Virus record (IMG/VR): IMGVR_UViG_3300019458_000006 | Location: 1 to 64,000 of that record | From: a virus | Strand: one strand, 5' to 3' | Length of the DNA: 64,000 nucleotides | Notes under the pieces: generated by a model | The model's input: only the letters and a program-made list of their open reading frames with translations | Databases searched by the model: none | What the model was told of the DNA's origin: nothing | Shown: in pieces, positions 1-64,000 of the stretch | How positions within the stretch are numbered: the first letter of the stretch is position 1 | Layout of the letters: the number at the start of each line of letters is the position of its first letter | Program-made: the position numbers and the translations under genes

Positions 1-272
1 ATCGCCCGCATGCTGACACCATTCCCGACACTCGATAGAGGCTCGCCGTGGGTCCAGAGCAGCTTCGGCGTGCGGTTATGGTAACTCTGGACCGGGCACT
101 GCGAGTGAATCAGCTCGACGTCGGGATCGTCCCACGGCTGGCCATACAAGACGTCACCGCCGGGCTCGCGAATACAGACTTTATGGCCTTGCTTTTCCTC
201 AGCCGCCACCAGCTCCAAAGTCGTGAAGGCGAGGCCCGACACCTCTTTTTTCATAAAGTGAAGCAAATTCAT
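1..272 (-). CDS. partial CDS running off the left edge; glycosyltransferase-like (GT-B/GT4-like) N-terminus
   Basis: Own minus-strand translation from the ATG at 272: MNLLHFMKKEVSGLAFTTLELVAAEEKQGHKVCIREPGGDVLYGQPW... It stays open to position 1. The start resembles a GT4-type Rossmann N-terminus. It is absent from the ORF track because it is truncated. Confidence 0.35.
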   Translation of the reverse strand, partial: MNLLHFMKKEVSGLAFTTLELVAAEEKQGHKVCIREPGGDVLYGQPWDDPDVELIHSQCPVQSYHNRTPKLLWTHGEPLSSVGNGVSMRA

Positions 273-287
273 CAAAACATCCCTGCT

Positions 288-1025
288 TTAGATGTTGCAC
301 TGCTGCCAATTCATGCCGATTTCCACGCCCAGAGGGAAAGCCCTGGTGTTTTTGGTCGTCCGGCCTCCCCCTCCCGCCGCCGCCACGGCCACGTTGACGT
401 TCCCGCCGCCCAAAAACACGTTCCCGCTGGCCGTCACGGTCCAGGTCGGGTTATTCGCGGACCCCGTTTCCTTGCTCGCGCTGGCGGCCGTGGTGCCAAT
501 GCCGTCATCCCGGCTGTCCTGCCGTTCGGTATAGCTCTCGTTGATGGCCCACGTCGGGTCGCTGTTGTCGGTGCCCACGAGCTGCGCCAGGCACAGACCG
601 CCGGTGTCGGGCGTGACTTCGCCGGGCTGCGTGGTCGTCACGCCTGCGCCCCAGGCGTCGTTGACGGCGGCGAAGTCGGTGACAGGCGTCGTCTGGTTGG
701 CCCCGCTGACCGCATCGACCAGCATCACCACACCGAAAGTCGGAAAGGAGCTCGAAGTGGAAAAGGTGACCGTATGGCTACTACCGACACTCGTCGGCAG
801 GCAGCGAAACACGTGAATGTAGCTGCTGCCGTTGTTATATTCCGTGATCGCGACCCACGAATTTCCCTTGGAATCCGAGATGGAAATCGTGCCGCCGAAC
901 TGGTTGTTGTGGAGGAGGATGGCCTGCAGATAATCGGCCCCCGTGGTGTCCATGGCGGGCGACGTAATGTCGGCCGAGGCGGTCCTCCCGTGCTGCGTCG
1001 CGCCGGCGATGTAGGACCAGGCCAT
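288..1025 (-). CDS. hypothetical late-operon protein (beta-rich, Ser/Thr/Gly-rich; possibly carbohydrate-binding or fibre-associated)
   Basis: 245-aa ORF packed 3 nt from the next minus-strand ORF. The antisense 468-aa ORF has Arg/Gly/Pro-rich wrong-strand composition. Confidence 0.65.
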   Translation of the reverse strand: MAWSYIAGATQHGRTASADITSPAMDTTGADYLQAILLHNNQFGGTISISDSKGNSWVAITEYNNGSSYIHVFRCLPTSVGSSHTVTFSTSSSFPTFGVVMLVDAVSGANQTTPVTDFAAVNDAWGAGVTTTQPGEVTPDTGGLCLAQLVGTDNSDPTWAINESYTERQDSRDDGIGTTAASASKETGSANNPTWTVTASGNVFLGGGNVNVAVAAAGGGGRTTKNTRAFPLGVEIGMNWQQCNI

Positions 1026-1028
1026 GAT

Positions 1029-1433
1029 CTAAAGTCCAAAATACTCTGGCTTATAGGCGGCCTGGGCTTCCGCGGCGAGCGCGGTGATGGCTGGATCGTC
1101 GGCGGCAACAGCCCCCGCGACAACCTGCCGCTGGAGGACGGCCAGCTTTTCAGCCAGTGCGAAATAGGCGTTACGCTCGGCGACTTCTTTCGCCGGTGGG
1201 TCGGGTTCTTTCGGCGTCACGGGACCGCTCGGCACCGCTGCTTCCACGGCATCGAGGGCCGTGAAACGATCCAGGTCGCGATTGACCAGCACCTCCAGCC
1301 AGTCGCTGGGCGGCGCAGGGGAGGGCGGTCCGTAGGTGAGACTGAACGCTTGGCCCCCGTCGCGTGCATAACGCACCGTCACGACCAACGCCCCGGCGCG
1401 CCTCTCGGTGGCGACAACTTCAGCGGTCCACAT
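1029..1433 (-). CDS. hypothetical protein
   Basis: 134-aa ORF abutting 1435..3900 and 288..1025 in the same operon. Confidence 0.6.
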   Translation of the reverse strand: MWTAEVVATERRAGALVVTVRYARDGGQAFSLTYGPPSPAPPSDWLEVLVNRDLDRFTALDAVEAAVPSGPVTPKEPDPPAKEVAERNAYFALAEKLAVLQRQVVAGAVAADDPAITALAAEAQAAYKPEYFGL

Positions 1434-1434
1434 A

Positions 1435-3900
1435 TTACGGTAGCCTCGCCTTAATCAGCTCCGCGATGTCTTTGAGCAACTGCCGCACGACCAGATCGCT
1501 GCCTGCCGCCGGCGGGGGCGATGGTTCGACCGGGCGGGCAATCACTTCCACGGCGAGACTGCTCTCCGACGTACTCTTGCCGTCGTCCACTTGCACAGTC
1601 CATCGATAGGAGACCGGAGTCGGATAGGTGAATGCCCAGCCAGAATCAGACGCCGGACCGTTATAGGGCAGCTGCGGACCGCCGTTGATGGAGTAGTAGA
1701 TGGTCTTGGTGAGCGCGTCTCCGTCCGGGTCGCTGGTCGTATAAGAGTACGTCACCGTCCCCGGATAGACCTGTAATCCGGCGTTCGCGGGGTCAACGTC
1801 GATTGCGTCGGCCGTGATGGGCGAGACGACCGGCGGGCGATTGGCGGGCGGCGGTGTTCCGATCTCCACCCCCAGGGCATTCACCACGCCGGCGACGGCA
1901 AGGGCTGCGGCGGGAGGCGGCTCGAATACATCGTGCAGCCGGAAGCTCCTGCCGCTGCCCTGCCAGTTAAACACCTCCCACCTGCCGAACGGCCGAGGGT
2001 CGCGGTCCCAAGGGACCAGACCCTGGCCCAGAACGAGCAGGTCCGGGCCGCCGTCCATCCGCTCCAAGAGCGTGTTTTCGATCCGCACGTCCCACGGATT
2101 ATGCGTAATCATTCCGCCGTTGACGGGCGCCCATAGGGACCGCAGCCGCGAGTTTGTAATCGTCAGCGGCTGGGCATCGTGAACCGCCTCGCGAAACCCG
2201 TCGATGGTCACCTTGTCGAGAAATACCGGGCCGTTATAAGACCCGCTCGACATCAGGCCGACGCCCGGCAGGCCCACGAGAATCGAATGGTCGTTCTGGT
2301 TGGCGCGGTTGATGGGCTCATTGCTGATCCGAGAATTCGTCAATTCGATGGCCGCCCCCTCGCCGTTGCCTAACTCGATTCCGTTGAGACCCGAATTGAG
2401 AACGGTGAATCCGTCTCCCACGAAGTCCGTCCGCCATAATTCGAGACCGGCATGTTCATTCGCCAGCGCGACATTCCATTTGAAGCTGATGGGCCTGGCC
2501 GTGAGTGGGTCGAAGGCCGTATCCGGCGCGCCGCCCGGCTGGCTCGGAATCAAGCGGCCCGTGACCTGCGCCATATGTGTAAATGAGAAGCCCCGCGAGC
2601 TGCCGATGGCCACGCAATCCTCAACCGTGTGGCGCGAGCCGTGGAACCAGAATGCGGCCCCTTCGGCACCCGGCGCGAACGTCGAGGGGTCCACAAGCGA
2701 CCCCTTGCCGTCGGAAGGAAACGCGCGGCCGTTGATGATGGCTGGCGTGTTGCGGCTGCCGTGGCCCAGGCAGCGGATGTACTGCCCCCGGACTTCGTAG
2801 CCGTCCTCCACGGCAAAGGCCCCGCTGGGGCAGCGGTCGCCAACGCAGTCCTGCACGAGCAAGTCGTGAGTCCCATGTTGGACGACGCCGCCCCATTTGC
2901 TCACGTCGTATCCGTCGCAGAACAGACCCACGGCCCGGCCCGTCAATCCCTGCGCGTCGGCGTGGCCGTGGACATGGTGCCAATGCAGGGCATAGCGGCC
3001 GATCTGGTTGATGCCCAACTCGCCAGTCTGCGGGTTGAAGTTGTGGATTTTATGGCTGGCCGTACGCCCCAGGCCCAAAAAAGAGGCGAAGTACAGATGG
3101 ACGTGGGCGGTGTCCATGAACATGCAGTGACCGCGCACACCAGCGGCGTTTTCTGAACGGAACACGATGTTGCGAGTGGCGTTGGCGACATAGGGAAAGT
3201 ACCCCGAAACCCCCAGGTGTTCAAAATCCAGCCCTTTCGTAAGCGTGAGCCGGTCGCCGCTGATCGCGGCGATTTTCACAGAGGACTCTCGCCGCAGGGG
3301 CCGGTCGAGAATGCCCTTGTAGTTCAAGAAGTAGGGCTGCCGCGTGTCTGGGATGAGCAGCTCGTCGCCGACTTGCCATTGCATACGCTCAGTCGTGGTC
3401 AGAGTCGTAGCCCCGGCTGCCGCTCCCGGCATCGTCGTCCAAGTGCGGGCCATTGGTCGGCCGTGCACGAAGAATGCCCCGAAAACCAGCACGCCGTTGC
3501 CGAACTGCTCCGGGTCCGGGCCGAGAGTGCCGGCTGTGCCCGTGAGTAGCGGCGAGTCTTTCACCACGAAGTCCACCTTCCGCAGCACGGGGTCATTCGG
3601 CGTCCCCACGTCGAGCGTGCCACCGGGAAGGACTTGCAGGTGAATGAACCTGCAAACCGTATCGTCAGTGCGACTGACCCTGAGCGTGCCCGATACTTCA
3701 ATCACGTCAACGTCCGTGCTCGCAGGCAGCGTGACCATCGTATTGGCCGGCACAACCAGCTTCGATTGATAATGGGCCGAGAACCTCGGGACCGGCGTAT
3801 GGCCGTTACCGCTGATATGCGTTGGCGTTACCGTAGCCTCCTGGCTATAGGCGAAAGAAGCGGGCAGCAACACGAGCACGAGAGTCCGCAGATAATTCAT
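1435..3900 (-). CDS. signal-peptide-bearing right-handed beta-helix protein (G8/pectate-lyase-like) with C-terminal Ig-like region; depolymerase/tailspike-like
   Basis: The N-terminus MNYLRTLVLVLLPASFAYSQE looks like a Sec signal. Segments VIEVSGTLRV, HLQVLPGGTLDVGTPNDPV and IGRYALHWHHVHG are typical of G8/beta-helix proteins. The C-terminal part (PPVVSPITADAIDVDP...YSYTTSDPDGD) is Ig/cadherin-like. Confidence 0.6.
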   Translation of the reverse strand: MNYLRTLVLVLLPASFAYSQEATVTPTHISGNGHTPVPRFSAHYQSKLVVPANTMVTLPASTDVDVIEVSGTLRVSRTDDTVCRFIHLQVLPGGTLDVGTPNDPVLRKVDFVVKDSPLLTGTAGTLGPDPEQFGNGVLVFGAFFVHGRPMARTWTTMPGAAAGATTLTTTERMQWQVGDELLIPDTRQPYFLNYKGILDRPLRRESSVKIAAISGDRLTLTKGLDFEHLGVSGYFPYVANATRNIVFRSENAAGVRGHCMFMDTAHVHLYFASFLGLGRTASHKIHNFNPQTGELGINQIGRYALHWHHVHGHADAQGLTGRAVGLFCDGYDVSKWGGVVQHGTHDLLVQDCVGDRCPSGAFAVEDGYEVRGQYIRCLGHGSRNTPAIINGRAFPSDGKGSLVDPSTFAPGAEGAAFWFHGSRHTVEDCVAIGSSRGFSFTHMAQVTGRLIPSQPGGAPDTAFDPLTARPISFKWNVALANEHAGLELWRTDFVGDGFTVLNSGLNGIELGNGEGAAIELTNSRISNEPINRANQNDHSILVGLPGVGLMSSGSYNGPVFLDKVTIDGFREAVHDAQPLTITNSRLRSLWAPVNGGMITHNPWDVRIENTLLERMDGGPDLLVLGQGLVPWDRDPRPFGRWEVFNWQGSGRSFRLHDVFEPPPAAALAVAGVVNALGVEIGTPPPANRPPVVSPITADAIDVDPANAGLQVYPGTVTYSYTTSDPDGDALTKTIYYSINGGPQLPYNGPASDSGWAFTYPTPVSYRWTVQVDDGKSTSESSLAVEVIARPVEPSPPPAAGSDLVVRQLLKDIAELIKARLP

Positions 3901-3933
3901 GACAACCGTCCTGGGTAATCGTTATCCAGCAGC

Positions 3934-4089
3934 TTACCGGCGACAGTGTCGCAGAGGCCGCACAACCACCCGAACGACCTTGGCCGCAGCGCGACCCACA
4001 CCACGCACCCCACGGCCAACAGTTCCAGCTTGGGCATTGCCGGCCATCACCAGAGACAAAGCTACTGACAAAATACAGATGAAACGCAT
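3934..4089 (-). CDS. 51-aa secreted Arg-rich small protein (hypothetical)
   Basis: Own translation: MRFICILSVALSLVMAGNAQAGTVGRGVRGVGRAAAKVVRVVVRPLRHCRR. An AAGGAG Shine-Dalgarno lies 7 nt upstream of the ATG. The ORF is below the track's size cut-off. Confidence 0.4.
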   Translation of the reverse strand: MRFICILSVALSLVMAGNAQAGTVGRGVRGVGRAAAKVVRVVVRPLRHCRR

Positions 4090-4101
4090 GTCAAACTCCT
4101 T

Positions 4102-4470
4102 TTAGGGCAACCGTGTTTTAAGACGGCGACGGACGTTTGGGCCGAGGTTCTGGCGATCTTCCTTTTCTCGATCCCACTGAGTGTGGGTGACTATCGAGCT
4201 GACCGCCCAGACCTCCCGCAGCTGACCGTCCTTGTCGGCCCACTGCACCGCCCAGCCGCTGTCATGCTTTACTGGCGATAGTGTACCTGAATTGTCCATA
4301 CGCCAGAAGAACACCCTGCCAGCATACTCCCAGGCGATTAACTGGCGGAATACCAGGTCCCCGTTGCCGTCATAAAAGTGGTTAATTTCCAGCGTGGCGG
4401 CTGTGTCGTAGAGGGTGATGTCTGGAATCGGCAAGATCGCAAACAGCAACGTCGCCAGCAGGGACGCCAT
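4102..4470 (-). CDS. hypothetical protein with N-terminal signal/anchor
   Basis: 122-aa ORF with hydrophobic N-terminus MASLLATLLFAILPIP. Confidence 0.6.
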   Translation of the reverse strand: MASLLATLLFAILPIPDITLYDTAATLEINHFYDGNGDLVFRQLIAWEYAGRVFFWRMDNSGTLSPVKHDSGWAVQWADKDGQLREVWAVSSIVTHTQWDREKEDRQNLGPNVRRRLKTRLP

Positions 4471-4473
4471 TCC

Positions 4474-4689
4474 CTAGCCCTCCGACTGCGCCACCACTAG
4501 CGAACCGTCCGGGGACGTGTAGACACTAATCCCAGCCAGGCCATTCTCCAGGCTCCGCCTGGAGAATGTGCGACTGGCAAAATGCACACTAGCACCGGCA
4601 ATTCGCTCCCGCAGGGAGTCGTTCTCCTGCCACAGGATAGAGATCACGGACAGCAGGTCATTCGCGGTGGGGGTGATCTCCACTTCCAT
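4474..4689 (-). CDS. hypothetical small protein
   Basis: 71-aa ORF, 3-nt spacing from the downstream gene. Confidence 0.5.
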   Translation of the reverse strand: MEVEITPTANDLLSVISILWQENDSLRERIAGASVHFASRTFSRRSLENGLAGISVYTSPDGSLVVAQSEG

Positions 4690-4701
4690 GTAAATAGGCT
4701 C

Positions 4702-5136
4702 CTAGACGTTCTGGCGGCCGTCCCTGTCTCGCTTCAGGGCCTCGGCCAGCTCTTTGGCAGATGAGGCAGTTTGGGCAATATCCCTGGCTACATAAACCAT
4801 CTCGCGGGCAGCAAGCATGTCCTGGGAATGTTGATTCCTGGAGGCGGCCATTTCAATCGAGAAGGTATCGGTGAGCGTGGTGGTGGCGTCCTTGTGTTCC
4901 TTGGCCACCTCCCGAATGGTGTCGCCAGCCTGCTTATAGATCTCGCGGTTGTAGGTCAGGACGTACTTAACCGCGGCAGCCGAGCCAAGAAAGAGAACAA
5001 CCAACAAGGCCATCATCGTGTACATGACCCCGCGGGTCGGGTCATGGGCAGCCATCTGCTTCATGACCTCCTCAATGATGACAACTTCCGGAACGACCTG
5101 AGACAGCAGCATCTTTCGCGACTCCATTCGCTGCAA
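4702..5136 (-). CDS. single-pass membrane protein, holin-like by position
   Basis: 144 aa with one clear TM segment, VMYTMMALLVVLFLGSAAAVKYVL. It lies next to the membrane/peptidase genes at 5154-6502. Confidence 0.4.
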   Translation of the reverse strand: MQRMESRKMLLSQVVPEVVIIEEVMKQMAAHDPTRGVMYTMMALLVVLFLGSAAAVKYVLTYNREIYKQAGDTIREVAKEHKDATTTLTDTFSIEMAASRNQHSQDMLAAREMVYVARDIAQTASSAKELAEALKRDRDGRQNV

Positions 5137-5153
5137 ATCAAAGGGCTAATATA

Positions 5154-5612
5154 CTACAAACGCGGAAAGATGCGAAATCTGCCGTACGACCGGCGGCCAT
5201 GGCTCTGATAGGTAGGCCGTGGCTGGTAGTAGTACCGCGGACTGGACGCTGGCCGTGGGCAAGACCCGCCCACACACAGGGAGGCGCTGGGGATCATCAC
5301 GGGGGTCTGTGTGGCTACTTCCAGCTCTGCGACCCGTTTCCTGGCCAACTCTAACTGAGTCTGGCAGAATTCCAGCTCAGTAAGCGGCTGCGGCTCCGCC
5401 GAGACAACCTCCGGAGGAGAGGCGGACTCCTCCTGGGCTGCCACTGGCGGCGGTGTAAAAACTGCCGCCCCAGTCGTCACTCTGGAGGCGGCAGCCAAGG
5501 GCAGTTCGGCACCAGTAGAGGCCGGAACTGCTGAGGGATCTTTAATCAGCCCAATCGCCCCGATGGTGGCGGCCAGGCTTAAAATCAACAAGACGGCTGT
5601 GTTATTGTTCAT
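5154..5612 (-). CDS. membrane-anchored coiled-coil/Pro-rich protein, spanin-like by position
   Basis: I prefer the internal start MNNNTAVLLILSLAATIGAIGLI. Its ATG (5612-5610) overlaps the TGA (5611-5609) of the upstream gene as ATGA. The protein has an N-terminal TM, then LTELEFCQTQLELARKRVAELEV. Confidence 0.4.
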   Translation of the reverse strand: MNNNTAVLLILSLAATIGAIGLIKDPSAVPASTGAELPLAAASRVTTGAAVFTPPPVAAQEESASPPEVVSAEPQPLTELEFCQTQLELARKRVAELEVATQTPVMIPSASLCVGGSCPRPASSPRYYYQPRPTYQSHGRRSYGRFRIFPRL

Positions 5613-6502
5613 ATGGCCAATCCAGCTGGTTGATCCCAAGAGTCGGGGGTGACGACGGAAGCGACAGCAAAGGACCCGCTCCAGGCGGATTTTACCGTCC
5701 GCAGGGAGTCATACCGCACGATATCGTACGAGTCGATGTAGCCCATTACTTGTTCTTTAATGTTCCAGAAACCCCACGGAATAGCGTGGCCGCTGCGCCC
5801 GACGCTCACGAAGTAGCCGTGCAGGACCAGGCACACGGCCTGCTCCCAGGACTCTGGGAAGATGACCTCCAGAGGCTTGAACCACTTGGCTGTCTCCTCC
5901 CAGCCGCTAGGGAACCTGGAAAGCGGGACCCAGGAACCGCTGGCCTGATTCTTTCCCCCCACTCCGGTCGTGCCGACCAGGGCGTGGCGGAACTTATAGT
6001 CGCGAGGCTGAATCGTCTCCGGAAGCATACCCCGGCGGCAGGCGATCTCCAAGACCTGCCGGATGCCGGCCCCGCCCCACTGGCGTGGATTGGCTTCAGC
6101 ATACACCGACAATGGCGACAGCCAGACCGAGGCTATAGACGATTCTGAATAGCGATAGTTCTTCTGCGGACCATCAGGGAAGATGATTCCGCGCTGACGG
6201 TTTCTTGATCCCTCGACATTCACCCGCAAAGAATGGCAGGTGCATTCGTGAGTCGGGTCTTGATTAGTAAACCGATCAACATAGTTAACTGGCCAGGTGT
6301 TGTATTTAGTGTTGTCGCTGGCTTTGTCCGCCCAAAACTCCGGCTCGATCCACAGGGCTACTGGAAAGTCTCGCGCGGCAGCCCCGCAGCAATCCTTAAG
6401 GACGTCGATAGTGTCTCCCGCGGCCACATCGTCCGGGTAGCCGTCGTGGCTGGGGAGCACAACGTCCACCAACCGCTTATCGACAGAAGCATCAAAGTTC
6501 AC
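5609..6502 (-). CDS. putative papain-like Cys/His peptidase (endolysin candidate)
   Basis: 297 aa. A possible Cys (NQDPTHECTCHS) and His (GRSGHAIPWGFWN) pair has papain-like spacing. The gene sits directly upstream of membrane proteins. The function is weakly supported. Confidence 0.35.
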   Translation of the reverse strand: MNFDASVDKRLVDVVLPSHDGYPDDVAAGDTIDVLKDCCGAAARDFPVALWIEPEFWADKASDNTKYNTWPVNYVDRFTNQDPTHECTCHSLRVNVEGSRNRQRGIIFPDGPQKNYRYSESSIASVWLSPLSVYAEANPRQWGGAGIRQVLEIACRRGMLPETIQPRDYKFRHALVGTTGVGGKNQASGSWVPLSRFPSGWEETAKWFKPLEVIFPESWEQAVCLVLHGYFVSVGRSGHAIPWGFWNIKEQVMGYIDSYDIVRYDSLRTVKSAWSGSFAVASVVTPDSWDQPAGLAI

Positions 6503-6906
6503 TGCACCACCTCCAACACCGCCTGCTCGGTCTTGAGGTCCTTGGCTACTTTCAGCACTTGATCGCCGGACTGGACGACGAAGGCCGGCTCACCGGCCTC
6601 CCTGGCGGCCTTAGCGGCCACCCGATACTGGGATGGAACCTCTCCCAGGCCATTGACTGCATCATCCTCGTACTCGGTTGCCAGGACGGGCGGCGTCAGG
6701 CGGTTAAGCCGGTTCAGCCCGCTCCGCACAAAACCAGGGACCCCACCAGAGTCTTTCTCGTAGACGTAGGTAACGGACGAGGCCTTAACTGCCGGAACAA
6801 CCGGCAGGATATTGCCGCCCGACAACGCCATGTAAATGGCGGCCAAGACCAGCATCACGAAGATTCCGTCAACTTTTCTCACTTCCAGACGTCCTAAATT
6901 GCCCAA
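6499..6906 (-). CDS. membrane-anchored hypothetical protein
   Basis: 135-aa ORF (TTG start in the track; the start is uncertain) with TM segment IFVMLVLAAIYMAL. It overlaps 5609..6502 by 4 nt. Confidence 0.5.
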   Translation of the reverse strand: MGNLGRLEVRKVDGIFVMLVLAAIYMALSGGNILPVVPAVKASSVTYVYEKDSGGVPGFVRSGLNRLNRLTPPVLATEYEDDAVNGLGEVPSQYRVAAKAAREAGEPAFVVQSGDQVLKVAKDLKTEQAVLEVVQ

Positions 6907-6989
6907 TAGGCCGTCGCGCAGGCAATCACCAGCCCCAGGAATACCCCCAGAAAAAAAGCCCCAGATACGCCCCCAACGATTCCACTCAT
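6894..6989 (-). CDS. 31-aa hydrophobic peptide (hypothetical)
   Basis: Own translation: MSGIVGGVSGAFFLGVFLGLVIACATAYWAI. One TM segment. Below the track cut-off. Confidence 0.3.
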   Translation of the reverse strand: MSGIVGGVSGAFFLGVFLGLVIACATAYWAI

Positions 6990-6992
6990 GGC

Positions 6993-7247
6993 CTATTGCT
7001 TAATCTCTGAGAAGATGGCGTCGAAGACCGGCCCCATGGCCTGGCGGCCTGGGGAGCCTTCGGTAAAGTAGTCCTTGAGCTGGAGAGCCAGGTCTAAGGC
7101 GGCCTTGGAGTCCCTGACCTCCTGCTTCACGAACGGCTTACTCACTAGGGAGGTCAGGTATGGGCTGAACTGATACACCAGGGCGGCAGCCGCGAAGCCA
7201 CCGGCCCATAGGTAACTGGACGGTACTGGCCCTAATATCTCCCACAT
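6993..7247 (-). CDS. small membrane protein (hypothetical)
   Basis: 84 aa with TM segment YLWAGGFAAAALVYQF. Confidence 0.5.
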   Translation of the reverse strand: MWEILGPVPSSYLWAGGFAAAALVYQFSPYLTSLVSKPFVKQEVRDSKAALDLALQLKDYFTEGSPGRQAMGPVFDAIFSEIKQ

Positions 7248-7250
7248 GGC

Positions 7251-7544
7251 TTAGTTCTTGTGAATCATGTCATGGAAGCCGCGGATCAGCTGAGCCAGGA
7301 CTTTCTTGATCTGGGCGTCCACGAGCGGCTCGACCAGATTGGGGACGAAGGGAATGTCAACCGGAGCCACGAAGGTGTCGTACAGCTCATTAAACTGGGC
7401 GATGACGGCTTCGATCCCGATCTCGTCGGTCACGCCGTCCAGCGTCTCTCGGATGTAATCCAAGATGGCCACTAGCCGAGGACCGGCGGACACTGGCATG
7501 TCGCGAACTTCTGCCTGAAACTCGCTGTAAGATTTCTCAGCCAT
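7251..7544 (-). CDS. hypothetical acidic protein
   Basis: 97-aa ORF with a GGAGG Shine-Dalgarno upstream of the ATG at 7544. Confidence 0.6.
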   Translation of the reverse strand: MAEKSYSEFQAEVRDMPVSAGPRLVAILDYIRETLDGVTDEIGIEAVIAQFNELYDTFVAPVDIPFVPNLVEPLVDAQIKKVLAQLIRGFHDMIHKN

Positions 7545-7624
7545 TACAGCCTCCCTGCTGAGCGAAAGAATCCTGATACCGTCAAGTATAGCAAGAATCG
7601 AGAATGTGGAAGCAAACCGAATCG

Positions 7625-7691
7625 CACACCACCCAGAAGAAGTAAAAACGGCGGCGCTGCGACGATTTTGCTTCTTTTAGGGGGGGGGCTA
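7625..7691 (-). repeat. post-stop-codon intergenic element, copy 1 (terminator-like core plus conserved downstream box)
   Basis: The minus strand reads TAG-C9-TAAAAGAAGCAAAATCGTCGCAGCGCCGCCGTTTTT-ACTTCTTCTGGGTGGTGTGC. The 36-nt core is identical to 44072-44107 on the plus strand. Confidence 0.8.
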
Positions 7692-10600
7692 TTTAGCGTC
7701 GCGGCGAGCCTCGGAACGAGCCTTGAGCAACCGTCTGAGGGCCTCTAACTGCTGGTAGGACCTGAGTTCCTCGGGGCTCATCTTCGCCTGTACTTCCTTG
7801 GGGATGTAGGTGTCGGAGTAAACCTTAGACCCCAGTCTCTTCTCTACCTGCTGGATGCGGTTTCGCAGCTCACGGTCCTGGCTGGCCGGAGAAACGTCCG
7901 TCCGGCGGAAGCCTGTTCCAAGGTTCACTGCCATAGAAAGCGGATCTTTGCGAGTATCGGTGAGTGTCCGCAGGGATGTCGCCACACCGGACAGGGGGCT
8001 ATTGCTGATGGCGTGCTCCAAGAAATCAGATCCAGGATACCGAACCGGACTATCCGTATCCGGCCTGAGTCCGGTCATCTTGCCGACGTTGGCCAGCGTG
8101 CGGCCAAGAACCGGATCTAGCGTCTCCAGATCGCGACCGCCGCGAGGCCCTTTCTGGAAGAAGCTCTGGCCGGTAATCATCTCCAGCGGCCCTTTGATGA
8201 CCGGGGAGGTGCGGCTCAGCGCCTCCAGGCCGACCTGTTTAAGACTGGGAGTGGCAAATCCAGCCGGGTCCTCAAATCCCAGCCCCAGTCCGGTCAGGTA
8301 GCTGGCCGATCCGTCTGGACGATTTCCTAGCGGAATACTGGCTGTCTCGGAGAGGTATTCGGGAGAAAGCTCGTCCTGGCGGTTTAGCCCAGCCACCGCC
8401 TGGATCGTACGGGACATGGCCCCACCGGGATGGGTAAGCAGCCTCTGCACCGTCCAGGGGAGGGAGTTTCTGCTGAACACATAAAAAGGCACAATCCGCT
8501 GCATGACATCCCGCTCGAAGGGAGCCATGGCGGCCTTCGAGTAGTCAAAGTGAATCTCATTCACGGCCTGGGCGGCAGCCTCCGGCGTAAATCCCTTCCG
8601 CTTTAAGTAGATGTACAGGCTGGCCCGGTTCTGATACTCCACCGCCCGGTTGAACTTGGCGTTGGTGGCCATCCAGGTGGCGGCCTTATGCCGCATGCCG
8701 GCTGTGGCACTAGCCACCCTCGGATGGACGCCTGGTGGCAAGTCGGTCTCCAGCATCTTCGACCACACCTCCTTCGAGGTCTGGCCAACACGGAGCGGAT
8801 TCTGGGGATAGGCCGGATGCATGGGCGACGGAGACCCGCCCAAGATGCTGGCGTGGGCCTCCAGGGTAGAGTCTGCGCCCATAATCCCCATCCGCTCAAT
8901 CTCGTCCTGAAAGTCCCTGCCTCCCCTCTTAGCTAATTTCAGGGCCTCTCGGTACGAACCGACGTAATCCAGGACATCTGACAGGCTCTCGATGTACCCG
9001 CTAACCAGATTGGCGTACTGGCCAGAGGTGTGATTGCGAACCCAAAAAGCCGGCTTAACTAGCACCATCCCCGGCTTAAAGTAGCGATTGACTGTATCTA
9101 GCGTCTTGGCAATCAGACCGGCCCATTCCGGATTTTCGTAGGTTTTCACCACGGCCGCTGCCGCGTTGACCAACTTGACCGGCACCTTGGCTGTCGCTAA
9201 CCGTTCCGGATTCAGCCCACTGATCTTCGAGAAGAAGGAAAGGGCCCGCTCCTGATCCATCCCCAAGTGCTCGAAGGCCTCCTCCAGGCCCACACCAGCC
9301 TGGCCTAGGTTCTGGCTGAAAGCCTCATGAATCGCCCGGAAAGAGGCGTTTCGCTTATGCGAGGCCAGGGTGTACCTGGCGTGATCGTTCAGGGAGGTGT
9401 TGTACAGCGCGCGAGCCTTACCGCCGGCGGACGTTTCCAGATACTCGCCGCTGATCCCGGCCGCCCGCTTCACCAGCTTCTGGAGATGCTCGTCGATGCT
9501 GACGTAGCCCTTCTCAGAGGGGTAGCCGAGGTAGCCCTGAAAATCCTGGGCAATGTGCCCGGCAGCATCCTTCCCCTTGTATTTCTCTAGCTTTCCCAGC
9601 GCCTCCACGAGGTGGGCCGGGATGTAGCGGATCTCCGGATCGCGGGCACGCAGGGAGGGATGCCCAGTAGGCAACAGCTTGTTCGTGTCGAGGGGGCCTG
9701 TGCTCTTTTCCACGCGGTAACGCGGGAAATGATATAGCGGCTTATGGACCCCGACGTCGTCCCCGGCCCCCTTGATCCTCTCCAGCATCTGCGCCCGGAT
9801 GCTGAGCTTGTCATATAGCGGATGAGTCGGATCGGCATCGGCCAGCCAGTTGTTCAGGCCAGTCAGCTCATCGAAGCTGCCGGCGTCACCCAGCTCACGC
9901 CCAGTTCCTCCCATCTCGTAGTGCCGCAACCAGAGCTCCTCTTTCGAAGACTGTAGATCGTCCACCAGCTTCTCGATCCCACCCCGCAGATCGTCGGGCA
10001 GGGGCCGGCCCTGGCCGTACTTCACCCAAGCGGCGTCCAAGTCCTTCGTCTCGGCCGCCAGGCGGACCATCCGGTCTAGCACGCGAGCGGATGGGGAGTG
10101 TAGATACCGCAGGTTGTCCGGTAGGTCTGCCGAACTGGCCTTAGCCAACTGATCGAAAGGAAACTTAACCGTGGCCTCGGCCATTGTCTCCGGGTTGGTA
10201 AAATGCACTTCTGCTCCATCATTAGCCAAACCAGTCACATAGCCATAATTGCCACGATCAGCGGCCTTTACCAAGTCACCCTCACTGAACGGCAGGCCGC
10301 TGGGGGCGGCGTTTCCTCCGGCCCTCATGATCTTGGTGAAGTTCTCGTTGATCGCTGCGAACTGTTTGCGGAAGCTCTGCTTCAGGCCGATGGCCTGTCG
10401 CTTGGCTGGCTGCATGTACTTATAGGCCAGCTCGGAGATCTCTTGGCCGTACTTATCGAACCTCCCGCCAGACGGCCCGTGAAATAGGCCCTTAACACCA
10501 CGCCCAGCCTCTCCGGCGGCGGCCGAGGCTAATCTCGCCCCAGGAATCAGGCCGGCCAGTGACCCCATCCCCTCCAGGAAGGCTGCCCCGCCCTCGCCAG

Positions 10601-11252
10601 CCCCCAGAGTGTAGGAGCCAAGCCCCGGAATCCACACATTCGACACTCCGCCCAGAGGCTGATTGACCAGCTCGTCGTAATTCAGACCCAGTTTGCTGGC
10701 GGCGTTCTTGGCGGCGGCGGTGCGAGACTGAATCGCCGCCTCATCGCCGTAGTTAATCGCCTCGCCTAAGGTCGTTCTGGCCCGGCTGGCATACTTACCG
10801 GCCTTCTGGCCGACTCCCAGCCGCCCCGCTGCTCGGCCAACCTTCGTGGCCACCTTCACGGCATCGTCCAATACCCCAGCTGCCCGACCGACCTTACCGG
10901 CCTTTGAGAGGGCTCCCATCGGGCCAGTGAAAAAGGTGAGCGGGTCCGTGGCGATGTCCACACCCAAGCCAGCCCACCAATTACCGTAAGTGTCCTCGCT
11001 GCCAATCGCACCGGCCTGGCGAAGCAGGTCCCGTCCCTCCAACCGACCCTCTCCAGAGAGGGGATGCTTTAGGGCGGCAAATGGATCTGCCCCGCCGATG
11101 GTGTTTTTAACAATCGATCCCGGAACACCCAGGATGTTGCCGGCCGTCTGGAGTCCGCTCAGCCCAATGCTTTGGGCCTTACTGAGGATCCCCTCCGGAT
11201 CCGGCGCGGCTCCACGAAGATCCTCCTGGGTGGGCTGCTTTTTCTTGGCCAC
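7689..11252 (-). CDS. large (1187 aa) virion-associated protein; possible internal/ejection or tape-measure-like protein
   Basis: Longest ORF in the window. The N-terminus is Gly/Ala-rich. I recognise no catalytic motif; the call rests on size and position in the late operon. Confidence 0.35.
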   Translation of the reverse strand: MAKKKQPTQEDLRGAAPDPEGILSKAQSIGLSGLQTAGNILGVPGSIVKNTIGGADPFAALKHPLSGEGRLEGRDLLRQAGAIGSEDTYGNWWAGLGVDIATDPLTFFTGPMGALSKAGKVGRAAGVLDDAVKVATKVGRAAGRLGVGQKAGKYASRARTTLGEAINYGDEAAIQSRTAAAKNAASKLGLNYDELVNQPLGGVSNVWIPGLGSYTLGAGEGGAAFLEGMGSLAGLIPGARLASAAAGEAGRGVKGLFHGPSGGRFDKYGQEISELAYKYMQPAKRQAIGLKQSFRKQFAAINENFTKIMRAGGNAAPSGLPFSEGDLVKAADRGNYGYVTGLANDGAEVHFTNPETMAEATVKFPFDQLAKASSADLPDNLRYLHSPSARVLDRMVRLAAETKDLDAAWVKYGQGRPLPDDLRGGIEKLVDDLQSSKEELWLRHYEMGGTGRELGDAGSFDELTGLNNWLADADPTHPLYDKLSIRAQMLERIKGAGDDVGVHKPLYHFPRYRVEKSTGPLDTNKLLPTGHPSLRARDPEIRYIPAHLVEALGKLEKYKGKDAAGHIAQDFQGYLGYPSEKGYVSIDEHLQKLVKRAAGISGEYLETSAGGKARALYNTSLNDHARYTLASHKRNASFRAIHEAFSQNLGQAGVGLEEAFEHLGMDQERALSFFSKISGLNPERLATAKVPVKLVNAAAAVVKTYENPEWAGLIAKTLDTVNRYFKPGMVLVKPAFWVRNHTSGQYANLVSGYIESLSDVLDYVGSYREALKLAKRGGRDFQDEIERMGIMGADSTLEAHASILGGSPSPMHPAYPQNPLRVGQTSKEVWSKMLETDLPPGVHPRVASATAGMRHKAATWMATNAKFNRAVEYQNRASLYIYLKRKGFTPEAAAQAVNEIHFDYSKAAMAPFERDVMQRIVPFYVFSRNSLPWTVQRLLTHPGGAMSRTIQAVAGLNRQDELSPEYLSETASIPLGNRPDGSASYLTGLGLGFEDPAGFATPSLKQVGLEALSRTSPVIKGPLEMITGQSFFQKGPRGGRDLETLDPVLGRTLANVGKMTGLRPDTDSPVRYPGSDFLEHAISNSPLSGVATSLRTLTDTRKDPLSMAVNLGTGFRRTDVSPASQDRELRNRIQQVEKRLGSKVYSDTYIPKEVQAKMSPEELRSYQQLEALRRLLKARSEARRDAK

Positions 11253-11373
11253 TTAACCTTCCTCCGTGAAGCGTTAGGTAGTATTTTAGCAGGAGATACC
11301 GGTGCGAATGGGAGGGGGCAACACTAGCTGGCTATGAGAAGTGCGACAACGAACCAGATAGCATTCCGGCACT

Positions 11374-11622
11374 TCACTCCCGGCTAGCGGAGGGCCGGGA
11401 TTCTGCTTGGATCAACCGATTCAAGTACCACTGGCACTTAGACAGATCCGCGTGCGTCGCCTGCTTGTGCGGGTACCGCCAGAGGTACTTCAAGCACTGG
11501 CCTCGGAGATAGGCCTTGAATCCATCCGGACCGAGAGCGGCCTGGATGGCGTCAATGCACTCGACCGCCCCTTGCCGGTAATGGCTGGGGTTAATCAGAT
11601 CCTTCTCGCTCTTCTCGCTCAT
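11374..11622 (-). CDS. DUF3310-family phage protein
   Basis: INPSHYRQGAVECIDAIQAALG...KYLWRYPHK matches the DUF3310 signature common in phages. Confidence 0.7.
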   Translation of the reverse strand: MSEKSEKDLINPSHYRQGAVECIDAIQAALGPDGFKAYLRGQCLKYLWRYPHKQATHADLSKCQWYLNRLIQAESRPSASRE

Positions 11623-11731
11623 CTTGTACTAGCTCCCTGAGTTTCCTCTCGAGGGGTGTGTATTTCGCCACCAGAAACTGATCTCTGGCCTCAAAATACT
11701 GGCGCAGCAGCTCACGATAGTAATCGTTCAT
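11591..11731 (-). CDS. 46-aa hypothetical protein
   Basis: Own translation: MNDYYRELLRQYFEARDQFLVAKYTPLERKLRELVQDEREEREGSD. It overlaps the start of the DUF3310 gene. Confidence 0.3.
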   Translation of the reverse strand: MNDYYRELLRQYFEARDQFLVAKYTPLERKLRELVQDEREEREGSD

Positions 11732-11778
11732 GGGACATCGAGCAGTGGGGTCTAGCGTGATGGTAAAGGGAGCTGATC

Positions 11779-12927
11779 CTACACTACGCCCACTCGTTCG
11801 GCCTTCAGGAACCTGAGAGCTGGCTCCAGCCGGTGAAAGGCCACCATTTCCTTGCGATCTGGATAGATCACCACCGTGGGGCAGGTGGGAACGGTGCGGT
11901 TAAATCCAAACTGCCGCGAATAGGCTGAGGTGATCTGGTAAGAGCCGGGGCGGAGGGCCACCTTCTCCTCGCCATGACCGTAGAAATACTCGCAGGCCCC
12001 CACGTGATGGTGGCCAATGCAGCCGATGTCCCAGTTCTCCGTGCCATGGCGATAGTACTGCTTCACGCAGTGGGTTTCATTGAAGGCGGAGTTCATGCGG
12101 TACTGATGCCTCAGGGCGATCTTGTACTGCTGTGAGCCGAGATTCACCTGGAGCAGGGCCTCATCGGGGGCATAGCACACCAGCTGCTTTTGCAGCAGCC
12201 CCGACAGCACATCCACTCCCGCCACCTGGTTCGTCCATAAATCGTGATTCCCACTGATCGCAACCAAGACCCGGTGAGCGAAGATACTCAAATACCACTC
12301 CAAGAGCTCGTATTGGTCCGAGGGCTGGCTCCGGGCCGCGAGAACGGCCGCCCGGTGCTTGAGATGGTTATCCGTAGCGTCCCCGCCCAGAACCGCGTAG
12401 CATCCGTCACTGGCCGCAATCAACTCGGCGTCTTCACGCATTCGCTGCAAATCGACGGTGTTGCCGAGCGAGATGTGCTGATCCGAGACGAACGTGACGG
12501 CGATTGGCCGGTCTCCGAGGTCCACGCTAAACTCGGCCATCAAGAGCGACTTCTTGATGTGCTCGGCATTATCCAGCTCGGCAGCCTTCCAACGGGACCC
12601 TGGAGAGGAGGACGGGGGAGCCACATAGGCTGAAACGACCGTGGGTCTCGCCCCCTCGGCAATCTTGAGCCGCTGCCGCAGGGCGGCGTTCTCCATAGCG
12701 AGCACGGCGTGCTCGCAGGCGCTGCCATGGCTGGCCATCTCCTTGGCCTCCAGAGCGTCTACGGGAGCCTCCAGGGCCACCGCGTGATTTTCCCGGTTCC
12801 AGGCCGCCATCCAGCACTGGACGGTGCTGCGTGGCTTACAGAGGACCTGGGCGACTTCAAAGACTCGTTTACCATCGGAGAACAGCCGAAAAGCCTGCTC
12901 CCTCTGCGGGTCGGGCTGGGGGGCCAT
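11779..12927 (-). CDS. HTH domain fused to a calcineurin-like metallophosphoesterase
   Basis: The N-terminus RVFEVAQVLCKPRSTVQCWM is HTH-like. The C-terminal motifs GGDATDNH, SGNHD and GHHH are metallophosphoesterase-like. Confidence 0.7.
   Translation of the reverse strand: MAPQPDPQREQAFRLFSDGKRVFEVAQVLCKPRSTVQCWMAAWNRENHAVALEAPVDALEAKEMASHGSACEHAVLAMENAALRQRLKIAEGARPTVVSAYVAPPSSSPGSRWKAAELDNAEHIKKSLLMAEFSVDLGDRPIAVTFVSDQHISLGNTVDLQRMREDAELIAASDGCYAVLGGDATDNHLKHRAAVLAARSQPSDQYELLEWYLSIFAHRVLVAISGNHDLWTNQVAGVDVLSGLLQKQLVCYAPDEALLQVNLGSQQYKIALRHQYRMNSAFNETHCVKQYYRHGTENWDIGCIGHHHVGACEYFYGHGEEKVALRPGSYQITSAYSRQFGFNRTVPTCPTVVIYPDRKEMVAFHRLEPALRFLKAERVGVV
12692..12737 (-). repeat. palindromic element copy A, inside a CDS and in frame (EHAVLAM)
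   Basis: The minus strand reads GCCAGCCATGGCAGCGCCTGCGAGCACGCCGTGCTCGCTATGGA. The 25-nt core GCGAGCACGCCGTGCTCGCTATGGA is identical to 49136-49160 and 52860-52884. Confidence 0.9.
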
Positions 12928-13088
12928 CCTAGCTCCAATCCTGATCGAAATCTAACAGATCGTCATCGGGTGCCCAGTAGGTAGGGTCTAGTTCCAGGTC
13001 CATACCACAGCCTCCCGCCCTGAGAAGCCGCTTGTGGGAGTATTCACCCTAGCAGAAAGCGTGGAAAAACATGGTCGAAAAAATAGTG

Positions 13089-13117
13089 TTGCGGAAAGTG
13101 CGGGGCGGGCTTATACT
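13089..13117 (+). promoter_or_regulatory. sigma70-like promoter (TTGCGG-N17-TATACT)
   Basis: -35 at 13089-13094, exactly 17-nt spacer, -10 at 13112-13117, inside an 830-bp ORF-free region. Confidence 0.5.
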
Positions 13118-13123
13118 TACTCG

Positions 13124-13261
13124 ACGGCCGGAGTTAGAGATCTACACTGCCATGAATATCTTCGCTATAATCGAAGCCTCTTCGCGTAGTGTGGGTCGCA
13201 GCTCTGGCCGGCGCGTCTACACGCTCTAGGCCAGCCTTAGGAAACTAGGGCTGGCCTTTTT
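13124..13261 (+). ncRNA. candidate ~140-nt small transcript (sRNA, or mRNA for a 25-aa peptide)
   Basis: Bounded by the promoter at 13089-13117 and the strong terminator at 13229-13261. It contains a 25-codon ORF (13152-13229, MNIFAIIEASSRSVGRSSGRRVYTL) with no convincing Shine-Dalgarno. Confidence 0.35.
13229..13261 (+). terminator. intrinsic terminator (12-bp stem, GAAA loop, T5)
   Basis: GGCCAGCCTTAG-GAAA-CTAGGGCTGGCC followed by TTTTT. Confidence 0.8.
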
Positions 13262-13609
13262 CGTGGACGTGCAGCCGTAGCCACGGACGGCCTACATAGG
13301 ACACTGTGGCCTGCACTTGTTCGCTGGGGAAACTCAGCGAGTCAGCGACCGAAGATGGTTAACGTGCCCGGCAAGGCCGCCATCAGCTGATCCCTCCCTG
13401 CACAACCCGGTGAGACCAGGGTGATATGGCAGGTGCGGCATAGGTGACCTATTTAGTCTCATCCGGCCGAGATGCGCGCCGAGGTTTACCGAGGCAAGCA
13501 TCACCTTGCTGACGAGTAGCTACGAGCCTTGGCGAGTAGCGAACAACGAGTCAGCCGTGTTCCCGTGTCACCCCTCACGGGGTGAATAGAGTTGGTGTAG
13601 CTATCCATT

Positions 13610-13636
13610 GAAGGAGGAGGAGAGGGGGAAGGAGGG
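13610..13636 (+). other. 27-nt uninterrupted polypurine tract rich in GGA
   Basis: GAAGGAGGAGGAGAGGGGGAAGGAGGG. A further GGAGGA lies at 13684-13689. Confidence 0.9.
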
Positions 13637-13754
13637 CGTGCCGGCAGGTAGCCCGACTCTCCCCGACGACTCCGAACTCCAGCGGAGGAGTGGTTGACAC
13701 GACGACGCTTAGCTTGGCCAAGTAACTAAAATCAACAGGGGGGGATGCTGCGCA

Positions 13755-14051
13755 ATGATACTGGCTGTTACCGGCCACAGGCCGGAGAAGCTTGGCGGGT
13801 ACGGGCCAGCTGTGGCTGAAAGGTTATTCAACCTAGCCAGCTCAGAACTCCAGGGGCTCCGACCGGAGTACGTGCTGACCGGAATGGCAATAGGCTGGGA
13901 TCAGGCCGTGGCTGATGCTTGCCAAGGCAGTGGTGACTTCTGGCTGGGTGACCGGCAGTCTCTTCTGCCATACTCCACCAGACAACTCTGCTCCATTCTG
14001 ACACCCAACAGGAGACCAATGACGGATGACAATGGTGAAATTTCCCTGTGA
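13755..14051 (+). CDS. SLOG/DUF1273-like protein (GHRP motif), short form
   Basis: The N-terminus MILAVTGHRPEKLGGYG and the segment VLTGMAIGWDQAVADA resemble SLOG-family phage proteins. The C-terminal part diverges. Confidence 0.4.
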   Translation: MILAVTGHRPEKLGGYGPAVAERLFNLASSELQGLRPEYVLTGMAIGWDQAVADACQGSGDFWLGDRQSLLPYSTRQLCSILTPNRRPMTDDNGEISL

Positions 14052-14376
14052 CATGTTTAAGCTCACCGCCGCCGGGGCGGTGTACAGTGCTATGCCAGTG
14101 GCTGAGGCAGTCTTGCCGCCGCTGGCGAAAAACGGGCAGTGGCTGAGGTTTTCCAACGGGAGGTGGCTCCGCATTGTAATCGTCGACGAAGACAAGCCGC
14201 TGTTTACGTCAGTACACCAATTGGAGGAGGTTCGCATTCCCAGGGAATGGAGCTGGGAGAACCTCGCTAATCTTCATGATGGCGGCTGGGTGCTCCTGGT
14301 TAAGCGACCCGACCCGCGGTATTTTACTGGGAGGCCCACATGCCTAACCCCTGGCTGGAGAACAAGCGGTTGGTAA
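14026..14376 (+). CDS. hypothetical protein
   Basis: 116-aa ORF overlapping its neighbours in operon fashion. Confidence 0.5.
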   Translation: MTMVKFPCDMFKLTAAGAVYSAMPVAEAVLPPLAKNGQWLRFSNGRWLRIVIVDEDKPLFTSVHQLEEVRIPREWSWENLANLHDGGWVLLVKRPDPRYFTGRPTCLTPGWRTSGW

Positions 14377-14600
14377 ACAACGGATATCCTCCCGCTCCTC
14401 CTTCTGAGGCCCCTCCCCAGGAGATCTGGACCACATCCCAGGCCACCTGTCTGGCGTGCCAGAAGATCCCTGTGCTCAAGGAGCTGGCCCACTTTACGAA
14501 GGGGCGATGCTTCGACTGCTTCATGACGGCTCCGCCGGAGCCACACACCCAACCTACGCCAGCCAGGAAAACTCAACCAGAGGAGGACCTAGGATGGTAA
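14340..14600 (+). CDS. hypothetical CxxC...CxxC protein
   Basis: 86 aa with CLAC ... CFDC. Confidence 0.5.
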   Translation: MPNPWLENKRLVNNGYPPAPPSEAPPQEIWTTSQATCLACQKIPVLKELAHFTKGRCFDCFMTAPPEPHTQPTPARKTQPEEDLGW

Positions 14601-14728
14601 GTCTTAGCCAGGAACCACTGCCTGGGCTAAGGCCACCGCTCGGTAGATACCGAGGCCTGGGAGTGTAGCCGCAAAGGCTACCAATGCACTAAGTTTTGTC
14701 GTCACTTGGAAATTATGAGGGTTTTCCG

Positions 14729-15055
14729 ATGAATTCCGAACAACTGGCGGGAGCGGCGAGGTACTGGGATAAGTTTTTTGTCGATGGCGGCGATCCAGAC
14801 GCCGCCCTAGCTGAGATCGAGCTGAGCAGAGACGATCTGTCTTACATTGCTGAGCAACGGGCCTTGAGAATTGCCATGGCCTTTAGAGGCATTCAGCCGA
14901 AGACGGCCATCACGGTCATGGATTTCGATCCTACTGAGGAGGTGGCTGTGGAGTTCATGGCGAAGGTCATTAAAGATGGGATCGTGATCGGCCTGCTTGC
15001 GGGCCGCAGGCTGTCGGCACCGCGCAGTGACCTTCGCCATGCGTCGAGTAACTAG
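14729..15055 (+). CDS. hypothetical protein
   Basis: ATG at 14729 preceded by GAGGG. The track's 14696 start is a TTG. Confidence 0.55.
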   Translation: MNSEQLAGAARYWDKFFVDGGDPDAALAEIELSRDDLSYIAEQRALRIAMAFRGIQPKTAITVMDFDPTEEVAVEFMAKVIKDGIVIGLLAGRRLSAPRSDLRHASSN

Positions 15056-15091
15056 ATTGCCCAGACTACTAAAAACCAGGATTCATAATCC

Positions 15092-15286
15092 ATGAAACAC
15101 TACACAGCAGTATTCAAAGGGGTTGGCATCGACAGCCAGTCGATTGAGATCAATCAGCGGGCCGATGGTAGCGTCTACGTTTCCTTTCAGAGGACCGATG
15201 AAGGCCATGTGAGTCTGGAGATCACGGACCTGTTGGAAATCGTGAATCATGCCCTGGAGATGCAAAATGCTGCCACCCGCAGCTAG
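15092..15286 (+). CDS. hypothetical small protein
   Basis: 64-aa ORF. Confidence 0.5.
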   Translation: MKHYTAVFKGVGIDSQSIEINQRADGSVYVSFQRTDEGHVSLEITDLLEIVNHALEMQNAATRS

Positions 15287-15548
15287 GGTCATCGCATACA
15301 AACACGCCTTCGCTCCTGGCACTTGTTACTGCGACTGGCTGAACCGGCCCTGCGGCCCGCAAGCAGGCCCGGTTATCTTCGACACGCTGGGGGCTATCTT
15401 CTGGGCCTACCGGAGCCAGCCCGTCGAGAATCGACATCTAGCCGCCAAACGGGTTTTCTCCATCTGTAAGGCCCGCTACGGCCACGCACGGATAGGCCAG
15501 TTGGACTGGGAGGAGGCGTGTGACCTGTTAAGGGATGCGGATGCCTAA
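15249..15548 (+). CDS. hypothetical protein
   Basis: 99-aa ORF. Confidence 0.5.
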   Translation: MPWRCKMLPPAARVIAYKHAFAPGTCYCDWLNRPCGPQAGPVIFDTLGAIFWAYRSQPVENRHLAAKRVFSICKARYGHARIGQLDWEEACDLLRDADA

Positions 15549-15593
15549 CCAACCACCCGTAACTACCAATGAAGAAAGAGGCAAAGCAACAAG

Positions 15594-16089
15594 ATGCGAC
15601 ACATACTGCCGATTAGCGGGAAGGACTCAGCGGCGACCGCACTTGTGCAATTAGCGCGTGCGCCTGAGAGGATGTCATTGCTGAACAGAACATGTTGCCA
15701 AGCCAGGGGCGACGGTTTGGCACTAAGTACGGCAAGATTTTCCCCATCCGAGACTTCATTGGCGATGATGATGCTGTTCAGTACCTTGGCATTCGTGCCG
15801 ACGAAGATAGGACCGGATGGTTTGGCCCGGCCAACATCACTCCCCAGTACCCAGTGGTCGAAATGGGCATCGCCATTCAGCACGTTTATCAAATCCTTGA
15901 GCATCGCGGCATCGTCCCGCCATCGTTCTTTTGGTAGAGGCTTTATGATGCCGTAACTGATGGGATTGGAGATTCTGCGCTGGCGATCATTGACACCATG
16001 AAACCGTGGACCAAGGCCATGTTGTTTGCGTGGCGATCACGCAGCAATTGCTTCAACCGCGCTGAGAAAGAAGCTGGTAGGAAACCATC
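15594..16089 (+). pseudogene. PP-loop ATPase / PAPS-reductase-like gene broken by a frameshift and an in-frame TAG
   Basis: Frame 0 gives MRHILPISGKDSAATAL (SGxDS PP-loop). After about 15665 the sense continues in another frame (..LGIRADEDR.., PAPS-reductase-like) up to the TAG at 15935-15937. It then continues as RLYDAVTD...FAWRSRSNCFN. Confidence 0.45.
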
Positions 16090-16305
16090 ATGACCGACAC
16101 CCTCACACTGCTGATTCAATGCCCGTGCGGCTATTACGACGAAATCCCCGGCGTGCGGCCGGACGACCCAGCCCACGCTAGGTATCTGGCCCGCAGCAAT
16201 GGCTGGGTCAAGCCGCGAATCAACGCCGCCCCGCTGGACGCCGCGGGCCGAATCACTGCCAAGGGGCAATGCCGCGAGTGCTACATCCTCTACTTCGAAG
16301 GTTAA
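16090..16305 (+). CDS. Zn-ribbon-like small protein
   Basis: 71 aa with CPCG ... CRECY. Confidence 0.55.
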   Translation: MTDTLTLLIQCPCGYYDEIPGVRPDDPAHARYLARSNGWVKPRINAAPLDAAGRITAKGQCRECYILYFEG

Positions 16306-16329
16306 ACACCAATTCAGGAATCAGAATCA

Positions 16330-16689
16330 ATGACCGGCGCACTATGCACGTATGGCTGTTATTTTGTCCGCCCGGTGACGCGCGAGCGGGCCGTGCTGGC
16401 CATCGCCGACGACTTTCGCCGCGGCTTGTGCGAGCACTTTTGGCGCGCCCACCAGCGGATCGTGGACTTTTGCAACGAGAACTTTCCAGCGTTATGGCAG
16501 GCTATGACCGAATGGACGGGGAAAGCCTGCCACGTTCGCCGCCGGCTATCGTCGTCGGAACAACCGCTGGTGGGTGACGTATGCGATCTTCGCGGGACCG
16601 ACGAGGGACGGCGGAGATTCTCCAGGGTGAAGCCGTTTCTGCCGGTAGCAGCGGTGCGACTGGCCTACGAGGAATTGGAAGGACGATGA
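16330..16689 (+). CDS. hypothetical protein
   Basis: 119-aa ORF. Its TGA overlaps the ATG of the methyltransferase gene (ATGA). Confidence 0.55.
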   Translation: MTGALCTYGCYFVRPVTRERAVLAIADDFRRGLCEHFWRAHQRIVDFCNENFPALWQAMTEWTGKACHVRRRLSSSEQPLVGDVCDLRGTDEGRRRFSRVKPFLPVAAVRLAYEELEGR

Positions 16690-17489
16690 TGGCGACCGGC
16701 GGACCGCTGAAGTGGCATGGCGGAAAAAGTTATCTCGCGCCGAAAATTCGCGCGCTGCTGCCCAGGCATACGCGCTACTGTGAGACACACTTCGGCGGCG
16801 GGGCGGTGCTGTTGGCCGGAGACGGCGTGGGGGTGGCTGAGTTTGCTAACGACGTAGATGGTCGATTGATGAATTTTTGGTGGGTTCTTCAAAGTGAACA
16901 GCTGTGGCCGGAATTTTTCAGAAAATGCAACGCCGTTCCGGTTTCTGAGGGGGCGTTTGAATGGTCGCAGCTCGCGCAGAATAACGAAATTGACAGGGCT
17001 CTCGCGTTTTTCATCCAGAATCGTCAGTCCCGCCAAGCACTCGGTCGCGAATTCTGTACTCCCACCAGCCGCCTACGTCGCGGGATGAACGAGCAGGTCA
17101 GTGCCTGGCTCAGTGCCGTCGATGGACTGCCAGAGTTTCACGCCCGCTTGCGGCGCGTCGAGATTCGTTGCCTGGACGCGCGGGAGTTTATCACCGAGCT
17201 GGATTCGCCAGGGACGTGCTTCTACTGCGATCCACCGTACGTGCCTGAAACCAGAACGAGCACAGGCGAGTACGCGCACGAAATGACGCTAGATCAGCAC
17301 GCCGCGCTGCTGGAATGCTTAGCCGGCATCACCGGCAAGTTTCTGCTCAGCGGTTACCGTAATCCCCTGTACGACGATTGGGCCGCCAGGTGCCGCTGCT
17401 GGCGGAGGGTCGAGTTTGAAGTGCCTAATCAGGCCAGCAGTAAGCGGACCAAAGCAATAAAGACCGAATGCGTATGGATCAATTACTGA
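16686..17489 (+). CDS. N6-adenine DNA methyltransferase, D12 (Dam) class
   Basis: LKWHGGKSYLAPKI near the N-terminus and the catalytic FYCDPPY motif. I chose the start at the ATGATG overlapping the upstream stop. Confidence 0.85.
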   Translation: MMATGGPLKWHGGKSYLAPKIRALLPRHTRYCETHFGGGAVLLAGDGVGVAEFANDVDGRLMNFWWVLQSEQLWPEFFRKCNAVPVSEGAFEWSQLAQNNEIDRALAFFIQNRQSRQALGREFCTPTSRLRRGMNEQVSAWLSAVDGLPEFHARLRRVEIRCLDAREFITELDSPGTCFYCDPPYVPETRTSTGEYAHEMTLDQHAALLECLAGITGKFLLSGYRNPLYDDWAARCRCWRRVEFEVPNQASSKRTKAIKTECVWINY

Positions 17490-17701
17490 TGGAACCCTGC
17501 CCGGCTTGTGAAGGCTCGTGTTACTTCGTGTGCCCGTGGTGCAACGGCCAGGGCAGTCGCTTCCCGCTCGACGGCGTATTGCTTACCTGTCACGCCTGTA
17601 AAGGCACAGGTCAGGAGCGCTGCCGGGAGTGTAATGGGGTAGGTGGGCTGCTAGCCACCCCAGCCGCCGTAGCGACGCCCCCTACCGATCCACAGGAGTA
17701 A
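17468..17701 (+). CDS. DnaJ-type (CxxCxGxG) zinc-finger protein
   Basis: CPACEGSC, CPWCNGQG, CHACKGTG and CRECNGVG repeats. Confidence 0.7.
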   Translation: MRMDQLLMEPCPACEGSCYFVCPWCNGQGSRFPLDGVLLTCHACKGTGQERCRECNGVGGLLATPAAVATPPTDPQE

Positions 17702-19279
17702 GTCCTCGATCTGCTTCCTGGTTGGTAGCGTCATTCCGGTCCTGGTCTGAGGAGCCGCGGCTGGAGATGGCGGCCCAGCGAGGCCTGGAGCCGGCGGCGG
17801 TGGAGTGGCTGGAGGACCTGCGGCAGCCGGCTGCTGGCCACCGCCAAACAGCCGATTCAGCCACCCTGTCTGCGGACCAGACATATCGGCAGTGATGGCG
17901 TCAATTGTCTTTTGGTCCACAATCCCATTGCGGCGGAGAGCGGCTCCACGCTGGTCAGCAGGCAGGCGGGCGATGTCCTGCCAAGTCTGGGCGTCGATCT
18001 TCCCCTGCCCGGATGGAGGAACTGTGAAGTTTGGGGCGGCAGTGACACCGCTGTCGATGTTGGCGATTTCGATACGGTTCCGCCGGTCCTCGGCCGCGTT
18101 CGCGGCAAAGGCATTGGCCCTGGCCTCCTCTGCTAACCGGGCCTGGCGGGCTACTGGGGCGGCGGCATCCAGTTTTTGCTCGAATGTCAAGCCCTTCCGC
18201 TGCTCCAGGCGATCGGTGCGGTTGGAAGCTTTTAACTTCTCGCGGGCGAATCGTTGTTGATTGCGTTCCTCTAGGGATGCGGCCCGGCCAGCCAGATAAT
18301 CCCGACGGGCCTGGGGATCCGGCTGAGGTGATGTCGGTGCGGGGGCCTGGGCCACACCACCAGTCGGGCCCAGGCTCCTGGCTCGGATCTTGCCGTCCGG
18401 CCCCTCCACATATCGATCCATAACACCAGAGGGACGAAGCCCAAAGTTGTATTCGGGCGGGGGCGGGGATGGGCGGTAGCCTGTCCCTCGGTTGTTGAGG
18501 TCAGCAAGGATTGCCTCGCGGCCATTGTTCCTTCGCGCGATGTCCTGTGCGCGGGCTACGTCTTGATCGTAAGTCCCTTGTCCGGGGACGTTAGGCACGG
18601 GCTGGCCGAAGCGGCCGCCGACTGTCTTATTCGGGAAAAAAGCTTCTGGAAATTGCCGGTAATTCACGGCAGCCTCCTCATTGGTCATAAGTCCCAGAGC
18701 GGGCCTTGTGAACCCGCTGGGGGCCGAGATGGGATTACCGCCAGCCAGCAGCTGCTGGGACAGTGGCCCCAGCGGCTGCGACGGCGGACGAGGGTTAAGA
18801 GTATTCTTTTGGATCGCCCCGGCGGTTGGGCGGAATAAGCTAAAGGCGTCCTGGGGGGCTGCTGGGCCACGTATTTTCGCTGGGTCTTGCAGTGCCCCCT
18901 GCTGCTCAAAGAAGTCCCCCTGGTCGAACCCTGCCCCCACATAGGGGCCAACCGGCTGGTAGCCGGTAAGCGGACGCTCGTATTGGTTGGGTGGACCAAA
19001 GGGGGACGGATCATAGGGTTTTCTTCCGGTTGCTATTAGCGGGAGCGGCGGTGTGGGCAGCGGCGCGGCGCGGGGCGGATCGAAGAGATTGCCTTGGTGC
19101 GAGAAGTAATTTTGGTCGGTATTCGAGGCCCCCGCATAGGGGCCAGGCGGCCTCTGGGGCAACACGGCAGCCGGCTCTGCGGCGGGGTTGGTTGGAATCT
19201 GATGAGCAAGCAGCTTCCGTCGCTTGCTGCGCTCTAAACCGGCAGCTTGGTGCGGCATTTGTGGTTCCTTCCACGACAA
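17651..19279 (-). CDS. 542-aa Pro/Gly/Gln-rich, largely low-complexity protein (hypothetical, possibly virion-internal)
   Basis: Long ORF with a central charged coiled-coil-like stretch (ERNQQRFAREKLKASNRTDRLEQRK) and PPxP-rich ends. Confidence 0.55.
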   Translation of the reverse strand: MSWKEPQMPHQAAGLERSKRRKLLAHQIPTNPAAEPAAVLPQRPPGPYAGASNTDQNYFSHQGNLFDPPRAAPLPTPPLPLIATGRKPYDPSPFGPPNQYERPLTGYQPVGPYVGAGFDQGDFFEQQGALQDPAKIRGPAAPQDAFSLFRPTAGAIQKNTLNPRPPSQPLGPLSQQLLAGGNPISAPSGFTRPALGLMTNEEAAVNYRQFPEAFFPNKTVGGRFGQPVPNVPGQGTYDQDVARAQDIARRNNGREAILADLNNRGTGYRPSPPPPEYNFGLRPSGVMDRYVEGPDGKIRARSLGPTGGVAQAPAPTSPQPDPQARRDYLAGRAASLEERNQQRFAREKLKASNRTDRLEQRKGLTFEQKLDAAAPVARQARLAEEARANAFAANAAEDRRNRIEIANIDSGVTAAPNFTVPPSGQGKIDAQTWQDIARLPADQRGAALRRNGIVDQKTIDAITADMSGPQTGWLNRLFGGGQQPAAAGPPATPPPPAPGLAGPPSPAAAPQTRTGMTLPTRKQIEDLLLWIGRGRRYGGWGG

Positions 19280-19443
19280 CCTGGCAGTTTCTACAGCTGA
19301 ACTGCCGTCTACTTGATTCTAGCAAATCATAGGGCAGAATACCGTCTCAGGGAGTGGTAACAAGCTAGTGAACCGGCTTAGTCCATGAAATGCAAGGAGG
19401 TGTCAAAGTTCGTCACTTTAGAGGTTTTTCAAGGAGCTGGGGG

Positions 19444-19686
19444 ATGTTAGTTCTTTCTCGTAAGATAAGCGAGCGCATTCTTGTTGGAGAGGGAGTGGTC
19501 GTCGAGGTGCTGGAAATCACCGGCAACAAGGTGAAGCTAGGGATTACGGCCCCAAATTACGTCACGATCATGAGGGAGGAGCTGCTCCCGCCTTTGGCCG
19601 AAGAGAGTCAGCGGGAGCGGGGCGCGGCCTGCACGCTGCCGTCCCAGGCCAGGCCACTCAAAAGCCGAGCGACACACTACGCTTAG
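19444..19686 (+). CDS. csrA: CsrA/RsmA-family RNA-binding translational regulator
   Basis: MLVLSRKISERILVGEGVVVEVLEITGNKVKLGITAPNYVTIMREEL aligns over the whole CsrA fold (MLxLxRKxGE..I...I.I.V.......V.LGI.AP....I.REE). An AAGGAG lies 8 nt upstream of the ATG. Confidence 0.85.
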   Translation: MLVLSRKISERILVGEGVVVEVLEITGNKVKLGITAPNYVTIMREELLPPLAEESQRERGAACTLPSQARPLKSRATHYA

Positions 19687-19729
19687 AAGCGAACCCCCTC
19701 CTCTCGGCCGGCCTCATTGAGGAGATTGG

Positions 19730-20188
19730 TTACACACCTTTCCGGCCGGGAGGGGGATTTTTGTTTTCCGACCGCTCAATCGCCAAATCCAGCAGCCCCT
19801 CCAGCGAGAGCGGTAAAGAGTTTGCCATTGTGGCGACAGTGGCGATGACCTTGCTCAGAATACTCAGCTCGCCATACGCTCGACGAAGGTGATCCAGAAA
19901 GCACGCCTTGTGCCAGCGCACACCGGCCGGGCCAATCCGATTCATTTCCTGTGCCACCTGCGCACAGGAGCACGATTCGGTCTGGTGGACTCCATAAAGC
20001 TTGATGAGCTTTGTAAGTTCCGTGCCAACACCCTGACTCAAGATGTAGATGGGAAGCTCGCGGGCTCGGCAATTGATGTGGTACTTCTCCGGCGGGCTGT
20101 CTGATCGGTACACCTTGCGGCAGATTTTGCACCGCAGCCGCCGCCGCCCGCGAGAGTCTGCCTCGATTCGTTCAATAATGCAGTCCAT
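19730..20188 (-). CDS. hypothetical Cys-rich protein
   Basis: 152-aa ORF with CKIC and CSC motifs. Confidence 0.55.
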   Translation of the reverse strand: MDCIIERIEADSRGRRRLRCKICRKVYRSDSPPEKYHINCRARELPIYILSQGVGTELTKLIKLYGVHQTESCSCAQVAQEMNRIGPAGVRWHKACFLDHLRRAYGELSILSKVIATVATMANSLPLSLEGLLDLAIERSENKNPPPGRKGV

Positions 20189-20194
20189 CGCTTG

Positions 20195-20767
20195 CTACAC
20201 AGCCGTAAAAGACCACACCACGTTGGTAAAAGAACAGCCGAGGCCAATGTTGCTCGGACCTACGTCAACAGACTCGTCCAGGTTGAGGCAGTCGACGTTG
20301 CTGTTGACTGGAAGCTCTTTTATAATTTGCCAGATATTGTTGCCGTTCCCTCGGCGAAAGGTGCCTCTAAGAATGGGACGGAAGCCAAATTCAAGCTCTA
20401 TTTGGAAGGTTAAGCAGGTAACGTCGAGGATGTTGCCGCCAGGACCAGTGTTGTTTGTACACAGGCCAGGATTGATTACTTTTTCCCAGCCGCAATCCCC
20501 GACTGACGGGCATGTAGGCTGACCGTCGGAGTATGCAACGATGTGTGCGCCAAGATACCTTTCGCACTCTGCTTGTCCGCAGTTGCCGGAAGCAAAATCG
20601 CCAGAAATCGTAATCTGGTAAAAGCGGCGTGCCACATTGGATGGGCACGCGACTGAGCAATACAGTGGAATGGTCACGGTGTCGCTCACGCAGCAGCAGC
20701 CTGTGCCACCCGCTAATCCGCTGCCAGCCCGCAACAGGCCGCTGCCGTGTTTCCTGAAAAGTGCCAT
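20195..20767 (-). CDS. Cys-rich hypothetical structural protein
   Basis: 190 aa with many Cys residues (GCCCVS, CSVAC, CGQAEC, CPSVGDC), in the tail-gene run. Confidence 0.55.
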   Translation of the reverse strand: MALFRKHGSGLLRAGSGLAGGTGCCCVSDTVTIPLYCSVACPSNVARRFYQITISGDFASGNCGQAECERYLGAHIVAYSDGQPTCPSVGDCGWEKVINPGLCTNNTGPGGNILDVTCLTFQIELEFGFRPILRGTFRRGNGNNIWQIIKELPVNSNVDCLNLDESVDVGPSNIGLGCSFTNVVWSFTAV

Positions 20768-20771
20768 CTAT

Positions 20772-21530
20772 CTATTCCTCGCACTCATCGACTGCAATCT
20801 TACCTGTCGTGGACGAGCTACTGGTCGTCTCCAGCTGGGCCGTGATGATATCGGCTTCGACAGCCGTAGCGCCGCTATTGAGTCCGAAGTCCTGAATCAC
20901 CGCGGTTTCGGTCTTCTCGACAGCTGTGATGTACAGCACATTGCCATTAAAGGCGTAGTGTACAAGCTTTCCATCAGCCACCTTCGACAAATCGCTGGTC
21001 ACTGTGTCCGTAATGAGTGGGCTAGTGAGGGTGCTGGTGCCCGGCTGGTATCGCTTGACGCTGCCAGTGCTGCCCTTATTGATCTCTCCGTCAACGACGC
21101 CGCGAAAGAAGGCGGACGGCGTCTCCCCTTGCTGGGCCAGGATGACCGTATTTCCGCCAGAGGTGGCGGTGGTTGTCCCGATAATCGTGAAACCCGACCC
21201 GCTGGATGAAACATGCCACTGGCCGTTGACTGGCCCGCAGGTGCTGCCCAGGGTTGGGGTGCCGGTAACCATTACCGCCCCGCCCTCGCCAAGAAACGTG
21301 GCAACGCCCTCGGAGGTACTGGCGGCGGCGATTGAAAACGGTCCGTTTACTAAGTGCCGCTTGGATAGATTAGCCGTGCTTGGCTTAGCGACAGTGATGA
21401 TGGCTGAGCCGCTGGAGAGGCTCCCTTCACTGATCCGCATCACGGCATGAGGCGGAATAGCCTCACCCGATCCGTTCTGCACTCGCAGCCAGTTCTGGTT
21501 GAAGAACGAGGCTCTTAAATCGGGAGTCAT
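20772..21530 (-). CDS. tail/fibre-associated hypothetical protein
   Basis: 252 aa, Gly/Ser/Thr-rich, overlaps the upstream gene by 4 nt. Confidence 0.55.
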   Translation of the reverse strand: MTPDLRASFFNQNWLRVQNGSGEAIPPHAVMRISEGSLSSGSAIITVAKPSTANLSKRHLVNGPFSIAAASTSEGVATFLGEGGAVMVTGTPTLGSTCGPVNGQWHVSSSGSGFTIIGTTTATSGGNTVILAQQGETPSAFFRGVVDGEINKGSTGSVKRYQPGTSTLTSPLITDTVTSDLSKVADGKLVHYAFNGNVLYITAVEKTETAVIQDFGLNSGATAVEADIITAQLETTSSSSTTGKIAVDECEE

Positions 21531-23071
21531 TGCGCCATCGCCTCCAGTTGGAGGTCGAACCTCCGCCGCTTCGCCGAGGCCGCCAGTGGGTTCAATTCCT
21601 CACCCTCACAAACCGTGGTTACCGGCGGAGCTACGACCGACCATTCCCAGGTGAATTGGGCCAAGTTCCCGTCGGGGGAGCCGGGCACGAGGCCGGGGTA
21701 AGTGATCTCGCTGGCCCAGGGAGAGGCGTATTTCTGCTGGAAGAGGGAGGCATAGGTGGAGAGTTCCTGAAATGTCTCAGCCTGCGTGTTGGTCGAGAAA
21801 TTGAAGTCGTAATTCGGGAACAGCTCCGGCCTATTCAGGATCAGCTGGCCGCCGCTCCCACCGACCGCAGCGTCCCAGTACAGTCCGACATATTGGCCGG
21901 TGGAGTCCGTCAGGGTGTAGCTGGTGTTCAGGTAGAGAGTCGGCTCTGTGAAGGCTCCGCTCGTGGAGAGCTTAAAGAGAGGCACGTCGAACAGGACGCT
22001 TCTGCGCTCCGGCAAAATCTTAAACGTTGCCAGGTACACGACATTACTGCCGGTTGTCGCGGTTGTCGTATATCCCCAGGCCTCGCCCACATAGACATAT
22101 CCGGGTGTGTTCCGCTTAAATCCAGACAAGTCCGTTTCTTGTTCCAGAGAGAAGTCGTTGAGGTGGTATTGGTCCATGGAGGTGATGGGGATCGGGATGC
22201 CGGGGACCTGGGGATCACCATTCGACTGACCCACCACCTGATACAGCCGCCAAACGTCCGAGAAGGCTAAATGCCTGGCTATTAGGGGCACTCCGGGGAA
22301 AGAGAAGATGGACTCGTTCCCCCAGCCCGCCGAGGGTTTGAAATTCACGCTATCGACCAGACTGACCTGCCCGGTTCCGTAGTTTCTAGCCACCGCCCGC
22401 AGGCGGAGCGCGCTTTGGAAGATGGCCCTGCCGCCCAGGACGCGAATACTGGCCGGAACACTGCTCCGAGGAGAGAAGTAAAACTTCGGCAGGATCTCGC
22501 CCACTCCCGTGGGGGTAGTTGATCCAACTCCCAGACGAACAATGGCTACGGTGTTGGTCAGGGGATTCAGCACCACCTCACAGGCCACATAATCGCACAG
22601 CTTCTGGAGGGCCAGATCAGCCCGTGCATTCTGCCATTCAGCAGGCGGGAAGACGCCTGTGGGCATCTGGCTGACGTCGTAAGCCCCCTCCCCTAAGGCG
22701 GCCAAGATCAAGCCAGCCAGCTCTCCCGGCGTCTTCCTGGTAGCGTCGTCCACCAGTCCAGCTGCCGTCCGGCGGTTCCATGATCCGCTCACTGTCTTTC
22801 CTGCCCACCGCCACCTGCGGTCCTTGAGGTAGACCGTCATGAGCGGGTGCCGTCCGTCCTGCCGGCGGCGAAGATGGGCCGAGGCCACGGCCATGTCCGG
22901 GATAGCGATCGTTCCTCCGTTGTAGTTCAGGGCCAGCGGACCGGTGGGGTCGATCTGCTGGGGGACGCAGTAGATGCAGGCTACCGACGGAGTGACGCCC
23001 CGGCCGAACGGGAACCGCAGCGCCCTGATCCCCGTGATTCCACCATACGATACTGAGCTGTCTAGAGGCAT
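21527..23071 (-). CDS. tail/baseplate-like structural protein
   Basis: 514-aa ORF between fibre-like genes. The call is from position only. Confidence 0.5.
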   Translation of the reverse strand: MPLDSSVSYGGITGIRALRFPFGRGVTPSVACIYCVPQQIDPTGPLALNYNGGTIAIPDMAVASAHLRRRQDGRHPLMTVYLKDRRWRWAGKTVSGSWNRRTAAGLVDDATRKTPGELAGLILAALGEGAYDVSQMPTGVFPPAEWQNARADLALQKLCDYVACEVVLNPLTNTVAIVRLGVGSTTPTGVGEILPKFYFSPRSSVPASIRVLGGRAIFQSALRLRAVARNYGTGQVSLVDSVNFKPSAGWGNESIFSFPGVPLIARHLAFSDVWRLYQVVGQSNGDPQVPGIPIPITSMDQYHLNDFSLEQETDLSGFKRNTPGYVYVGEAWGYTTTATTGSNVVYLATFKILPERRSVLFDVPLFKLSTSGAFTEPTLYLNTSYTLTDSTGQYVGLYWDAAVGGSGGQLILNRPELFPNYDFNFSTNTQAETFQELSTYASLFQQKYASPWASEITYPGLVPGSPDGNLAQFTWEWSVVAPPVTTVCEGEELNPLAASAKRRRFDLQLEAMAQ

Positions 23072-23093
23072 CCGTGCCTACGAGCAAGAAATG

Positions 23094-24434
23094 TCATGAG
23101 AAAGTCAGGGTTTTTCCTGGCTGCGTGTCGATAAAAACGTCCGCCAGCTTGCAGTCCCTTAATTGCACACTAATATTCCCGGTGCGGCCTTGGGGATCAA
23201 TGAACCGGCTTCCGGACGACATCGTAACCGCGTTGGTGATGGCAAAACTGGCCGTGCCTTTTGTGCAGTCGAACTCCCCGCCATTCAGGTCGAGCGTGGT
23301 GACTGTAGCGGCCCCCATCGGCTGAAACCTGGCCCCTTTATTAACGGTGAGGCTGGTGATTGTCCCTGAGCGATGTTGCCAGACTCCGCCATTCGCTACG
23401 CCGGTAGCCAGGGCGCTGGAGGTATCCAGGGTTCCGCCGTTGATCGTGACTGTAGCGGAGTTGAACGTCACGCCTGCCCCACAGACGGTGCTGGCCTGAG
23501 AGTTAGGGCCGTCGCCCGTCACCAGAGTCGCCAGGGTGGCTGCTTCTCCAGGATAGAACGCCACCCCCACATCTCCGGCCAGGTTTCGCACAACATTGGC
23601 GTTATTGGCCCCAATAATGAGCACACAGGGAATGCCAGTTTCAACGCGAGTGCCCTTTCCGAAGATGTTGTAGGTCGAGGCGACTGTGCCGCCGTCCAGG
23701 TAGATCCGGCCGCTGCCGGGCCCCTCCCCAGTCTCCAGGTCGGCGTTCGTGAACCCATCCGCCGTCAGGTATCGCGGGGTGCGGTATTCGAAGTACGGCT
23801 TCGCCGTGTTGTCTTTGTTGTAGCGCGAGACGCCGATCTCGCCGCTATAGGTCTTTGTTTTCGTGAACTGGGCCACCAAAATCGACCCTAAGTCCAAGGC
23901 GTAGCGGCAATGGACATTTCCGGAGTCGAAGACAACCGTATCGCCATCGCCTGGCACCGCATTGGCATCCCAGTTGTCGGCCTGATTGGCGTGGTACTGG
24001 CTAGTGGCGGTCGTGAAGGTGCTTTCCGTAGCCGCTTCATCTCCCGTGACGGCTTCTGTGACTGTCAGGACGATTGGCTTTCCGGCTATCGTTCCCGTCC
24101 CGTTGGCCAGGAGATCCACTCGGCCAGCCGTGTCGTTCGTAGCCGTGAATTCACTGAACTGGGGAATCGCCTTCATGCCGCCGTCGGCGATCGTGAAGCC
24201 GGTGAGTGTGCAGGCTGTATCGGTGAGCGTGATCCCCTCCCAGGCCTGATAGATCGTGGTGGCTACCTGAGCATCGGTAAATAGTGACGAGGCCCCCAGT
24301 GTGATCGTGCAGCTGACGCTGGCAATCGTGAACGTGATCGCATCCGTAGAGACCCAGTCCCCGGTGCCGGTGCAGGTGATCCGGTCTTTTTGCCGGACAT
24401 TGGCTCCAGCTCCAATCCACTTGGCGGTTGCCAT
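23094..24434 (-). CDS. tail fibre/spike-like beta-rich protein
   Basis: 446 aa, Thr/Gly/Ala-rich repetitive beta-type sequence (TITLGASS, TVTEAVTGD, VTFNSATVTINGGTLD). Confidence 0.5.
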   Translation of the reverse strand: MATAKWIGAGANVRQKDRITCTGTGDWVSTDAITFTIASVSCTITLGASSLFTDAQVATTIYQAWEGITLTDTACTLTGFTIADGGMKAIPQFSEFTATNDTAGRVDLLANGTGTIAGKPIVLTVTEAVTGDEAATESTFTTATSQYHANQADNWDANAVPGDGDTVVFDSGNVHCRYALDLGSILVAQFTKTKTYSGEIGVSRYNKDNTAKPYFEYRTPRYLTADGFTNADLETGEGPGSGRIYLDGGTVASTYNIFGKGTRVETGIPCVLIIGANNANVVRNLAGDVGVAFYPGEAATLATLVTGDGPNSQASTVCGAGVTFNSATVTINGGTLDTSSALATGVANGGVWQHRSGTITSLTVNKGARFQPMGAATVTTLDLNGGEFDCTKGTASFAITNAVTMSSGSRFIDPQGRTGNISVQLRDCKLADVFIDTQPGKTLTFS

Positions 24435-24500
24435 TTCACACCATCCTTGGCGTTATTAAGTGTTTGCAAAATCGTTAGTATTACGATATAGTTCCTGATT

Positions 24501-25412
24501 ATGGCAAGAACTGGACGGCCGCGGCAAAGTAAGGAGTCGAGTACCTATTTTACACTAATAGGCACTCGTTTTAATTCACTCACCATACTTGACCTTGTCA
24601 GGTCGGAAAAAAGAGGGTGGGGAGGCTTTGTGCTGCTCTGTCGCTGTGACTGCGGAGAGGTGCTTGAGCGGAGGCCACTGGACGTTGTCACTGGAGCCGT
24701 TGGAAGGTGCGGGTCGTGCGGCATTGAGGTCAGGGGCACTAATATCAGGAACTCAAAGAGGAAGTGGCAGGATGACAGGCTGTCTGGGTTAACGGGTAAG
24801 AAGTTCGGCTGCCTGACTGTTATTGGTCACGGCGGCTGGGGTGGAAAGCATCGCTCTCTAAAGCTACTCTGCCGATGCGACTGCGGGAAAGAGCACTCGG
24901 CGTCGTGGGGAAATATTCGGGCAGGGGTGACCAAGAGGTGTCCGGCCTGCTACGAACTGAACAGGAGGAAGAGAGGCACAAAGCATGGAATGTCCTGGAC
25001 GAGGGAGTGGAGGATATGGACCCACATGAAGGGACGGTGCGGCAACCCAAAGGGGAGACACTATGCTTACTATGGTGGACGAGGAATAGGATTCTGCCTC
25101 AGGTGGGAGGAATTTACGAATTTCCTCCACGATATGGGGCCTGCCCCAACAGCCTCTCACACGCTTGATCGCATTGACAGCAATGGGAACTACGAACCAA
25201 GCAACTGCCGCTGGGCCACCCGCAAAGAGCAGCAGCGTAATTTACGCAACACAAAGAGAGCGACGTTCCGCGGGACGGTTGCCAGTGCAGCAGACATATC
25301 TGACGCCTTGCACATCAGCCGAAGATTCGCAAATGAATGCCTGAGGATGGGATTCACCGGGGATCAGGTCGAAGTTTTCATGTCTCAGCCGAGGCTACTG
25401 AGAGAAGGGTAG
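24501..25412 (+). CDS. free-standing HNH homing-endonuclease-like protein
   Basis: YGGRGIGFCLRWEEFTNFLHDMGP and HTLDRIDSNGNYEPSNCRWATRKEQQRN (HNH_3-type), plus two CRCDCG Zn modules. It lies on the opposite strand to the surrounding late genes. Confidence 0.75.
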   Translation: MARTGRPRQSKESSTYFTLIGTRFNSLTILDLVRSEKRGWGGFVLLCRCDCGEVLERRPLDVVTGAVGRCGSCGIEVRGTNIRNSKRKWQDDRLSGLTGKKFGCLTVIGHGGWGGKHRSLKLLCRCDCGKEHSASWGNIRAGVTKRCPACYELNRRKRGTKHGMSWTREWRIWTHMKGRCGNPKGRHYAYYGGRGIGFCLRWEEFTNFLHDMGPAPTASHTLDRIDSNGNYEPSNCRWATRKEQQRNLRNTKRATFRGTVASAADISDALHISRRFANECLRMGFTGDQVEVFMSQPRLLREG

Positions 25413-26123
25413 GAACTCCGCGGGGCCAAAGGAAGCAAAATCTCTATACATTACATAGGACCACTTGATCGGAAAAAACCGCAGCCCGTTGCCTAGTTGT
25501 TGGGCGCTCATGCGGGTAATCCTACGTGCCGCCCGCATCTCGCCGGCTGGATTCACAGGACCAGGAGGCGTTGGATACGCCGAGTACCCCACGGCCATTC
25601 CCCGTTGATTGTAGGCGACGACGGTATTATTGGCCGTAACGATCCCCACCGGGACCGTCAACGCGCTCTCTAAGATAAAGAACCTGGGGCCGCCATCGCC
25701 AACCGTCTCCACGCTCTCCTGCCAGGAGACGAGGTCATCGTCCACGGCGTCATAGACGGCCTGGACGGTGAATGAGAACGAGCGCCGGTTGGCCAGTTCC
25801 GTGCCATCCCCTTTCGGGAAGGACTTCTGCACGATCCTGGTCCCGCTGAGGCAGCTGGAGTCGTTCAGCATCGCGTGGGCAATCGAGCCAGCTACGGTGT
25901 AACGAAAGTCCTGATTATTGACCGACAGGGCGGCGTCGTAGGCGTTGGCTTGGGCGACGATCAAGGCCACGTTGGCGGCCTGGATCTCGCCAAAGCACTG
26001 CATCGAGACGATGTTCTGAAGGCGGCGGTTCCGTTGGCTGAACCGACTGGTCGTGTTGACGTTGACCAGATTCACTTCATTGTCGGCGAACGACGTGCTG
26101 CCCCAAGTTGCCACTGAAGCCAT
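25395..26123 (-). CDS. hypothetical structural protein
   Basis: 242-aa ORF in the late operon. Confidence 0.55.
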   Translation of the reverse strand: MASVATWGSTSFADNEVNLVNVNTTSRFSQRNRRLQNIVSMQCFGEIQAANVALIVAQANAYDAALSVNNQDFRYTVAGSIAHAMLNDSSCLSGTRIVQKSFPKGDGTELANRRSFSFTVQAVYDAVDDDLVSWQESVETVGDGGPRFFILESALTVPVGIVTANNTVVAYNQRGMAVGYSAYPTPPGPVNPAGEMRAARRITRMSAQQLGNGLRFFPIKWSYVMYRDFASFGPAEFLPFSQ

Positions 26124-26725
26124 CAGAGCCTCCCGCGTTCAAGGCCCTCCAACAGCCCATCCAGCTGCTGGCTGTGGTCGATGAGGAAGTCGTTTTGGGC
26201 CCGCGCCAGGGAGAAGCTGGAGTCGAGGTGCTGTTTCAGCGGGTCGATAGGGCCATCCTGGCTGGCCCTCGGCATTCCTGGCAGGGAGCCGGTTCTTCCG
26301 TCCGTCTCGCCACCCTGCTCTAGAAACTTGCCGAAGGATTCCGGAGGGAAGCCGATCTCGTCATCGGGCTCGTCCATCAGATTGGCATCGGGAGCCGAGA
26401 CATTCGGCGCTTCCGGTGCTTCTGCGGAGGCTTGCTGAAAGTCGAACGGCTCCGTTCCTTCCAGGGTTTGGAGCTGCTCATCAAGGGCCCCTCCCTCCGG
26501 GATGGCGGGCGCGTTGTCGGAAAACATCTCGGCCGTGGGTGGAATACCTGGATCTGCCACCTCCGGCTCACCGGCAAACTCGAAGTCCTGCTCAGCGTCA
26601 AACTTCTCCAGTTGAGCTTGAAGCTCCTCGCCGACATCCTCCGGGTCGACAGGAGCGGTCTCCTCCCTGGCCTCGTCCTCCAGAGGGCCGTCTTCCCATT
26701 CGTCGTCTTCGTAGGTGCCAGCCAT
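26123..26725 (-). CDS. highly acidic protein (assembly chaperone/scaffold-like)
   Basis: I prefer the start MAGTYEDDEWEDGPLEDE at 26725, just downstream of the HNH stop at 26739. The protein is Asp/Glu-rich throughout. Confidence 0.5.
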   Translation of the reverse strand: MAGTYEDDEWEDGPLEDEAREETAPVDPEDVGEELQAQLEKFDAEQDFEFAGEPEVADPGIPPTAEMFSDNAPAIPEGGALDEQLQTLEGTEPFDFQQASAEAPEAPNVSAPDANLMDEPDDEIGFPPESFGKFLEQGGETDGRTGSLPGMPRASQDGPIDPLKQHLDSSFSLARAQNDFLIDHSQQLDGLLEGLERGRL

Positions 26726-26738
26726 GGCAAGCTCTTTT

Positions 26739-27410
26739 TTACTGCTTTCGGCGGCGGCGAGTCCAGCGAGTCTGCTTAGGAAGCGACAGGGCTTGCTCAA
26801 CGGTCCAGCCGAGCCTCATAATTCTGTTACGCAAGGCGCGGGGATGTATGCCTGTCTCATCCGCCCAATCAGCCAAGCACTGCGTCTTCCCATTGTAGGT
26901 CAGGTAGTGATTATCGCGACAATTTCTTGTCTGCCTCTTGGGGGTCGTCCACAGGCAATTATCGTGGCAGTAATCGCCATTTACATTCTTGCGGTCGATG
27001 CTTGCGCGAGGGAACGGTTTCGGCCCCATGTCGGCTAGGAAGTTACTGAAAGACAATCGCCATCTAGGGCATACCGAAATGCCGCGACCGCCGTAATGCT
27101 TGTAGTCTGGGCGATTCGGCTTCTCGCACCTCGCGATCATATTGCACCAAGTGTTGTACTCTGGCGAACGCGACATGCCATGGGTGAGGCTTCTTTTTCT
27201 GGTGGATTCAAGCTTTAGGCATCCGCATGATTTGGTGTTCCCACAAACCACCCTGTTCCCTGGAGCCTCAAGTTTATTTCCGCACGAGCATAACCACAGC
27301 CAAATCACATTGTCGCCAGGCCTCCTGGCTACCGAAACGGCCGTAAGTCTATGAAATGTTTGGCCAGTTAGGTCCCTGAATGCCACTGCCAGCACCTCCG
27401 TAAAGGGCAC
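26739..27410 (-). CDS. free-standing HNH homing-endonuclease-like protein (paralog of 24501..25412)
   Basis: YGGRGISVCPRWRLSFSNFLADMGP and SIDRKNVNGDYCHDNCLWTTPKRQTRN. CSCG and SCGC Zn modules. Confidence 0.75.
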   Translation of the reverse strand: MPFTEVLAVAFRDLTGQTFHRLTAVSVARRPGDNVIWLWLCSCGNKLEAPGNRVVCGNTKSCGCLKLESTRKRSLTHGMSRSPEYNTWCNMIARCEKPNRPDYKHYGGRGISVCPRWRLSFSNFLADMGPKPFPRASIDRKNVNGDYCHDNCLWTTPKRQTRNCRDNHYLTYNGKTQCLADWADETGIHPRALRNRIMRLGWTVEQALSLPKQTRWTRRRRKQ

Positions 27411-27425
27411 TGTAACATATGATAC

Positions 27426-28364
27426 CTAAACTACTTCGTCAACCGTTACCACCAAGCTCCCGATACTGCTCAGCCGTCTAGCGCTCATCTTTAGCTCCAG
27501 GTCGATCTCACGCTTGCCACTGACGACTGGTGTCAGGATATCGGCCTGAAGCGTGGCAAACGTGAACAGGATGCTGGTGCTGCTGTTGGAGAATGTCAGG
27601 GTGCCGGCCGCTCCCGCTACCGCGGCGTTGTAGAGGGCGCTAGTGCCGGAGTCGTAGGGATGTGTGGTAGTCAGGTTGATCGTCCGCCTGGTAGGGCAGA
27701 GGGCTGTCGGCTCGAGGGCGTTTACATACCGCGGCTCGATGTGGTTGTTGATGTCCAGCACGAAGGACTTGTACTCACGAGCCGCTCCGCCCAGGACTAA
27801 TTGGGACGTTCCGCCACTGTCACTGTCCTCAAACACTAGCGGGGCCAAGTCACCCGTCACGCCCAAAGTGACAGACGGATAAGCCTCTGAAGATCCGGGG
27901 GCTAGGTAGCTGCGAAAGATGCACTGGACGGCGCAAGTTAGCCAATTTGGAGAACCTTCTGGACCGTTCTGCCGGCCAGTGATAATCGCCCGGTTGACGT
28001 GTCCGTTGTAGAACTCATGAACGCCTGTAACTTTATCGACCAGCATCCCAAAGGTTTGCAGGGTCTCTGCCAGGGCGAATGTGTTGGTGCTCTCGTCGGA
28101 GCCGAGGATCCAGGGAAAGAAGAAGTCCGCGAATCCAGCAGATAAGGGGAACACTACCCAGCCGCCGTAGAAGATTGGGCCAAACCGGGCCCGCTCCGAG
28201 ATCTCTTCGCGAGAACCGATGATAAGATCAGGGTGGCCGATCCTCTGGCGCTTCTGGAGCGACTCACGAAAGAATGGAAATCCGGTCGCCCCCGACGAGA
28301 AATCGATGGCTCCACTGCCTTCCTTCATACATAGTTGGGCCATTGACCCCTGCGAGCAAGGCAT
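27426..28364 (-). CDS. hypothetical structural protein, flanked by HNH genes
   Basis: 312-aa ORF. Confidence 0.55.
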   Translation of the reverse strand: MPCSQGSMAQLCMKEGSGAIDFSSGATGFPFFRESLQKRQRIGHPDLIIGSREEISERARFGPIFYGGWVVFPLSAGFADFFFPWILGSDESTNTFALAETLQTFGMLVDKVTGVHEFYNGHVNRAIITGRQNGPEGSPNWLTCAVQCIFRSYLAPGSSEAYPSVTLGVTGDLAPLVFEDSDSGGTSQLVLGGAAREYKSFVLDINNHIEPRYVNALEPTALCPTRRTINLTTTHPYDSGTSALYNAAVAGAAGTLTFSNSSTSILFTFATLQADILTPVVSGKREIDLELKMSARRLSSIGSLVVTVDEVV

Positions 28365-28948
28365 TATGCACCCCCAATTTCATTGGCCGAATAGCGGTTC
28401 TTTGACAGATTCTCGTGGGCCCACAAAGGCTGCATGTTGCTGTAGTGGCAAGCCTTTAGAATCTGCTCCCTGACGGTCAGATCGAAATCGCACAGAGGCC
28501 TAATGTGATCGAGATGCCATCTACCCCAGTTATCCCAAGACATCCCATCCCTGAATCTGGCAGCGATATACTCCATGAAGAATTGAATACTGCACCCCAG
28601 GTCCCGCACGGCTGAGGCAGTTTTGCCTCGCCGTCGTCCCTGGGCGACGTAAATGGCCTCGCGCAGCCTGCACCGTAGGTTGTGCTTGAGCCTGGCAATC
28701 GGGTCGCTCTTGACGCGAGCTTGGCTGGATGCGATGAGCCTCTCCCTGTTCGCTGCGTAGTAGTTTCGCTGTCTGAGCTTTATGTGTGCCTTGACCTCTG
28801 GCCGGTCCCTGTGCCCTGCGAGCCACTCAGACGCCTCGCGATCAACATTTGGCGGATAGCGCCCAGGCGGCCAGCGATCACGCTGGTCGTAGTACCATTG
28901 TCGAGCCTGTGCTCGCCGTCGCTCTAGAGCAGCTCCCTCGCAGGGCAT
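28364..28948 (-). CDS. HNH endonuclease
   Basis: RWHLDHIRPLCDF...HYSNMQPLWAHENLSKN is a classic H-N-H signature. Confidence 0.7.
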   Translation of the reverse strand: MPCEGAALERRRAQARQWYYDQRDRWPPGRYPPNVDREASEWLAGHRDRPEVKAHIKLRQRNYYAANRERLIASSQARVKSDPIARLKHNLRCRLREAIYVAQGRRRGKTASAVRDLGCSIQFFMEYIAARFRDGMSWDNWGRWHLDHIRPLCDFDLTVREQILKACHYSNMQPLWAHENLSKNRYSANEIGGA

Positions 28949-28969
28949 TGGTCGGGACTCCGTTCCCGT

Positions 28970-29446
28970 TTAAGGAATGGCTGGATTGACTTCCCTGAGC
29001 CATACCGACACCACCACCCGGCTGATCGCCCAGTTGGGGTATTTCTTGGGGTTCGTGAGGCCCTCGCCGGAGCGGCTCACGATCATTACGTGTTCAGCCG
29101 GGTCGGTGGCCCCAGGGATTGTAACATTCAGCCGCTGGTCCGTGCAGCGACGCCGGACCAGCTCCCGCCAGGCAATCAGTTGATCGCTGTCGAGGGTGGC
29201 GTCCATGTCGTCCTTTTGGGCGAATACGATCCCGCAGCGGTAACCGATGTCCTGAGTGCCAATAGTGCCTTCGTGGTATTGCTCGCCCAGGTCGTAGATC
29301 GAAATGCCCCGCATCGGCTCGCCATTGAACAGCCAGCTGGGGCGGATTGCGACCTCGGTGTCGTGACAATCAGCGGGTTGGAGGCTCAGCACCAGCTCCT
29401 GGAGAGCCACCATAATGTGCCCGTGATTACTGGAATAGTCAGGCAT
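28970..29446 (-). CDS. hypothetical structural protein
   Basis: 158-aa ORF. Confidence 0.55.
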   Translation of the reverse strand: MPDYSSNHGHIMVALQELVLSLQPADCHDTEVAIRPSWLFNGEPMRGISIYDLGEQYHEGTIGTQDIGYRCGIVFAQKDDMDATLDSDQLIAWRELVRRRCTDQRLNVTIPGATDPAEHVMIVSRSGEGLTNPKKYPNWAISRVVVSVWLREVNPAIP

Positions 29447-29449
29447 CTA

Positions 29450-30643
29450 TTACGGCTGCACTCCGCCGGTGGTCAGGTTGATGTTTCCAGCCACCTCGGC
29501 CAGGCTGGTTGGGGCCCAGCCAGAAGGCGTGCTGTCCACGACCCGCTGATCGGCGTGCAGGGCCAGAATCAGGGCCTTCTCGTAACGAGCCTCCCGCTCC
29601 TCAGACCGCTGCCGGTCCTGGGTGGCGAAGCGGGCCTCGCAGCACCGCAGGAAGGCGTTTCGCATGGCCCCGGCTTCGATATCGATGCGGGAGCTGATGC
29701 GGTATCCGGAACCGGTCAGAGTCTGGTCCGCAGCCTGCTCTAGGGTCAAGGTGGCAGCCGCATCACGGGTCTTAATGACCCGCTGCATGGCGTAGGGCTC
29801 GAGCCGGTTTTTATCGATCTCGCCCTGGAGGTCGGTGGGGATCTTTGTGACCCCAGTGGGGCTGAAGCGAATCACCGCCCCGTTCATGTCGCTCGTGAAG
29901 GCAGTGCTCGTCCCCGTCACCTGGTCGCTATCGGCCGTGGTGGCCACTGACCCTAATTGGTAATCCAGGATCTTCAGCTCCAAAGGGTCGAACAGACCCA
30001 GCCCCTGATAGATCAGGGCCGAGTTGGGAGAGGGGGCGAAATGCACCGCTAGGGCCCCGGAAAACCTCTCCGACCGGTAGACGCTGTAGCACAACGGCTG
30101 GCCAGCCCCTCGCTGGACGCGCTGCCGCCAGATAATGTCACCTGGGTCTACACGCGATACAAGCCTCCCCGGAGCCTGCGCGTCATACAGCTCCAGTAGT
30201 GCCCGGCAGTTGTCCGGAAGCTCGTACGTGTCTCTGGCGAGCGTATACGAGGTTCCAGCGGCAATGTCGGCAACCGGGGCGTCCTTCTCGTCCAAAACCA
30301 AAACCGTGCTGGAGCTGCGGGTGGCCACACTGTACCGCTTGCCATCGATATACAGGGCATATTTCGTGGCCTCCGTCGGCCAGGTCCCGGCGGCCAGGGT
30401 GACCGAGCGGCTGGACGCCGTATAGGTGATTGTGCTGGAGGTCTGGCTGGCCACTGTCTGGATCGTCAGCGGGCGATAGAAGTACCGCCATTTTCGCCGG
30501 TCGGCGATTTCGTTGTAGGCCTCCTGGACGGCCCGCACGGCCTGTCGCCGATTGCGGGGCGATCCATCGCCGCCGACTACCTGATCCAATACATGATCGC
30601 AGGCGTCATGAAACGTCAGGTGACGGTACGTGGTGATGGCCAT
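29450..30643 (-). CDS. hypothetical structural protein (head-tail joining region by position)
   Basis: 397-aa ORF. Confidence 0.5.
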   Translation of the reverse strand: MAITTYRHLTFHDACDHVLDQVVGGDGSPRNRRQAVRAVQEAYNEIADRRKWRYFYRPLTIQTVASQTSSTITYTASSRSVTLAAGTWPTEATKYALYIDGKRYSVATRSSSTVLVLDEKDAPVADIAAGTSYTLARDTYELPDNCRALLELYDAQAPGRLVSRVDPGDIIWRQRVQRGAGQPLCYSVYRSERFSGALAVHFAPSPNSALIYQGLGLFDPLELKILDYQLGSVATTADSDQVTGTSTAFTSDMNGAVIRFSPTGVTKIPTDLQGEIDKNRLEPYAMQRVIKTRDAAATLTLEQAADQTLTGSGYRISSRIDIEAGAMRNAFLRCCEARFATQDRQRSEEREARYEKALILALHADQRVVDSTPSGWAPTSLAEVAGNINLTTGGVQP

Positions 30644-31358
30644 CCTGGGCTCCCCGGAGAGCGTCTTCCAAACGCAGGGCTACGAGCGGATCCGCCCGAT
30701 ACACCTTGGGCCCCACATGCCCCAGCTGAATCGTGAGATCCAAGTGAATATCATACCCCAACTCCAGCAAGTCGGCGAAGAAGGCCATGTCTTCGTGGCG
30801 AATATCGGGATGCTCGCGACCCCGGTCCACGGTATCCAGGCGAAACACGTCCCGAATCCTGCGTTGCTCGACCGGGTCGAACACAAATGGCTTGGCGGCT
30901 GAGATCCTTTCGGCCACTTCCCTGGTGATGACGGTAAAGCCTAGCCCCGCCCCCTCCACCTTAATCAGGCCGTGCGGGTTGATCTCGAAATGCTCCAGGT
31001 TCTGGCGGCGAATAACAATCGTCTGCTCATCTGTCTTTTGGGGGTAGGTGGCGCAGACCACTGGGTACTGGGTGTTCAGGGCCAGCAGCCTTAGAAATTG
31101 CTCCGGCTCCCATTGAATGTCTGAGTCGATCCAGAAGAGATGCCGGGCCTTCCCTTGCAGGAAGGTGTCGAGGACCTTCGTGCGGGCCCAGGTTACTACC
31201 GAGGAGCCGGCGATGCAGGCCACCCCGACGGCAATCCCCCGCTCCGTGCAGTACTTGACCGTCTTGGCGAGGGAGAGGCTGGTCTGCCACGGAATCAGCG
31301 GTCCCGTGGGTAGGCCAATGTCTACGCTCAGTTCGGCTGGATCGACCGAGAGGGTCAT
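30606..31358 (-). CDS. GT-A-fold glycosyltransferase
   Basis: I prefer the start MTLSVDP at 31358. Motifs: LFWIDSDIQWEP (DxD) and HEDMAFFADLLELGYDIHLD..GHVG. Confidence 0.6.
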   Translation of the reverse strand: MTLSVDPAELSVDIGLPTGPLIPWQTSLSLAKTVKYCTERGIAVGVACIAGSSVVTWARTKVLDTFLQGKARHLFWIDSDIQWEPEQFLRLLALNTQYPVVCATYPQKTDEQTIVIRRQNLEHFEINPHGLIKVEGAGLGFTVITREVAERISAAKPFVFDPVEQRRIRDVFRLDTVDRGREHPDIRHEDMAFFADLLELGYDIHLDLTIQLGHVGPKVYRADPLVALRLEDALRGAQDGHHHVPSPDVS

Positions 31359-31374
31359 GCCGTCCAGTGTCTCA

Positions 31375-31926
31375 TTAGGCGAAACCACTCGCCAGGGTCC
31401 CCGACCCAGTGAAGCTGATGTCAACCAGCCAGGCGTCGGTGGCGATATCAATGGCTTCCAAGCGATCCCCACCATCCCCGCCCGTGGTGGTGATGTTGAA
31501 CGTGTACTTGATATCCGCCGCAGTGGGATAGAACAAGTCGCTCGCCCCCGCCGTCAGGTGATGACCGACCGCCTTCCCGTACAGGATGTCTCCGGCCAGG
31601 GCCGTGATCGTCAGCGACAGCGTCTGGACGCCGTTGTTGTACACGGAGTACCGGTTGCCGGTTCCAGTAGCTGCCGGCAGGGTGATCGTCAGGCCTGCCG
31701 AGGTGATGATCGGAACCAGAACGATCCGCTCAGCGTGGAGCGTCTCGGTGAGGGCCAAGGCTGTAGCCGAGGCAGCAACATTCACAATGCGGGCACTGGC
31801 GTCGGCGACGCGGCCGATTTCAGCACCCGTGGCGTTGCTGCTCAGGGCGGTGATGAGCTCCGTGGCAGCCCCTGCGCTGCCGAGCCCGGCCCGCAGACGG
31901 TTTGTGAGATTCCGTGAGAACGACAT
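31375..31926 (-). CDS. hypothetical structural protein
   Basis: 183 aa, Ala/Thr/Gly-rich beta-type sequence. Confidence 0.5.
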   Translation of the reverse strand: MSFSRNLTNRLRAGLGSAGAATELITALSSNATGAEIGRVADASARIVNVAASATALALTETLHAERIVLVPIITSAGLTITLPAATGTGNRYSVYNNGVQTLSLTITALAGDILYGKAVGHHLTAGASDLFYPTAADIKYTFNITTTGGDGGDRLEAIDIATDAWLVDISFTGSGTLASGFA

Positions 31927-31977
31927 AGGAGCGAATCCTTTCGACTATGTCCTAAGCATCCCGGAGGTCGGGAGAGG

Positions 31978-32664
31978 CTAAGAACGTGAGGGGCCAAACT
32001 TTTCGAGCACTTTCTCCCGCATTTCCTGGCGGTGAAGCTTCTTCAGGCTGGGGTCTAATCTTACCAAATCGCTGGTTTTCTGGCGAATCACCTTCTCGCT
32101 GAGAGGGCAGTTCTCATTAGCCAGCAGATCCGCGTCCGGCTCCCGATGTTTGACATTCACCGCCCCTGTGGCGGCCCAGCCGCGAGTTTCGCAGAGCTTC
32201 TTGATATAGCTCCTGGCCCCGCCGAACGGGACCACGGCCTCCGGGTCACCGACGAACCGAGCCAGCTCCGGCATATATTCATCGCCGGCCTTGATATTAA
32301 ATCCGTTCTCTGCCAGCTTCTTCTTGACATTAGCCGCGTAGTCGGCCGTGTACAGCTCGTGCCAGGGCTTCCGGCCGCCCCAGAACGTGTCGGTGGTCTG
32401 GATGCCGGGAAAGGCGTTGAGGGCCAGCATGGAGGCCCACTTGTCGCCGGCCTCTCGCTTGTCCTCCCGCCGGACACGCAGGTAGACGGCCCCCCTGGTC
32501 ACGGACCCGCCGCCTTCGTTGACGAACTCCATGCAGCGGGCCAGGACTTCCGGGCAGATGTCAGAAAATTCCGACATCATCTCCTCTGGTAGTGGAGGCA
32601 GAGCGACCAGGTCTGAGTATTTGCGCCAGTCCTCGTTATCGCGAAAAAATGCCTCTAGATTCAT
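31978..32664 (-). CDS. hypothetical protein
   Basis: 228-aa ORF. Confidence 0.55.
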   Translation of the reverse strand: MNLEAFFRDNEDWRKYSDLVALPPLPEEMMSEFSDICPEVLARCMEFVNEGGGSVTRGAVYLRVRREDKREAGDKWASMLALNAFPGIQTTDTFWGGRKPWHELYTADYAANVKKKLAENGFNIKAGDEYMPELARFVGDPEAVVPFGGARSYIKKLCETRGWAATGAVNVKHREPDADLLANENCPLSEKVIRQKTSDLVRLDPSLKKLHRQEMREKVLEKFGPSRS

Positions 32665-32667
32665 TTA

Positions 32668-32991
32668 CTAATCCAGGTCCAGATTGCGGAGTATGTCACT
32701 CACCTTGGTGGTGATGTTAGAAGCCAGGGTGGTGGCTGCATTGATCTGGCCCGCCAGCTCGCATCGCGTTGCCGCTTCGCGGCATGAGCCTGGCTCTTCC
32801 GGCACTGGAACCGGCCTGTCAGTGATGACCATGGCCAGCCCTAATCTCAGCCTGCCGGTAACGTCATCAAGAGCCTGAAGCTGGACGTAGAGGTCGCGGA
32901 TCTCCGCCGCAACGGTCGCTGGGAGGACCTCATGCGCACCAACCTGGACTCGGTCGGGGGCCATCTGGCTGTGTAATCCGTAGCTGTTCAT
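32668..32991 (-). CDS. hypothetical protein
   Basis: 107-aa ORF, adjacent to the portal gene. Confidence 0.5.
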   Translation of the reverse strand: MNSYGLHSQMAPDRVQVGAHEVLPATVAAEIRDLYVQLQALDDVTGRLRLGLAMVITDRPVPVPEEPGSCREAATRCELAGQINAATTLASNITTKVSDILRNLDLD

Positions 32992-35417
32992 TACTTACTC
33001 CCTGAAGAGTTGGGCTTGGCCGCTGCCAGCGACTTCGTGGCAGCGACTTTCGCCTGAGATTGATCTTTCGTGGCCTGCACCTGGGCGATGTTGGATTGTT
33101 TCCGCTGCTGGAGCTTCTGCTGGCCTTGTTTAAGCTGGAGGTTGCCTTGCTGTTTCTGCTGAGTGATCTGCTGGCGGCCCTGCTCGATCTGCTGGGCCCC
33201 CAGCGCCTCCTTAACGGCTAGATCGGTCTGGCTGCTCTCCCGCTGGAACTGCATCTCCTGAGCGTGTTCGGTGGCCTTTATCTGCATTTCCATCTGCTTC
33301 TCTTGCAGCTTCATCTGAAGCTCAGCCATCTTGGCTTGCAGCTCGGCCTTCAGCTTCTCAATCTCCATCGCCACGCGGGCCTCTTCAGCCTTCTGCTCTA
33401 GCCGGATCTCTTGCTGCTTAAACTGGGCTTCCATCTGGATCTCGGTCAGGGGGTTAGCCTGGGCTTCGCCCTGAAGCTTCAGGGCTTCCGCCTGGGTCTT
33501 CTGGACCTCGGCCTGTTTCAGCTGCTGATCGAGCTGGGCATTGGGGTCATTGGGATCCTTCTCCGGGATCGCCAGAGCCCCTAGGTCCATATCGTGCAGC
33601 TCGCCCCAAATCTGCATCGTGCCGTTCACGGGCGTGTAGTTGCCGGATAGCTCGCCGTAGGCTTGCAAGAGCGGCAGGTAGCGACCCATCACCTCCTGGA
33701 GGTTGGCGATATCACGCTCCTTGTTGGGCCGCCGCATCGAGGAGGCCGCCACCTCGTAGCTCATTTGCCGGACTACCGTCTCTTGATCGGCGTTCTCGAT
33801 GTACTGCTGCCAGAGGCCGGCACCTACTGGCCCTAGAAGCTGTTCGACATCCCGGCCCTTCACGAACATCCAGGACAGCATCGCCTCGACGCCAGCCACC
33901 CGACTTTGCCAGGCCACGACCTTTTTTTGCATGTATTCGGGGCGGGCACTCACAGCGGACTTGCGGGCCTCTGTCGTTGAGGCGGTGCGATCCTGGGTTC
34001 CATCTTCGTTCTGACCATAGACGAACGGGGTCATGCCCATTCGTTTGTCGAAGGCGTTGCTGAGCAGCTCCAGAACGGCCCAAGCATCCCGATTGACCTC
34101 CTTCTGCTCAATCAGCTGGAGAACCTTCTTCACGTCCTCGGCTCCCGGCGGGAGTGGGAAGACACTACAGTCATCTCCATCGTCCAGCACCTTCTTCATG
34201 TCGTCGTGGTATTGCCCCAGGACGGCCCACATCTGGCGGCTGGCGTGCCAGGTGCGGTTCACGAGCCAGGAGACAATGCAGTTGATGGCCTTCAGCTCTC
34301 CGAGTGCCGGGGATAACGGGGGTACGCCGTACGGACTTTCGGGATCCTCCCAGAAGATGAGCCGCTCCACGGGCCAGCGGTCATCCGCCCAGAGCGGGAC
34401 GGGCCACTCGAAGTGCAGTCGGATCTCCTCATCGGTGGCCCCCCGCCGAATCTTGTCGGCCGGGCAGTTGAGCGGATACGGACAATCCGGACAAACAGCC
34501 AGGTACGCATAGTCCCCGACAACCTCCTCCAAGTGATTCTTCAGTAAGCTCGTCATCCCGGTCAGGCGGGCCCCCACGCCCATCTTCGACCAGACCTCGT
34601 ACCACACCACCAGATCGTTCGTCTTACCGCTCGCCCGTTCCGCGGCGAACCCGTCTTTCGTATTGGCCTCGGCGTGGTGCCAGCCTGACTCTAGCGTGGC
34701 CTTCCCTTTCAGGGAGCCGGCGGGGAGCCGGAACTTCTTCTCGACCTGCCAATGGGGCTGAATGTGCCTCAGGGCGATCCACTTACATTCCTGGGAGGTC
34801 TTAAAGTCCGGATCGAAGACCAAGTCCTCTGGGGCTTTATGGAAGCAGCCCGTGAGCATCTTGTCGGACCCTGGCATGGAATAAGGGGCGGGCCAGAGGT
34901 GCCCAGAACCCTTCAGGAGAGCATCCAAGAGGGCCATCTCGCTGTGCCACTCCAGGCCCCCCCCCGGCATCTCCCTGGGCGTGTAGTTCAGCCAGCCCTG
35001 CATCAGGTGGGCCGTGAGCCGATCGACCGTGCTCTTCTGCTGGATCTGCTGAGCCAATGCCTGCCTGACATTCGGATGGGAGATTAGATCGGGAGGCAGT
35101 TCAAGGCTGTCTTTCGGAGAGACCGTGCGATGGGGGACGTCCCACATCAGGTTAGGGAGGTAGATAGCCGTAAACTCAAAGGCCTTATTGATGTTCACTC
35201 GGAATCGCGGCGACTTCACCCCCCGCCAGAACTTCTTGGCGTACATGGGGTCCCACATGGCCGCCGCCGACTTGTTGTAGAACATCTGGCATTCGCTGCC
35301 GACGTCCAGCCACCGCTTCCTGCCTGGCGATGTCAGCGCAGCCTCGATCTTGGAGAGCCAGCCGGCGATCAACGGACGCAGGAATTCGTAATTCCTTAAA
35401 TCATCGAGGTCGAGCAT
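32991..35417 (-). CDS. portal protein with Gln/Lys-rich coiled-coil C-terminal extension
   Basis: 808 aa, one small gene downstream of the large terminase. The call rests on size and position. The C-terminus is a long EQK-rich helix. Confidence 0.55.
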   Translation of the reverse strand: MLDLDDLRNYEFLRPLIAGWLSKIEAALTSPGRKRWLDVGSECQMFYNKSAAAMWDPMYAKKFWRGVKSPRFRVNINKAFEFTAIYLPNLMWDVPHRTVSPKDSLELPPDLISHPNVRQALAQQIQQKSTVDRLTAHLMQGWLNYTPREMPGGGLEWHSEMALLDALLKGSGHLWPAPYSMPGSDKMLTGCFHKAPEDLVFDPDFKTSQECKWIALRHIQPHWQVEKKFRLPAGSLKGKATLESGWHHAEANTKDGFAAERASGKTNDLVVWYEVWSKMGVGARLTGMTSLLKNHLEEVVGDYAYLAVCPDCPYPLNCPADKIRRGATDEEIRLHFEWPVPLWADDRWPVERLIFWEDPESPYGVPPLSPALGELKAINCIVSWLVNRTWHASRQMWAVLGQYHDDMKKVLDDGDDCSVFPLPPGAEDVKKVLQLIEQKEVNRDAWAVLELLSNAFDKRMGMTPFVYGQNEDGTQDRTASTTEARKSAVSARPEYMQKKVVAWQSRVAGVEAMLSWMFVKGRDVEQLLGPVGAGLWQQYIENADQETVVRQMSYEVAASSMRRPNKERDIANLQEVMGRYLPLLQAYGELSGNYTPVNGTMQIWGELHDMDLGALAIPEKDPNDPNAQLDQQLKQAEVQKTQAEALKLQGEAQANPLTEIQMEAQFKQQEIRLEQKAEEARVAMEIEKLKAELQAKMAELQMKLQEKQMEMQIKATEHAQEMQFQRESSQTDLAVKEALGAQQIEQGRQQITQQKQQGNLQLKQGQQKLQQRKQSNIAQVQATKDQSQAKVAATKSLAAAKPNSSGSK

Positions 35418-35432
35418 CCTTGCTCACTTTCA

Positions 35433-35942
35433 TTACATCCGCTCAGTGGGGGCAGGCAGCGGTTCTGGCGAGAGCACTTTCTTCTTTTTAGCGACGGTGG
35501 CCGTGGCTCGGCTGGCGGCTGCCTCGGCCATCAACTCTTCTCGTTCCAGTAATTTTTCGGCGAACCTCGCGGAAGCCTTCCTGGCTTCTTCCTCAGCTCG
35601 AAGTAGGTTCTCCTCCCGCCTGGCTACCTCGGCCTCAAACAGCTTGTAATGGTTGTCCTCCGGGTAGTAATCCCAGGAGCCGCAGCGCCCGGTGGTGGGG
35701 TTGCCTTTTTGGTCGTGGACCTTGGCTGATACATGGTACACCCCCGACTTGTGCTGCATAAAGGTGTTGATGGGGAATGCCACCAATTTAAGGCGGCCGG
35801 GCCCTTCGATGCCAGACACCAGGGCCGGCACTGGATCGGAGGTGTTGCCGCTGCGATACCACTGCACGGCATATCCGACCGGGGGGGTCGGTTGGGGCCG
35901 CTTCTTGTCGGCCTCCAGATCATTCCAAGCTTTTTCGTTCAT
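35433..35942 (-). CDS. hypothetical protein
   Basis: 169-aa ORF between the terminase and portal genes. Confidence 0.55.
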   Translation of the reverse strand: MNEKAWNDLEADKKRPQPTPPVGYAVQWYRSGNTSDPVPALVSGIEGPGRLKLVAFPINTFMQHKSGVYHVSAKVHDQKGNPTTGRCGSWDYYPEDNHYKLFEAEVARREENLLRAEEEARKASARFAEKLLEREELMAEAAASRATATVAKKKKVLSPEPLPAPTERM

Positions 35943-35964
35943 CGAAATCCTTTCCTGGGGTGCG

Positions 35965-38217
35965 TTAGGCGAAACTGAGTGATTGCTCTCCGGGTCCTAG
36001 GTGGACATACGGACCACCCGCCTCCCTGGCCTGCTTTTGCATCATCCGCATGGCGGCGTGATAGGCGGGACTGCCCCCAGCCCGCCGCTCGGCGGGGGCC
36101 ACGTAAGCGGTGCCATCCAGGAAGCGATGGGAGATGTACTCGCAGAGGTACTCCGTCGCTGCCATGCAATCATGAATCCGCTCGTTGACCGGCTCGTCGA
36201 TGGGCACCATATTACCCTCGTTGTCGGCCACTTCCTTCTTGCGGTAGGAGTAAAACTCCTTGATTGTGTAGTGGCATTTTGAGGATATCCACAGCTTCGG
36301 CCAGCCGTCCTCGACAGGCTCTAGGAACGCCCGGACCGTCCGCCGGCGCAGCTCCTTATCGTCGCAGCCCCGCATAAACCCGGCCTTCGTCAGCCGGGAG
36401 AGGATGCCCCGCTTGCGAAATTCTCGCTCATAGGACTCGAACACCGTCACATCGTTGCCGATGTTGGTTTGCCGGCCAGCCCGCTGGTCCATCACAAACG
36501 CCTCCAACGAGAGGCCTTCCGTCAGCGGCATTAAGGCGGCTGCGAACATCGCCGGAGTGTGCTTCTTGACGATCAGCTCTCGCTCGATGATAAGCCGGTC
36601 CCCCATGACCACCCGGTTCACTTCCGGCGGCGGGACCACCCCGAACAGGCAGGCTGTGCGAGTATGGCTAGGATCAATCACCAGGTAGCGGGTCCAGTCG
36701 TGCGGCAGCTGCGCGTCCCGGAGGCAGTTGCAGACAATCTGGTGGGCGGTTGCAGGCTCTGGCAGCGGCTCGTCGTACGGCTTGACGACGTGAATCGCCG
36801 AACCGAAGTCGTACATCCTCCGGCCGGAGACAAAGGCGGAGATGTCGCCCCGGTCACGATGGGCCTCGTCATCGTCACCATCCATGCGCAGCAAGCCTTC
36901 CTGAATACCCTGGCGGTCGGAGTAGGGGTTGTCCGAACCGGTAAGCTGAAAGACCTGAATCGGCGGCTTTTCGTCGTCCTGGTGGCGCTTGGCCCGCTCG
37001 ATGGTTTTGATGAGGGCTTCGTTGTGGATCTTGGGCCATACCGACCACAGGAACCAGCCCCGCACGCTCATCAAGCGGTCCTGCCACTCCTTTAAAAAGG
37101 CGGCATTGGCCGTGTCCTCGTCCAGCCAGATTCCGTGTACTGCATCGCCCTGCTTGGGATGGTCGCCGGTGGTGGGGTAGGCGCACATCGTCACGCCGTT
37201 AATGATCCGCACACTGTGGAAGATATTGCCGGCCGAGCTCTCCATGTGCCAGCTGTTGGGAACGATCAAGTGCTCACCAAATAAGGGCGGCGAGAGCACA
37301 CTTTCCTCGAACCTCTCCACGTCGAAATTGGGGTTATAGGCCCGCCATTTCTTGGTCTTATGGTCACGGAGGATGCGGAACTCGCACCCCAGTCCAGGTG
37401 AGAAGAGGCGGTGGTAGATCGTCTGGCCAATGTGTTTCACGTCCAGCCCAATGACCCAATACAGACCGTTGTTTCTTTTAGACGGAACACGGAACCGCTT
37501 CTTGATAGGCGTACCATCAGGGCGAATGATCGGAATGCCCAGTAAGCGGCTGGCGAATTCCATGACGACGGCTAGCGTGTTATGAGTGACGACAAAGTCC
37601 CTTGTAACATACGTATGATCGGGACATGACACGCTAATACACACGCAATCTGCCGCCCCGTCAGGCTTAATCGACCTTAGTATTTTGACGGCCTTCTCCT
37701 GGGCTGTTTTCCGCCAGTTCTCCCAGGCGGGGACCGCTGGTCGATCGCCTGGCAGCGGCTCGTCGCCCCACTCATCGATTATTTGCTGAGCGGAATACAC
37801 CTGCCACTGTCCGTCGCCGCGAAGCCTTTGACGGCCTGTCTGGATTAACCACAGATGCTCACCACAACATCTAGTCCACGAGCCATCGCTGAACGTAACG
37901 CGGAAAACATCCTTCATGCCCTGCGGGAACACTCCAGTTACGGTACACGGCTTACCGTCACCGCCAATAACAATATCACCTTGAGCCAGCTCACCTATCG
38001 GTCTCCACCCATTCGGTGTCAGGATCGGCTCGTCCTTGGGTTGCGCTTTCCCGCTGCGCTTTCCGCCCGTCACGATGTTTTCGCTGGCCTGAGACTCATG
38101 GATCGGCAGCTGCTGATCCGACGGCCGATAGACCCGGAGCGGGTGCTGCTCGCGTAGCTCCAGCTCGGCGATCCCCCTCTGGATCTCGGCCAGCTCGTAC
38201 TTCAGGCTGCCTGCCAT
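35965..38217 (-). CDS. terL: terminase large subunit, interrupted by an intein in the Walker A P-loop
   Basis: The exteins read VTGGKRSGK|T = Walker A GKRSGKT. Walker B-like GIWLDED is present, and the C-terminal half is nuclease-like. A 156-aa Hint domain is inserted. Confidence 0.8.
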   Translation of the reverse strand: MAGSLKYELAEIQRGIAELELREQHPLRVYRPSDQQLPIHESQASENIVTGGKRSGKAQPKDEPILTPNGWRPIGELAQGDIVIGGDGKPCTVTGVFPQGMKDVFRVTFSDGSWTRCCGEHLWLIQTGRQRLRGDGQWQVYSAQQIIDEWGDEPLPGDRPAVPAWENWRKTAQEKAVKILRSIKPDGAADCVCISVSCPDHTYVTRDFVVTHNTLAVVMEFASRLLGIPIIRPDGTPIKKRFRVPSKRNNGLYWVIGLDVKHIGQTIYHRLFSPGLGCEFRILRDHKTKKWRAYNPNFDVERFEESVLSPPLFGEHLIVPNSWHMESSAGNIFHSVRIINGVTMCAYPTTGDHPKQGDAVHGIWLDEDTANAAFLKEWQDRLMSVRGWFLWSVWPKIHNEALIKTIERAKRHQDDEKPPIQVFQLTGSDNPYSDRQGIQEGLLRMDGDDDEAHRDRGDISAFVSGRRMYDFGSAIHVVKPYDEPLPEPATAHQIVCNCLRDAQLPHDWTRYLVIDPSHTRTACLFGVVPPPEVNRVVMGDRLIIERELIVKKHTPAMFAAALMPLTEGLSLEAFVMDQRAGRQTNIGNDVTVFESYEREFRKRGILSRLTKAGFMRGCDDKELRRRTVRAFLEPVEDGWPKLWISSKCHYTIKEFYSYRKKEVADNEGNMVPIDEPVNERIHDCMAATEYLCEYISHRFLDGTAYVAPAERRAGGSPAYHAAMRMMQKQAREAGGPYVHLGPGEQSLSFA
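37579..38046 (-). mobile_element. mini-intein (156 aa) with class-3-like features
   Basis: It starts AQPKDEPILTPNGWRPIGEL (Ala1) and ends FVVTHN|T. Block B is CGEHLW (Trp two residues after His). Block F is DCVCISV (Cys). Thr precedes HN. I verified the junction codons on the sequence. Confidence 0.75.
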
Positions 38218-38220
38218 GGC

Positions 38221-38781
38221 TTACCCTGGACCGTCCTCTTGGCCGAGCAGGTAGCTCAGCGCGTCCTTTTTGCCGCTTTCCTCGGCCGCCTCGGCCATCA
38301 GCTCCATCAACCGCAGCTTGAGCGTGTCGCGGATCGTGGCGTCGTCCATCTGTTTCCAGTCATCCTCTAGCTTCATGCGATCAACCTTGGCGTGCAGGGC
38401 CAGGAGCTTCGTGGCCGCGTTCACCGCAGCCCCCTTGCCCCGCCCCTGATCGGCCAGATCTTTAATCCAGCCCACCACGTCCTCGCAGAAGGCCGCTGGG
38501 CCGCCCCAGGCGTCGTAGCACTGGCTAATCATCCGCTCCAGGGGCTTGAGCTGCTTGCCGGCCTGGTTGGCATCCAGGATGCGGGACAGTTTTTGTCCCG
38601 CCATCTGGACCCGCTGGTCGTAAATCTGCATTGCCTCGCCAGTGGTGACGCAGGAGTTGCAGCGAGCGTCCACGGGCAGCCCCTCGAATGCACTCAGGGG
38701 CCGCCGGCTTTTACACTGCGGACATTCACGCACTTCCTCGAGTACGATCCGATCAAGCATTGACAGGGGCTCCGATCTCAA
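38221..38781 (-). CDS. possible small terminase subunit / DNA-recognition protein with N-terminal Zn ribbon
   Basis: 186 aa immediately upstream of terL, with CPQC...CNSC. The call is from position only. Confidence 0.35.
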   Translation of the reverse strand: MRSEPLSMLDRIVLEEVRECPQCKSRRPLSAFEGLPVDARCNSCVTTGEAMQIYDQRVQMAGQKLSRILDANQAGKQLKPLERMISQCYDAWGGPAAFCEDVVGWIKDLADQGRGKGAAVNAATKLLALHAKVDRMKLEDDWKQMDDATIRDTLKLRLMELMAEAAEESGKKDALSYLLGQEDGPG

Positions 38782-40510
38782 TGGCCCACACGTCGCCGTG
38801 GCGAACCACCTCTCGGCCTAGTGACTTGGCGTAGGCCTCCACCGAACGGCTGCTGCCTAGGCCTGCCAGGATGCCGCCGTGAGCCACGGCCTCCCCCCAA
38901 GCTTTAATAATCCTGACGCTCGGAGTCCGCTCGATGAACACCAGGCTGAACGTCTGACCGGGGAGCGGCTTAGGCATCCCGCTGCACACCAGATTAGCGA
39001 GCACGCGGCCCTGCTCCAGCTCGGCACGAAAGAACTTATTGAATTGCGCGAACCGCTCCGGGTCGTAGGCGTCGTAGGCGTAGAGATGGGATCCTGCCGG
39101 CAGCTCTGGCTCAACAGCAGCCAGCGATTGCCCGGCCCCACAATTTACCACCGCCACATCCACCTGCCCCTTCGTGGCCACATATTTGGCTAAGCCGGCG
39201 ATCTCATTGAGAGTGAGGTCGGGGATCTCGGAGGGGAGGAGAGCTACCTTCCGGCCGTTGACCATTTTATGCTTAAGAAGCAGTGGCTGGCCGTTCTCCT
39301 TAACAGGACCGCCACTAGAGGTGTAATCCGGGTCGCTGGCCGGCTCCCACACGTCTGTGCCGTCAACATCAGTGTCATCCTCCTCACCGCTGGGACAAGC
39401 GGCCAGCTCCTGCTCTACCAGCTGCCGAGCCTCAGCCAGGTCGGCATCCGTGAGGTAGACATAATCCTGGTCCGGGCCCAGCTCCAGGTGCCTCAGGCCA
39501 ATCCGCGAGCGGTCAATAGGAATATCCGCAGGAGCGTCCGCCGGAACGCGCGCTCCCCTTCGCGGATCGGGGTCCTGGGGCGGATTCGGATCGACCTCGG
39601 CCCGGTCGGTCCCCGCAAAATTGACGTACTTAATCGATTCATTGGCCGAAAGATTATCGCGGATGACATCCGCGAACGTCTGGGAGATCGACTCCATCGG
39701 CACATACTGCGGGCGGCCGACCTTCTTGGTCTTGTGGTGCAGGGCCCAAGAGTCGCAGGTGGCCCACAGCACGTCGTAGCCCTTCGTGATCTTCCAGTAC
39801 AGGCTGATGTCGCGGGTAGCGACAACATCCTCGGTACTCTGTTTTTGGGCCCCATCATCGGTCATCTCGTACTTGAAGTACGGCTGAGGCAGGCCCTCGA
39901 AGGCGCTGAGCGTGAACAAACACACGCCCGTGGGCAGGGCGGCGACCGGGAAGATGCCCGTCAGCTGGGCCGCCTCGTTGCGGGTCAGGATGTCGAGCTT
40001 AACCGTCGCGTGAGGATTGTCGCTCTCGCGGTTGCCCCAGCGAAACAGGTAGGGCACCTCCCCGCCATACAGCTCCGAGTACACCACATCACCATTCTTG
40101 ACGTAGCTGGGATTTTCCACTGGCGGGGGGGGCGGTCCACAGTAGGGGGCCGCGATCACCGTGGGAATATCCCGGATTAGCCGCTCGTAGGCAAAGTTGA
40201 AGGCCGTCTTCCAGAACGGCTTGGCATCGGTGTGGTTCGACAGGTAGCCATCGGGCTCATTATCAGAGTCCAACATCAGGATCATGTCGAAGCCCAATGA
40301 CCTGGCGTCGCGGACGGCGGCGTTGCGGGTCAGGGTCACTGGCGTATCTGAGTAAACCTTGATCGCAACGCCACCGATCCTCTCATCGGTCCTCAGCTCG
40401 TAGTATGTTTTGGCGAGCCAGATCGCCAACTCTGGGATGGTCGAGGCCACCCCGCCGTTACCTGAGTAAGCAAACAAAGCGACAAACACATTGACTTGAG
40501 CTTTCTTCAT
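38753..40510 (-). CDS. fusion of a GT-A-fold glycosyltransferase with a class-I SAM methyltransferase-like domain
   Basis: I prefer the start MKKAQVNVFVALFAYSG at 40510. Motifs: MILMLDSDNEP (DxD), STEDVVATRDI (as in 30606..31358) and C-terminal VAVVNCGAGQS (motif I-like). Confidence 0.5.
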   Translation of the reverse strand: MKKAQVNVFVALFAYSGNGGVASTIPELAIWLAKTYYELRTDERIGGVAIKVYSDTPVTLTRNAAVRDARSLGFDMILMLDSDNEPDGYLSNHTDAKPFWKTAFNFAYERLIRDIPTVIAAPYCGPPPPPVENPSYVKNGDVVYSELYGGEVPYLFRWGNRESDNPHATVKLDILTRNEAAQLTGIFPVAALPTGVCLFTLSAFEGLPQPYFKYEMTDDGAQKQSTEDVVATRDISLYWKITKGYDVLWATCDSWALHHKTKKVGRPQYVPMESISQTFADVIRDNLSANESIKYVNFAGTDRAEVDPNPPQDPDPRRGARVPADAPADIPIDRSRIGLRHLELGPDQDYVYLTDADLAEARQLVEQELAACPSGEEDDTDVDGTDVWEPASDPDYTSSGGPVKENGQPLLLKHKMVNGRKVALLPSEIPDLTLNEIAGLAKYVATKGQVDVAVVNCGAGQSLAAVEPELPAGSHLYAYDAYDPERFAQFNKFFRAELEQGRVLANLVCSGMPKPLPGQTFSLVFIERTPSVRIIKAWGEAVAHGGILAGLGSSRSVEAYAKSLGREVVRHGDVWAIEIGAPVNA

Positions 40511-40668
40511 CTGAATCCAATCCTTAGCGCAAAAAAACCACCCCTGATGGAGTGCAGGCTCCTTCAAGGGTGGCCCCCGGTTTTGAATGGCGTAACCATC
40601 ACAAAACCACACGCCGCTCAGGGACGGCATGTGCTATGTCCGCTGCCTGCCCAGCGGGGTTTCGGTCA

Positions 40669-41289
40669 TCAGGAAACTGGCAGATCGACGTACACGAGCA
40701 CGTCGGCTCCGGGCGTAGCGGTCGTGCTCATCGCCTGACCGATACGATTCAAGGCATGGCTCAACGTCGTGGTTGATTCGCTGGTGGCCGCGACCGCCAC
40801 GATGCGACCGGCGGTCGTCGAGGTGGTGCTGGCCGCGGCCGTGATAGCCGCCACCCACGCTTTGTGAACAATCGTGCTAGCGCTGGCGGCGTTAATGCAC
40901 CGCGAGGGCCCGTTGGTCACGATCCAGAACAAGTCGTTGGCCGCAGCCCCGGCAGCTGGCAGCCACTCGTCCACAATCCCGGCCACGCCGGGACCGCTTT
41001 CAACTACCGTGAACCCATCGACCTCCTTACCGACCTTGCCGTTGGCCCAGGTTACGGCCATTTTCGGCAAGGCCGTGCGACCCATGCCGTTCCGCACTAG
41101 CACGCAGCGGCAGTAGCCGCCAGTGCGGGGGGCGTAAACGCCCGTCGTGCTGGAGTAGTCCAGGTCCTTGAAAGTCTTTTTGATGCCCTCAATGGCCTTG
41201 CTCGTGGTGCCCGTGGAGGCTGCCGTGCGGTTGGGGCCAGTTAGGTACGTCTTGCCCCGGCCGGGAAGGCCGATCACATTGTCAGACAT
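40669..41289 (-). CDS. capsid decoration/cement-like protein (DUF2190-like C-terminal half)
   Basis: 206 aa directly downstream of the capsid gene, with Ala/Thr-rich beta-type sequence ending VLVYVDLPVS. Confidence 0.35.
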   Translation of the reverse strand: MSDNVIGLPGRGKTYLTGPNRTAASTGTTSKAIEGIKKTFKDLDYSSTTGVYAPRTGGYCRCVLVRNGMGRTALPKMAVTWANGKVGKEVDGFTVVESGPGVAGIVDEWLPAAGAAANDLFWIVTNGPSRCINAASASTIVHKAWVAAITAAASTTSTTAGRIVAVAATSESTTTLSHALNRIGQAMSTTATPGADVLVYVDLPVS

Positions 41290-41374
41290 TGGGAAATCCT
41301 TTTCCTGGGGGCAGTCGGTTTCTACCCTTTACCCGGTTCCTGAAAAAGTGGGGTTTTATTGGTTACCATTCGCC

Positions 41375-42490
41375 TTAGGCGTAGTTATAGAGCTTGCCAA
41401 GGTGCTTCGGGCTCTCGATTTTCAGCTGCCCGTAGAAGCCGCTCGACCAGAGGATGTCGTAGCCGCTGCGAGGATCCTTGTCGGGACCTTCCATCCATAT
41501 CAGCTCCGGCGTTAGGCAAGCCATCTCCAGGTTGGAGAAGTTGACCATATAGCCGGTGTTAACCGGGCAGTCATAGTCGCCGCTGATCGCACAGCCGTCC
41601 TGGTTGAGGGTGTTGCCGGAAAACCCCAGGTCATTGGCGGCCTTGTGGGGGATGTTGATGCGACGGATGGCCTCTTCGTGATTCTTGTAATCCTGGAAAA
41701 GCTTAGGGTTGAGGACGCAGATGTCCGGCATCCCGTCGTCACCGCCCGTGGTAGTGAGCCAGGTGATGGCCTGACCGATCACCCGCCAGCAGTTGTCCTC
41801 GAAGGTCGTGGAGCCAGTGCCCCAGCCCGTGCCCGACCAGTTGACCAGCTTCGGAGCGAAGTAGTCATACTCAGAGTCCCCCTGCCCATTGGGCCAGTTG
41901 TTGGCCAGCGTGGCATTCGGGAAGTCTGATCCCGTGGCGCTCCATGTCCCGCCCTGGTTGGCGAGGGCCGTGGAGAGCGTGGCATAGGTCGTGCTGGGCT
42001 CAGCAATCTCGTCCGAGGCCGCGGGGGCGGTTCGCTCGGTGAGGGCCGTCTCTAGGCCGTAGATGCAGTTTTCGCGGCCCGAAGTCCCGCCGGTGCGGTA
42101 GATTTCCCCAGCCATACCGTCTTGGAGTTTCTTCGTGGTCCGACCCTGCTTCGTCCTGAATAAGTTAATCAGGGCCTCCTCGCCCTTATTCATCAACTGT
42201 TGCTTCTTGGTGATCGAGTCGGGGACCACATAGCCCGACCAAGGCAAGGTAGCCTGGCGGAAGGCGTCGTGGTTGGTGAAATCGATCATCGAGCCGTCGC
42301 CGTGCTGGTGCATTGTCGGCTGACTGAATTCCACCTGCCACTTGAATTCGTCGCCGCCGTTGTTGTAGGTGATCGAGCCCTTTCGCTTGAACATCGCCAG
42401 GAAGAGACGCCGGCGGACGGTCATGTCCGAAGCCATCTTCATGTATTTGGGCTTCGTAGTGTGGATAATTCCAATCCATTCGTCAGACAT
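41375..42490 (-). CDS. major capsid protein
   Basis: 371 aa between a scaffold-like gene and a decoration-like gene. Size and composition fit HK97-fold capsid proteins. Confidence 0.55.
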   Translation of the reverse strand: MSDEWIGIIHTTKPKYMKMASDMTVRRRLFLAMFKRKGSITYNNGGDEFKWQVEFSQPTMHQHGDGSMIDFTNHDAFRQATLPWSGYVVPDSITKKQQLMNKGEEALINLFRTKQGRTTKKLQDGMAGEIYRTGGTSGRENCIYGLETALTERTAPAASDEIAEPSTTYATLSTALANQGGTWSATGSDFPNATLANNWPNGQGDSEYDYFAPKLVNWSGTGWGTGSTTFEDNCWRVIGQAITWLTTTGGDDGMPDICVLNPKLFQDYKNHEEAIRRINIPHKAANDLGFSGNTLNQDGCAISGDYDCPVNTGYMVNFSNLEMACLTPELIWMEGPDKDPRSGYDILWSSGFYGQLKIESPKHLGKLYNYA

Positions 42491-42628
42491 CGCTTTTCAT
42501 CCTTGAAAAGATCGAATGCCAGGGCAGGCCGCCAAGGCTGCATCGTGCAGCTTTAGAAAGGCGTGATGCCTGAACAGTCCGATTGTTCGCTTTAAGCCAG
42601 CCCGGTTTACGATGCGCCGGGCTCGCTT

Positions 42629-43693
42629 CTAGGTCGCGCCGACCGCTTTTTGTTTGCGGTAATCAGAGACCCAGAGGTTGTCTAGATCTTTTTGATTGGC
42701 GACCGTGAATTCCTCACCGCCGTCCGAATAACCGCCTTGATTGCTGCTAGCCGCAGCTTTCCGGCGTGCGGACTCAATGAAGGATTCTTGTTTCGTCTGG
42801 GGCGGAGCGGCGGGAGCCGGCGTCCCTGCCGGCACAAAGCGTCCGTGCTCATCCCGCTGCCGTCCGTCGTTATTCGTCGCCTGAGGTGGGGGGGCAGTTA
42901 TCTGAGGATTCACTATTCTCATCGCCAGCTCGGCCAGGTCTTGTGGATTGGTGATCCCTTTCTGGCGGAGCTGGGCGACTGTGTCCCGGAACTTCTGTCC
43001 GTCGGGAGTGAACGCCCCGTCAGTAGTATAAAGCCAAGCCGTGTTTTCGTCAGCAAACTTTTGAGCAAAGGCTTCCTGGTCGCGAGCCGAGAAGCTGGCG
43101 GTGGTGTACTGCTGGATCTCTTTGAGCATCTCCTGCTTCAGGGCGGGGAGGATTCCGTCGTAGACATTCCGGTAGAAGTTGCCCTCGAACAGCTTCTGCC
43201 GCTGCTGCTTTTCGGCGACATGGGCCTGGTTGATGTTATTGAGCAGCGGCAGGGCCATGGCCTCGAAGCCTTCGGCGGCTTCGTACATGCCATTCGAGGC
43301 CAGCCGCACAATCCCGTTTTCCAGGGCGAACTGGCTGGGGGCGTCGAGCGTGTGCGTGTTCCATAATGCGCCGAAGTGGCCGTCCAGATCAAACGCCTCC
43401 TCCTGCTGAGGAACTGGCGGTGGCTGTGGCTCAGGGGCCGCAGCAGGACGGGCCAGCGACTGACGGCCGTGGTCCGCATAGGGGCGATTCTGGATGTATT
43501 GATCGAGCAGGTACTCGGCGAACTTGTCGCTGTTGTCGATCCCTTCGAGGTCCAGGCCGGCGCTGTGGGCCCGTGAGAGCAGGGACGGGGGAAGGGCTGG
43601 TGCGGCTGGAGTCGGATCCGGCGCAGGTGTTTCGACCGGCTCTGGAGTCGTCGAATCGTCAGCAGTTAAGAGATCTTCTAGTTCGTCTGGCAT
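42629..43693 (-). CDS. scaffolding-like protein
   Basis: I prefer the start MPDELEDLL at 43693, which has an AGGAGG upstream. The protein is acidic/Pro-rich at the N-terminus and helical elsewhere, and is the first gene of the late operon upstream of the capsid gene. Confidence 0.45.
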   Translation of the reverse strand: MPDELEDLLTADDSTTPEPVETPAPDPTPAAPALPPSLLSRAHSAGLDLEGIDNSDKFAEYLLDQYIQNRPYADHGRQSLARPAAAPEPQPPPVPQQEEAFDLDGHFGALWNTHTLDAPSQFALENGIVRLASNGMYEAAEGFEAMALPLLNNINQAHVAEKQQRQKLFEGNFYRNVYDGILPALKQEMLKEIQQYTTASFSARDQEAFAQKFADENTAWLYTTDGAFTPDGQKFRDTVAQLRQKGITNPQDLAELAMRIVNPQITAPPPQATNNDGRQRDEHGRFVPAGTPAPAAPPQTKQESFIESARRKAAASSNQGGYSDGGEEFTVANQKDLDNLWVSDYRKQKAVGAT

Positions 43694-43835
43694 ATGGGCT
43701 TTTTTGCCTCCTGAGATTCGCCGCGCATCTTGCGCAACTTGGGTATTCGAAATATTTACCAGCAAATCTGAGTGGTGGACTGGTCTATTTACAGTAAAAT
43801 ACGGTCGATCTCACCCAGGCTAAGGGGAATTGTCC

Positions 43836-44066
43836 ATGAACAGGGCGATTGAGGACCGGGAGCATACGATTGCGCTTACGAGGCTGTGCAAGTTACTGCC
43901 AGACGAAGTGACGTACGAAACGCTTCGTTATTGGTGCTTGAAGGGACGCCGCAAGGATCGCAATGACCCTAACTCTTGTGTTCGCATGGAAAGCGTCAAG
44001 AAGCCGTGCGGCCTCTCCTCGTCGGTGGAGGCCTATTGGCGGTTCATTGCGGCGCTCAACGACTAG
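43836..44066 (+). CDS. small HTH DNA-binding protein
   Basis: ALTRLCKLLPDEVTYETLRYWCLKGRR is HTH-like. It is the first gene of the rightward block. Confidence 0.5.
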   Translation: MNRAIEDREHTIALTRLCKLLPDEVTYETLRYWCLKGRRKDRNDPNSCVRMESVKKPCGLSSSVEAYWRFIAALND

Positions 44067-44130
44067 CCCCCTAAAAGAAGCAAAATCGTCGCAGCGCCGC
44101 CGTTTTTGGTACTTTCGGGTGGTTTGCAAT
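44064..44130 (+). repeat. post-stop-codon intergenic element, copy 2
   Basis: TAG-C5-TAAAAGAAGCAAAATCGTCGCAGCGCCGCCGTTTTT-GGTACTTTCGGGTGGTTTGC. The 36-nt core is identical to the reverse complement of 7644-7679. Confidence 0.8.
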
Positions 44131-44144
44131 TTCAGAGGCCTGCC

Positions 44145-45077
44145 ATGAGATTCAAGCAGCGATTCTTCTCGCCGCGCAGCTATGTTCCCAAGTTCTACGG
44201 CTATGCCCGCTTCAGCCACAGGCGGCGGCTCGATAAGTTCGATAAGGTCGATAGCGTCGCGGACCAAGAGATTCGGATCCGGGCGTTCTTTGAGATGTTA
44301 AAGGCGGAGAGGATTCTAGAGTGGGGCGGCATGTTTTCGGAGCCCCTGGCCCAGAGCGCTCACAAGCGCCGCTTTTCTCGTCGGCCGGCCGGCCGGGAGT
44401 TGGTGGCCATCCTTAGACCCGGCGATCAGCTGTGCGTGGATAGGTACTACCGCCTGTTTCGCGACATGGAGGATTTTGCTCACCAGCGCCGCTGGTTTGC
44501 TGAGCGGGGAATCGGCCTGCACATCGTCTCGTTCTTGGGTCTCTCGATGGACGCCAACAGCCTAGGGGCCGAGATGATGTTCGTGATGTATGAGGCCTTT
44601 GGGGAGTTTGAATCACAAATGAAGAGCGAGCTAGTCCGGGCGGCCAAGGCCAGCCTGCGAAGCCGGGGCCGGCACGACGGCGCTAAACTGCCTAAGTTCT
44701 GCCAGCTCGTGGACTGCCCTCCCGGCGAAACAAACATCGGCCGGCGAATGTTCCTGCCCTGGGCCCTGCCGGCCATGGATATGATCGAAGACGCCGTGGA
44801 CAGTGGCAGGAAGCTATCGTCCGCCATTGACGAGATCAAAGAGCAGTTCGGCGTCCGGCTGAATCGGAACTATGCGTCCGATTTATACTGGTTCACCAAG
44901 GCGTACAAAGAGCTGGGGCAGCCGGACATTAATACGCTTAATTGGCTGGACGTCATGGTGGAGTACAAGCAAGCCCACTGTGGAACCGACTTGGACCCCA
45001 GACCGCCCGCGACCGTTCGTAAGTATCTAGAAAGGAAGGAGGTCAGCGATGCCAAGGCCTACCTGCGGCGAGTGTAG
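44145..45077 (+). CDS. serine recombinase (resolvase/invertase catalytic domain)
   Basis: YGYARFSH (catalytic Ser context), GDQLCVDRYYRLFRDMEDF, and MFVMYEAFGEFESQMKSELVRAAKA. Confidence 0.7.
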   Translation: MRFKQRFFSPRSYVPKFYGYARFSHRRRLDKFDKVDSVADQEIRIRAFFEMLKAERILEWGGMFSEPLAQSAHKRRFSRRPAGRELVAILRPGDQLCVDRYYRLFRDMEDFAHQRRWFAERGIGLHIVSFLGLSMDANSLGAEMMFVMYEAFGEFESQMKSELVRAAKASLRSRGRHDGAKLPKFCQLVDCPPGETNIGRRMFLPWALPAMDMIEDAVDSGRKLSSAIDEIKEQFGVRLNRNYASDLYWFTKAYKELGQPDINTLNWLDVMVEYKQAHCGTDLDPRPPATVRKYLERKEVSDAKAYLRRV

Positions 45078-45303
45078 TTTTTGGTGCCCTAGTGAAGCTG
45101 AGGAGTTTCTAGGGAAGGGGGAGTGCCGGAGGAAATCTCCAGGGACGGATGGGATGGTGCCGGTGACCACGTTTGATTACTGGTGCGGTGAGCACAGCGA
45201 ATGGTACAGGTACATAATGGGCCGCAGTGATGAGCGTGTTAAGGAAGGAATCGAGACATGCCCACCATCCGCTTCGTCGGAGGCCCCTGGCACAACCGCC
45301 TAG
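45049..45303 (+). CDS. hypothetical Cys-rich protein
   Basis: 84-aa ORF, CGECSFWC..C..C. Confidence 0.5.
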   Translation: MPRPTCGECSFWCPSEAEEFLGKGECRRKSPGTDGMVPVTTFDYWCGEHSEWYRYIMGRSDERVKEGIETCPPSASSEAPGTTA

Positions 45304-45530
45304 AGGACGTGGAACTCGCGCCGAGAGTGGAGCTTCACGGTCGTTGGCCGCCCTGCAAGTACTACCTTGTAATGCACTGCACGGGCCTGGGAACGAATTA
45401 TTTCCAGTACGTACACAGCAGTTTGATTCTTGGAGGCCGCGTCCACAAATCAGCCAGCCGGGAGTATTTTTGCTCTTGGCTTATTGATCGGAAAGAACTC
45501 GAAAGCAGGCTCAGGGGGATTATGAAATGA
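45258..45530 (+). CDS. hypothetical protein
   Basis: 90-aa ORF. Confidence 0.5.
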   Translation: MPTIRFVGGPWHNRLEDVELAPRVELHGRWPPCKYYLVMHCTGLGTNYFQYVHSSLILGGRVHKSASREYFCSWLIDRKELESRLRGIMK

Positions 45531-45772
45531 CTTTCGGCAAGCTGCGGATGGAACGGCTGGAGGGGCAGGTCAAGGCCACCGAAACACGCCTCTTAGAGGT
45601 GGAGGGCATCGTCAAGGTCGCCCTGGCCGAAATGCTCGATATCATCCAGAGGCACAACCAGGCCCTTCTGGAGATCGAGAAGATGCTGCATGTCATCGGG
45701 GGGATCACCGGACCAGAAGCGACCCATCCGCTAACAGCTTCAGGACCAGCCTCACATACCCCTCCAGACTAA
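45527..45772 (+). CDS. hypothetical coiled-coil protein
   Basis: 81-aa ORF with an ATGA overlap with the upstream gene. Confidence 0.5.
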   Translation: MTFGKLRMERLEGQVKATETRLLEVEGIVKVALAEMLDIIQRHNQALLEIEKMLHVIGGITGPEATHPLTASGPASHTPPD

Positions 45773-45881
45773 GGTTCTTCGCTTCCGCTAGTTTCTTCAC
45801 CCTATCGTACCCATTCTGGGTCAGACGGATGGCAACCACCTTATTCCGGACCAGTCCTGGAGGTAAACGAGGCCTGCCCAT
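45705..45881 (-). CDS. ribbon-helix-helix-type regulator (repressor candidate)
   Basis: Preferred start MGRPRLPPGLVRNKVVAIRLTQNGYDRVKKLAEAKNLSLEGYVRLVL, which has an RHH beta-alpha-alpha pattern. It is the only leftward gene in the rightward block. Confidence 0.5.
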   Translation of the reverse strand: MGRPRLPPGLVRNKVVAIRLTQNGYDRVKKLAEAKNLSLEGYVRLVLKLLADGSLLVR

Positions 45882-46428
45882 GGTGTATACCTGTTGCAGA
45901 TTAGTGGGTTTAGCGTCACAAAATATGGGGTTCCTGTAATCTTTTATATCAGAAAGTTGGTGCAACGCCAATAATTTCCTGGAATAACGAGGAGAAGGAG
46001 GCCCTGGATTGGCTCTTGAGCAAGATGAGCAGCCGCTCACTCCATATGAATGGCACCATAGAATTGAATATTCCAGCGTCAACCAGACGAGCGATCTTCA
46101 GGCACATCGCCAGGACGCCGCTAGAGGCCGTTATGGCTGCTTTCCCGGCGTGCGAGAGAAGAGGCCAATAACACAAAAGAAAGCCCTACAAAGCCTCCTA
46201 TGAGTCCAGGTGGCGCATAACCTTAAGGGAGCATCACAGAATAGCTATGATAGGGCTAGATAAGTTGCCTATCTTGCCAAAGAGTGGAAATGGTCAGGCT
46301 CCGGGTGGCGAATCTTAAGCAAGAACCCTAGCGGATGGGGCCATACCCACTACTCACCCTAGCTGTAATTACCACCGCACCGGCTGGTTTATACGCCACC
46401 CTAGTAGTAGTATAGCCTGCTATATCCA

Positions 46429-46449
46429 GTGTAGTCATATTGACTACAC
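46429..46449. promoter_or_regulatory. 21-bp palindromic operator (9-bp arms, 3-bp spacer) overlapping a TTGACT -35 box
   Basis: GTGTAGTCA-TAT-TGACTACAC. Extra half-site-like copies: CACTACACG at 46461-46469 and GACTACAC at 46654-46661. Confidence 0.6.
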
Positions 46450-46633
46450 CTGATGACATGCACTACACGCTCCCGCCTGATCTACCCTCAGCCGCCAGTC
46501 TATGTCTGGCCTCCCCCCTGGGGCCGCTGTACCACGCGCCTCGCCACCTCCGCGGCGGGCCCAGGCCGGGCGGCGCGGGGCGGCGCGTGCGAGCCTTTCG
46601 CGGGGGGGGCGGGTTTCCGGGGAGGCGCGGGGC

Positions 46634-46662
46634 TTGACTTCGCCGCAGTCACGGACTACACT
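46634..46662 (+). promoter_or_regulatory. sigma70-like promoter (TTGACT-N17-TACACT)
   Basis: -35 at 46634-46639, 17-nt spacer, -10 at 46657-46662. The G-free leader begins about 8 nt downstream. Confidence 0.55.
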
Positions 46663-46670
46663 GGTAGCTG

Positions 46671-46702
46671 CCACTCACCTACCTACTCACTTACTCACTT
46701 AC
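46671..46702 (+). repeat. G-free octamer-repeat leader, locus 1
   Basis: CCACTCACCTACCTACTCACTTACTCACTTAC has no G over 32 nt. GAGG and the ATG (46713) follow directly. Confidence 0.85.
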
Positions 46703-46712
46703 GAGGCACGCC

Positions 46713-47351
46713 ATGCTCACTTATGCGTCTTTTAGCGGCGGAGAACTCACGCTGCTGCCAGCTCCCACCTCCCCTCGCTCTTTCTGGCGAGATATGCGGC
46801 GGAGGGAGGCGGAGTACCTGGAGTCGCGGCGGTGGCGCGACTCCATAGACCCAGACGAGCCACCCCGGCCCATGCCCCTCCGGCCAGACGGCCAGAGCGC
46901 CCGGAGGGAGGCGCTGACGCCATATATGCGACTCGAGGAGCGGCACCCGAATCACCGCGACTTCGGCGAGGAGGAGCTCGCCGAAGTCGCCGCGGCTAAT
47001 GAGCGCGACTGGCAGGCAGTGTGCGAATTTCTGAGAGGCAAACTACCCCTCCATTCGGGGATACACACCGTAGTAGACGAGCAGGGGCTGCCGTTCCCCA
47101 TGCATGTACGTATAGCCACCTCCGGGCTGCCGGTGGCGGAGACCACGAGACCGAGGTATGAGCCGCCAGCGCCGCTAAACAGGCCCTGCTCGTATATGTG
47201 CCACTCACCAGAGGCGGTGCACTGTATGCCCGGCGTCTGCCGGGCCACACCAGAGGCCGCGCGGCGGTACGTGCCTGGCACCAAAGTGCTCCTGGAGTTC
47301 GCCTGCCGCTACGCCGCGGAGACTCTCCGCGAGCTCGGATTTGAGGCATGA
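46713..47351 (+). CDS. hypothetical protein
   Basis: 212-aa ORF with a GAGG Shine-Dalgarno 6 nt upstream. Confidence 0.6.
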   Translation: MLTYASFSGGELTLLPAPTSPRSFWRDMRRREAEYLESRRWRDSIDPDEPPRPMPLRPDGQSARREALTPYMRLEERHPNHRDFGEEELAEVAAANERDWQAVCEFLRGKLPLHSGIHTVVDEQGLPFPMHVRIATSGLPVAETTRPRYEPPAPLNRPCSYMCHSPEAVHCMPGVCRATPEAARRYVPGTKVLLEFACRYAAETLRELGFEA

Positions 47352-47459
47352 GACATAGGTGCGGTCTATCATCCGCCCCGCTGCAGTGAGCGGGGCGGCC
47401 AGATACACCGGCCATGTTGGCCATAATCACAATTTCCCCCTAAAAGATGGAGACAGACC

Positions 47460-47924
47460 ATGAGCATGACCGCACAAGCAGCTAGCGCCTACTTAGATTC
47501 GTGCCTGGAGCCAGACGGGCTCCCGCCGGCGGCGGCAGACGGGCGTGACGTACACGACGCCTATGCCGCTCTAGGGAGGGGGTTTGATGACTTTTTTGCC
47601 TGGCAAAGTAAACTCTTGGCCGCCGCGGCGGCTGGAACCGGCAGGGCCGGACCCTGCCCCATCAGCGAGGCCGAGTTCAGGGACCTGGCTCCGGAGCTCA
47701 CTCTCACTCTATTTAGCAGGAAGGTAAATACAGTCAAAAAATACGGAAAACCGCGTGCCAATACAAAAACTGGGCAGCTCAGCGGGGGCCGCTTCGAGTC
47801 AGGCGCATTCGGCTACTGGTTTGGTGGTCAAATTACCCTCGAAATCGGGGGTAAGAACGTGATTTTTCAGTGCGGCGGAAAGCTAGTGGCCGTGAAAAGC
47901 CAAGACGGAAAAAAAATAGACTAA
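47460..47924 (+). CDS. hypothetical protein
   Basis: 154-aa ORF followed by a strong terminator. Confidence 0.6.
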   Translation: MSMTAQAASAYLDSCLEPDGLPPAAADGRDVHDAYAALGRGFDDFFAWQSKLLAAAAAGTGRAGPCPISEAEFRDLAPELTLTLFSRKVNTVKKYGKPRANTKTGQLSGGRFESGAFGYWFGGQITLEIGGKNVIFQCGGKLVAVKSQDGKKID

Positions 47925-47954
47925 AAAATAGACTAGCCCCCCAGAGCGAGCACA

Positions 47955-47991
47955 TAGCCCGGCGTACGCGAGTACGTACCGGGCTATTTTT
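47955..47991 (+). terminator. intrinsic terminator
   Basis: TAGCCCGG-CGTAC-GCGA-GTACG-TA-CCGGGCTA followed by a T-run (TTTTT). Confidence 0.75.
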
Positions 47992-48002
47992 ATGCGCCCG
48001 CC

Positions 48003-48168
48003 CAGGCGGGCGGCCAGCCCCGCAGCTGGCGGGCCTAGGACGCGATCTGCGGCGTGCGGCAGGCCTGGCGGGCCGAGGCCAGGCCGGCCGCACGAGCACG
48101 CCCTGGCGGGCCGCTGGCGAGCGCACAGGGCCAGCCAGCGGCGAGCTGCCGGCGGGCGGGCTGGCGGG
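48003..48168. repeat. very GC-rich block with CTGGCGGGCC iterons
   Basis: CTGGCGGGCC occurs at 48026, 48065 and 48103 (39- and 38-nt spacing). CTGGCGGG occurs at 48161 and CAGGCGGG at 48003. All ORFs here look compositional. Confidence 0.8.
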
Positions 48169-48187
48169 TAGCCGGCCCGCCGAGTGG

Positions 48188-48231
48188 AATCACCCACCTA
48201 CTCACCTACTCACCTACTCACTTACTCACCC
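48188..48231 (+). repeat. G-free octamer-repeat tract, locus 2
   Basis: AATCACCCACCTACTCACCTACTCACCTACTCACTTACTCACCC has no G over 44 nt. Confidence 0.85.
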
Positions 48232-48382
48232 GCACGGCCCCCAAGGAACACTTACTGGACCAAGGAAAACCTTGGCTCTTGGAAGCGGATAGCAGCCCAT
48301 AATTCAGACTGGTATTGATGCTAGGGGGCTGTTTTTGTAAACAGATTGTCAGGAAGTTAGCCGCTGCTTTAAGGAACATCTA

Positions 48383-48631
48383 GTGGACCCCAAAATAGAC
48401 AGGCAAAACGCCATCCAAGCCCTTAGCTGGTGTGACCAGATTTGCCAAGCGCTCCAAGACGGGGATGAGGACGCCATCCACCTCATGCGAGGCAAGTTGG
48501 TGTACTTTTTCGCCAAAGCTGAGGAGCTAGACATCGTGGCGGCGGTCGATCTGGTCAGAACTAAGGCACTGCTGGTCCTCAAAGAGCAAGGTAAACAAGG
48601 AGAACAAGGAGAATCCGATGAATCGAATTAG
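48383..48631 (+). CDS. hypothetical protein (GTG start)
   Basis: 82-aa ORF. Confidence 0.45.
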   Translation: MDPKIDRQNAIQALSWCDQICQALQDGDEDAIHLMRGKLVYFFAKAEELDIVAAVDLVRTKALLVLKEQGKQGEQGESDESN

Positions 48632-48732
48632 TCCACGGGACGCGATCGATGCGTCTATCGCCACGAGGATGGGACCACTGCTTATGCGGCAGCGATGGCT
48701 CACTTCAATCCACCAACCGAGGAATCGTCACT

Positions 48733-48903
48733 ATGCAACGTCGCTACCGAGTCAGTTGGCGCGGGCCGTACGACGGACAGAGAAATAACGACCGGATCCT
48801 GACGCTGACAGCCAAGAACAAGAAACAGGCCCTGGAATTGGTCGGTCGCCTGTTCCCGATGAAGAAGATAAGGGTGGAATACCTGACCACCCAGAAGAAG
48901 TAA
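48733..48903 (+). CDS. hypothetical small protein
   Basis: MQRRYRVSWRGPYDGQRNNDRILTLTAKNKKQALELVGRLFPMKKIRVEYL, with GAGGA upstream. An alternative overlapping 59-aa ORF at 48618 cannot be excluded. Confidence 0.45.
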   Translation: MQRRYRVSWRGPYDGQRNNDRILTLTAKNKKQALELVGRLFPMKKIRVEYLTTQKK

Positions 48904-48960
48904 TATCGTCGCTGCTGCGACGTTTTTACTACTTCCAGGTGGCTTGATATAGCAAACCAG
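48901..48960 (+). repeat. post-stop-codon intergenic element, copy 3 (diverged), containing a terminator and a putative promoter
   Basis: TAA-TATCGTCGCTGCTGCGACGTTTTTACTACTTCCAGGTGGCTTGATATAGC. It shares ATCGTCGC..CG-T5-ACT..CTTC..GGTGG with copies 1 and 2. Confidence 0.6.
48907..48927 (+). terminator. intrinsic terminator
   Basis: CGTCGC-TGCT-GCGACG followed by TTTTT. Confidence 0.7.
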
Positions 48961-48964
48961 CCGC

Positions 48965-49025
48965 ACCCACTCACTTACTCACTTACTCACTTACTCACTT
49001 ACTCACTTACTCACTCACCACATTG
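48965..49025 (+). repeat. G-free octamer-repeat leader, locus 3 (CACTTACT x5 plus partial copies)
   Basis: CACCCACTCACTTACTCACTTACTCACTTACTCACTTACTCACTTACTCACTCACCACATT has no G over 61 nt. A putative promoter, TTTACT-N17-TATAGC, lies at 48925-48953. Confidence 0.9.
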
Positions 49026-49060
49026 TCCCTTGATTTCTGTTTTCTGGAGGGATTCGTCAC

Positions 49061-49327
49061 ATGCTAGCTTTATCGTTCGTGGACGCCATCCGCCAGGATG
49101 GCTATCGTCTCCTGCGCGTCTCGAGAACCAACCGGCGATACGCCGGCGAGCACGCCGTGCTCGCTATGGACCGGGACTACATCGTCACCTACGTCTTTGT
49201 GCCTCACGGCGGGTGCTATGGGGCGTGCTGCCACCGGCAGAAAATAATCCGGTCCACCGGTCGGGCCGAGGCACGGGTGGAGTTTCTACGAAGGTTTCCC
49301 CTAGCCGATGTGATTCGAGTGGACTGA
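49061..49327 (+). CDS. hypothetical protein carrying palindromic element copy B
   Basis: 88 aa with a GGAGGG Shine-Dalgarno 9 nt upstream. It contains ..YAGEHAVLAMDRDY.. encoded by 49136-49160. Confidence 0.55.
   Translation: MLALSFVDAIRQDGYRLLRVSRTNRRYAGEHAVLAMDRDYIVTYVFVPHGGCYGACCHRQKIIRSTGRAEARVEFLRRFPLADVIRVD
49136..49160 (+). repeat. palindromic element copy B, inside a CDS and in frame
   Basis: GCGAGCACGCCGTGCTCGCTATGGA. Confidence 0.9.
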
Positions 49328-49470
49328 GTGACGGTGTGCATCCCCACCCACCGGCAGTTGTGCGGTGGGTGGGCTTATGTACCGTTATCGCGCTTCTCGT
49401 AGCTAAACGGCGCAGCACCGGTTGGCTATCAAAGAACAGCAGGGGAAATGGCCATAAAGGATCATAGCCA

Positions 49471-49770
49471 ATGAAGAATCTGCAATCATTTCACTGGGAG
49501 TGGCTGAAATCGCGATCATTTACCTTAGAGCAGGCCGAGACCACAGCGAAACACATCGACCGGGCTTGCCGCCTGTCTCCGCTGCTCGGCGATGAGAGGG
49601 CTGATACCGTTGTCATCAACAGTGAAGACGGATCAACTCTGACCATCAACTTAGCGTTCACCATTGCCTTAGGGCCGTGGACTGGCATTATTTCCGAGCA
49701 CTTTCCGCCAATCATTGTTCACAGCACAGACACCACCGTGGAGGTAAAGCCTGACCGATCCACTGGATGA
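49471..49770 (+). CDS. hypothetical protein
   Basis: 99-aa ORF. Confidence 0.5.
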   Translation: MKNLQSFHWEWLKSRSFTLEQAETTAKHIDRACRLSPLLGDERADTVVINSEDGSTLTINLAFTIALGPWTGIISEHFPPIIVHSTDTTVEVKPDRSTG

Positions 49771-49904
49771 CGACAGAGATCAAACCAACCCCAACGACAT
49801 GAATGGGGATGATTGGGCTGAGTTTTATCACGAACTCGGCCCGGACTACGAGGATTACATGGACCACGACCACTCAATGGACGCTTAACATAAGGAGAAA
49901 CCTA

Positions 49905-50408
49905 ATGCAGAGTTTCAGACTGGGAATTGGACATCACCCACAAGGACCGTCGGGAGGGGTGGGCTGCGTCAACGAGATCGCCTCGGTGCTGGCCGGCGAG
50001 AAGTGGAGCGATAACGCTTCCTGCGTCGATCAGTTCTGCCGGGAGATGGCAATTGCCTACAACGACTCGTTTGACGACGACGACGAACTGAACGCCGATG
50101 AGTATACCCAGGGATTGCCTTGGAGGCTGGTCGGCACGGCCAGCGAGAAGCAGGGGAAGGCGCGTCGGAAAATGCTGGCTGAATTCTACGAGTCCTACAG
50201 CGACGACTATAGTCCAGAGACCCACTGCGATATCCTCTCTAGCGAGAGGATTGGTTCATTAGCCGGAAGACTTATCGTTACCGCGACGACTCGTCCAGAC
50301 GCCAGGCGGTGCCTGGAAGAGATGCTGGCCCTCACCGAGATCAAGGAACCGGCCTGTCAGGACGTATGCCTGGTGGGGGCCGCCGGAAACGAAGGACCGA
50401 ACATCTGA
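49905..50408 (+). CDS. hypothetical acidic protein, first gene of the Ubl-cassette neighbourhood
   Basis: I prefer the start MQSFRLGIG at 49905, which has an AAGGAG upstream. Confidence 0.55.
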   Translation: MQSFRLGIGHHPQGPSGGVGCVNEIASVLAGEKWSDNASCVDQFCREMAIAYNDSFDDDDELNADEYTQGLPWRLVGTASEKQGKARRKMLAEFYESYSDDYSPETHCDILSSERIGSLAGRLIVTATTRPDARRCLEEMLALTEIKEPACQDVCLVGAAGNEGPNI

Positions 50409-50445
50409 CAAATGTCACGCCCGCATTTTCGTCACACTGCTTAAA

Positions 50446-50478
50446 GCGAGCACCCTGTGCTTGCTAGCGCTGGCTGGC
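50446..50478 (-). repeat. palindromic element copy E (intergenic, reverse orientation, diverged)
   Basis: The plus strand reads GCGAGCAC-CCT-GTGCTTGC-TAGCGCTGGCTGGC. The reverse complement begins GCCAGCCAGCGCT, identical to the 13-nt flank of copy C. Confidence 0.7.
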
Positions 50479-50527
50479 TTGCTTAGGCAGGAAACTTACG
50501 TTTCGTCACTTTTTTAGGAGGATTAGT

Positions 50528-50752
50528 ATGCGCGTCACGATTCGGTATGGGACCGGCAACGAAACAACCACGGAGTTTCCAGATGGAACCACGCTGAGCG
50601 ATGTCATTGGTAACCCCAATGTGCGCGGTCTCTTGGGCTACGGCCAGAATGTCGTCGGCCACATCGGCGGCATTCCTCAGCAGGACTCCCTGACTCTGTT
50701 TAATGGGGTTGTGGTGGAGATCCACGACAAGCAGAGCCAAAAGGGGTCATAG
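50528..50752 (+). CDS. ubiquitin-like beta-grasp protein (ThiS/MoaD/Prok_Ub-like)
   Basis: 74 aa: MRVTIRYGTGNETTTEFPDGTTLSDVIGNP...LTLFNGVVVEIHDKQSQKGS. The length and hydrophobic pattern are ThiS-like. A strong AGGAGG Shine-Dalgarno is present. The C-terminus is KGS rather than GG. Confidence 0.55.
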   Translation: MRVTIRYGTGNETTTEFPDGTTLSDVIGNPNVRGLLGYGQNVVGHIGGIPQQDSLTLFNGVVVEIHDKQSQKGS

Positions 50753-50852
50753 AAAGAGGACGGATCGCGAATAGGGGCGACCTGGGGGCGGGGCCAAGAC
50801 TGCCCCTGGGTTGGCCTCTACTCCCGATTCCTCGTCAGTAAAAGGAGAGGGT

Positions 50853-51131
50853 ATGCCGTATGTAAGAATTGTCTACGTCCCCATCGATAGCAGCCACCGT
50901 TATTGCGGGCTCGAGGGAGCCATTGTCCGCGTGAACTACCTTCCGGCAAGCGGAATAGAAGTCGTCTATGCGGCGGACAGACTCCCGTGCCGGCCCGGAT
51001 GCGAATCCGACCATCCCCAGTCGGTGGGTGCTTTCTGTGAAGAAGTCCCAGCACATCTAGTACAGCCTGGGGGTCCAGGCACGCACGAACTCGGACCAAT
51101 CTTTATCCCGCCAATCACTAACCCTAACTAG
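50853..51131 (+). CDS. hypothetical protein in the Ubl cassette
   Basis: I prefer the start MPYVRIVYVP at 50853, which has an AAGGAGAG upstream. Confidence 0.5.
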   Translation: MPYVRIVYVPIDSSHRYCGLEGAIVRVNYLPASGIEVVYAADRLPCRPGCESDHPQSVGAFCEEVPAHLVQPGGPGTHELGPIFIPPITNPN

Positions 51132-51140
51132 GAGAATGTT

Positions 51141-51902
51141 ATGGCAATGAAAAATTGCATCGTCATCGACGAGGATGGAGTGGCCCAAAAAGTCACAGTC
51201 AAAACCTTCGAAGCCGGGGAGATACAAAACGCCCTCTACAGGGTCTCACAGAGCGGGTTCCACAGGATCGATTCGGTGTTTATGGTGGACGGCCAGCCCG
51301 TGACTATGGCACTCAACAACAACGGAGTGACTCTGGCGGCGGTCCAACTCCGGCAACTGCCGATCACCACCAACTACATGCTGAATGATAGTGTGCTGAA
51401 CCCTTGCTGGGCGACACTGACAGACGGTGTGCGCATGACTTGCATCTTCGTACCACCAGACAACATGAAGCTATGGCTGACCGTGGAACTCGTGAGCATA
51501 GAGAAGCGGACCACGATCCGTGAACTCGTGAGCATAGAGAAGCGGACCACGATCCGTAACGTGTTGATCTATGCCCAGGCGGCTGGGCAGACCGGCTACT
51601 TCCGGCTCCCGCTCCCTAATATTCACACCGATAGCCGGCTGTGCCCGAACCGGGAGCATGAAGAATGGGCGAACCACCTCACCGGAGAAAATGCAAACAA
51701 CATCGAGCTGTTGCTCAAAAAAGCCATCCGTCACGTCGTTGAGAGCGTCTGGAATAAGGACCTGGCTCCAGCCAACTCAGCGACCAGGCAAATATTCAGT
51801 TTCGATCCCCAGACACTCACCAACCAGACCATCCCCAGCGAGTGGTGGACGAGCTGCCAGCGCGTCTCGCGGCTAGAAATGGAGGTTCTCCATGCTAACT
51901 AA
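51141..51902 (+). CDS. E2-like (UBC-fold) candidate with a 12-aa tandem duplication
   Basis: FRLPLPNIHTDSRLCPNREHEEW resembles the E2 HPN-x(5-8)-C active-site flap. It overlaps the next ORF by 11 nt. Confidence 0.4.
   Translation: MAMKNCIVIDEDGVAQKVTVKTFEAGEIQNALYRVSQSGFHRIDSVFMVDGQPVTMALNNNGVTLAAVQLRQLPITTNYMLNDSVLNPCWATLTDGVRMTCIFVPPDNMKLWLTVELVSIEKRTTIRELVSIEKRTTIRNVLIYAQAAGQTGYFRLPLPNIHTDSRLCPNREHEEWANHLTGENANNIELLLKKAIRHVVESVWNKDLAPANSATRQIFSFDPQTLTNQTIPSEWWTSCQRVSRLEMEVLHAN
51486..51557 (+). repeat. perfect 36-bp tandem duplication (2 copies), in frame
   Basis: GAACTCGTGAGCATAGAGAAGCGGACCACGATCCGT x2 encodes ELVSIEKRTTIR twice. Confidence 0.95.
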
Positions 51903-52266
51903 CCCACAAATCGATCAGCGAGTGAGTTCCCTCCTCCATCCGGATCAGCAGGGGATGATTGTTGAAATTATAGATGACTCGATTGGCGTCAGGTTTGATG
52001 CACCAAGCGAACCAGAGCCGGCTGCCGAGGAGAACCTCTATCGGCAGCTGCTGGTCGATTTTTCCGTCAGGTCTGGAGATCCAGACGAAATCCAGGGTAT
52101 GGACTTACCTCTGTTTGTCCACTGGCTGTTCAAACGTAGCAGTGAATTCCCGCAACAGGTCCAGGAAATTAAGGACACCGTCATAAGCGCCCGGGGGCAA
52201 GTTATCGACCTGCTGCGATCTGAGATCGCACGTAGACTTATTCAGGAGATGTGCAATGAAACATAA
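51892..52266 (+). CDS. hypothetical protein in the Ubl cassette
   Basis: 124-aa ORF whose start and stop overlap the neighbouring genes. Confidence 0.55.
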   Translation: MLTNPQIDQRVSSLLHPDQQGMIVEIIDDSIGVRFDAPSEPEPAAEENLYRQLLVDFSVRSGDPDEIQGMDLPLFVHWLFKRSSEFPQQVQEIKDTVISARGQVIDLLRSEIARRLIQEMCNET

Positions 52267-52975
52267 AGTCATCGGAGGTGGTGGGATAGGCAGTCGGGTG
52301 GTGGAGCAACTAGTTCGCCTCGTTGATCCTGCCACCGTCACCGTCATCGACGGGGATACGCTGGAAACCAAGAACCTGGACCGCCAGCTATTTAACCAGT
52401 CCGCTGTTGGCCGCAACAAAGCCGAGGCCTTGGCGGAGAAGTACGGCACCGGGTTTATTCCGGAGTATTACTCCTGCGGAGCATTCAATGGAATGGATAA
52501 CACCACGCTCCTCTGGTGCTGTGCGGACAACAACACTTGCCGGCGGGAGGTGCTCGATGAATGCGACTTAAATCGCTGCTGGGCGATTCTCGCGGGCAAC
52601 GAGTACACCGACGCTGAGGCCATGCTCTACGAGCGGGGACTGCGGAACGGGCCGCACGACCCCAGGACGATCTATCCAGCCATCCTCACGGATCACCAAA
52701 ACGACCCTCTGGGGCCACCCGGCTGCGTAGAGCTGTCAGAGGACAGCCCCCAACTGGTCCTGGCAAATGTCTGGGCGGCCAGCTTTGCTTTGCATCTGTA
52801 TTGGTTTCACTTCCGCGAACATCAGGCCGTGGACAAGAGAGCCAGCCAGCGCTGCACTGGCGAGCACGCCGTGCTCGCTATGGAGAAAGCCTACTGGCCC
52901 ATCCATCACAAAGTGAACTTCCTCCAGTTTTCCACAATCCGGAGGCTCCACCGCCAGGAGGTGATAAATGCCTAG
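52256..52975 (+). CDS. ThiF/E1-like adenylyltransferase
   Basis: VIGGGGIGSRVVEQL (GxGxxG), IDGDTLETKNLDRQLF, GRNKAEAL, CADNNTCR. It carries palindromic element copy C near the C-terminus. Confidence 0.8.
   Translation: MKHKVIGGGGIGSRVVEQLVRLVDPATVTVIDGDTLETKNLDRQLFNQSAVGRNKAEALAEKYGTGFIPEYYSCGAFNGMDNTTLLWCCADNNTCRREVLDECDLNRCWAILAGNEYTDAEAMLYERGLRNGPHDPRTIYPAILTDHQNDPLGPPGCVELSEDSPQLVLANVWAASFALHLYWFHFREHQAVDKRASQRCTGEHAVLAMEKAYWPIHHKVNFLQFSTIRRLHRQEVINA
52841..52884 (+). repeat. palindromic element copy C, inside a CDS and in frame
   Basis: GCCAGCCAGCGCTGCACTG-GCGAGCACGCCGTGCTCGCTATGGA. Confidence 0.9.
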
Positions 52976-53573
52976 TGTCGGTTTTTCACAACCAACCGGA
53001 GTAAAACCTATGACGGCCACGATTGGCAGCGTCCTGAAACGAGACTTGGGAGACACTATTTATGGGCTGCTGTGCCAGCCCAGCCCCCCGGACAACATCC
53101 GGGGCTTGGTGCTTCGGAAAACCGGGATCCCGATTCCAGAAAAAGAGAACCCCAGGTCCTGGCTGGAGGCTAACTACGAGACGGCCAAAGCGGCCCGGCC
53201 GGCACCCGCGGTAGCCAAACAAACGCCTCTCTATTACACAGTCTCCGGCGGCTACCACCGCCGGGAATATGGAAGCTGCGACTATGCCAACGACGCCAGC
53301 TACGCTGGGGAGCTGCGCGTCCCTGAAAGAGTGATCCGGGAGATCGTGGAGGAAAATGAAGGCGACTTAGATAACATGGTCGAGTACCTGAAGCAGTACG
53401 TCCGGGATAATGAGTCATTTGAAAACAACGGAGACGACTACTCCTACAACAACTATGAGCAAATCGGCTCAGACAGCAGGGAGGATGAGGAGTACAACGC
53501 CGCGGAGGTTCTAGACGCCTTCCTTGCCGAGCACGGCAACGAGTTTGATGCGGAGGGGAACCGTATCGAGTAG
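52968..53573 (+). CDS. hypothetical protein with acidic C-terminus, in the Ubl cassette
   Basis: 201-aa ORF overlapping the E1 stop by 8 nt. Confidence 0.55.
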   Translation: MPSVGFSQPTGVKPMTATIGSVLKRDLGDTIYGLLCQPSPPDNIRGLVLRKTGIPIPEKENPRSWLEANYETAKAARPAPAVAKQTPLYYTVSGGYHRREYGSCDYANDASYAGELRVPERVIREIVEENEGDLDNMVEYLKQYVRDNESFENNGDDYSYNNYEQIGSDSREDEEYNAAEVLDAFLAEHGNEFDAEGNRIE

Positions 53574-53720
53574 GAGGATGGCGAATAGGAACAGCCACCG
53601 CAAATTGCGTTCTAGCTTGACGCGGCGCGGTCAGTCGTTCCAGGCTTTCCTGGCTTTGCGTCTGGGGCGACTCTCCCTGCTTCGTTGTTCACCACACCTA
53701 CACTCTGATTGGAGTCTCAA

Positions 53721-54746
53721 ATGTTTATTAAGTCCGAGGACAAGATTTATGAGATCATTAAGGCGGGCAGCTGGTCAGGACTGGCCGAGAGAAATATGGA
53801 AGAGATCCAGAACCCGGTCAATCTCTGGAGCGGGCCTAAGCGGACGCTGGCCCAGCACCAGCAGGTACTGGCTTTCTTTGAGTGGAGCTACCAGACACAC
53901 AAAAACGAGGCTCAGGTCAACTGGTTCCTGAACGACACGGAGGGACGCTGGGAGCCGCTGGTGCTTCCCCAGCAGGGCCGCGGGCTGCACGTTAGCCTGT
54001 TGCAGGATCACCCGAACTACATCCCCACCTTCCAGCGGCTAGGGACCGGCTGGTCGCCGCAAGGGACCGACCATCACCATTGTTCTGCCCCAGCCTTTCA
54101 GTCGGGCACTGATTTTGGCGACGAAAAGACCAAGGAGGGGTTACATATCACAATCGGCGGGATAGGGAGCGATAAGTACAGCATCCACGCCCGTTCCAGC
54201 TTCCGACACACCATCCGCCCGGTGAGGCTGTCTCAGTGGTATGAGCTGCCGGAGTGGGCCGTGAGCCTGCCCCTGAACCTGCAGGACACGATCCTGGAAC
54301 ATCTCCTCACCACCCCAGCCAAGGACGCGGCCTTCCCGGAGTGGTGGAAAGAGAACGTGATTCCCTTTCGCCAGGTCGCGGTCACGCACACGCCGCTATA
54401 CAGAGCGTCCTACTCGCTGCCAACGACAACGCGGTATCCGGCGAAGGAGGACCGGCTGGCGGCGGCGCTCAAGGAGATCGCCGAGGAGCGGCACTGGACG
54501 CTGAAGGAATTTCGCGAGTGGGTGAACGCCATGCTGGAATGCAAGGCCACCTGCGACTTGTTCCGGGCCCTGGACAGCACATTTTGCGACCTCCGGGAGG
54601 CCGCGGACGTGCTGGAGGACATGATCGCTGAGGGGGTTGGTCTGGAATATAATCGCGACGAGGGCGACCTAGAGTTGGCCGCCTTGGAAGAGACGTGGGC
54701 GACTGGCGGAGAGTTGGCCCAGGGGCTAACCCAGGAAAGCCGCTAG
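53721..54746 (+). CDS. JAB/MPN+ (JAMM) metallopeptidase domain protein
   Basis: GTDHHHCSAPAFQSGTD fits HxH-x7-S-xx-D exactly, with an upstream Glu (THKNEAQV). The ATG at 53721 has a GGAG upstream. Confidence 0.7.
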   Translation: MFIKSEDKIYEIIKAGSWSGLAERNMEEIQNPVNLWSGPKRTLAQHQQVLAFFEWSYQTHKNEAQVNWFLNDTEGRWEPLVLPQQGRGLHVSLLQDHPNYIPTFQRLGTGWSPQGTDHHHCSAPAFQSGTDFGDEKTKEGLHITIGGIGSDKYSIHARSSFRHTIRPVRLSQWYELPEWAVSLPLNLQDTILEHLLTTPAKDAAFPEWWKENVIPFRQVAVTHTPLYRASYSLPTTTRYPAKEDRLAAALKEIAEERHWTLKEFREWVNAMLECKATCDLFRALDSTFCDLREAADVLEDMIAEGVGLEYNRDEGDLELAALEETWATGGELAQGLTQESR

Positions 54747-54814
54747 CATACCCTCGACCACCCGCCCTGAGGGAAACCTTAGGGCGGAGACTCCTGGGAT
54801 TGTCGGTACAGCTA

Positions 54815-54843
54815 TTGACTGCCAGGAAATCGGTGACTACAGT
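54815..54843 (+). promoter_or_regulatory. sigma70-like promoter (TTGACT-N17-TACAGT)
   Basis: Same architecture as 46634-46662. It is followed by GTAGCGAGCACGC, a half copy of the palindromic element. Confidence 0.5.
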
Positions 54844-54916
54844 AGCGAGCACGCACCGCACAGGCGGCTTGCTTGGGCCACCATTCGTCACACCCTTTCT
54901 CACTAAGGAGGCTCCC

Positions 54917-55363
54917 TTGCCTACCGCTGCTCAGAAGAAACGCCTACACGACACGCGGGAGTATTTCCGCGAGAAGCTGCTCACGGTTGTGAATGATGTC
55001 GAGGAGGCCTGGCCGACGCTCCAGACCCGTTTCGGGATCAATCGCAGCCAATGGTCCCCGCTGAAACGTCAGCTCGGTGAAATACTGGCCGCCGCCAGGA
55101 AACACAATGGCAAGGTGGTAGCTAGTGATCCAGAGGACACGCCTCCTCTATTTAGCGAGCCGGAGGAAATCGTCATCCCCGCGGATATGCCTGTGGCTGC
55201 TAAGTCCGCCTTTAATGTTTTACTGGCCAGAAATGGGCAGCTAGCTAATGAAGTGCGGGCCAGGGATGTGGAGATCGCCGCCATGCGTGGCGTGATCGCC
55301 AGCAACACCAAGCGGATCAACACGCTCCGGGGTGCCCTTAAGGACGTGATCGACGCAATATAA
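54917..55363 (+). CDS. hypothetical coiled-coil protein (TTG start)
   Basis: A TAAGGAGG Shine-Dalgarno lies 6 nt before the TTG at 54917. The track's longer ORF would overlap the JAB gene and run across a promoter. Confidence 0.5.
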   Translation: MPTAAQKKRLHDTREYFREKLLTVVNDVEEAWPTLQTRFGINRSQWSPLKRQLGEILAAARKHNGKVVASDPEDTPPLFSEPEEIVIPADMPVAAKSAFNVLLARNGQLANEVRARDVEIAAMRGVIASNTKRINTLRGALKDVIDAI

Positions 55364-55434
55364 GCCAGCCTGGCGAGCTGTGCTCGCGCTAGCCAGCTGG
55401 CGCAGCGCCGGCGAGCACTCCACGCTCGCGCTAG
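55364..55434 (+). repeat. two tandem diverged copies (D1, D2) of the palindromic element, intergenic
   Basis: GCCAGCCTGGCGAGC-TGT-GCTCGCGCTAG and CCAGCTGGCGCAGCGCCGGCGAGCACTCCACGCTCGCGCTAG. Confidence 0.75.
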
Positions 55435-55453
55435 AAAGGGGCTTGTAGGTGCT

Positions 55454-55526
55454 GTGGTAGTAGCTCAAACGATTAGAGCGCTAGATGGTGAATCTAGAGG
55501 TGCGGATTCAACTTCCGCCTGCCACC
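55454..55526 (+). tRNA. tRNA-like gene (cloverleaf folds by hand; anticodon position reads GUG/His) with several non-canonical positions
   Basis: Hand fold: acceptor GTGGTAG/CTGCCAC (7 bp, one G-U), D stem GCTC/GAGC, anticodon stem CTAGA/TCTAG with loop TGGTGAA, variable loop AGGT, T stem GCGGA/TCCGC with loop TTCAACT, discriminator C. Deviations: G rather than U at position 33, A at 19, and A53-U61. Confidence 0.45.
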
Positions 55527-55611
55527 CTTGTGAACGAGGCCGGCTATACCGGGATGAATCCAGCCGTTGTTCGTTTTTTCGTCACATCGTCACCGCTAGG
55601 AGTATTTCTCA

Positions 55612-55914
55612 ATGGCCGATGTAATCAACCTGGAGCGGGCCCCTAGGCCTGAATTCACCGACCGCCAGATCAGCTTCGCTAAGAAACTAATTGGGATTGG
55701 ACTGGCCCGACTCACCATCGCCTCGCTGGTCCTGGGAATCGACTCACCCTCCCTTAACCACGCCCAGATCACCTCGTCCAACCGGATGATCTCCAAGGCG
55801 TACAAGGAGCTGGGGTATACCATCACCGACGCTCGGCATGGGGCTAGCCCCCAGACGGCCGCGGCGATCAATGCCTGCGCTCGTGAACTGCGAGTCCGGG
55901 TCCGGATTGCCTAG
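55612..55914 (+). CDS. hypothetical protein
   Basis: 100-aa ORF. Confidence 0.55.
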   Translation: MADVINLERAPRPEFTDRQISFAKKLIGIGLARLTIASLVLGIDSPSLNHAQITSSNRMISKAYKELGYTITDARHGASPQTAAAINACARELRVRVRIA

Positions 55915-55922
55915 GAGCACCT

Positions 55923-56156
55923 ATGAACAGCAAGAAGCCCAAGACCCGCGTAGAGCTGATGCTGCGGGTCCCGCCGTGGTTGAGATACGCCGTCAATGAG
56001 ATGGCCTACAGCCGCCGCATGTCCGCCAATCAGCTTTGCCTGAACGCCCTCACGGCCCTCATTTCTCCGAAGGATCGCTATGTTGCTGAGCAGCACGTTC
56101 TTAGCCAAGATCGAAGCCAGCGGCCGGAGAGCCGCCCAGAGCGCAATTCCGCTTGA
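55923..56156 (+). CDS. small RHH/Arc-like DNA-binding protein
   Basis: VELMLRVPPWLRYAVNEMAYSRRMSANQLCLNAL has a beta-alpha-alpha pattern. Confidence 0.45.
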   Translation: MNSKKPKTRVELMLRVPPWLRYAVNEMAYSRRMSANQLCLNALTALISPKDRYVAEQHVLSQDRSQRPESRPERNSA

Positions 56157-56292
56157 ACAGTGTCCGTTTACGTCTAGAACCCTCAAGGAGGCTTGGGAGA
56201 TGGGCTGGTTTTCTGGCCGCCCTCAGGCCTTAGAAAGCAGTCCCCATGTCAGATCAAGCCAGTCGGACCGCCAAGATTACCCGGATCAGTGA
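56080..56292 (+). CDS. Rmf/CrpP-fold small protein
   Basis: GRRAAQSAIPLEQCPFTSRTLKEAWEMGWFSG matches the G..A..G....CP.......W..GW signature. The start is uncertain because it overlaps both neighbours. Confidence 0.45.
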   Translation: MLLSSTFLAKIEASGRRAAQSAIPLEQCPFTSRTLKEAWEMGWFSGRPQALESSPHVRSSQSDRQDYPDQ

Positions 56293-57109
56293 CGGCGACA
56301 AGACCATCACCACCAAGGACGGCACGATCCTCTCGATTATCGAGGGAGATTTTGCCGACGGGTCGCTCTGGTCACATTACTGCCCACAAAGCAAGGCCCA
56401 GCAAGCGAAGAGCGACCTCCAAGCCCTGGTGGGGGTTGAGGGGTTGTTTGTGTTGGTTTCTCAGGGTGAATACCAAGGGAAAAAGAAATGGAAGGTATCC
56501 GCCTGGCCAGGTAGGCCACAGCGAGCGCCATATCAGGGAGGTGGGCGGCACGGCAGCAGTGAAGGGAGTGGATTCATCCCTCGCTACCGGGATAGCCTGG
56601 ATGGGTTTAATGACGAGGGAGCCAGGATTGCTCGCTCCGTGGCCCTCCAGCAGGCGGTAGCCTTCTGCGATGAGCAGGACGCCATCCTGCCGCTGGCCGA
56701 CAAGTTCTACGACTGGCTGATACAGGCCCTCCCCGCCCGGCCAGTCCCTCCCATTATCCAGGATCTCCAACAGATGATCCCTGGGATCCATACCGGAGCT
56801 GACATGAAAGGTACGGCCCAAAAGGCGGCCGACACCATTGCCAAGGCCGCCGGGGAGGCGAACGCGACACTGCTGAACAAGTGCCGAGCTGGTGTCGCTG
56901 AGCGGTACGACGAAAAGGCGATTTCCCCAGAGGAACGAGATGATTTGGAGATCGCCCTGCTCGTTGCTGAGCTGACTATCGCCAAGCAGACGGAGATCGA
57001 AGCCTCCGGCAAAACCTGCCGCGAAATATACGCCTCCCTGCTGGCCAAATCCGTGGCGGAGCAGAGGAAGCTACATCCAGACGTCCAGGAAGCACTGGAC
57101 AGATTCTAG
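56246..57109 (+). CDS. hypothetical protein
   Basis: 287-aa ORF. Confidence 0.6.
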   Translation: MSDQASRTAKITRISDGDKTITTKDGTILSIIEGDFADGSLWSHYCPQSKAQQAKSDLQALVGVEGLFVLVSQGEYQGKKKWKVSAWPGRPQRAPYQGGGRHGSSEGSGFIPRYRDSLDGFNDEGARIARSVALQQAVAFCDEQDAILPLADKFYDWLIQALPARPVPPIIQDLQQMIPGIHTGADMKGTAQKAADTIAKAAGEANATLLNKCRAGVAERYDEKAISPEERDDLEIALLVAELTIAKQTEIEASGKTCREIYASLLAKSVAEQRKLHPDVQEALDRF

Positions 57110-57138
57110 TTCTCGTCGTCACCTCAGGAGAATTCTGA

Positions 57139-57312
57139 ATGGGTACTGCCATTGCCGAGCCGCGTCACAGCGCGGCCCCTAAAATCGAGATGCCCGACGA
57201 GGAGGTCTATGACATCTCCAGCCTGGGAGGCGGAATCGTCCTCAAGCACCGAGAGACCATCGAACTAAAGGTGGAGAAGGCGGCTGATTTTCTAAACCAC
57301 TCAGAGTTTTGA
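57139..57312 (+). CDS. 57-aa hypothetical protein, possibly a detached N-terminal part of the ParB-like gene
   Basis: Own translation: MGTAIAEPRHSAAPKIEMPDEEVYDISSLGGGIVLKHRETIELKVEKAADFLNHSEF. Confidence 0.35.
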   Translation: MGTAIAEPRHSAAPKIEMPDEEVYDISSLGGGIVLKHRETIELKVEKAADFLNHSEF

Positions 57313-57374
57313 ATTAATGACGTTAAGGTGGATCGGCCTGTGGCCGAACATCCGTCATCCATCTCGCCCGCGAA

Positions 57375-58826
57375 ATGCTCTCTGGCAACTTCCGCTGGGA
57401 GCAGGTCAATCTGGCCGTGGCTCATGTCAACGGCCAAATCTATCGCATGAACGGGCAGCACACCTGCTTTCCGGCAGGGACAAAAATACGCCTGGCCGAC
57501 GGGACGCTTAAGCCAATTGAGCACGTCACGCTCATGGACAACGTCCTTACTGCCGAGGGGCGGTGCCGTGGTGTAAGGCAGGTCCATTCAATGCCGCACG
57601 TCGGGCACCTCTGCCGAGTGCGGCTCTGGGGTCACGCGCACCTCCGCTGCACCCCCAATCACGAGATTCTTACCAGGCGTGGATACGTCTCGGCAGATTC
57701 ATTAACATCTGATGACCATGTGAAAGTGCCGCGATATGCCCCGCAGTGGGCGTCTGTCATCACGACAGCCGAGCACGTAAGCGGATCGTCCGCAGCAAGC
57801 CGGGCCAAAAGCACAACCTTTCCAGCCTCTAGCTTTTCACACGGCGGCCGGGTGAATCACAAGCCGGTCCCGGATGCAATTAAACTTGACAATGACTTTG
57901 GGCGACTGATTTGGCTTGCGCCATCCATACACCAAGAACTCACTAAGAACAGGCCAGTCTGGAAGGTGACGGTGGCCGTAGCGACGCTAGGAACTAGGCA
58001 CCAGGGCCTCCCGGAGGTGGATTCCGACTCCACCTGGCGCAGGGTGCGGGCAATCGATAAAGAGAAATTTGCCGGCCTAGTGTACGACCTTGGCGTGGAC
58101 GAAGATCACTCGTACGTCGCTGAAGGGATTGGCGTGCATAACTGCTGGGCGCGTATCCAGGCCGATGAGGAGGGCCTCAGCAAAAAGACCCGCTGCCCAG
58201 TCCAGATGCTCCAGTACCAATGCAAGACCGTGGAGGACGCCCGGCAGCTGTACGCCTCCCTGGATCGTGGCCGGGGCCGCGGATCGGGGCTGGTAGTCAC
58301 CTCTCTGCTGCTAGGCACCAAGGAATTTGCGGGATATACCGGCCCGCAGCTGAAGATGATGAGTGCTGGGTACGGTCTCTGGCGGTGGGATGAGGCGCAC
58401 GCACGCAAATGGCACAATGCCGATGAGCGAGCGGATATGATGAAGACCGAACATCACAAGCTAACCCTCATCGTGGGGTCGATCATCAGGGAGTCAAGGC
58501 AGCGGGACTTCAGGCACCTGAAGCGGGCGGCCGGGATTGCGGCCATGTTTGAAACCTGCAACAAGGCCCCGGCTATTGCTCGCGAGTTTTGGCTGGTGGT
58601 GCGGGACGGAATCGGCGTAACCAACAAGACCGATCCTCGCTACGCCCTGCGGGAGTACCTCAAGAACACGGCCCAGTGCAGTAGCGAAGCGGCTGGCAGC
58701 AACCTCCGCGTGGCCACCGTTGAGGACATCTACCGGGCCTGTATTCAAATGTGGAATGCCTTTCGGGCCGACAAGGAAGTTAGGCTGATCCGCATCGCCG
58801 AAGGCAACCGTCCACTAGCGCGCTAA
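57375..58826 (+). CDS. ParB/DndB(DGQHR)-like protein interrupted by an intein
   Basis: The extein junction reads ..YRMNGQHT|CWARIQ.., so the intein sits right after a DGQHR/DGxHR-like motif. Confidence 0.5.
   Translation: MLSGNFRWEQVNLAVAHVNGQIYRMNGQHTCFPAGTKIRLADGTLKPIEHVTLMDNVLTAEGRCRGVRQVHSMPHVGHLCRVRLWGHAHLRCTPNHEILTRRGYVSADSLTSDDHVKVPRYAPQWASVITTAEHVSGSSAASRAKSTTFPASSFSHGGRVNHKPVPDAIKLDNDFGRLIWLAPSIHQELTKNRPVWKVTVAVATLGTRHQGLPEVDSDSTWRRVRAIDKEKFAGLVYDLGVDEDHSYVAEGIGVHNCWARIQADEEGLSKKTRCPVQMLQYQCKTVEDARQLYASLDRGRGRGSGLVVTSLLLGTKEFAGYTGPQLKMMSAGYGLWRWDEAHARKWHNADERADMMKTEHHKLTLIVGSIIRESRQRDFRHLKRAAGIAAMFETCNKAPAIAREFWLVVRDGIGVTNKTDPRYALREYLKNTAQCSSEAAGSNLRVATVEDIYRACIQMWNAFRADKEVRLIRIAEGNRPLAR
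57465..58142 (+). mobile_element. intein (226 aa, Cys1 ... VHN|C), no intact homing-endonuclease domain
   Basis: CFPAGTKIRLADGTLKPIEHV (block A), TPNHEILT (block B), LVYDLGVDEDHSYVAEGIGVHN|C (blocks F and G). I verified the junction codons. The segment LDNDFGRLIWLAP may be a LAGLIDADG remnant. Confidence 0.8.
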
Positions 58827-58836
58827 AAGGAGTCGT

Positions 58837-59076
58837 TTGATGCGACGGACGAAAGTTTCCCCGGAGGATCGCACGCGGCTCCTCTCGCTCAAGTTCCTAG
58901 AGGAAAGCAACTGCCGGCTCTGCAATTGCGCCGAGTGCGGCATCGAGCTACTCTCGGCCGTGAGCCGGATGAAATACTTCCTCACCAAGCCCAAGGGGGT
59001 GGAGTTTCCTCCGGCCGTTGCCGGACGAGCCAAGGATCGACCTTACTGTTCTAAATGCCTGCCTAATTGGAGATAA
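58837..59076 (+). CDS. Zn-finger small protein
   Basis: 79 aa with CRLCNCAEC ... CSKC. Confidence 0.5.
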   Translation: MMRRTKVSPEDRTRLLSLKFLEESNCRLCNCAECGIELLSAVSRMKYFLTKPKGVEFPPAVAGRAKDRPYCSKCLPNWR

Positions 59077-59678
59077 TAATGGCTTGCCATATGGGCCATG
59101 CTCCCTACCGACCGAGAGAAAGCACCGTCGCATCAAAACTGCCATTCAAGGTCCTGGCCTACGACACAGTGAAGGCGGATTATCACGGGCAGGTTCAAGC
59201 CATACTCAGAAAGGCGGCTGCCTCCAAGTCGGCCTCTGTCCGCGGCCTGGTTGAAACCCCACAAGGATTTACTTGGTCGGTCGCCTGGAGCCTGTGCGAC
59301 AACGCGCCGCTCACGGCGAGTCACATGGATGCGATCAGAAGCCATCTCGCCGCCAATAGCCAGTTTTACCTGAAGGCCTCTGCTATACGGGGAAGGAGCG
59401 TGACCATGGAGCCGATCCATGCCGTCCCTACCCCAGTGGCTTCCCTCTTAGAGCAAAAAGCCCGCAGGATCTATGAGAACCGCAAGTTCGCCGTAGTAAA
59501 TAACGAGGAGCCGCGACAGCTCATCGCCTCGAATAGCGAGCACTCCAGGGACATCATGGCGGCCCTCGAGGGCTGGTTGGCGACCCATCCAGGTGCCCAT
59601 GAGGGTCTGGCCACTGTCGCCAGATCTGTGATATTTCAGCTGCTTAAGTCCACCCACACCACGAACCAACATGGCTAA
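59067..59678 (+). CDS. hypothetical protein
   Basis: 203-aa ORF. Confidence 0.55.
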   Translation: MEIIMACHMGHAPYRPRESTVASKLPFKVLAYDTVKADYHGQVQAILRKAAASKSASVRGLVETPQGFTWSVAWSLCDNAPLTASHMDAIRSHLAANSQFYLKASAIRGRSVTMEPIHAVPTPVASLLEQKARRIYENRKFAVVNNEEPRQLIASNSEHSRDIMAALEGWLATHPGAHEGLATVARSVIFQLLKSTHTTNQHG

Positions 59679-59743
59679 GGCTTCTGAGGGGCGCACTGTT
59701 CTAGAGGCTCCCGCAGCCGCTAACTTAGAGTACGACCTCGGAT

Positions 59744-60538
59744 TTGCCTGGAACTGACACCTCTACACACGCAATGGAGCTGCGGGTCATGGGAAAGGAC
59801 CTTCGCAAGATCGCCCTCAGGCAGGGGCAGATCACACTGTCCGGGATGCTGGAGAGCGTCAATAACCTGCACCGCGAGGCGATCTCTGACCTGAAGGGGT
59901 CGCTCTTAAAGTTCAAGGCGGCTGGGGAGCGACTACTGGAGATGAAGGAGCAGTGCAAGCACGGGACCTTTGAGGCCCTGATCGAGAGCGACGCTTGCTG
60001 CTTCGGACTCACCGCGGCCAAACTGTACATGAAGCTGGCTGGGGGCTGGGACATCCTTATGGAACTGCTGGGGCCGGGGAACCTGTATACCCTGAGCCTG
60101 GCTGCCGCCGTCAGAAAAATCCCCAGCCAGCGACGAGAGCCTAAAAAAGAAAGCCCGCCGCTGCCGCCTATAGCAGCGTCCGCTGATCGTGACACTTGCT
60201 TTAAAGGAGGGAAGCATGTGTGGGAAGGCGACCCAGAGCTGGAGGGAGAATATTGCGCCAAGTGCCACGAGCGACGACCCGATGTACGGGATGCCGCTGA
60301 CGAGGGTACTGAGGAACATCCTGGCGATCCGGGGGGACAGGGAGCTGAAGAGGAAGCTGCTCAGGGCCTGGCTGTGGGGGGATTACCAGACCTGCGAGGA
60401 CGGCTTAAGAAGGCACTCCAGGACACGACCCGCCTCATCGATGAGTACTGCCAAGCGGCGGAAGACGAGTCGCTGCGAAAAACCATGCAAGACGGCCTCC
60501 GCACGGCTTGGGAGGCGTTCCAGAGAGCACCGCCGTGA
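59744..60538 (+). CDS. DUF3102-like protein
   Basis: AAGERLLEMKEQCKHGTFEALIESDACCFGLTAAKLYMKLAG resembles the DUF3102 core. Confidence 0.5.
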   Translation: MPGTDTSTHAMELRVMGKDLRKIALRQGQITLSGMLESVNNLHREAISDLKGSLLKFKAAGERLLEMKEQCKHGTFEALIESDACCFGLTAAKLYMKLAGGWDILMELLGPGNLYTLSLAAAVRKIPSQRREPKKESPPLPPIAASADRDTCFKGGKHVWEGDPELEGEYCAKCHERRPDVRDAADEGTEEHPGDPGGQGAEEEAAQGLAVGGLPDLRGRLKKALQDTTRLIDEYCQAAEDESLRKTMQDGLRTAWEAFQRAPP

Positions 60539-60620
60539 CAACCTGGGAAATACTCGGAACGGTGAGGGGATCGTTTGAGAGAGCTATTGAGCTGGCCTCC
60601 AAGTAGTCTAGAGATCGGGA

Positions 60621-63176
60621 ATGGATTCTCTTGTCACCCTGCGGGATTATCAGAGCCTGGCTGTGAGGCAGGCTTTCGACGCCTGGAGAGCCGGACACCG
60701 CTCGGTGCTAATGTGCCTGGCTACCGGCTCCGGGAAGCGCAAGATTGCCCTCTACATCATGCACCTAGCAGCCCAGAAGAGGCGTAAGGTGCTGTTTGTT
60801 GGCAATCGGCGGCTACTCATCAACCAGGCCGCCGACGACGCTGAGCACTGCGAGATCGACTACGGCGTCATTATGGCCGACGTCATGCAGGGTAATCACG
60901 GCTCCACCAACCAGATCGCCTCCCTCCAGACCCTGGAGTCCAGGCACCTCTACGACAAGTGGAGCAACATCGCCACAGGAGATGGCCTGCCAGAGGCGAA
61001 TCTCCTGGTACACGATGAAGCTCATTCTGATACCGACAGGTTCTGGCACATCGCCTCGTTCTACCCCGATGCCAAGATCCTAGGGCTCTCGGCCACACCG
61101 GTAGGTAGAGAAGGCCGGGCACTGGTAAATAGCCCCTACGACGTCCTCCTGGAGCCGATCAAGAACTCAGCACTCATTGAGCGGGGGTTCCTGCTGCCCA
61201 CGCGAGTCTGGGCTCCCTCCGAGCCCCAGCTCGATGGCGTCAAGATCGTCAAGGGCGAATACAACCAAACCGCCCTTGGTCGGCGGGTACAGGAATGCAC
61301 GGTCGCTGGGGATGTGTTTAAGGAGTGGGACCAGCATCAAGACAAGGCCACGGTCTGCTTCGTTCCAGGCGTCCCCTTTGGCCGCTCACTCGTCCAACAA
61401 TTCAACGCCAGGTACGGCGCTGGCACGGCCCAAATCATCGCAGCCAAAACAAAGCCTGAAGAGCGACTAGACGCTATTGGGAGAATTGCTAAAGAGGGGC
61501 ACGGTGTCCTGGTCTCATGCGATGTCCTCAAGGAGGGGTTTGACTGCCTGGACGCACAAACAGAAATCCTGACCGCCGGAGGATGGGTCGGGATCAACAA
61601 CATCCCGGCAGCGGGAGAACTGATCTGGACGCTCAACTCAGATCGCAATGAGGCGGAGCTGGCACCGGTTTTGGCGTCAATTAGACGCCCCGTGCGGGCT
61701 GGAGAGAGGTTCTTGGTGGCATCCAACGAACACATAAATCTACGTGTAACTGAAGGGCACAGGCTGTACCATCGCGTTGATGACGAATGGTCATCCATAG
61801 CAGCTGGAGAGGCGATTGGCTTGAGCGGCGATCTGACGCTCCCGCTGGCTTCCGAGGCGCTGTTTGAGGGAATCCCTCTTACTGACGATGAGATTCGATT
61901 CGTGGCCTGGTTTATGACAGACGGCGGCTTGGGAAGCGGGAATCGCAGCTCAGTAATTGAGATCGCGCAATCCAAGGACTGGCACCACAACATTCGTGAC
62001 CTCCTGAAACGGCTGGGATATAATTTCTCTGAAAGCGTCAAGTCGCCATCGCTAACTGGCTACAAAACAGATAAGAAATCGCACAGATTTTGCGTCCCCA
62101 GGGGTGTCCGCGGTAATGTTGTTGGCTGGGGCCGCCTGGCCCCCTATCTAGACCGGGACGTTTCCCCGCTCTTGATGCGAATGACAAAGCGACAGTTTAC
62201 TGTCTTCTGGGAAGAACTCATGAAGGGAGCCGGGAGCCAGCAGGCCGGAAAAGGCGGGCAACTCATATGCTCTCGCCAGAGCCAAGCAGACCGTTACATG
62301 CAAATGGCGGTCACTCGCGGAATGGCAACGTGCCTCCTGGAGTGCAAAACCAGAAAAGGCAAGGCGATCTATTACGTTCGAGTTCGGGACGCTTCATCTA
62401 TTACTCTGCGGCTTACTGACAAACGGTCCGCCAGATTCACGCTGGAAGAGTCACGCCAGGAAGATGAAGTGTGGTGCGTCACCACTAGGAATGACACCTT
62501 AATCACGAGGCGTAACGGGAAAGTTCTAATAATAGGCAATTGCCCCGTGCTGTCATGTGGGATTGATCTACAGCCCAGCTCACAGCTCCGTTCGTATTGG
62601 CAAAAACTAGGGCGAATCAAGCGCACTTACGAGCATCAGACTGCTGCCGTCTGGCTCGATTTCGCCGGAAACTACTGGCGATTCCCTCATCCCGACGAAG
62701 ACCCAGAGTGGCCCACCTGTTCCCCGCAAACCACGCAGGAAATCATCGAGCGGAAGCGGGCGGAGGGCGGTGAAAAGCAGCCGATCATGTGCCCGAAGTG
62801 CTGGTACGTCCGGGCGCAAGGCCCCAGCTGCCCCAACTGCGGCCACGCGGCCGGTGAAGCCATCCGTCGTATCCGACTCGGACAAGGGCGACTTAAAGAG
62901 GTTCCGGCTCGCCAACACCAGGCGCAGCGGCTGAGCGACGAGCAGAGATTATTAAATAAATGGAAATCCCGTCTTTACGGGGCCATGAAAAGCGGCTTAA
63001 CCTACTCCCAATGTGCCGCCGTGTTTGCCAAGGAGACAGGCAGTGGGCCTAAGCCGGGTTGGCCGGGGACCTATGCCGCCCACGCTATGGATTGGTCCAG
63101 GCGACCTAAGCACGAGCACACCTTTCATTCGCTCACCAAGCTGTTCAACGCCTTCCAGGAGACACTGCGTGACTAA
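60621..63176 (+). CDS. SF2 DEAH-box helicase with C-terminal Zn ribbon, interrupted by an intein
   Basis: Walker A LATGSGKR, DEAH in LLVHDEAH, motif III LSATP, C-terminal CPKC..CPNC. The extein junction reads VLKEGFD|CPVLSCGIDL. Confidence 0.85.
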   Translation: MDSLVTLRDYQSLAVRQAFDAWRAGHRSVLMCLATGSGKRKIALYIMHLAAQKRRKVLFVGNRRLLINQAADDAEHCEIDYGVIMADVMQGNHGSTNQIASLQTLESRHLYDKWSNIATGDGLPEANLLVHDEAHSDTDRFWHIASFYPDAKILGLSATPVGREGRALVNSPYDVLLEPIKNSALIERGFLLPTRVWAPSEPQLDGVKIVKGEYNQTALGRRVQECTVAGDVFKEWDQHQDKATVCFVPGVPFGRSLVQQFNARYGAGTAQIIAAKTKPEERLDAIGRIAKEGHGVLVSCDVLKEGFDCLDAQTEILTAGGWVGINNIPAAGELIWTLNSDRNEAELAPVLASIRRPVRAGERFLVASNEHINLRVTEGHRLYHRVDDEWSSIAAGEAIGLSGDLTLPLASEALFEGIPLTDDEIRFVAWFMTDGGLGSGNRSSVIEIAQSKDWHHNIRDLLKRLGYNFSESVKSPSLTGYKTDKKSHRFCVPRGVRGNVVGWGRLAPYLDRDVSPLLMRMTKRQFTVFWEELMKGAGSQQAGKGGQLICSRQSQADRYMQMAVTRGMATCLLECKTRKGKAIYYVRVRDASSITLRLTDKRSARFTLEESRQEDEVWCVTTRNDTLITRRNGKVLIIGNCPVLSCGIDLQPSSQLRSYWQKLGRIKRTYEHQTAAVWLDFAGNYWRFPHPDEDPEWPTCSPQTTQEIIERKRAEGGEKQPIMCPKCWYVRAQGPSCPNCGHAAGEAIRRIRLGQGRLKEVPARQHQAQRLSDEQRLLNKWKSRLYGAMKSGLTYSQCAAVFAKETGSGPKPGWPGTYAAHAMDWSRRPKHEHTFHSLTKLFNAFQETLRD
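61545..62540 (+). mobile_element. full-length intein (332 aa) with LAGLIDADG-type homing endonuclease
   Basis: It starts CLDAQTEILTAGGWVGI and ends KVLIIGN|C, with Gly rather than His as the penultimate residue. FVAWFMTDGG is a LAGLIDADG motif. I verified the junction codons. Confidence 0.8.
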
Positions 63177-63426
63177 TGCAAAGCGTACCAAGAGATGCAA
63201 CGACATGAACATCGTTCAGGTCCGGCTGCCGGAGACAGACCCCTCCTCGTCGTCCAGCTGGACCGATATTTGTGAATTTGCCGCTACATGAGATAGCAGC
63301 TAGACTTCGCGGAATGACGGACGGCATGAGGCCGGAGCTGGGAAGGGATACCTCAGCCGCAGGGAACGCAACCGGGCATTGGAGGCCCATTTGAATCAAC
63401 TTTCCTAAGTCCCAGGAACCTGACCC

Positions 63427-63945
63427 ATGCTCCAGGCCTACCACAACGACAAGTCCGTGAAGTCCAAGTACGTAAGACGCATGGCCGCTCACCGCAAGGC
63501 GGACGAGCTGTGCCAGAGAGTGGGCTGGAGGCCCGGTCAGAAGCCCGGTCAGAAGTCTCGCGGCTGTTCAGTCGGCTGCCTCTTCCATGCCTATAACCAC
63601 TCCCGTGGTCCGATCGAAATCGGCGTGCCGAAGGCCGAAGCGATGCAGTGGCCAGAGCTGTTTTTGAAAGCGATACCCGTAGGCGCAGACCTATCTCTCG
63701 TTTGGCCGCGCTTCGCCGTATGGCTACTGAGCGACGAGCATCATGGTGTGATTCGATTCGCCGGCGGAAGAAAGGACGTTGAGGCGGCGATTCAGGGCGT
63801 GGCGACCATGTTCGAGCGTGTCTTGGACGGCGAGTCTGTCGAGTATCGCGCCGCCGATGCCGCCGATGCCGCCGCCCGTGCCGCCAATGCCGCCCAATGG
63901 CGAGCGATGGCGGATAGCATCATCCGCCTACTGGAGGACGCCTGA
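63427..63945 (+). CDS. hypothetical protein
   Basis: 172-aa ORF with an Ala/Asp-rich AADAADAAARAANAA tract. Confidence 0.5.
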   Translation: MLQAYHNDKSVKSKYVRRMAAHRKADELCQRVGWRPGQKPGQKSRGCSVGCLFHAYNHSRGPIEIGVPKAEAMQWPELFLKAIPVGADLSLVWPRFAVWLLSDEHHGVIRFAGGRKDVEAAIQGVATMFERVLDGESVEYRAADAADAAARAANAAQWRAMADSIIRLLEDA

Positions 63946-64000
63946 TGTTCGGCCACATCCTCCTGAATGCGGACGGGAAGAGGCTGACTGACGTGACTGC

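Follow-up and report, generated by a model that had tools for sequence, protein, structure and literature searches.

A 42-nt palindromic repeat spread to at least six sites of an uncultured phage genome, three of them inside genes

Background

The 70-kb genome of an uncultured phage carries a palindromic repeat of 42 nt that has spread to at least six sites. There are six copies per genome, of which three are intragenic, two form a direct tandem pair and one is a reversed intergenic copy. We are highly confident that the copies arose by insertion of a DNA-level repeat. By analogy, we regard this repeat as the phage equivalent of REP and RPE, small palindromic repeats present inside some bacterial genes. 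In-frame palindromic repeats have been a curiosity of Rickettsia, a few other bacteria and organelle genomes, and in the literature we found no report of them in a phage.

Results and discussion

Copies of the repeat in the complete genome

The sequence analysed was the complete circular genome of 70,515 bp, made up of the window (the whole 64-kb stretch of DNA from which the work started) and 6.5 kb recovered from L240. The exact 25-mer GCGAGCACGCCGTGCTCGCTATGGA occurs three times in the window, against 0.00 occurrences expected from shuffles. An earlier, sequence-only reading had noticed an identical palindrome within three unrelated coding sequences, and this observation stands. Its coordinates for A and C were also right, and those for B (49136-49160) were 10 nt too low. 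That reading had called for an exhaustive search of the genome; run as a profile search of all 70,515 bp, it found five copies significant, with a short sixth (D1) adjoining one of them, and no copies beyond these six (Table 1). A 3-mismatch match at 16382 was rejected as an extra degenerate copy, the element flanks being absent. The copies are 100% identical between contigs from two runs and two assemblers, which excludes an assembly artefact. All retrieved contigs of the phage are 100% identical, and no empty-site strain variants were found among them.

Solitary half copies, proposed earlier, did not hold up. The half-palindrome GCGAGCAC stands alone seven times in the window versus about 3.5 times expected from base composition, so the half copy at 54845 is compatible with chance. 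In the GC-rich block, the possible 5' fragment GCCAGCCAGCGGCGAGC is a better candidate than the earlier half copy; it was not significant in the profile search of the genome.

Table 1. Copies of the repeat, the genes that carry them and related features
Feature	Position	Strand	Description
Gene A	11779-12927	-	382 aa; HTH_23 + metallophosphoesterase ('DNA repair exonuclease', phrog_7339); Mre11/SbcD-like
Copy A	12694-12735	-	42-nt in-frame insertion; peptide ASHGSACEHAVLAM, residues 65-78 (A65-M78)
Exact 25-mer, A	12692-12716	-	
Possible 5' fragment	48130-48146	+	Inside structured GC-rich block 48000-48180
Gene B	49061-49327	+	88 aa; conserved small Cys/His-containing protein; GC3 0.72
Copy B	49127-49168	+	42-nt in-frame insertion; peptide TNRRYAGEHAVLAM, residues 23-36 (T23-M36)
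Exact 25-mer, B	49146-49170	+	
Copy E	50441-50478	-	38-nt reversed intergenic copy; profile 21 bits, E=3e-5
Gene C	52256-52975	+	239 aa; ThiF/E1-like adenylyltransferase
Copy C	52841-52882	+	42-nt in-frame insertion; peptide ASQRCTGEHAVLAM, residues 196-209 (A196-M209)
Exact 25-mer, C	52860-52884	+	
Copy D1	55364-55391	+	28-nt unit GCCAGCC-TG-GCGAGCTGTGCTCGC-GCTA, directly 3' of the stop codon of gene 54917-55363
Copy D2	55392-55433	+	Intergenic 42-nt unit, direct tandem with D1; profile 24 bits, E=4e-6

Anatomy and conservation of the unit

The canonical unit is 42 nt, and the known units span 28-42 nt. On the left is 5' GCCAGCC (ACCAACC in copy B), followed by a variable G+C-rich, hairpin-prone spacer of 2-14 nt. 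On the right is the 9-1-9 palindrome GCGAGCACG-C-CGTGCTCGC, followed by TATG. The opposite strand thus reads (A/C)TAG and then the palindrome ((A/C)TAG-GCGAGCAC...GTGCTCGC). As described earlier, the palindrome is 19 nt with 9-bp arms and one central base, and it is perfect in A, B and C. The stems of the diverged copies are of 6 bp in D1 and D2 and of 8 bp in E, the latter including, on the plus strand, one G-T pair (G-U if RNA).

Among A, B and C the right module (the palindrome plus TATGGA) has no variable column in 25, six synonymous sites included, versus 11 variable columns of 19 in the left module (Fisher p about 1e-5). Comparison of the copies shows that conservation acts on nucleotides, and the perfect conservation of the right 25 nt suggests that something reads this module sequence-specifically. 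Alternatively, the contrast between left and right could come from repeated gene conversion or from several diverged source copies.

The genic copies are insertions

The sequence-only reading had also suggested aligning orthologues, and the alignments reveal an insertion of 14 aa (42 nt) at all three genic sites. All 28 homologues of gene A are without the 14 aa; the ancestral ...LEAKEME(L/I/N)AALR... has become LEAKEM-ASHGSACEHAVLAM-ENAALR. In the relative L246 the gene A locus reads ...GCGATGGAGAACGCCGCCCTGCGG with no insert, and at the nucleotide level ATGGAGAACGCCGCCCTGCGG is uninterrupted at the site. There is a 14-column gap in 25 of 25 homologues of gene C, and the two homologues of gene B have 69 aa versus 88 aa, with a gap of 15 columns (about 15 residues) at the insert. 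On these alignments, the three genic copies are shown to be insertions.

Translation confirms that all three proteins contain EHAVLAM(E/D). Is this a protein motif, which orthologues would encode with diverged codons, or is it the by-product of a DNA-level repeat? None of 240 homologues carries EHAVLAM. This, with the absence of the insert from all homologues, marks the element as a repeat at the DNA level rather than a motif of the proteins. Two earlier proposals are thereby supported, that of a DNA- or RNA-level element by the homologue alignments and that of an in-frame-tolerated miniature palindromic insertion, analogous to RPEs, by the 14-aa insertions at three sites.

It has to be asked whether selection in three proteins might nonetheless have favoured EHAVLAM as a functional peptide, for instance as a degron, docking motif or Ubl-related tag. 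The common frame and the identical 7-8 residues in all three would agree with this, as would the AlphaFold model of A, which extends a helix through the peptide. Yet all synonymous sites are identical among the copies, the inserted peptide is not conserved in its N-terminal half, related non-coding copies exist, one of them reversed, and the motif is absent from the homologues. The intergenic copies and the synonymous-site identity already contradict the peptide reading, and we give it next to no credence.

The unit is 14 codons long and is stop-free in five of the six frames, so that when inserted into a permissive loop or linker it is simply translated, and three unrelated proteins come to carry ...EHAVLAM. 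The sense orientation and common frame claimed earlier were confirmed, as A, B and C all begin at codon position 1; the agreement of frame and orientation among three copies has a p of only about 0.03-0.04. In the AlphaFold model of gene C the insert falls in a loop of low confidence (pLDDT 57-71) that connects helix 167-199 to strand 215-221, and in that of gene A the insert (pLDDT 46-73) is at the junction of a linker with pLDDT<50 and a helix. Homologue length varies at the insertion places of both A and C. These predicted structures show the insertion sites as structurally permissive.

Alternatively the inserts might remain untranslated, with ribosomes bypassing them as in T4 gene 60 and the mitochondrial 'byps' and so restoring the ancestral protein. 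In A, matching AUG codons 42 nt apart bracket the insert with a strong hairpin between them, and mobile-element-linked bypassed inserts are known (bioRxiv 10.1101/2022.08.31.505936). However, the take-off and landing codons are mismatched in both B (AGA/AUG) and C (AGA/AUG), the putative take-off codon is without a stop codon after it, and each insert keeps the frame and, over exactly 14 codons, has no stop, as selection for read-through would give. We consider bypass very improbable.

Intergenic copies

Copies D1, D2 and E follow an ORF at a distance of 0-33 nt, each with co-directional genes on its two sides, and are more diverged than the genic copies, with 5-8 changes within the right 25 nt. 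The two tandem copies reported before a tRNA-like gene are D1, which is without the variable left hairpin, and D2, which ends 20 nt upstream of tRNA-His (55454-55527). The reversed copy E was likewise found where it had been placed, upstream of the Ubl gene (50528-50752), with gene 49803-50408 on its other side; it has GCCAGCCAGCGCT in common with C and a 6-nt direct repeat, TGCTTA, on either side.

Flanks, putative target site and orientation

The likeness of upstream flanks that had been remarked on is real. The sequence GCCAGCCA is common to A and C, and B matches C at 12 of 19 positions. Copies A and C are 84% alike over 56 nt, and outside the 42-nt insert they have CAAG(G)AGA in common to its left and GAGAA(A/C)GCC to its right. 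Four of five independent sites have ^GA immediately 3' of the unit, in the form of ^GAGAA(A/C)GCC at A and C. The window contains three GAGAAMGCC 9-mers, two of which directly abut copies A and C, and the third of which (^GAGAACGCC, 33789-33797) is empty. In gene A the 9-mer is an ancestral sequence, and in gene C the AAAGCC within it codes for the K-(P/A) that precedes YWP in that protein family. Repeats at the flanks or junctions are inconsistent, with 4 nt (ATGG) for A, none for B, 1 nt for C and 6 nt for E. Five of the six copies are co-oriented with their own gene block: A is on the minus strand among minus-strand genes, and B, C, D1 and D2 are on the plus strand among plus-strand genes.

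Could the repeat have spread without a dedicated enzyme? Microhomology-guided template switching or short-patch gene conversion during phage replication or recombination might suffice if a hairpin-bearing nascent strand, or a ssDNA fragment, annealed at similar short flanks. The A/C likeness that continues past the insert on both sides and the ATGG redundancy at the A junction would fit, as would the failure to find a transposase in the phage. In addition, a fresh exact 36-nt in-frame tandem duplication nearby (51486-51557) indicates that slippage-type events occur and are tolerated. However, B, D and E have only ^GA or nothing in common with the A/C flanks, and 7-9 nt of homology is very little for recombination. 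Enzyme-free spread also leaves unexplained why the right module is invariant and the left diverges, and why an intergenic copy has the constant 42-nt length. We consider it unlikely.

Searches for a mobilizing enzyme and for relatives of the element

Among about 93 phage proteins searched against Pfam, and some also against PHROGs, no transposase of the Y1/HUH (PF01797-type) or any other kind was found. The same scan identified one serine recombinase, one intein and a weak Vsr-like nuclease match.

In IMG/VR the exact 25-mer has no matches, and a degenerate pattern gave chance singletons only, the match in the phage relative L345 being unrelated coding sequence. In species-representative genomes and JGI metagenomes, the 19-mer has, among the matches listed, single chance matches in unrelated G+C-rich taxa, and the extended 23-mer is in none of these listed matches. 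Nothing among the 19-mer matches listed, which are only single and scattered, points to a host REP family. The best-looking extra match, L167, proved to be antisense to a dehydrogenase gene whose product contains GEHGVLAG. Cultured phages and plasmids likewise gave no match to the element. A search of relatives, also called for earlier, found neither a copy nor a comparable in-gene palindrome family in L246, L247 and L366-L376. The distant relative L373 has repeated palindromes beside promoters, which are of a different kind from the 42-nt unit.

Hairpins and a possible cis-acting role

The RNA folding energies of the copies are unremarkable for their G+C content, with z from -0.3 to -2.3. In Rfam, CRISPR repeat families included, the element gave only chance miRNA matches (E>3), and a window-wide search at the gathering threshold returned tRNA-His only. 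In the proposed double-hairpin register 86% of cells pair, versus 15-50% when slid (four sequences). The two-hairpin fold is clear only in B, C and D2; A misfits the left helix and D1 is without it. Covariation among the four full-length copies amounts to one compensatory pair, with a statistical power of nil.

The palindrome may be mainly a functional cis-element, either an operator or 'stoperator'-like site for a dimer or an mRNA stability or processing hairpin. A vehicle repeat would have seeded it in genes and intergenic DNA, where selection then kept it. Such a role concerns function and is compatible with an origin by insertion. The 25 of 25 identity at three sites, synonymous positions included, beside 19 nt that drift argues for it, and 9-1-9 dyads are typical of dimer binding sites. 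Also in keeping with it are the co-orientation of five of six copies with transcription, the position of intergenic copies in the early-gene region (Ubl-E1 operon, tRNA-His) and the promoter-side palindromes of the distant relative. However, an operator leaves the 42-nt insertions into coding loops unexplained, and the intergenic copies, which would be expected to be the functional ones, are the more diverged. The copies are inconsistently placed relative to the two sigma-70-like promoters found, a U-tract for termination is absent and the folding z-scores are weak. RNase III needs a longer stem than that of the element. As the main explanation, a cis-acting role is about as doubtful as enzyme-free spread.

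A proposed non-autonomous element with a target preference

Which process, then, multiplied the repeat? On balance we lean towards a non-autonomous palindromic element resembling REPs and RPEs, one that prefers certain targets and multiplied within the phage lineage. The copying enzyme would act in trans, and it could be host-encoded or the product of a phage gene of an unrecognised kind. It might work like REP/RAYT or IS200/IS605 and recognise the invariant hairpin module while the DNA is single-stranded in replication; this specific hairpin- and ssDNA-directed mechanism is only tentatively put forward. Integration would favour a purine-rich target, located immediately 3' of the unit (^GA; ^GAGAA(A/C)GCC). 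Such a target is mostly in one codon phase of coding DNA, which would explain the shared frame, and the right module would be identical because it is the recognised part. Its reader may be the mobilizing enzyme or a regulator.

A bolder version is a phage-native, ultra-small mobile element. Here a phage protein would read the 25-nt module and insert the unit at a target of about 9 nt (^GAGAAMGCC), tagging proteins with 14 residues and planting a common protein- or RNA-binding site in early transcripts. We think this improbable, more so than either the enzyme-free or the cis-acting explanation. If true, one factor could co-regulate the exonuclease, the E1-like gene, the Ubl leader and the tRNA-His leader.

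Comparison with known systems

In-frame intragenic REPs and RPEs have been documented in bacteria; some REPs sit in frame inside genes, adding 20-30 aa as dimers, and RPEs bear a CGTC tag (PMC3733652). Like REPs, the phage unit (28-42 nt) is a short G+C-rich, stem-loop-capable palindrome with a conserved tag at one end, its opposite-strand layout being (A/C)TAG and then the palindrome. The intergenic copies, just downstream of ORFs between co-directional genes, are in a typical REP position. Unlike in REPs, the tag is ATAG (A, B, C), CTAG (D1, D2) or AAAG (E), with no GTAG or CGTC at either end. REPs are of high copy and mostly extragenic, whereas half of the six phage copies are intragenic; the only doublet is a direct tandem, in contrast to the inverted pairs of BIMEs and REPINs; and the carrier is a phage genome, not a bacterial chromosome, with no RAYT among the approximately 93 proteins.

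With RPEs the phage repeat shares palindromic insertion in frame in unrelated ORFs, in permissive regions and with insert-free homologues. The RPE-1 is about 100-150 bp. The phage unit differs in its 42 nt, in having no CGTC tag and no sequence similarity, and in its host replicon.

Two other groups of elements invite comparison. The mitochondrial GC clusters, double-hairpin elements and byps are about 26-80 nt and G+C-rich, with two adjacent hairpins. The phage repeat resembles them as a very short element dispersed in intergenic and coding parts of a small compact genome. Unlike it, they are organellar, and ribosomes skip the byps, for which being in frame is not required. The MPME elements are MITE-type repeats of mycobacteriophage genomes, and MITEs, these included, are like the phage repeat in being small and non-autonomous and in spreading within genomes. 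A MITE measures 70-440 bp, ends in terminal inverted repeats and makes regular target-site duplications, whereas the phage unit is 42 nt, its ends (GCCAGCC and GCTATG) are not inverted repeats and its target-site duplication is inconsistent.

Conclusions

This phage offers a clean and compact case of in-frame palindromic repeats, with only six copies, the genic ones of which can be checked against insert-free homologues. The split between a drifting and an invariant module points to the part that may be recognised. Even densely packed phage genes can evidently take up repeats, selfish or regulatory, in the form of additional peptide loops, and the origin of lineage-specific insertions in phage proteins becomes easier to explain. 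There is also a risk for annotation, in that 'shared motifs' of unrelated phage proteins may be mistaken for domains. If the mobilizing or binding factor is phage-encoded, the repeat would provide a tractable minimal system for hairpin-directed DNA insertion.

The repeat family and its units

The complete genome of this uncultured, phage-like entity is 70,515 bp and circularly closed, the 6.5 kb beyond the window having been taken from locus L240. No close relative was found among cultured phages, and most of the proteins lack a family assignment. The window has three exact copies of the 25-mer GCGAGCACGCCGTGCTCGCTATGGA, at 12692-12716 (-), 49146-49170 (+) and 52860-52884 (+), and its dinucleotide-preserving shuffles have none. 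Each copy is on the sense strand of its gene and starts at codon position 1, the protein contexts being ...SACEHAVLAMEN... (A), ...YAGEHAVLAMDR... (B) and ...CTGEHAVLAMEK... (C). Exact matches and codon phase thus agree with the sequence-only reading, which had described an identical 25-mer in sense orientation and the same frame in three genes. Its position for copy B is off by 10 nt to the left, and the frequency of its additional "half copies" fits chance. The copies are identical between contigs of different runs and assemblers, which rules out an assembly artefact.

Similarity upstream of the 25-mer enlarges the repeat unit to 42–44 nt. A profile made from the copies and run against the whole genome shows a small repeat family of five significant members, one of which is adjoined by a short sixth. 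The direct tandem of D1 and D2 begins right behind a stop codon, and 20 nt separate its end from tRNA-His.

Copies of the repeat and associated genes
Feature	Position	Strand	Description
Copy A	12694-12735	-	in gene A
Copy B	49127-49168	+	in gene B
Copy C	52841-52882	+	in gene C
Copy D1	55364-55391	+	short member, in tandem with D2
Copy D2	55392-55433	+	intergenic, 42 nt
Copy E	50441-50478	-	reverse orientation; Ubl gene leader, 33 nt past stop codon
Gene A	11779-12927	-	382 aa; HTH + Mre11/SbcD-like metallophosphoesterase, 'DNA repair exonuclease', phrog_7339
Gene B	49061-49327	+	88 aa; small conserved protein without assigned function
Gene C	52256-52975	+	239 aa; ThiF/E1-like enzyme
tRNA-His (GTG)	55454-55527		directly downstream of D1/D2

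The unit comprises 5'-GCCAGCC (ACCAACC in B), a variable spacer of 2–14 nt, GCGAGCACG-C-CGTGCTCGC, and TATG, which is replaced by GCTA in D1 and D2 and by TTTA in E. Five of its six frames have no stop codons. The right 25 nt are identical in A, B and C, including six synonymous positions, whereas 11 columns of the left 19 nt vary among them (Fisher p about 1e-5). Constraint is thus at the nucleotide level and limited to the right module. A single compensatory pair in four sequences and folding z-scores of -0.3 to -2.3 weakly suggest that the left module tends to form a small hairpin of its own, which is clear in B, C and D2, shifted in A and missing in D1.

A candidate 5' fragment of the element, GCCAGCCAGCGGCGAGC, is present at 48130-48146 within a strongly structured GC-rich block. 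This block (48000-48180; ~180 nt, ~80% G+C) contains CTGGCGGGCC- and GGCCAGCC-type repeats and folds far better than its shuffles (z=-3.95). Possible identities are an origin, a structured RNA and a group of decayed copies.

Genic copies are in-frame insertions

Are the genic copies insertions, as homologue alignments should reveal? In gene C, 14 residues (ASQRCTGEHAVLAM, or the run shifted by one residue) face a gap in 25/25 aligned homologues. The gene A family has the pattern ...PVDxLEAKEME(L/I/N)AALRxxLKIA, which in the alignment with the window protein becomes LEAKEM-ASHGSACEHAVLAM-ENAALRQRLKIA; at the nucleotide level relative L246 has an uninterrupted GCGATGGAGAACGCCGCCCTGCGG. For gene B, an exhaustive HMMER search identified two 69-aa homologues without ~15 residues exactly at the insert position. 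EHAVLA or HAVLAM was present in 0/240 homologues. The net gain is 42 nt at each of the three sites, and the in-frame insertion raised by the sequence-only reading is genuine at all three. EHAVLAM as a peptide motif was rejected. Ribosomal bypassing, by which the inserts would be skipped, is unlikely because every insert is open and in frame.

AlphaFold models place the inserts of A and C at permissive protein positions: the former where a disordered linker (pLDDT <50) meets a long helix, the latter in a low-confidence loop (pLDDT 57–71) between helix 167–199 and strand 215–221. Separately, an exact 36-nt tandem duplication (51486-51557) within gene 51141-51902 adds an in-frame 12-aa repeat, indicating that the region tolerates recent in-frame changes of length.

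As intergenic D2 is likewise 42 nt, this looks like the canonical unit, with the 'in-frame' property built in.

Insertion sites

Of five independent sites, four (A, B, C and the D pair) have GA directly 3' of the unit. The 9-mer GAGAA(C/A)GCC, common to A and C, has only three occurrences in the window, two of them abutting the element; the third, at 33789-33797 (-), is the sole unoccupied GAGAACGCC site and a natural 'empty target'. The 9-mer is ancestral in gene A, and its AAAGCC in gene C codes for the K-(P/A) that the family conserves ahead of YWP, so the similarity of A and C comes from the target and not from element cargo. Their left flanks are also alike, CAAG(G)AGA. In coding DNA the purine-rich target is mostly in one codon phase, which offers a simple reason for the common frame of the genic copies; agreement in frame and orientation alone has only p about 0.03–0.04. 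Direct repeats in the flanks follow no consistent pattern: A has ATGG, E has TGCTTA, and B and C have none.

Enzyme-free, microhomology-guided template switching or gene conversion might have spread the copies, in agreement with the A and C flanks. It does not fit the flanks of B, D or E, however, and leaves the invariant module unexplained. That invariance would suit a primarily regulatory palindrome, whether operator or RNA hairpin, but such a role does not account for the insertions, and the intergenic copies contradict it by being the more diverged ones.

Searches and other repeats

Among about 93 phage proteins no Y1/HUH or other transposase was found, the only related finds being a serine recombinase or invertase-like protein (44145-45077), an intein and one weak Vsr-like nuclease match. 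The intein (Intein_splicing and Hint domains), in a 483-aa protein (57375-58826), is a further mobile element of the early region. The 25-mer has no match in IMG/VR, and the genome and metagenome matches listed for the 19-mer are isolated, unrelated and at chance level, and come from G+C-rich organisms. The element was not found in phage relatives at 45–75% protein identity, in cultured phages or in plasmids. No Rfam family matches it, and no empty-site strain variants were among the retrieved contigs of the phage.

Other repeats are present. TACTCAC(C/T) octamers form three intergenic early-region arrays (46668-46714, directly after a sigma-70-like promoter at 46634-46662; 48183-48245; 48952-49022) of up to six perfect copies, possibly iterons or repeats of a leader or translation-enhancer type. 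Motif TTCGTCAC occurs six times against 1.6 expected, always on the + strand (49053, 50428, 50502, 54884, 55578, 19409); five occurrences are just upstream of gene starts at 49–55.6 kb, two of them bracketing copy E, and it probably serves the early genes as a promoter or regulatory motif. A second family of 66–83 nt (7619-7702, 44049-44131, 48877-48942) marks gene-block borders with self-complementary, terminator-like units in which T-runs flank a G+C stem; one copy is inverted relative to the others. A perfect 21-nt inverted repeat (14990-15010 and 15349-15369), its arms 338 nt apart in two neighbouring + strand genes, possibly bounds an invertible segment in a phage that also carries the serine recombinase or invertase-like protein. 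In the distant relative L373 (44% identity in gene A, 47% G+C), the palindrome TTTGGAAAA(T/A)TTCCAAAA occurs six times, always intergenic (3235, 7932, 11362, 13752, 14402, 16246) and 5 nt upstream of a TTGACT -35 box. These look like promoter-operator repeats, a different use of palindromes in the phage group.

Comparison with known elements

Bacterial REP units have a GTAG tag followed by a palindrome (PMC3733652); on its opposite strand the phage element has the same layout, with (A/C)TAG in place of GTAG. Intragenic REPs and Rickettsia RPEs are closest in behaviour, and mitochondrial GC-cluster and double-hairpin elements are similar in size and in the putative double-hairpin look. The element differs from REP/RAYT systems in tag, RAYT, copy number and doublet type, from RPEs in size and tag, and from MITEs in terminal inverted repeats and target duplications. 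A limited literature search found no phage precedent for an in-frame palindromic repeat.

A trans-acting factor may recognise the hairpin on single-stranded DNA; the element would then integrate at a purine-rich target, the right module being retained as the recognised part. The repeat is ultra-small, palindromic and in frame, and is carried by a phage genome; it is best explained as a non-autonomous palindromic element of REP/RPE-like type that has multiplied within the phage lineage and is tolerated as a 14-residue loop.

Follow-up and report, generated by a model that had tools for sequence, protein, structure and literature searches.

Host-type octamer arrays at the head of a phage early region as possible structure-free leader spacers

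What are three runs of a G-free eight-nucleotide repeat doing at the head of a phage early region? The arrays lie on the plus strand of the window, by which we mean the whole 64,000-nt stretch analysed here (positions 1 to 64,000 of IMG/VR record IMGVR_UViG_3300019458_000006; ~59% GC). Array 1 (46671–46702) is a 32-nt intergenic tract of ~3.5 degenerate units, ordered CCAC-TCACCTAC-CTAC-TCACTTAC-TCACTTAC with a 4-nt half unit inside; array 2 (48188–48231) is a 44-nt tract with three copies of CACCTACT and one of CACTTACT, flanked by CACC half units; and array 3 (48964–49024) is a 61-nt tract with five perfect CACTTACT units (starts at 48972, 48980, 48988, 48996 and 49004). A sequence-only reading of this DNA had reported three G-free CACYTACT tandem tracts on the sense strand, five perfect units in the third tract and copy numbers that differ between loci, and all of this holds: Tandem Repeats Finder returned a period of 8 with 2.4, 4.5 and 5.9 copies in arrays 1, 2 and 3, respectively, and a two-unit pattern with at most two mismatches matched the window 11 times, always on the plus strand and always inside the three arrays, against an expectation of 0.06 from dinucleotide-preserving shuffles. 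A 13-mer probe, CTCACYTACTCAC, gave 10 matches against 0.13 expected. The coordinates given in that reading were correct for arrays 1 and 2 but off by one for array 3, whose G-free run had been placed at 48965–49025, and the remark that the tracts are closed by CACC does not apply to array 1, which runs directly into GAGG.

The arrays contain no G and are 37–50% C, with YC dinucleotides recurring at 8-nt intervals; considering both strands of the window, the longest G-free run outside them is 33 nt, compared with 61, 44 and 32 nt for the arrays themselves. All three are intergenic, both in public gene calls on an identical contig and in gene calls from a codon model. CACYTACT does not occur on the minus strand of the window, and the phage arrays are single arms without an inverted partner. 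A contig from another run links the end of the window to its start via 6.5 kb; the genome is thus circular or circularly permuted and ~70.5 kb long. Since these additional 6.5 kb are free of arrays, no further array exists in the ~70.5-kb genome, and all three lie on one strand within a span of 2.4 kb at the start of the rightward early block.

Interpretation of array 1 as a 5′ leader is well supported. P1 (TTGACT-17-TACACT, plus strand, 46634–46662), the sole plus-strand promoter-like site that a promoter scan found between 45.5 and 50 kb, has its sigma-70-like −10 element 9 nt from the start of the array and a predicted transcription start at ~46669–46670, 1–2 nt before it. At the other end, the Shine–Dalgarno (SD) sequence in the GAGG-N6-ATG (plus strand, 46703–46715) of ORF 46713–47351, which encodes a 212-aa ORFan, adjoins the array. 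The closest relative that includes an early region (L009) is syntenic, with CTTGCA-17-TACACT in the same place and a leader of 56 nt, low in G and without an octamer array, compared with 50 nt in the window; its 211-aa positional counterpart shares 25% identity with the 212-aa protein (pairwise E = 0.003). This promoter–array–SD layout, together with the L009 leader, argues that array 1 makes up nearly all of the 5′ UTR of the first early transcript, and because the L009 leader is of comparable length at the same site, array 1 appears to have taken the place of an ordinary leader. The unit is ended by a hairpin and T run (plus strand, 47956–47991) after ORF 47460–47924, a feature read from the sequence and unlisted by the scan.

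For array 3, a leader role is plausible. The GGAGGG-N8-ATG (plus strand, 49047–49063) of ORF 49061–49327 (88 aa) begins 22 nt after the array, and both this ORF and ORF 46713 are called by the public annotation and by the codon model, in keeping with the earlier observation that arrays 1 and 3 run towards the SD sequences of these two genes. A predicted start just before the tract had been proposed for both loci; P1 provides one at array 1, but the candidate at array 3 (TTTACT/TG-n-TATAGC) is weak: the −7 T is absent, and the site also overlaps the descending arm of the terminator palindrome. The terminator hairpin, CGTCGCTGCTGCGACG with a T run (plus strand, 48907–48927), lies 37 nt upstream of array 3 as the core of a longer palindrome, and an apparently conserved ‘promoter’ motif upstream of this array is actually part of a four-copy family of terminator-like palindromes. 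Alignment of the regions upstream of the three arrays gave no common promoter motif or shared module.

Array 2 is not supported as a 5′ leader. Neither the scan nor reading of the sequence yielded a promoter candidate, and the next ORF (GTG at 48383) is ~150 nt away, a placement that counts against reading the arrays as leaders; the proposal of three early transcription units fails at this locus, and the wider claim that the tracts are 5′ UTRs carries over to arrays 1 and 3 at the strengths given above. Array 2 sits between a GC-rich iteron block directly 5′ of it (plus strand, 47992–48187; repeated (T)GGCGGGCC motifs and hairpins) and two AAGGAACA boxes. Iterons of the form GCGGGC(C) occur at the matching position in L009 and L262–L267, and the terminator-then-TTTTCGTGCGCC arrangement is also found in relatives. 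The arrays are not terminators themselves, since they contain no hairpin; arrays 2 and 3 each have a distinct terminator ahead of them.

In minimum-free-energy folds all three arrays are predicted to be unpaired as RNA, which agrees with an earlier suggestion that they are unstructured, and the array leaders are not more structured than shuffled sequences (z-scores 0.25–0.49). The units had also been said to contain CACCU, the core of the anti-SD sequence, and to be able to pair with SD-like purine tracts. The motif is present in arrays 1 and 2 but absent from array 3, and none of the folds shows an array paired to its own SD; both the pairing idea and the related one that each array sequesters its own SD were dropped on these grounds. 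Searching the whole window against Rfam 15 for curated RNA families returned only a tRNA-His (55454–55526), which is the sole tRNA gene.

The phage has a minus-strand structural block that includes a terminase-like ATPase (35965–38217) and the major head protein (41375–42490), followed by a serine recombinase (44106–45077) and, on the plus strand, a long run of mostly ORFan genes that begins at 46713. No similar isolated phage was found by megablast of the 44–52 kb region or tblastn of the major capsid protein, and 13 contigs in IMG/VR encode a capsid protein 54–76% identical to that of the window. Comparison of the early flanking ORFs with PHROGs and Pfam gave nothing informative; the 212-aa ORF, a ribbon-helix-helix (RHH)-like ORF and a 154-aa ORF each have at most two distant homologues in a set of 5.8 billion proteins, and no additional relatives emerged when the 212-aa ORF, the recombinase or an RHH alignment served as query. 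At the positions of arrays 1 and 2, arrays are absent from all four related lineages for which the early region is available (L009, L262–L264, L265 and L266–L268), which retain the terminator, the GCGGGC iterons and the two AAGGAACA boxes. The arrays are therefore recent, lineage-specific gains, and because the relatives do without them, any benefit that they confer is dispensable. Attachment or recombination sites for the serine recombinase are ruled out because the recombinase is kept in the array-free relatives, and footprinting of the regulatory region of the window against that of L009 revealed no shared operator.

Where, then, did the repeat come from? Exact three-unit arrays matched only 4 of 2.9 million viral contigs, but at least 120 metagenome sequences and at least 120 genome contigs. 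Planctomycetota accounted for 80 of the 120 genome matches listed, nearly all of them Pirellulales (mostly Lacipirellulaceae and Pirellulaceae), and the Lacipirellulaceae matches include the isolates Aeoliella sp. SH292 (NZ_CP197417), A. straminimaris and Bythopirellula polymerisocia; one metagenome-assembled genome (MAG) carries the array at no fewer than 11 loci. The metagenome matches listed fall into two groups, ~45 high-GC sequences with arrays of 24–100 nt like those of the window and low-GC sequences with long, microsatellite-like arrays, the latter, like low-GC genome matches with long arrays, probably eukaryotic or from other phyla and set aside as unrelated microsatellites. Family members consist of tandem TACTCACY units with mixed Y, typically end in CACC and lie in intergenic DNA of ~55–68% GC; in the host copies the natural phase of the unit is TACTCACY with CACC at the end. 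The phage arrays match the host copies in unit, Y alternation, CACC ends and intergenic location and, judged by these features of sequence, are members of a Pirellulales (CACYTACT)n/(AGTRAGTG)n family rather than a phage-specific element. Since the repeat is common in Pirellulales genomes, its reading as a dedicated phage regulatory site is weakened. Its occurrence throughout the group makes Pirellulales the probable host order. Two weaker indications point the same way: a codon model trained on host loci gives the window genes positive scores, and a Pirellulaceae MAG contains a gene with 40% identity to an ORF of the window. Whatever its function, the repeat ties an unclassified ~70.5-kb phage lineage to Pirellulales by sequence.

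The architecture of the host copies differs from that of the phage copies. With genes called by a codon log-likelihood model, so that the counts by gene context are heuristic and approximate, the matches listed include 47 inverted pairs, all with the (AGTRAGTG)n arm first and none in the reverse order. The arms are unequal in length (for example, 132 versus 28 nt) and separated by a non-conserved spacer of 9–39 nt. By these heuristic calls, 31 of the listed pairs lie between co-directional genes, 5 between convergent and 2 between divergent ones; the stop codon of the upstream gene lies within the first G-rich unit or right at it, and only a short distance separates the C-rich arm from the next start codon. 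The G-rich strand contains stop codons in all three frames, whereas the G-free strand contains neither stop codons nor ATG, GTG or TTG. Single arms make up ~40% of the Planctomycetota genome elements among the matches listed (heuristic calls), and of the single arrays that separate co-directional genes, 27 are antisense and 10 sense (binomial p = 0.008, listed matches, heuristic calls), or 13 and 7 when only the listed Planctomycetota genome loci are counted. Because single host arrays are more often antisense, the family overall is not a leader element.

No paper containing the octamer strings was found in the searchable literature, and nothing relevant emerged on intergenic repeats of planctomycetes or on promoter and SD usage; the host family, with its strict G-rich-arm-first architecture, is apparently undescribed. 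The nearest literature concerns REP elements, one superfamily of which is tagged by GTAG (PMC3733652). Like REP, BIME and REPIN sequences, the host copies are short, intergenic and numerous, and often form inverted pairs right after stop codons, and their G-rich strand contains GTAG; they differ in having arms of tandem octamers, which vary in length and are unequal within a pair, and spacers that are not conserved. The host pairs would fold, whereas the phage copies are single arms that are unable to do so. Translational coupling, avoidance of Rho and the origin of the repeat are among the questions that this architecture raises.

We tentatively favour the interpretation, without regarding it as established, that host-type repeats were gained recently and now act, or are tolerated, as structure-free spacers in early phage mRNA. 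Under this proposal the phage lineage would have acquired the arrays, probably by seeding and replication slippage, at three intergenic sites where the early block begins, and their orientation would place the G-free strand in the early mRNA in all three cases. Array 3 would lie within a leader or spacer just ahead of the next ribosome binding site, and array 2 within an untranslated spacer. G-free RNA is unable to form stable helices, hence the proposed spacer role: a C/A/U-rich tract of this kind would leave the downstream SD and start codon open to ribosomes, much as a standby site or an S1-type enhancer does. Transcription of the arrays and their effect on translation are both inferences.

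Apart from where the arrays lie, how they are oriented and their lack of structure, structure-free spacers find their best comparative support in a neighbouring 154-aa gene, which in four lineages has a G-poor tract of 19–32 nt directly 5′ of its SD (G counts of 0/25 in the window and 2/32, 1/24 and 2/19 in relatives); the low G content is kept even though the sequences differ. G depletion of leaders overall is modest, at 0.24 in window leaders against 0.297 in the genome by heuristic gene and start calls. Sense arrays also end 5–9 nt before AGGAG-ATG of late genes in L002, an IMG/VR contig, and in L142, a related prophage in a Planctomycetota MAG. These planctomycete (pro)phages are unrelated to the window phage, and the recurrence of sense placement before an SD counts for the leader reading.

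The principle of acting through absent structure is common to the leader of tobacco mosaic virus (TMV), called Omega, and to bacterial S1-dependent enhancers and standby sites. The TMV Omega leader is active in Escherichia coli, and standby and S1 models exist for bacteria. Omega, with its poly(CAA) region and ACAAUUAC repeats, is likewise poor in G and built from short repeats in direct orientation, one of them with an 8-nt unit, immediately ahead of the initiation region. The phage arrays have no sequence similarity to Omega, their role is a proposed one, and the host chromosome carries the same unit, mostly outside leaders. If the phage arrays are functional leaders, they would represent a natural case in a bacterial virus of a repeat-built, structure-free translational leader, and could provide a simple, portable expression element for Planctomycetota, a phylum in which genetic engineering is difficult.

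An alternative interpretation, which we consider somewhat unlikely, is that the arrays are neutral or selfish hitchhikers: slippage-prone repeats or foldback-like derivatives that accumulate in tolerant intergenic DNA in Pirellulales cells and have no role in expression. The host-wide family fits this description: copy number varies widely, arms are unequal, spacers are not conserved, and arrays occupy all of the DNA between one gene's stop codon and the start codon of the next. Within phages, the arrays of L002 and L142 lie at different intergenic sites despite the relatedness of these elements, and the absence of arrays from all four related early-region lineages points the same way. The perfect units of array 3 resemble a young product of slippage rather than a conserved element, an observation that fits hitchhiking and counts against the leader reading. 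However, a passive origin does not readily account for the shared orientation of 3/3 arrays and their clustering within 2.4 kb of a 70.5-kb genome, which counts for the leader reading, or for the contrast between host single arms, which lean antisense, and single arms in a phage context, which are sense and stand beside an SD (array 2 being ~150 nt off).

It is also conceivable, though in our view quite unlikely, that the arrays are DNA operators, in which boxes of ACTC plus a 4-bp spacer are coated cooperatively by a protein, either the phage RHH or one from the host, that would repress early transcription or set its timing, as ParG does at OF/parH, omega at heptads and MetJ at metboxes. Omega regulates three promoters, which three phage sites with differing copy numbers recall. 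A candidate binder is encoded 0.8 kb upstream, where an RHH-like gene of 58–59 aa (minus strand, 45705–45884) is divergent from the early block, and array 1 would span about +1 to +32 of the P1 transcript. In ParG sites, 5′-ACTC-3′ boxes are regularly separated by 4-bp AT-rich spacers (PMC3130281), and the (ACTC-ACYT)n geometry of the phage arrays, with an ACTC core every 8 bp, bears a formal resemblance to them. As in plasmid TP228 (and in the pSM19035 omega heptads and MetJ metboxes), the phage arrays combine a tandem 8-bp period, several arrays with varying box number and a small RHH gene nearby; they differ in that the ACYT spacers are not strongly AT-rich, the repeats are all direct and no ParA/ParF partner was found. 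The lack of a ParA-type ATPase among the window ORFs screened led us to reject a parH-like centromere and also speaks against operators. A further point in favour of operators is that the relative L008 combines a putative RHH whose β-strand, as read off the DNA, is different with a different repeat unit: its inverted pair is analogous to those of the hosts, G-rich arm first, but built from GGTGGTG/CACCACC. Against them, the arrays are abundant at many Pirellulales chromosomal sites unrelated to the phage, and array 2 is away from any promoter. The RHH of L009, the closest homologue, is 60% identical and has the same putative DNA-facing residues (RNKV[V/I]A[I/V]RLT), yet L009 has no arrays, and Pfam matches for the window RHH fell below threshold.

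We regard as very unlikely the possibility that the C-rich phage strand acts in trans, either by pairing with host transcripts or by capturing a host factor that recognises the octamer. Abundant early (CACYUACU)n RNAs could pair with the (AGURAGUG)n arrays of many host mRNAs, which adjoin stop and start codons, and lead to RNase III cleavage or a translational block and hence host shut-off; conversely, host RNAs could silence the phage leaders. The phage and host sequences are perfectly complementary, the phage arrays are all of the opposite sense in the earliest transcripts, and single host arrays mostly put the G-rich strand in the mRNA, adjoining the upstream stop codon, although this orientation statistic (27 versus 10 among the matches listed) comes from heuristic gene calls. 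The scheme is entirely speculative, however; most host G-rich arms are already paired in cis, and relatives of the phage lack the arrays. If true, it would be a repeat-based mechanism of host take-over.

Least probable of all is that the arrays load Rho in the manner of a rut site, with C-rich unstructured RNA attenuating early transcription until translation or an antiterminator intervenes: the C-rich, G-free, YC-containing composition without predicted structure is suitable, as in lambda tR1, where such RNA likewise occurs early in a phage transcript, and avoidance of exposed C-rich RNA would explain both the G-rich-first order of the host pairs and the antisense host singles, but rut sites are typically ~60–80 nt or more, C-rich, G-poor, unstructured and untranslated, whereas the phage tracts are short (32–61 nt), the start codon 11–37 nt after arrays 1 and 3 should bring in ribosomes that block Rho, and the sense arrays of L142 and L002 lie inside prophage late operons, where polarity would be harmful.

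Finally, the arrays share with phase-variable simple sequence repeats perfect short tandem units, a locus-specific copy number and a position between promoter and start codon. They differ in that 8-nt steps in a UTR offer no obvious on/off logic and in that copy number at all three arrays is identical in an ENA contig assembled from a different sample; this contig, the only independent assembly to cover the three arrays, is not diverged from the window (100% identity over 6.6 kb). A Logan contig breaks within array 2.

In genomes of the Pirellulales, the probable host order, the octamer repeat frequently occurs as inverted pairs of a C-rich arm, (CACYTACT)n, and a G-rich arm, (AGTRAGTG)n, and among the matches listed (genome loci L140-L259 and metagenome loci L020-L139) the order was G-rich arm, spacer, C-rich arm in 47 pairs and the reverse in none. 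The two arms differ in length, the spacer is variable (9-39 nt), and the pairs take up the whole gap between the stop codon of the upstream gene and the start codon of the next one, as at L169 6435-6574, L232 4444-4621 and L117 121-213. By analogy, these host pairs resemble miniature foldback elements; we found no description of them in the searchable literature. An analogous pair, again with the G-rich arm first, lies on the reverse strand of the related phage contig L008 (207-300), whose capsid protein is 71% identical to that of the window, but its unit is different: GGTGGTG... and TCACCACCCACCACCCACCACCCA, separated by about 40 nt. L008 also has an apparent ribbon-helix-helix (RHH) protein with a different beta-strand, as read by eye from the DNA. 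Together, the different unit and the different beta-strand hint that repeat units vary from one phage or host lineage to another.

In the window, a small RHH-like gene (45705-45884, minus strand) is divergent from the early block, has sub-threshold NikA/CopG Pfam matches and shares 60% identity with a gene of L009, the closest relative with an early region; its product is likely an early regulator, and one candidate operator for it is the 14-nt inverted repeat ATCCAGTGTAGTCA / TGACTACACCTGAT (46424-46454). Array 1 and array 2 are each preceded by a GC-rich block (46500-46632 and 47992-48187, respectively) that contains hairpins and recurring (G)GCGGGC(C) motifs. The block 3′ of the 154-aa gene holds an iteron-like cluster kept in all relatives (L009, about 1300-1140, reverse strand; L262, a related phage contig, about 880-1010) and may serve as an origin or as a binding region for a regulator. 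The gene after array 2 is preceded by two AAGGAACA(C/T) boxes (48243-48261 and 48371-48389), about 30-130 nt apart, an arrangement also kept in L009 (about 1050-1015, reverse strand) and L262/L265 (L262 1128-1189), and the second box is predicted to serve also as the Shine-Dalgarno (SD) sequence of that gene. Further early-block leaders are almost G-free directly 5′ of the SD (47421-47445 and 51095-51130), for example CCATAATCACAATTTCCCCCTAAAA followed by GATGGAGA-ATG at 47460.

A four-copy family of roughly 44 nt per copy (7621-7664 and 48879-48922, minus strand; 44087-44130 and 48907-48950, plus strand), with the layout CGTCGCNGC..CG, TTTTT, ..CTT...GGTGG..TG..AT, reads as a terminator-like palindrome with extended arms. 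The copies spanning 44067-44131 and 7620-7684, inverted and 36 kb apart, are 89% identical across 65 nt. One copy lies directly upstream of the serine recombinase gene.

The window (1-64000) and positions 10575-17089 of contig L260 form a circle of about 70.5 kb, and two further samples (ERZ27251177 and SRR7811943) yielded contigs that were 100% identical to the window over the 4-7 kb compared. The 483-aa ORF at 57375-58826 (plus strand) carries Pfam domains for intein splicing and Hint (PF14890 and PF05203), so its predicted product is an early or replication protein that contains an intein.

Follow-up and report, generated by a model that had tools for sequence, protein, structure and literature searches.

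A putative phage-encoded cassette for ubiquitin-like protein attachment and removal, distantly related to plasmid PRTRC proteins

Relation to described systems

Described systems with which the locus reported here can be compared are PRTRC, which is found on plasmids and ICEs (for instance the canonical plasmid locus), and Bil and type II CBASS, in which related chemistry serves defence (PMC11601603). The window, i.e. the whole 64,000-nt stretch of viral DNA that was analysed, carries instead a phage-borne cassette with genes for a ubiquitin-like protein (Ubl), an E2-like protein, a ThiF/E1-like adenylyltransferase (E1) and a JAB/JAMM metallopeptidase (JAB). The E1, E2-like and JAB proteins are distantly similar to the plasmid PRTRC ThiF, B and A proteins, respectively. 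The likeness to PRTRC that a sequence-only reading of the same DNA had put forward stands for these three homologies; PRTRC C, E and F have no counterparts here (the Ubl does not match PRTRC_C) and the gene order is different. With regard to the defence systems, the Ubl, E2-like and JAB proteins have no PADLOC match, and the Cap2 E1-E2 models match only the Rossmann part of E1, about 60 residues; save for this generic stretch no Bil or CBASS model was matched. A literature search found no functional study of the cassette, and the set, which recurs in dozens of uncultured phages, is an unstudied relative of PRTRC. Judged from its sequence, we take the cassette to be real and probably active, a phage-borne variant of a predicted, uncharacterised kind of system.

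The nine open reading frames (ORFs) proposed earlier, all on the + strand, were confirmed at their positions:

49905-50408, + strand: upstream ORF, 167 aa; the open frame begins at 49803
50528-50752, + strand: Ubl, 74 aa, predicted ubiquitin-like beta-grasp, C-terminus QKGS
50853-51131, + strand: 92-aa ORF between the Ubl and E2-like genes; an alternative TTG start at 50811 gives 106 aa
51141-51902, + strand: E2-like protein, 253 aa, LPN-x7-C motif
51892-52266, + strand: 124-aa ORF in the E2-E1 slot, overlapping each neighbour by 11 nt
52256-52975, + strand: ThiF/E1-like adenylyltransferase, 239 aa, matching Pfam ThiF and NCBIfam PRTRC_ThiF
53010-53573, + strand: protein of the E1-JAB interval, 187 aa (201 aa if the start is 52968), acidic C-terminus
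53721-54746, + strand: JAB/JAMM metallopeptidase, 341 aa, invariant JAMM residues
54917-55363, + strand: downstream ORF, 148 aa, nested in a 222-aa GTG ORF

The genes overlap by 8-11 nt, the overlaps claimed for 51141-53573 being 11, 11 and 8 nt in the sequence. When the cassette was scanned with a simple consensus, no strong terminator emerged on the + strand. The quoted motifs LPNIHTDSRLCPN, GGGGIGS, DGDTLETKNLDRQ and HHHCSAPAFQSGTD were each found as well. Gene calls made independently for the same contig begin the 187-aa protein at the equivalent of 53010, and for JAB the gene callers take the ATG at 53721 (341 aa), a TTG at 53709 giving 345 aa.

Core proteins of the cassette

The conserved core consists of the four genes for Ubl, E2-like protein, E1 and JAB. 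Because the same core and order recur across loci and the motif residues are invariant, the cassette is far beyond chance. On sequence comparison, the E1, E2-like and JAB proteins are homologous to their respective families, with catalytic residues and gene order conserved, while the Ubl fold is predicted from a model. The window's own E2-like, JAB and Ubl proteins gave no Pfam or NCBIfam match, and their support comes only via relatives with E values of 1e-4 to 1e-6.

The assignment of the 239-aa protein as ThiF/E1 was borne out. It passes the Pfam ThiF cut-off (44.4 bits against 28.1, E = 1.5e-11), and its best NCBIfam match, which is also the sole one to span most of the protein, is PRTRC_ThiF (residues 4-190, E = 4.7e-13), at 49 bits below the cut-off of 144.75. 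Alignment with canonical PRTRC ThiF by hhalign (98.8%, E = 4.5e-17) also brought the Cys into register. Across 49 family sequences every adenylation residue is invariant, as is one Cys; conserved positions comprise the Gly-rich loop 7-13, D32, D34, N40, R43, Q44, K55, D91 and N92, and the invariant Cys is the loop residue Cys157 (52724-52726).

The JAB assignment holds as well, with a complete E...HxH-x7-S-x2-D signature (His-to-Asp motif at 54072-54113) in which E63 (53907-53909), Q84, H118, H120, S128 and D131 are invariant among 34 sequences, the C-terminal half of the protein being variable. Pfam Prok-JAB, and not RadC, is matched by 21 of the 34 relatives (best E = 7.9e-6). By hhalign the protein aligns with a Bacillus phage 'PRTRC_A domain' protein (97.8%, E = 7e-13) and with plasmid PRTRC_A (E = 1.7e-4), and RPN11 and AMSH are weak PDB profile matches with the motif aligned.

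The E2-like assignment stands at the level of sequence, where Asn and Cys are invariant, but not at the level of structural matches to the UBC fold. The LPN-x7-C motif contains Asn160 (51618-51620) and Cys168 (51642-51644), and P88, N160 and C168 are invariant across the family, for which a full phmmer search gave 120 cluster representatives. Weak matches to Pfam Prok-E2_D were obtained for 36 of 62 relatives (best E = 2.4e-5) and to PRTRC_B for 13 of them, and the family HMM matches plasmid PRTRC_B at 5e-5. In hhalign comparisons the N...C motif was aligned both with PRTRC_B (E = 2.4e-4) and with Bacillus phage gp196 (E = 1.9e-5), while the weak alignment with human UBE2D2 (E = 0.007) places HPN-x7-C on LPN-x7-C; the Asn-to-Cys spacing of 8 residues is the same as in the UBE2D2 HPN...C. 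The AF2 model has a pLDDT of 93.4, but Foldseek found no UBC enzyme in the PDB with it (best E = 0.067), the UEV domain of TSG101 appearing at rank 41 (E = 0.5), and a sequence-profile search of the PDB with the family gave no match.

The 74-aa protein had been proposed as a beta-grasp candidate, in line with its high-confidence AF2 model (pLDDT 92.4, 63-sequence alignment). The best 50 Foldseek matches in the PDB are all ubiquitin, NEDD8, SUMO, ISG15, FUBI or MoaD, the last of these a beta-grasp sulfur carrier, with probability 1.0, TM 0.57-0.72 and rmsd 2.1-3.9 A. A profile search yielded 266 homologues. Of 58 loci, 45 have one, and its place is always immediately 5' of the E2-like gene. The family ends in Lys-Ala or Lys-Gly, without Gly-Gly; most relatives have Lys-Ala and this phage has Lys-Gly, where the invariant Lys72 (50741-50743) is followed by Gly73 and Ser74. 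To our knowledge no characterised Ubl pathway has such an end. Trimming of the terminal Ser, as suggested earlier, is consistent with the family, in which 88 of 120 relatives end precisely at Lys-Ala, 31 have 1-8 additional residues past that end, and two are head-to-tail di-Ubl fusions that would require cleavage after Lys-Ala. These short extensions and tandem fusions support processing by JAB, and the predicted mature Ubl ends in ...Lys-Gly with Ser74 removed.

Distribution and gene neighbourhood

The four-gene core was found in the same order in 52 distinct IMG/VR viral loci and 10 MAG contigs, mostly Verrucomicrobiota, as well as in several metagenome contigs. The recurrent order is Ubl, E2, a small variable ORF, E1, a member of the 187-aa family in a subset, and JAB. 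On its sequence matches the element studied here is phage-like: the major head protein matches phrog_9953 (1.9e-21), the helicase matches phrog_16 (1.1e-52), and an intein-bearing ORF has terminase-type PHROG matches. The cassette sits among phage genes for replication and recombination (ERF, YqaJ, Prim-Pol, DNA pol A and helicase). Its position and orientation within the replication block are fixed across many different phages, some of them represented by contigs of about 40-43 kb with a DNA pol A gene.

The 167-, 92-, 124- and 148-aa ORFs, earlier listed as cassette partners, have no homologues detectable in related loci, and these four of the nine ORFs do not belong to the conserved cassette. 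The E2-E1 slot, in which the 124-aa ORF lies, is occupied in nearly every related locus by a tightly packed ORF, mostly of about 90-150 aa, conserved in position and hypervariable in sequence. No similarity is detectable between the subgroups, which form one cluster over 27 loci, two over 3 loci each and 15 singletons. The 92-aa ORF, for which no related locus has a homologue and no Pfam, NCBIfam or PHROG match was obtained, is by these comparisons lineage-specific and outside the conserved cassette. The 167-aa ORF weakly matches phrog_13065, a function-unknown family (1.4e-5), and homologues of the 148-aa ORF occur only in copies of the same phage contig; as judged from these searches, both adjoin the cassette and have no support as components. 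After the 148-aa ORF come a copy of a 60-nt repeat and tRNA-His (55454-55527). Further downstream, at 57375-58826, lies a gene with an NGQH motif, but its ParB/DGQHR call was not confirmed by any ParB, Pfam or PDB profile match, and only 1 of 13 loci has a member of its family close to the cassette.

The 187-aa protein belongs, as its minimal member, to a family that occurs in one cassette subgroup. Of 58 scanned loci, 22 have a homologue (three of these loci being copies of the contig of this phage), and it always lies in the ThiF-JAB interval; more were found in MAG loci. Nothing significant came from a profile search of the PDB with the family or from Pfam, NCBIfam and PHROG scans of the window protein, and we regard the protein as a candidate adaptor or substrate.

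Proposed mechanism and alternative explanations

On balance, we consider it fairly probable that the cassette is a phage-encoded system for attaching and removing a Ubl, distantly related to the ThiF, B and A proteins of plasmid-borne PRTRC. We infer all of the chemical steps, and the choice of target, in the following mechanism. The cassette would be expressed along with the genes of the rightward (early/replication) block. JAB would cut Ser74 off the Ubl, exposing the ...Lys72-Gly73 carboxylate. The minimal E1 would bind ATP·Mg via its Gly loop, Arg43, Lys55 and Asp91 and adenylate this carboxylate, after which the Ubl would be moved onto Cys157 of E1 as a thioester and handed to Cys168 of the E2-like protein, where Asn160 of LPN-x7-C may help aminolysis by a target lysine. 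JAB would also be able to reverse the modification. The hypervariable E2-E1 protein and the 187-aa family protein are our leading candidates for subunits that select targets, or for substrates, and the modified proteins may be those of the phage or of the host, possibly host defence proteins, during the phage's own infection programme. Since many phages have the cassette as a syntenic fixture in their early/replication block, we prefer such a role to that of a moron-borne defence island.

It is unlikely, in our judgement, that the cassette serves defence or superinfection exclusion in a temperate phage, tagging the proteins of competing phages in a Bil-like manner instead of aiding replication of the phage that carries it. 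The defensive use of related chemistry by Bil and type II CBASS (PMC11601603) would be in line with such a role, as would the residence of PRTRC on plasmids and ICEs, the Resolvase-family serine recombinase encoded in the window, and the relatives on MAG contigs 125 kb and 239 kb long, which could contain prophages. However, the PADLOC and Cap2 results given above argue against it, and the fixed placement in the replication block is unlike the variable, moron-like siting typical of defence cargo.

A quite improbable alternative is that no protein is conjugated at all, and that E1 adenylates the small protein for sulfur transfer (as for ThiS, MoaD or TtuB) or carries out an MccB-like C-terminal peptide or nucleotide modification, with JAB acting in processing only. 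JAB-associated sulfur carriers are known, E1 is of minimal MoeB/ThiF size with a profile that matches MccB (1.5e-11), TcdA and ThiF, and a few Ubl relatives have weak ThiS, MoaD or SAMP2 matches. In the same PDB search, however, ThiF (1.5e-8) is outscored by the conjugating E1s, the best matches being UBA3 (7e-13), UBA2 and UBA5, all at about 1e-12. Moreover, the cassette never lacks an E2-like protein, whose Asn and Cys are invariant, there is no rhodanese domain and no nearby gene for cofactor biosynthesis, thiolation or peptide export, and the Ubl ends in Lys-Ala or Lys-Gly rather than in the Gly-Gly that is typical of thiocarboxylate carriers.

That the cassette is decaying or inactive in this phage, its annotation reflecting ancestry only, is very unlikely: the two supposed lesions, a perfect 36-nt in-frame tandem duplication in the E2-like gene (51486-51557) and a 14-aa insertion in E1 derived from the 60-nt repeat (copy at 52833-52892), are absent from every homologue, but both are in frame and within variable regions, AF2 places the duplication with high confidence in a variable surface beta-hairpin, the catalytic residues are all intact in full-length core ORFs, and identical protein sequences are found in independent JGI and ENA assemblies.

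Layout and spread of the cassette

Between 49.9 and 55.4 kb nine ORFs are found, all on the + strand and matching the earlier description; these ORFs and the gene overlaps claimed by the sequence-only reading are all present in the sequence. No strong + strand terminator was detected inside the block by a simple consensus scan. The features are:

49905-50408, + strand, 167-aa ORF
50528-50752, + strand, 74-aa ubiquitin-like protein (Ubl)
50853-51131, + strand, 92-aa ORF
51141-51902, + strand, 253-aa E2-like protein
51892-52266, + strand, 124-aa ORF in the slot between the E2-like and ThiF genes
52256-52975, + strand, 239-aa ThiF/E1 protein
53010-53573, + strand, 187-aa ORF, or 201 aa from a start at 52968
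53721-54746, + strand, 341-aa JAB protein
54917-55363, + strand, 148-aa ORF
51892/51902, + strand, 11-nt overlap of ORFs
52256/52266, + strand, 11-nt overlap of ORFs
52968/52975, + strand, 8-nt overlap of ORFs
55454-55527, tRNA-His, downstream of the cassette

Independent assemblies from ENA, JGI and Logan contain the identical contig, which is phage-like as judged from its head protein, terminase-type and helicase PHROG matches (major head protein similar to phrog_9953, 1.9e-21; helicase similar to phrog_16, 1.1e-52).

A direct scan of the window proteins gave a family call for the 239-aa protein only, and a scan of IMG/VR with this single ThiF protein gave no match. With a ThiF alignment as the query, IMG/VR gave 52 viral loci, and 122 ThiF relatives with 38-55% identity, in neighbourhoods of the same layout, were found in metagenomes. 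The cassette census was made with iterated HMMs built from the window proteins and covered 58 loci, including three copies of the window's own contig; ThiF was present in all 58, the 253-aa and 341-aa proteins in 56 each, the 74-aa protein in 45 and the 187-aa protein in 22. The order Ubl, E2-like, small ORF, ThiF, optional 187-aa family and JAB is constant except in three distant loci. The same HMMs found, over the 58 loci, no homologues of the 167-, 92-, 124- and 148-aa proteins outside the window phage. The earlier proposal of a nine-gene operon thus holds for four components (five in one subgroup), whereas the other ORFs have no homologues in related loci. GTDB genomes contain ten cassette loci (L061-L070), eight of them in Verrucomicrobiota MAGs (Limisphaerales, subdivision 3, Opitutus), which hints at the host of the subgroup nearest the window phage. 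Among deposited phages a DNA-level search matched the tRNA alone, and at the protein level deposited phages and plasmids yielded distant ThiF genes alone, apart from a module in a Bacillus phage.

Almost every cassette has in the slot a closely packed ORF, usually some 90-150 aa long (L004-L058 and the GTDB contigs L061-L070). These ORFs could not be united in a single family, no similarity being detectable between subgroups, and the slot ORF may be a fast-evolving specificity factor. In the subgroup with a conserved slot ORF of ~113 aa (L022-L055) the contigs are about 40-43 kb, and downstream of JAB come a VRR-NUC-like ORF, DNA polymerase A and proteins like cyanophage Pam3 gp33 and gp34.

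The four core proteins

A profile search with the 74-aa family returned 266 Ubl proteins or clusters. The AF2 model of the window protein has a pLDDT of 92.4 with the last four residues disordered, and the best 50 Foldseek matches in the PDB are all ubiquitin, NEDD8, SUMO, ISG15, FUBI or MoaD (probability 1.0, TM 0.57-0.72). The beta-grasp fold claimed from the sequence is borne out by this model, which predicts a small ubiquitin-like protein with an accessible C-terminal tail. Weak lipoyl-domain matches at the C-terminus were taken as motif coincidence, because the ubiquitin fold is confident. The family ends not in Gly or Gly-Gly but in Lys-Ala: Lys72 is invariant, and 119 of the 120 best relatives carry the Lys-Ala motif, 88 of them stopping exactly there and 31 with 1-8 extra residues. 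The window protein ends in Lys-Gly-Ser. Two proteins of 148 aa, P0241 and P0242, are natural head-to-tail di-Ubl fusions in which the second beta-grasp begins directly after ...TKA, and these resemble a polyubiquitin precursor. A conserved end, sometimes extended or fused, is the pattern that would be expected of a modifier C-terminus exposed by a peptidase.

For the 253-aa protein a word-indexed search gave the self-match only, while a full phmmer search gave 120 cluster representatives. P88, N160 and C168 are invariant in the family (62 sequences; consensus FRLPLPNxYxDGRxCLG), so that a putative catalytic Cys lies about eight residues after the (H)PN motif; on these sequences we treat LPN-x7-C as the established candidate E2-like motif. 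Pfam Prok-E2_D is matched by 36 of the 62 relatives (best E = 2.4e-5) and PRTRC_B (TIGR03737) by 13 of the 62 (best E = 5e-4), the latter without a match to the window protein itself. The N...C motif is aligned with plasmid PRTRC_B (hhalign E = 2.4e-4) and with the Bacillus phage homologue (E = 1.9e-5). A weak hhalign alignment (E = 0.007) with human UBE2D2 sets HPN-x7-C on LPN-x7-C together with the flanking strands and helix, with N160/C168 opposite N77/C85. The AF2 model (pLDDT 93.4, pTM 0.84) has the order H25-37, long beta-meander, LPN loop, Cys168 and helices, which is compatible with a UBC fold, and a beta-sheet with about twice the usual strand count. Foldseek of this model against the PDB gave no significant match and no UBC protein, a PDB sequence-profile search with the family gave nothing, and the BFVD matches are uncharacterised proteins of uncultured phages alone. 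Of the earlier E2-like assignment, therefore, the motif with its invariant N160 and C168 stands, but a UBC fold is not found by Foldseek.

Three observations concern the E2-like gene itself. Two large proteins, P0145 (1225 aa) and P0197 (1940 aa), match residues about 22-93 in 7-16 repeated stretches, so that the N-terminal part may be a domain of its own that can be reused. At 51486-51557 a perfect tandem duplication of 36 nt doubles the 12 aa ELVSIEKRTTIR, within a beta-hairpin that is variable. Of the Logan assemblies of the window phage, two break at this gene.

The 239-aa protein matches Pfam ThiF with 44.4 bits (cut-off 28.1). PRTRC_ThiF is its best NCBIfam match (E = 4.7e-13, residues 4-190) and the sole one spanning most of the protein. 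Invariant or near-invariant positions in 49 sequences are the Gly loop, D32/D34, N40, R43, Q44, K55, D91/N92 and a single Cys, C157, which we take from E1 structures to lie in the crossover loop. Against the PDB the profile finds UBA3, UBA2 and UBA5 at about 1e-12, ahead of MccB, TcdA, BubCD, ThiF and Cap2 (ThiF 1.5e-8, BubCD 1.4e-8), and the UBA3 alignment spans the adenylation motifs. These residues point to an intact adenylation site with a candidate catalytic Cys.

In the JAB family E63, Q84, H118, H120, S128 and D131 are invariant, in agreement with a predicted E...H-x-H-x7-S-x2-D peptidase motif. Prok-JAB (PF14464) is matched by 21 of 34 relatives; a RadC-type (nucleic-acid) reading was rejected, the relatives matching Prok-JAB and not RadC. 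The protein aligns with the 'PRTRC_A domain' protein of Bacillus phage vB_BauM_KLEB27-3 (hhalign 97.8%, E = 7e-13) and, over the JAMM motif, with plasmid PRTRC_A (hhalign E = 1.7e-4; family HMM on PRTRC_A 8e-4); the PRTRC_A NCBIfam model gave no match to the window JAB protein. Weak PDB profile matches to RPN11 and AMSH are placed on the motif. The 187-aa family encoded before the JAB gene gave no PDB match. The core of the sequence-only reading, a Ubl/E2/E1/JAB set, is supported, as the four-protein order recurs and the catalytic residues are kept across the family.

Relation to PRTRC cassettes and to characterised systems

PRTRC denotes the ParB-related, ThiF-related cassette (NCBIfam TIGR03734-03742) of plasmids and ICEs, for example Hydrogenophaga pBPS33-1. 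The phage E1 aligns with the ThiF of the Hydrogenophaga plasmid over 191 columns with the Cys aligned (hhalign 98.8%, E = 4.5e-17), and homology is clear from this alignment although the NCBIfam score of 49 bits falls below the TIGR03736 (PRTRC_ThiF) cut-off of 144.75. PRTRC ThiF, B and A are homologues of the phage E1, E2-like and JAB proteins, the latter two remotely; the window E2-like protein is, by its sequence, best described as a remote homologue of PRTRC_B and not an equivalog. Both cassettes are carried on mobile elements, the one in phage genomes and the other in plasmids. However, all phage cassette scores are far under the curated cut-offs, and the gene order is Ubl-E2-x-E1-(x)-JAB in the phage as against ParB-E-C-F-B-A-ThiF in canonical PRTRC. 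No counterpart of PRTRC C, E, F or ParB was found in the phage cassette by an NCBIfam scan of the window ORFs and by profile searches. The Ubl is a bare beta-grasp of 74 aa, whereas PRTRC_C has 138 aa; TIGR03738 (PRTRC_C) matches none of 63 Ubl relatives, and the hhalign comparison with plasmid PRTRC_C (E = 0.12, probability 0.5%) has, by eye, only a ...K-G motif in common. The likeness to PRTRC noted earlier is accordingly real as homology of ThiF, B and A, but does not extend to curated membership, gene order or the C, E, F and ParB genes. No functional study of PRTRC was found in a literature search.

The module of the cultured jumbo phage vB_BauM_KLEB27-3 is similar to that of the window in having E2-like, JAB and ThiF homologues (gp196-gp195-gp194), with a ThiF HMM score of 2e-40 and a possible Ubl upstream (1e-6). 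It differs in its PRTRC-type order E2-JAB-E1, with ~27% identity, and lies in a 217-kb myovirus genome in a neighbourhood unlike that of the window.

Operons of E1, E2, JAB and Ubl genes were predicted in 2006 (PMC1779556), and CBASS, Bil and Bub are the characterised bacterial Ubl families (PMC11601603). Type I/II Bil (BilA Ubl, BilB E2, BilC JAB, BilD E1) is host-encoded and acts against phage, and like the cassette it encodes each of the four functional parts in a gene of its own; the Bil chemistry, conjugation of the Ubl onto lysine and deconjugation by the JAB, serves as the model for the proposed mechanism (PMC11601603). Unlike in Bil, the relatives of the window E2-like protein match Prok-E2_D and PRTRC_B and no other Prok-E2 family, and the Ubl ends in Lys-Ala/Gly. 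The window E2, JAB and Ubl gave no PADLOC or Pfam match to Bil-type families. Type I/II Bub shares the E1, E2 and Ubl parts, with a JAB in type I, but has fused Ubl-E2 and JAB-E1 proteins and a DUF6527 serine protease, both absent from the cassette (PMC11601603). Type II CBASS likewise has E1, E2 and JAB functions (Cap2/Cap3) on a mobile or conflict system; unlike the cassette, its Cap2 is an E2-E1 fusion and the C-terminus of its CD-NTase serves as the 'Ubl'. No CD-NTase or effector was called near the cassette.

It may be asked whether the cassette is itself a defence system carried by the phage. PADLOC matches E1 residues 5-62, the Rossmann part, to Cap2 E1-E2 models (1e-11); the Ubl, E2-like and JAB proteins are unmatched by PADLOC, so that membership of a defence family is not shown by these models. 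In many phages the cassette keeps a fixed place within the replication block, which favours a part in the carrier phage's own programme over cargo defence, and we give the defence reading lower weight.

A system of adenylation or sulfur transfer that does not conjugate is also given lower weight. The ThiS/ThiF and MoaD/MoeB pairs resemble the cassette in that a small beta-grasp protein is paired with an E1-type adenylation domain of minimal size. They are without E2 or JAB, their carrier ends in Gly-Gly and their genes lie in cofactor operons. Unlike these sulfur-carrier pairs, the cassette encodes a JAMM peptidase and an E2-like protein whose Cys is conserved, but no biosynthetic genes.

Reading of the cassette and features around it

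The simplest reading of these sequences is an active module for Ubl conjugation and deconjugation, because the catalytic residues are kept in all four parts, the Ubl end looks processed and the genes overlap and run in one direction; we give lower weight to decay of the cassette in the window phage. What lies beyond homology, predicted fold and synteny we infer. The hypervariability of the slot protein suggests that target recognition evolves fast. The literature search found no prior account of a phage cassette of this type, and we regard it as a phage-borne form, so far undescribed, of a kind of system that is predicted but uncharacterised.

The characterised bacterial Ubl pathways (type II CBASS, Bil and Bub) are all host-encoded and the first two antiviral (PMC11601603), whereas here the whole tool-kit is encoded by phage, as a conserved module in at least 52 viral contigs that span many environments. 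An active module would mean that phages, too, use Ubl tagging, would define a Ubl with an end other than Gly-Gly, and would hint at what the homologous PRTRC cassettes do. Such an end would leave a single-residue remnant after trypsin, so that targets would be directly discoverable. It is tempting to speculate, although we hold this to be a tentative and rather doubtful proposal, that there is a large overlooked family of virus-encoded Ubl systems with which the phage would tag host or phage proteins in infection, for instance in order to disarm the host's defences or regulate replication. Its parts may be a Lys-Ala/Gly Ubl, a minimal E1, an E2-like protein, a JAMM peptidase and a fast-evolving specificity subunit. 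If true, this would be a viral mirror image of host Bil, CBASS and Bub and, through homology, a first experimental handle on plasmid PRTRC.

A ParB/DGQHR-like gene 2 kb downstream had earlier been linked to the cassette, and this link is not confirmed. The 483-aa NGQH gene (57375-58826) gave no Pfam or PDB ParB match, even with a 13-member profile, and its family lies near the cassette in one of 13 loci; a genuine ParB_N gene is found 3' of the cassette in one related locus only (L004). Directly after its invariant YR.NGQH motif the gene contains a 226-aa mini-intein with the splice junction T|C, and in the intein-free homologue of L014/L075 NGQHTCW is uninterrupted. At 57139-57374 a 57-aa ORF (57139-57312) and the sequence past its TGA are similar, in another frame, to the N-terminal portion of the homologue that lacks the intein; a stop codon plus a frameshift may divide the 483-aa gene, or it may be recoded. 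The 749-aa ORF at 35965-38217 on the - strand, with terminase-type PHROG matches, contains an intein similar to the gp41-1 and DnaB mini-inteins (5e-9); the phage therefore has at least two inteins.

A 60-nt repeat occurs in three copies (49119-49178, 52833-52892 and 55384-55443; 70-75% identity to the reference copy), with the core hairpin GCGAGCAC-GCC-GTGCTCGC. Copy two falls within the ThiF gene, where it adds 14 aa in frame, ASQRCTGEHAVLAM, an insertion seen in none of 48 homologues, and copy three adjoins the 5' side of the tRNA-His. Arrays of an 8-nt unit (TACTCACY / CACCTACT) at 46668-46714, 48175-48245 and 48952-49030, in the rightward early region, could be iterons or regulator-binding sites.
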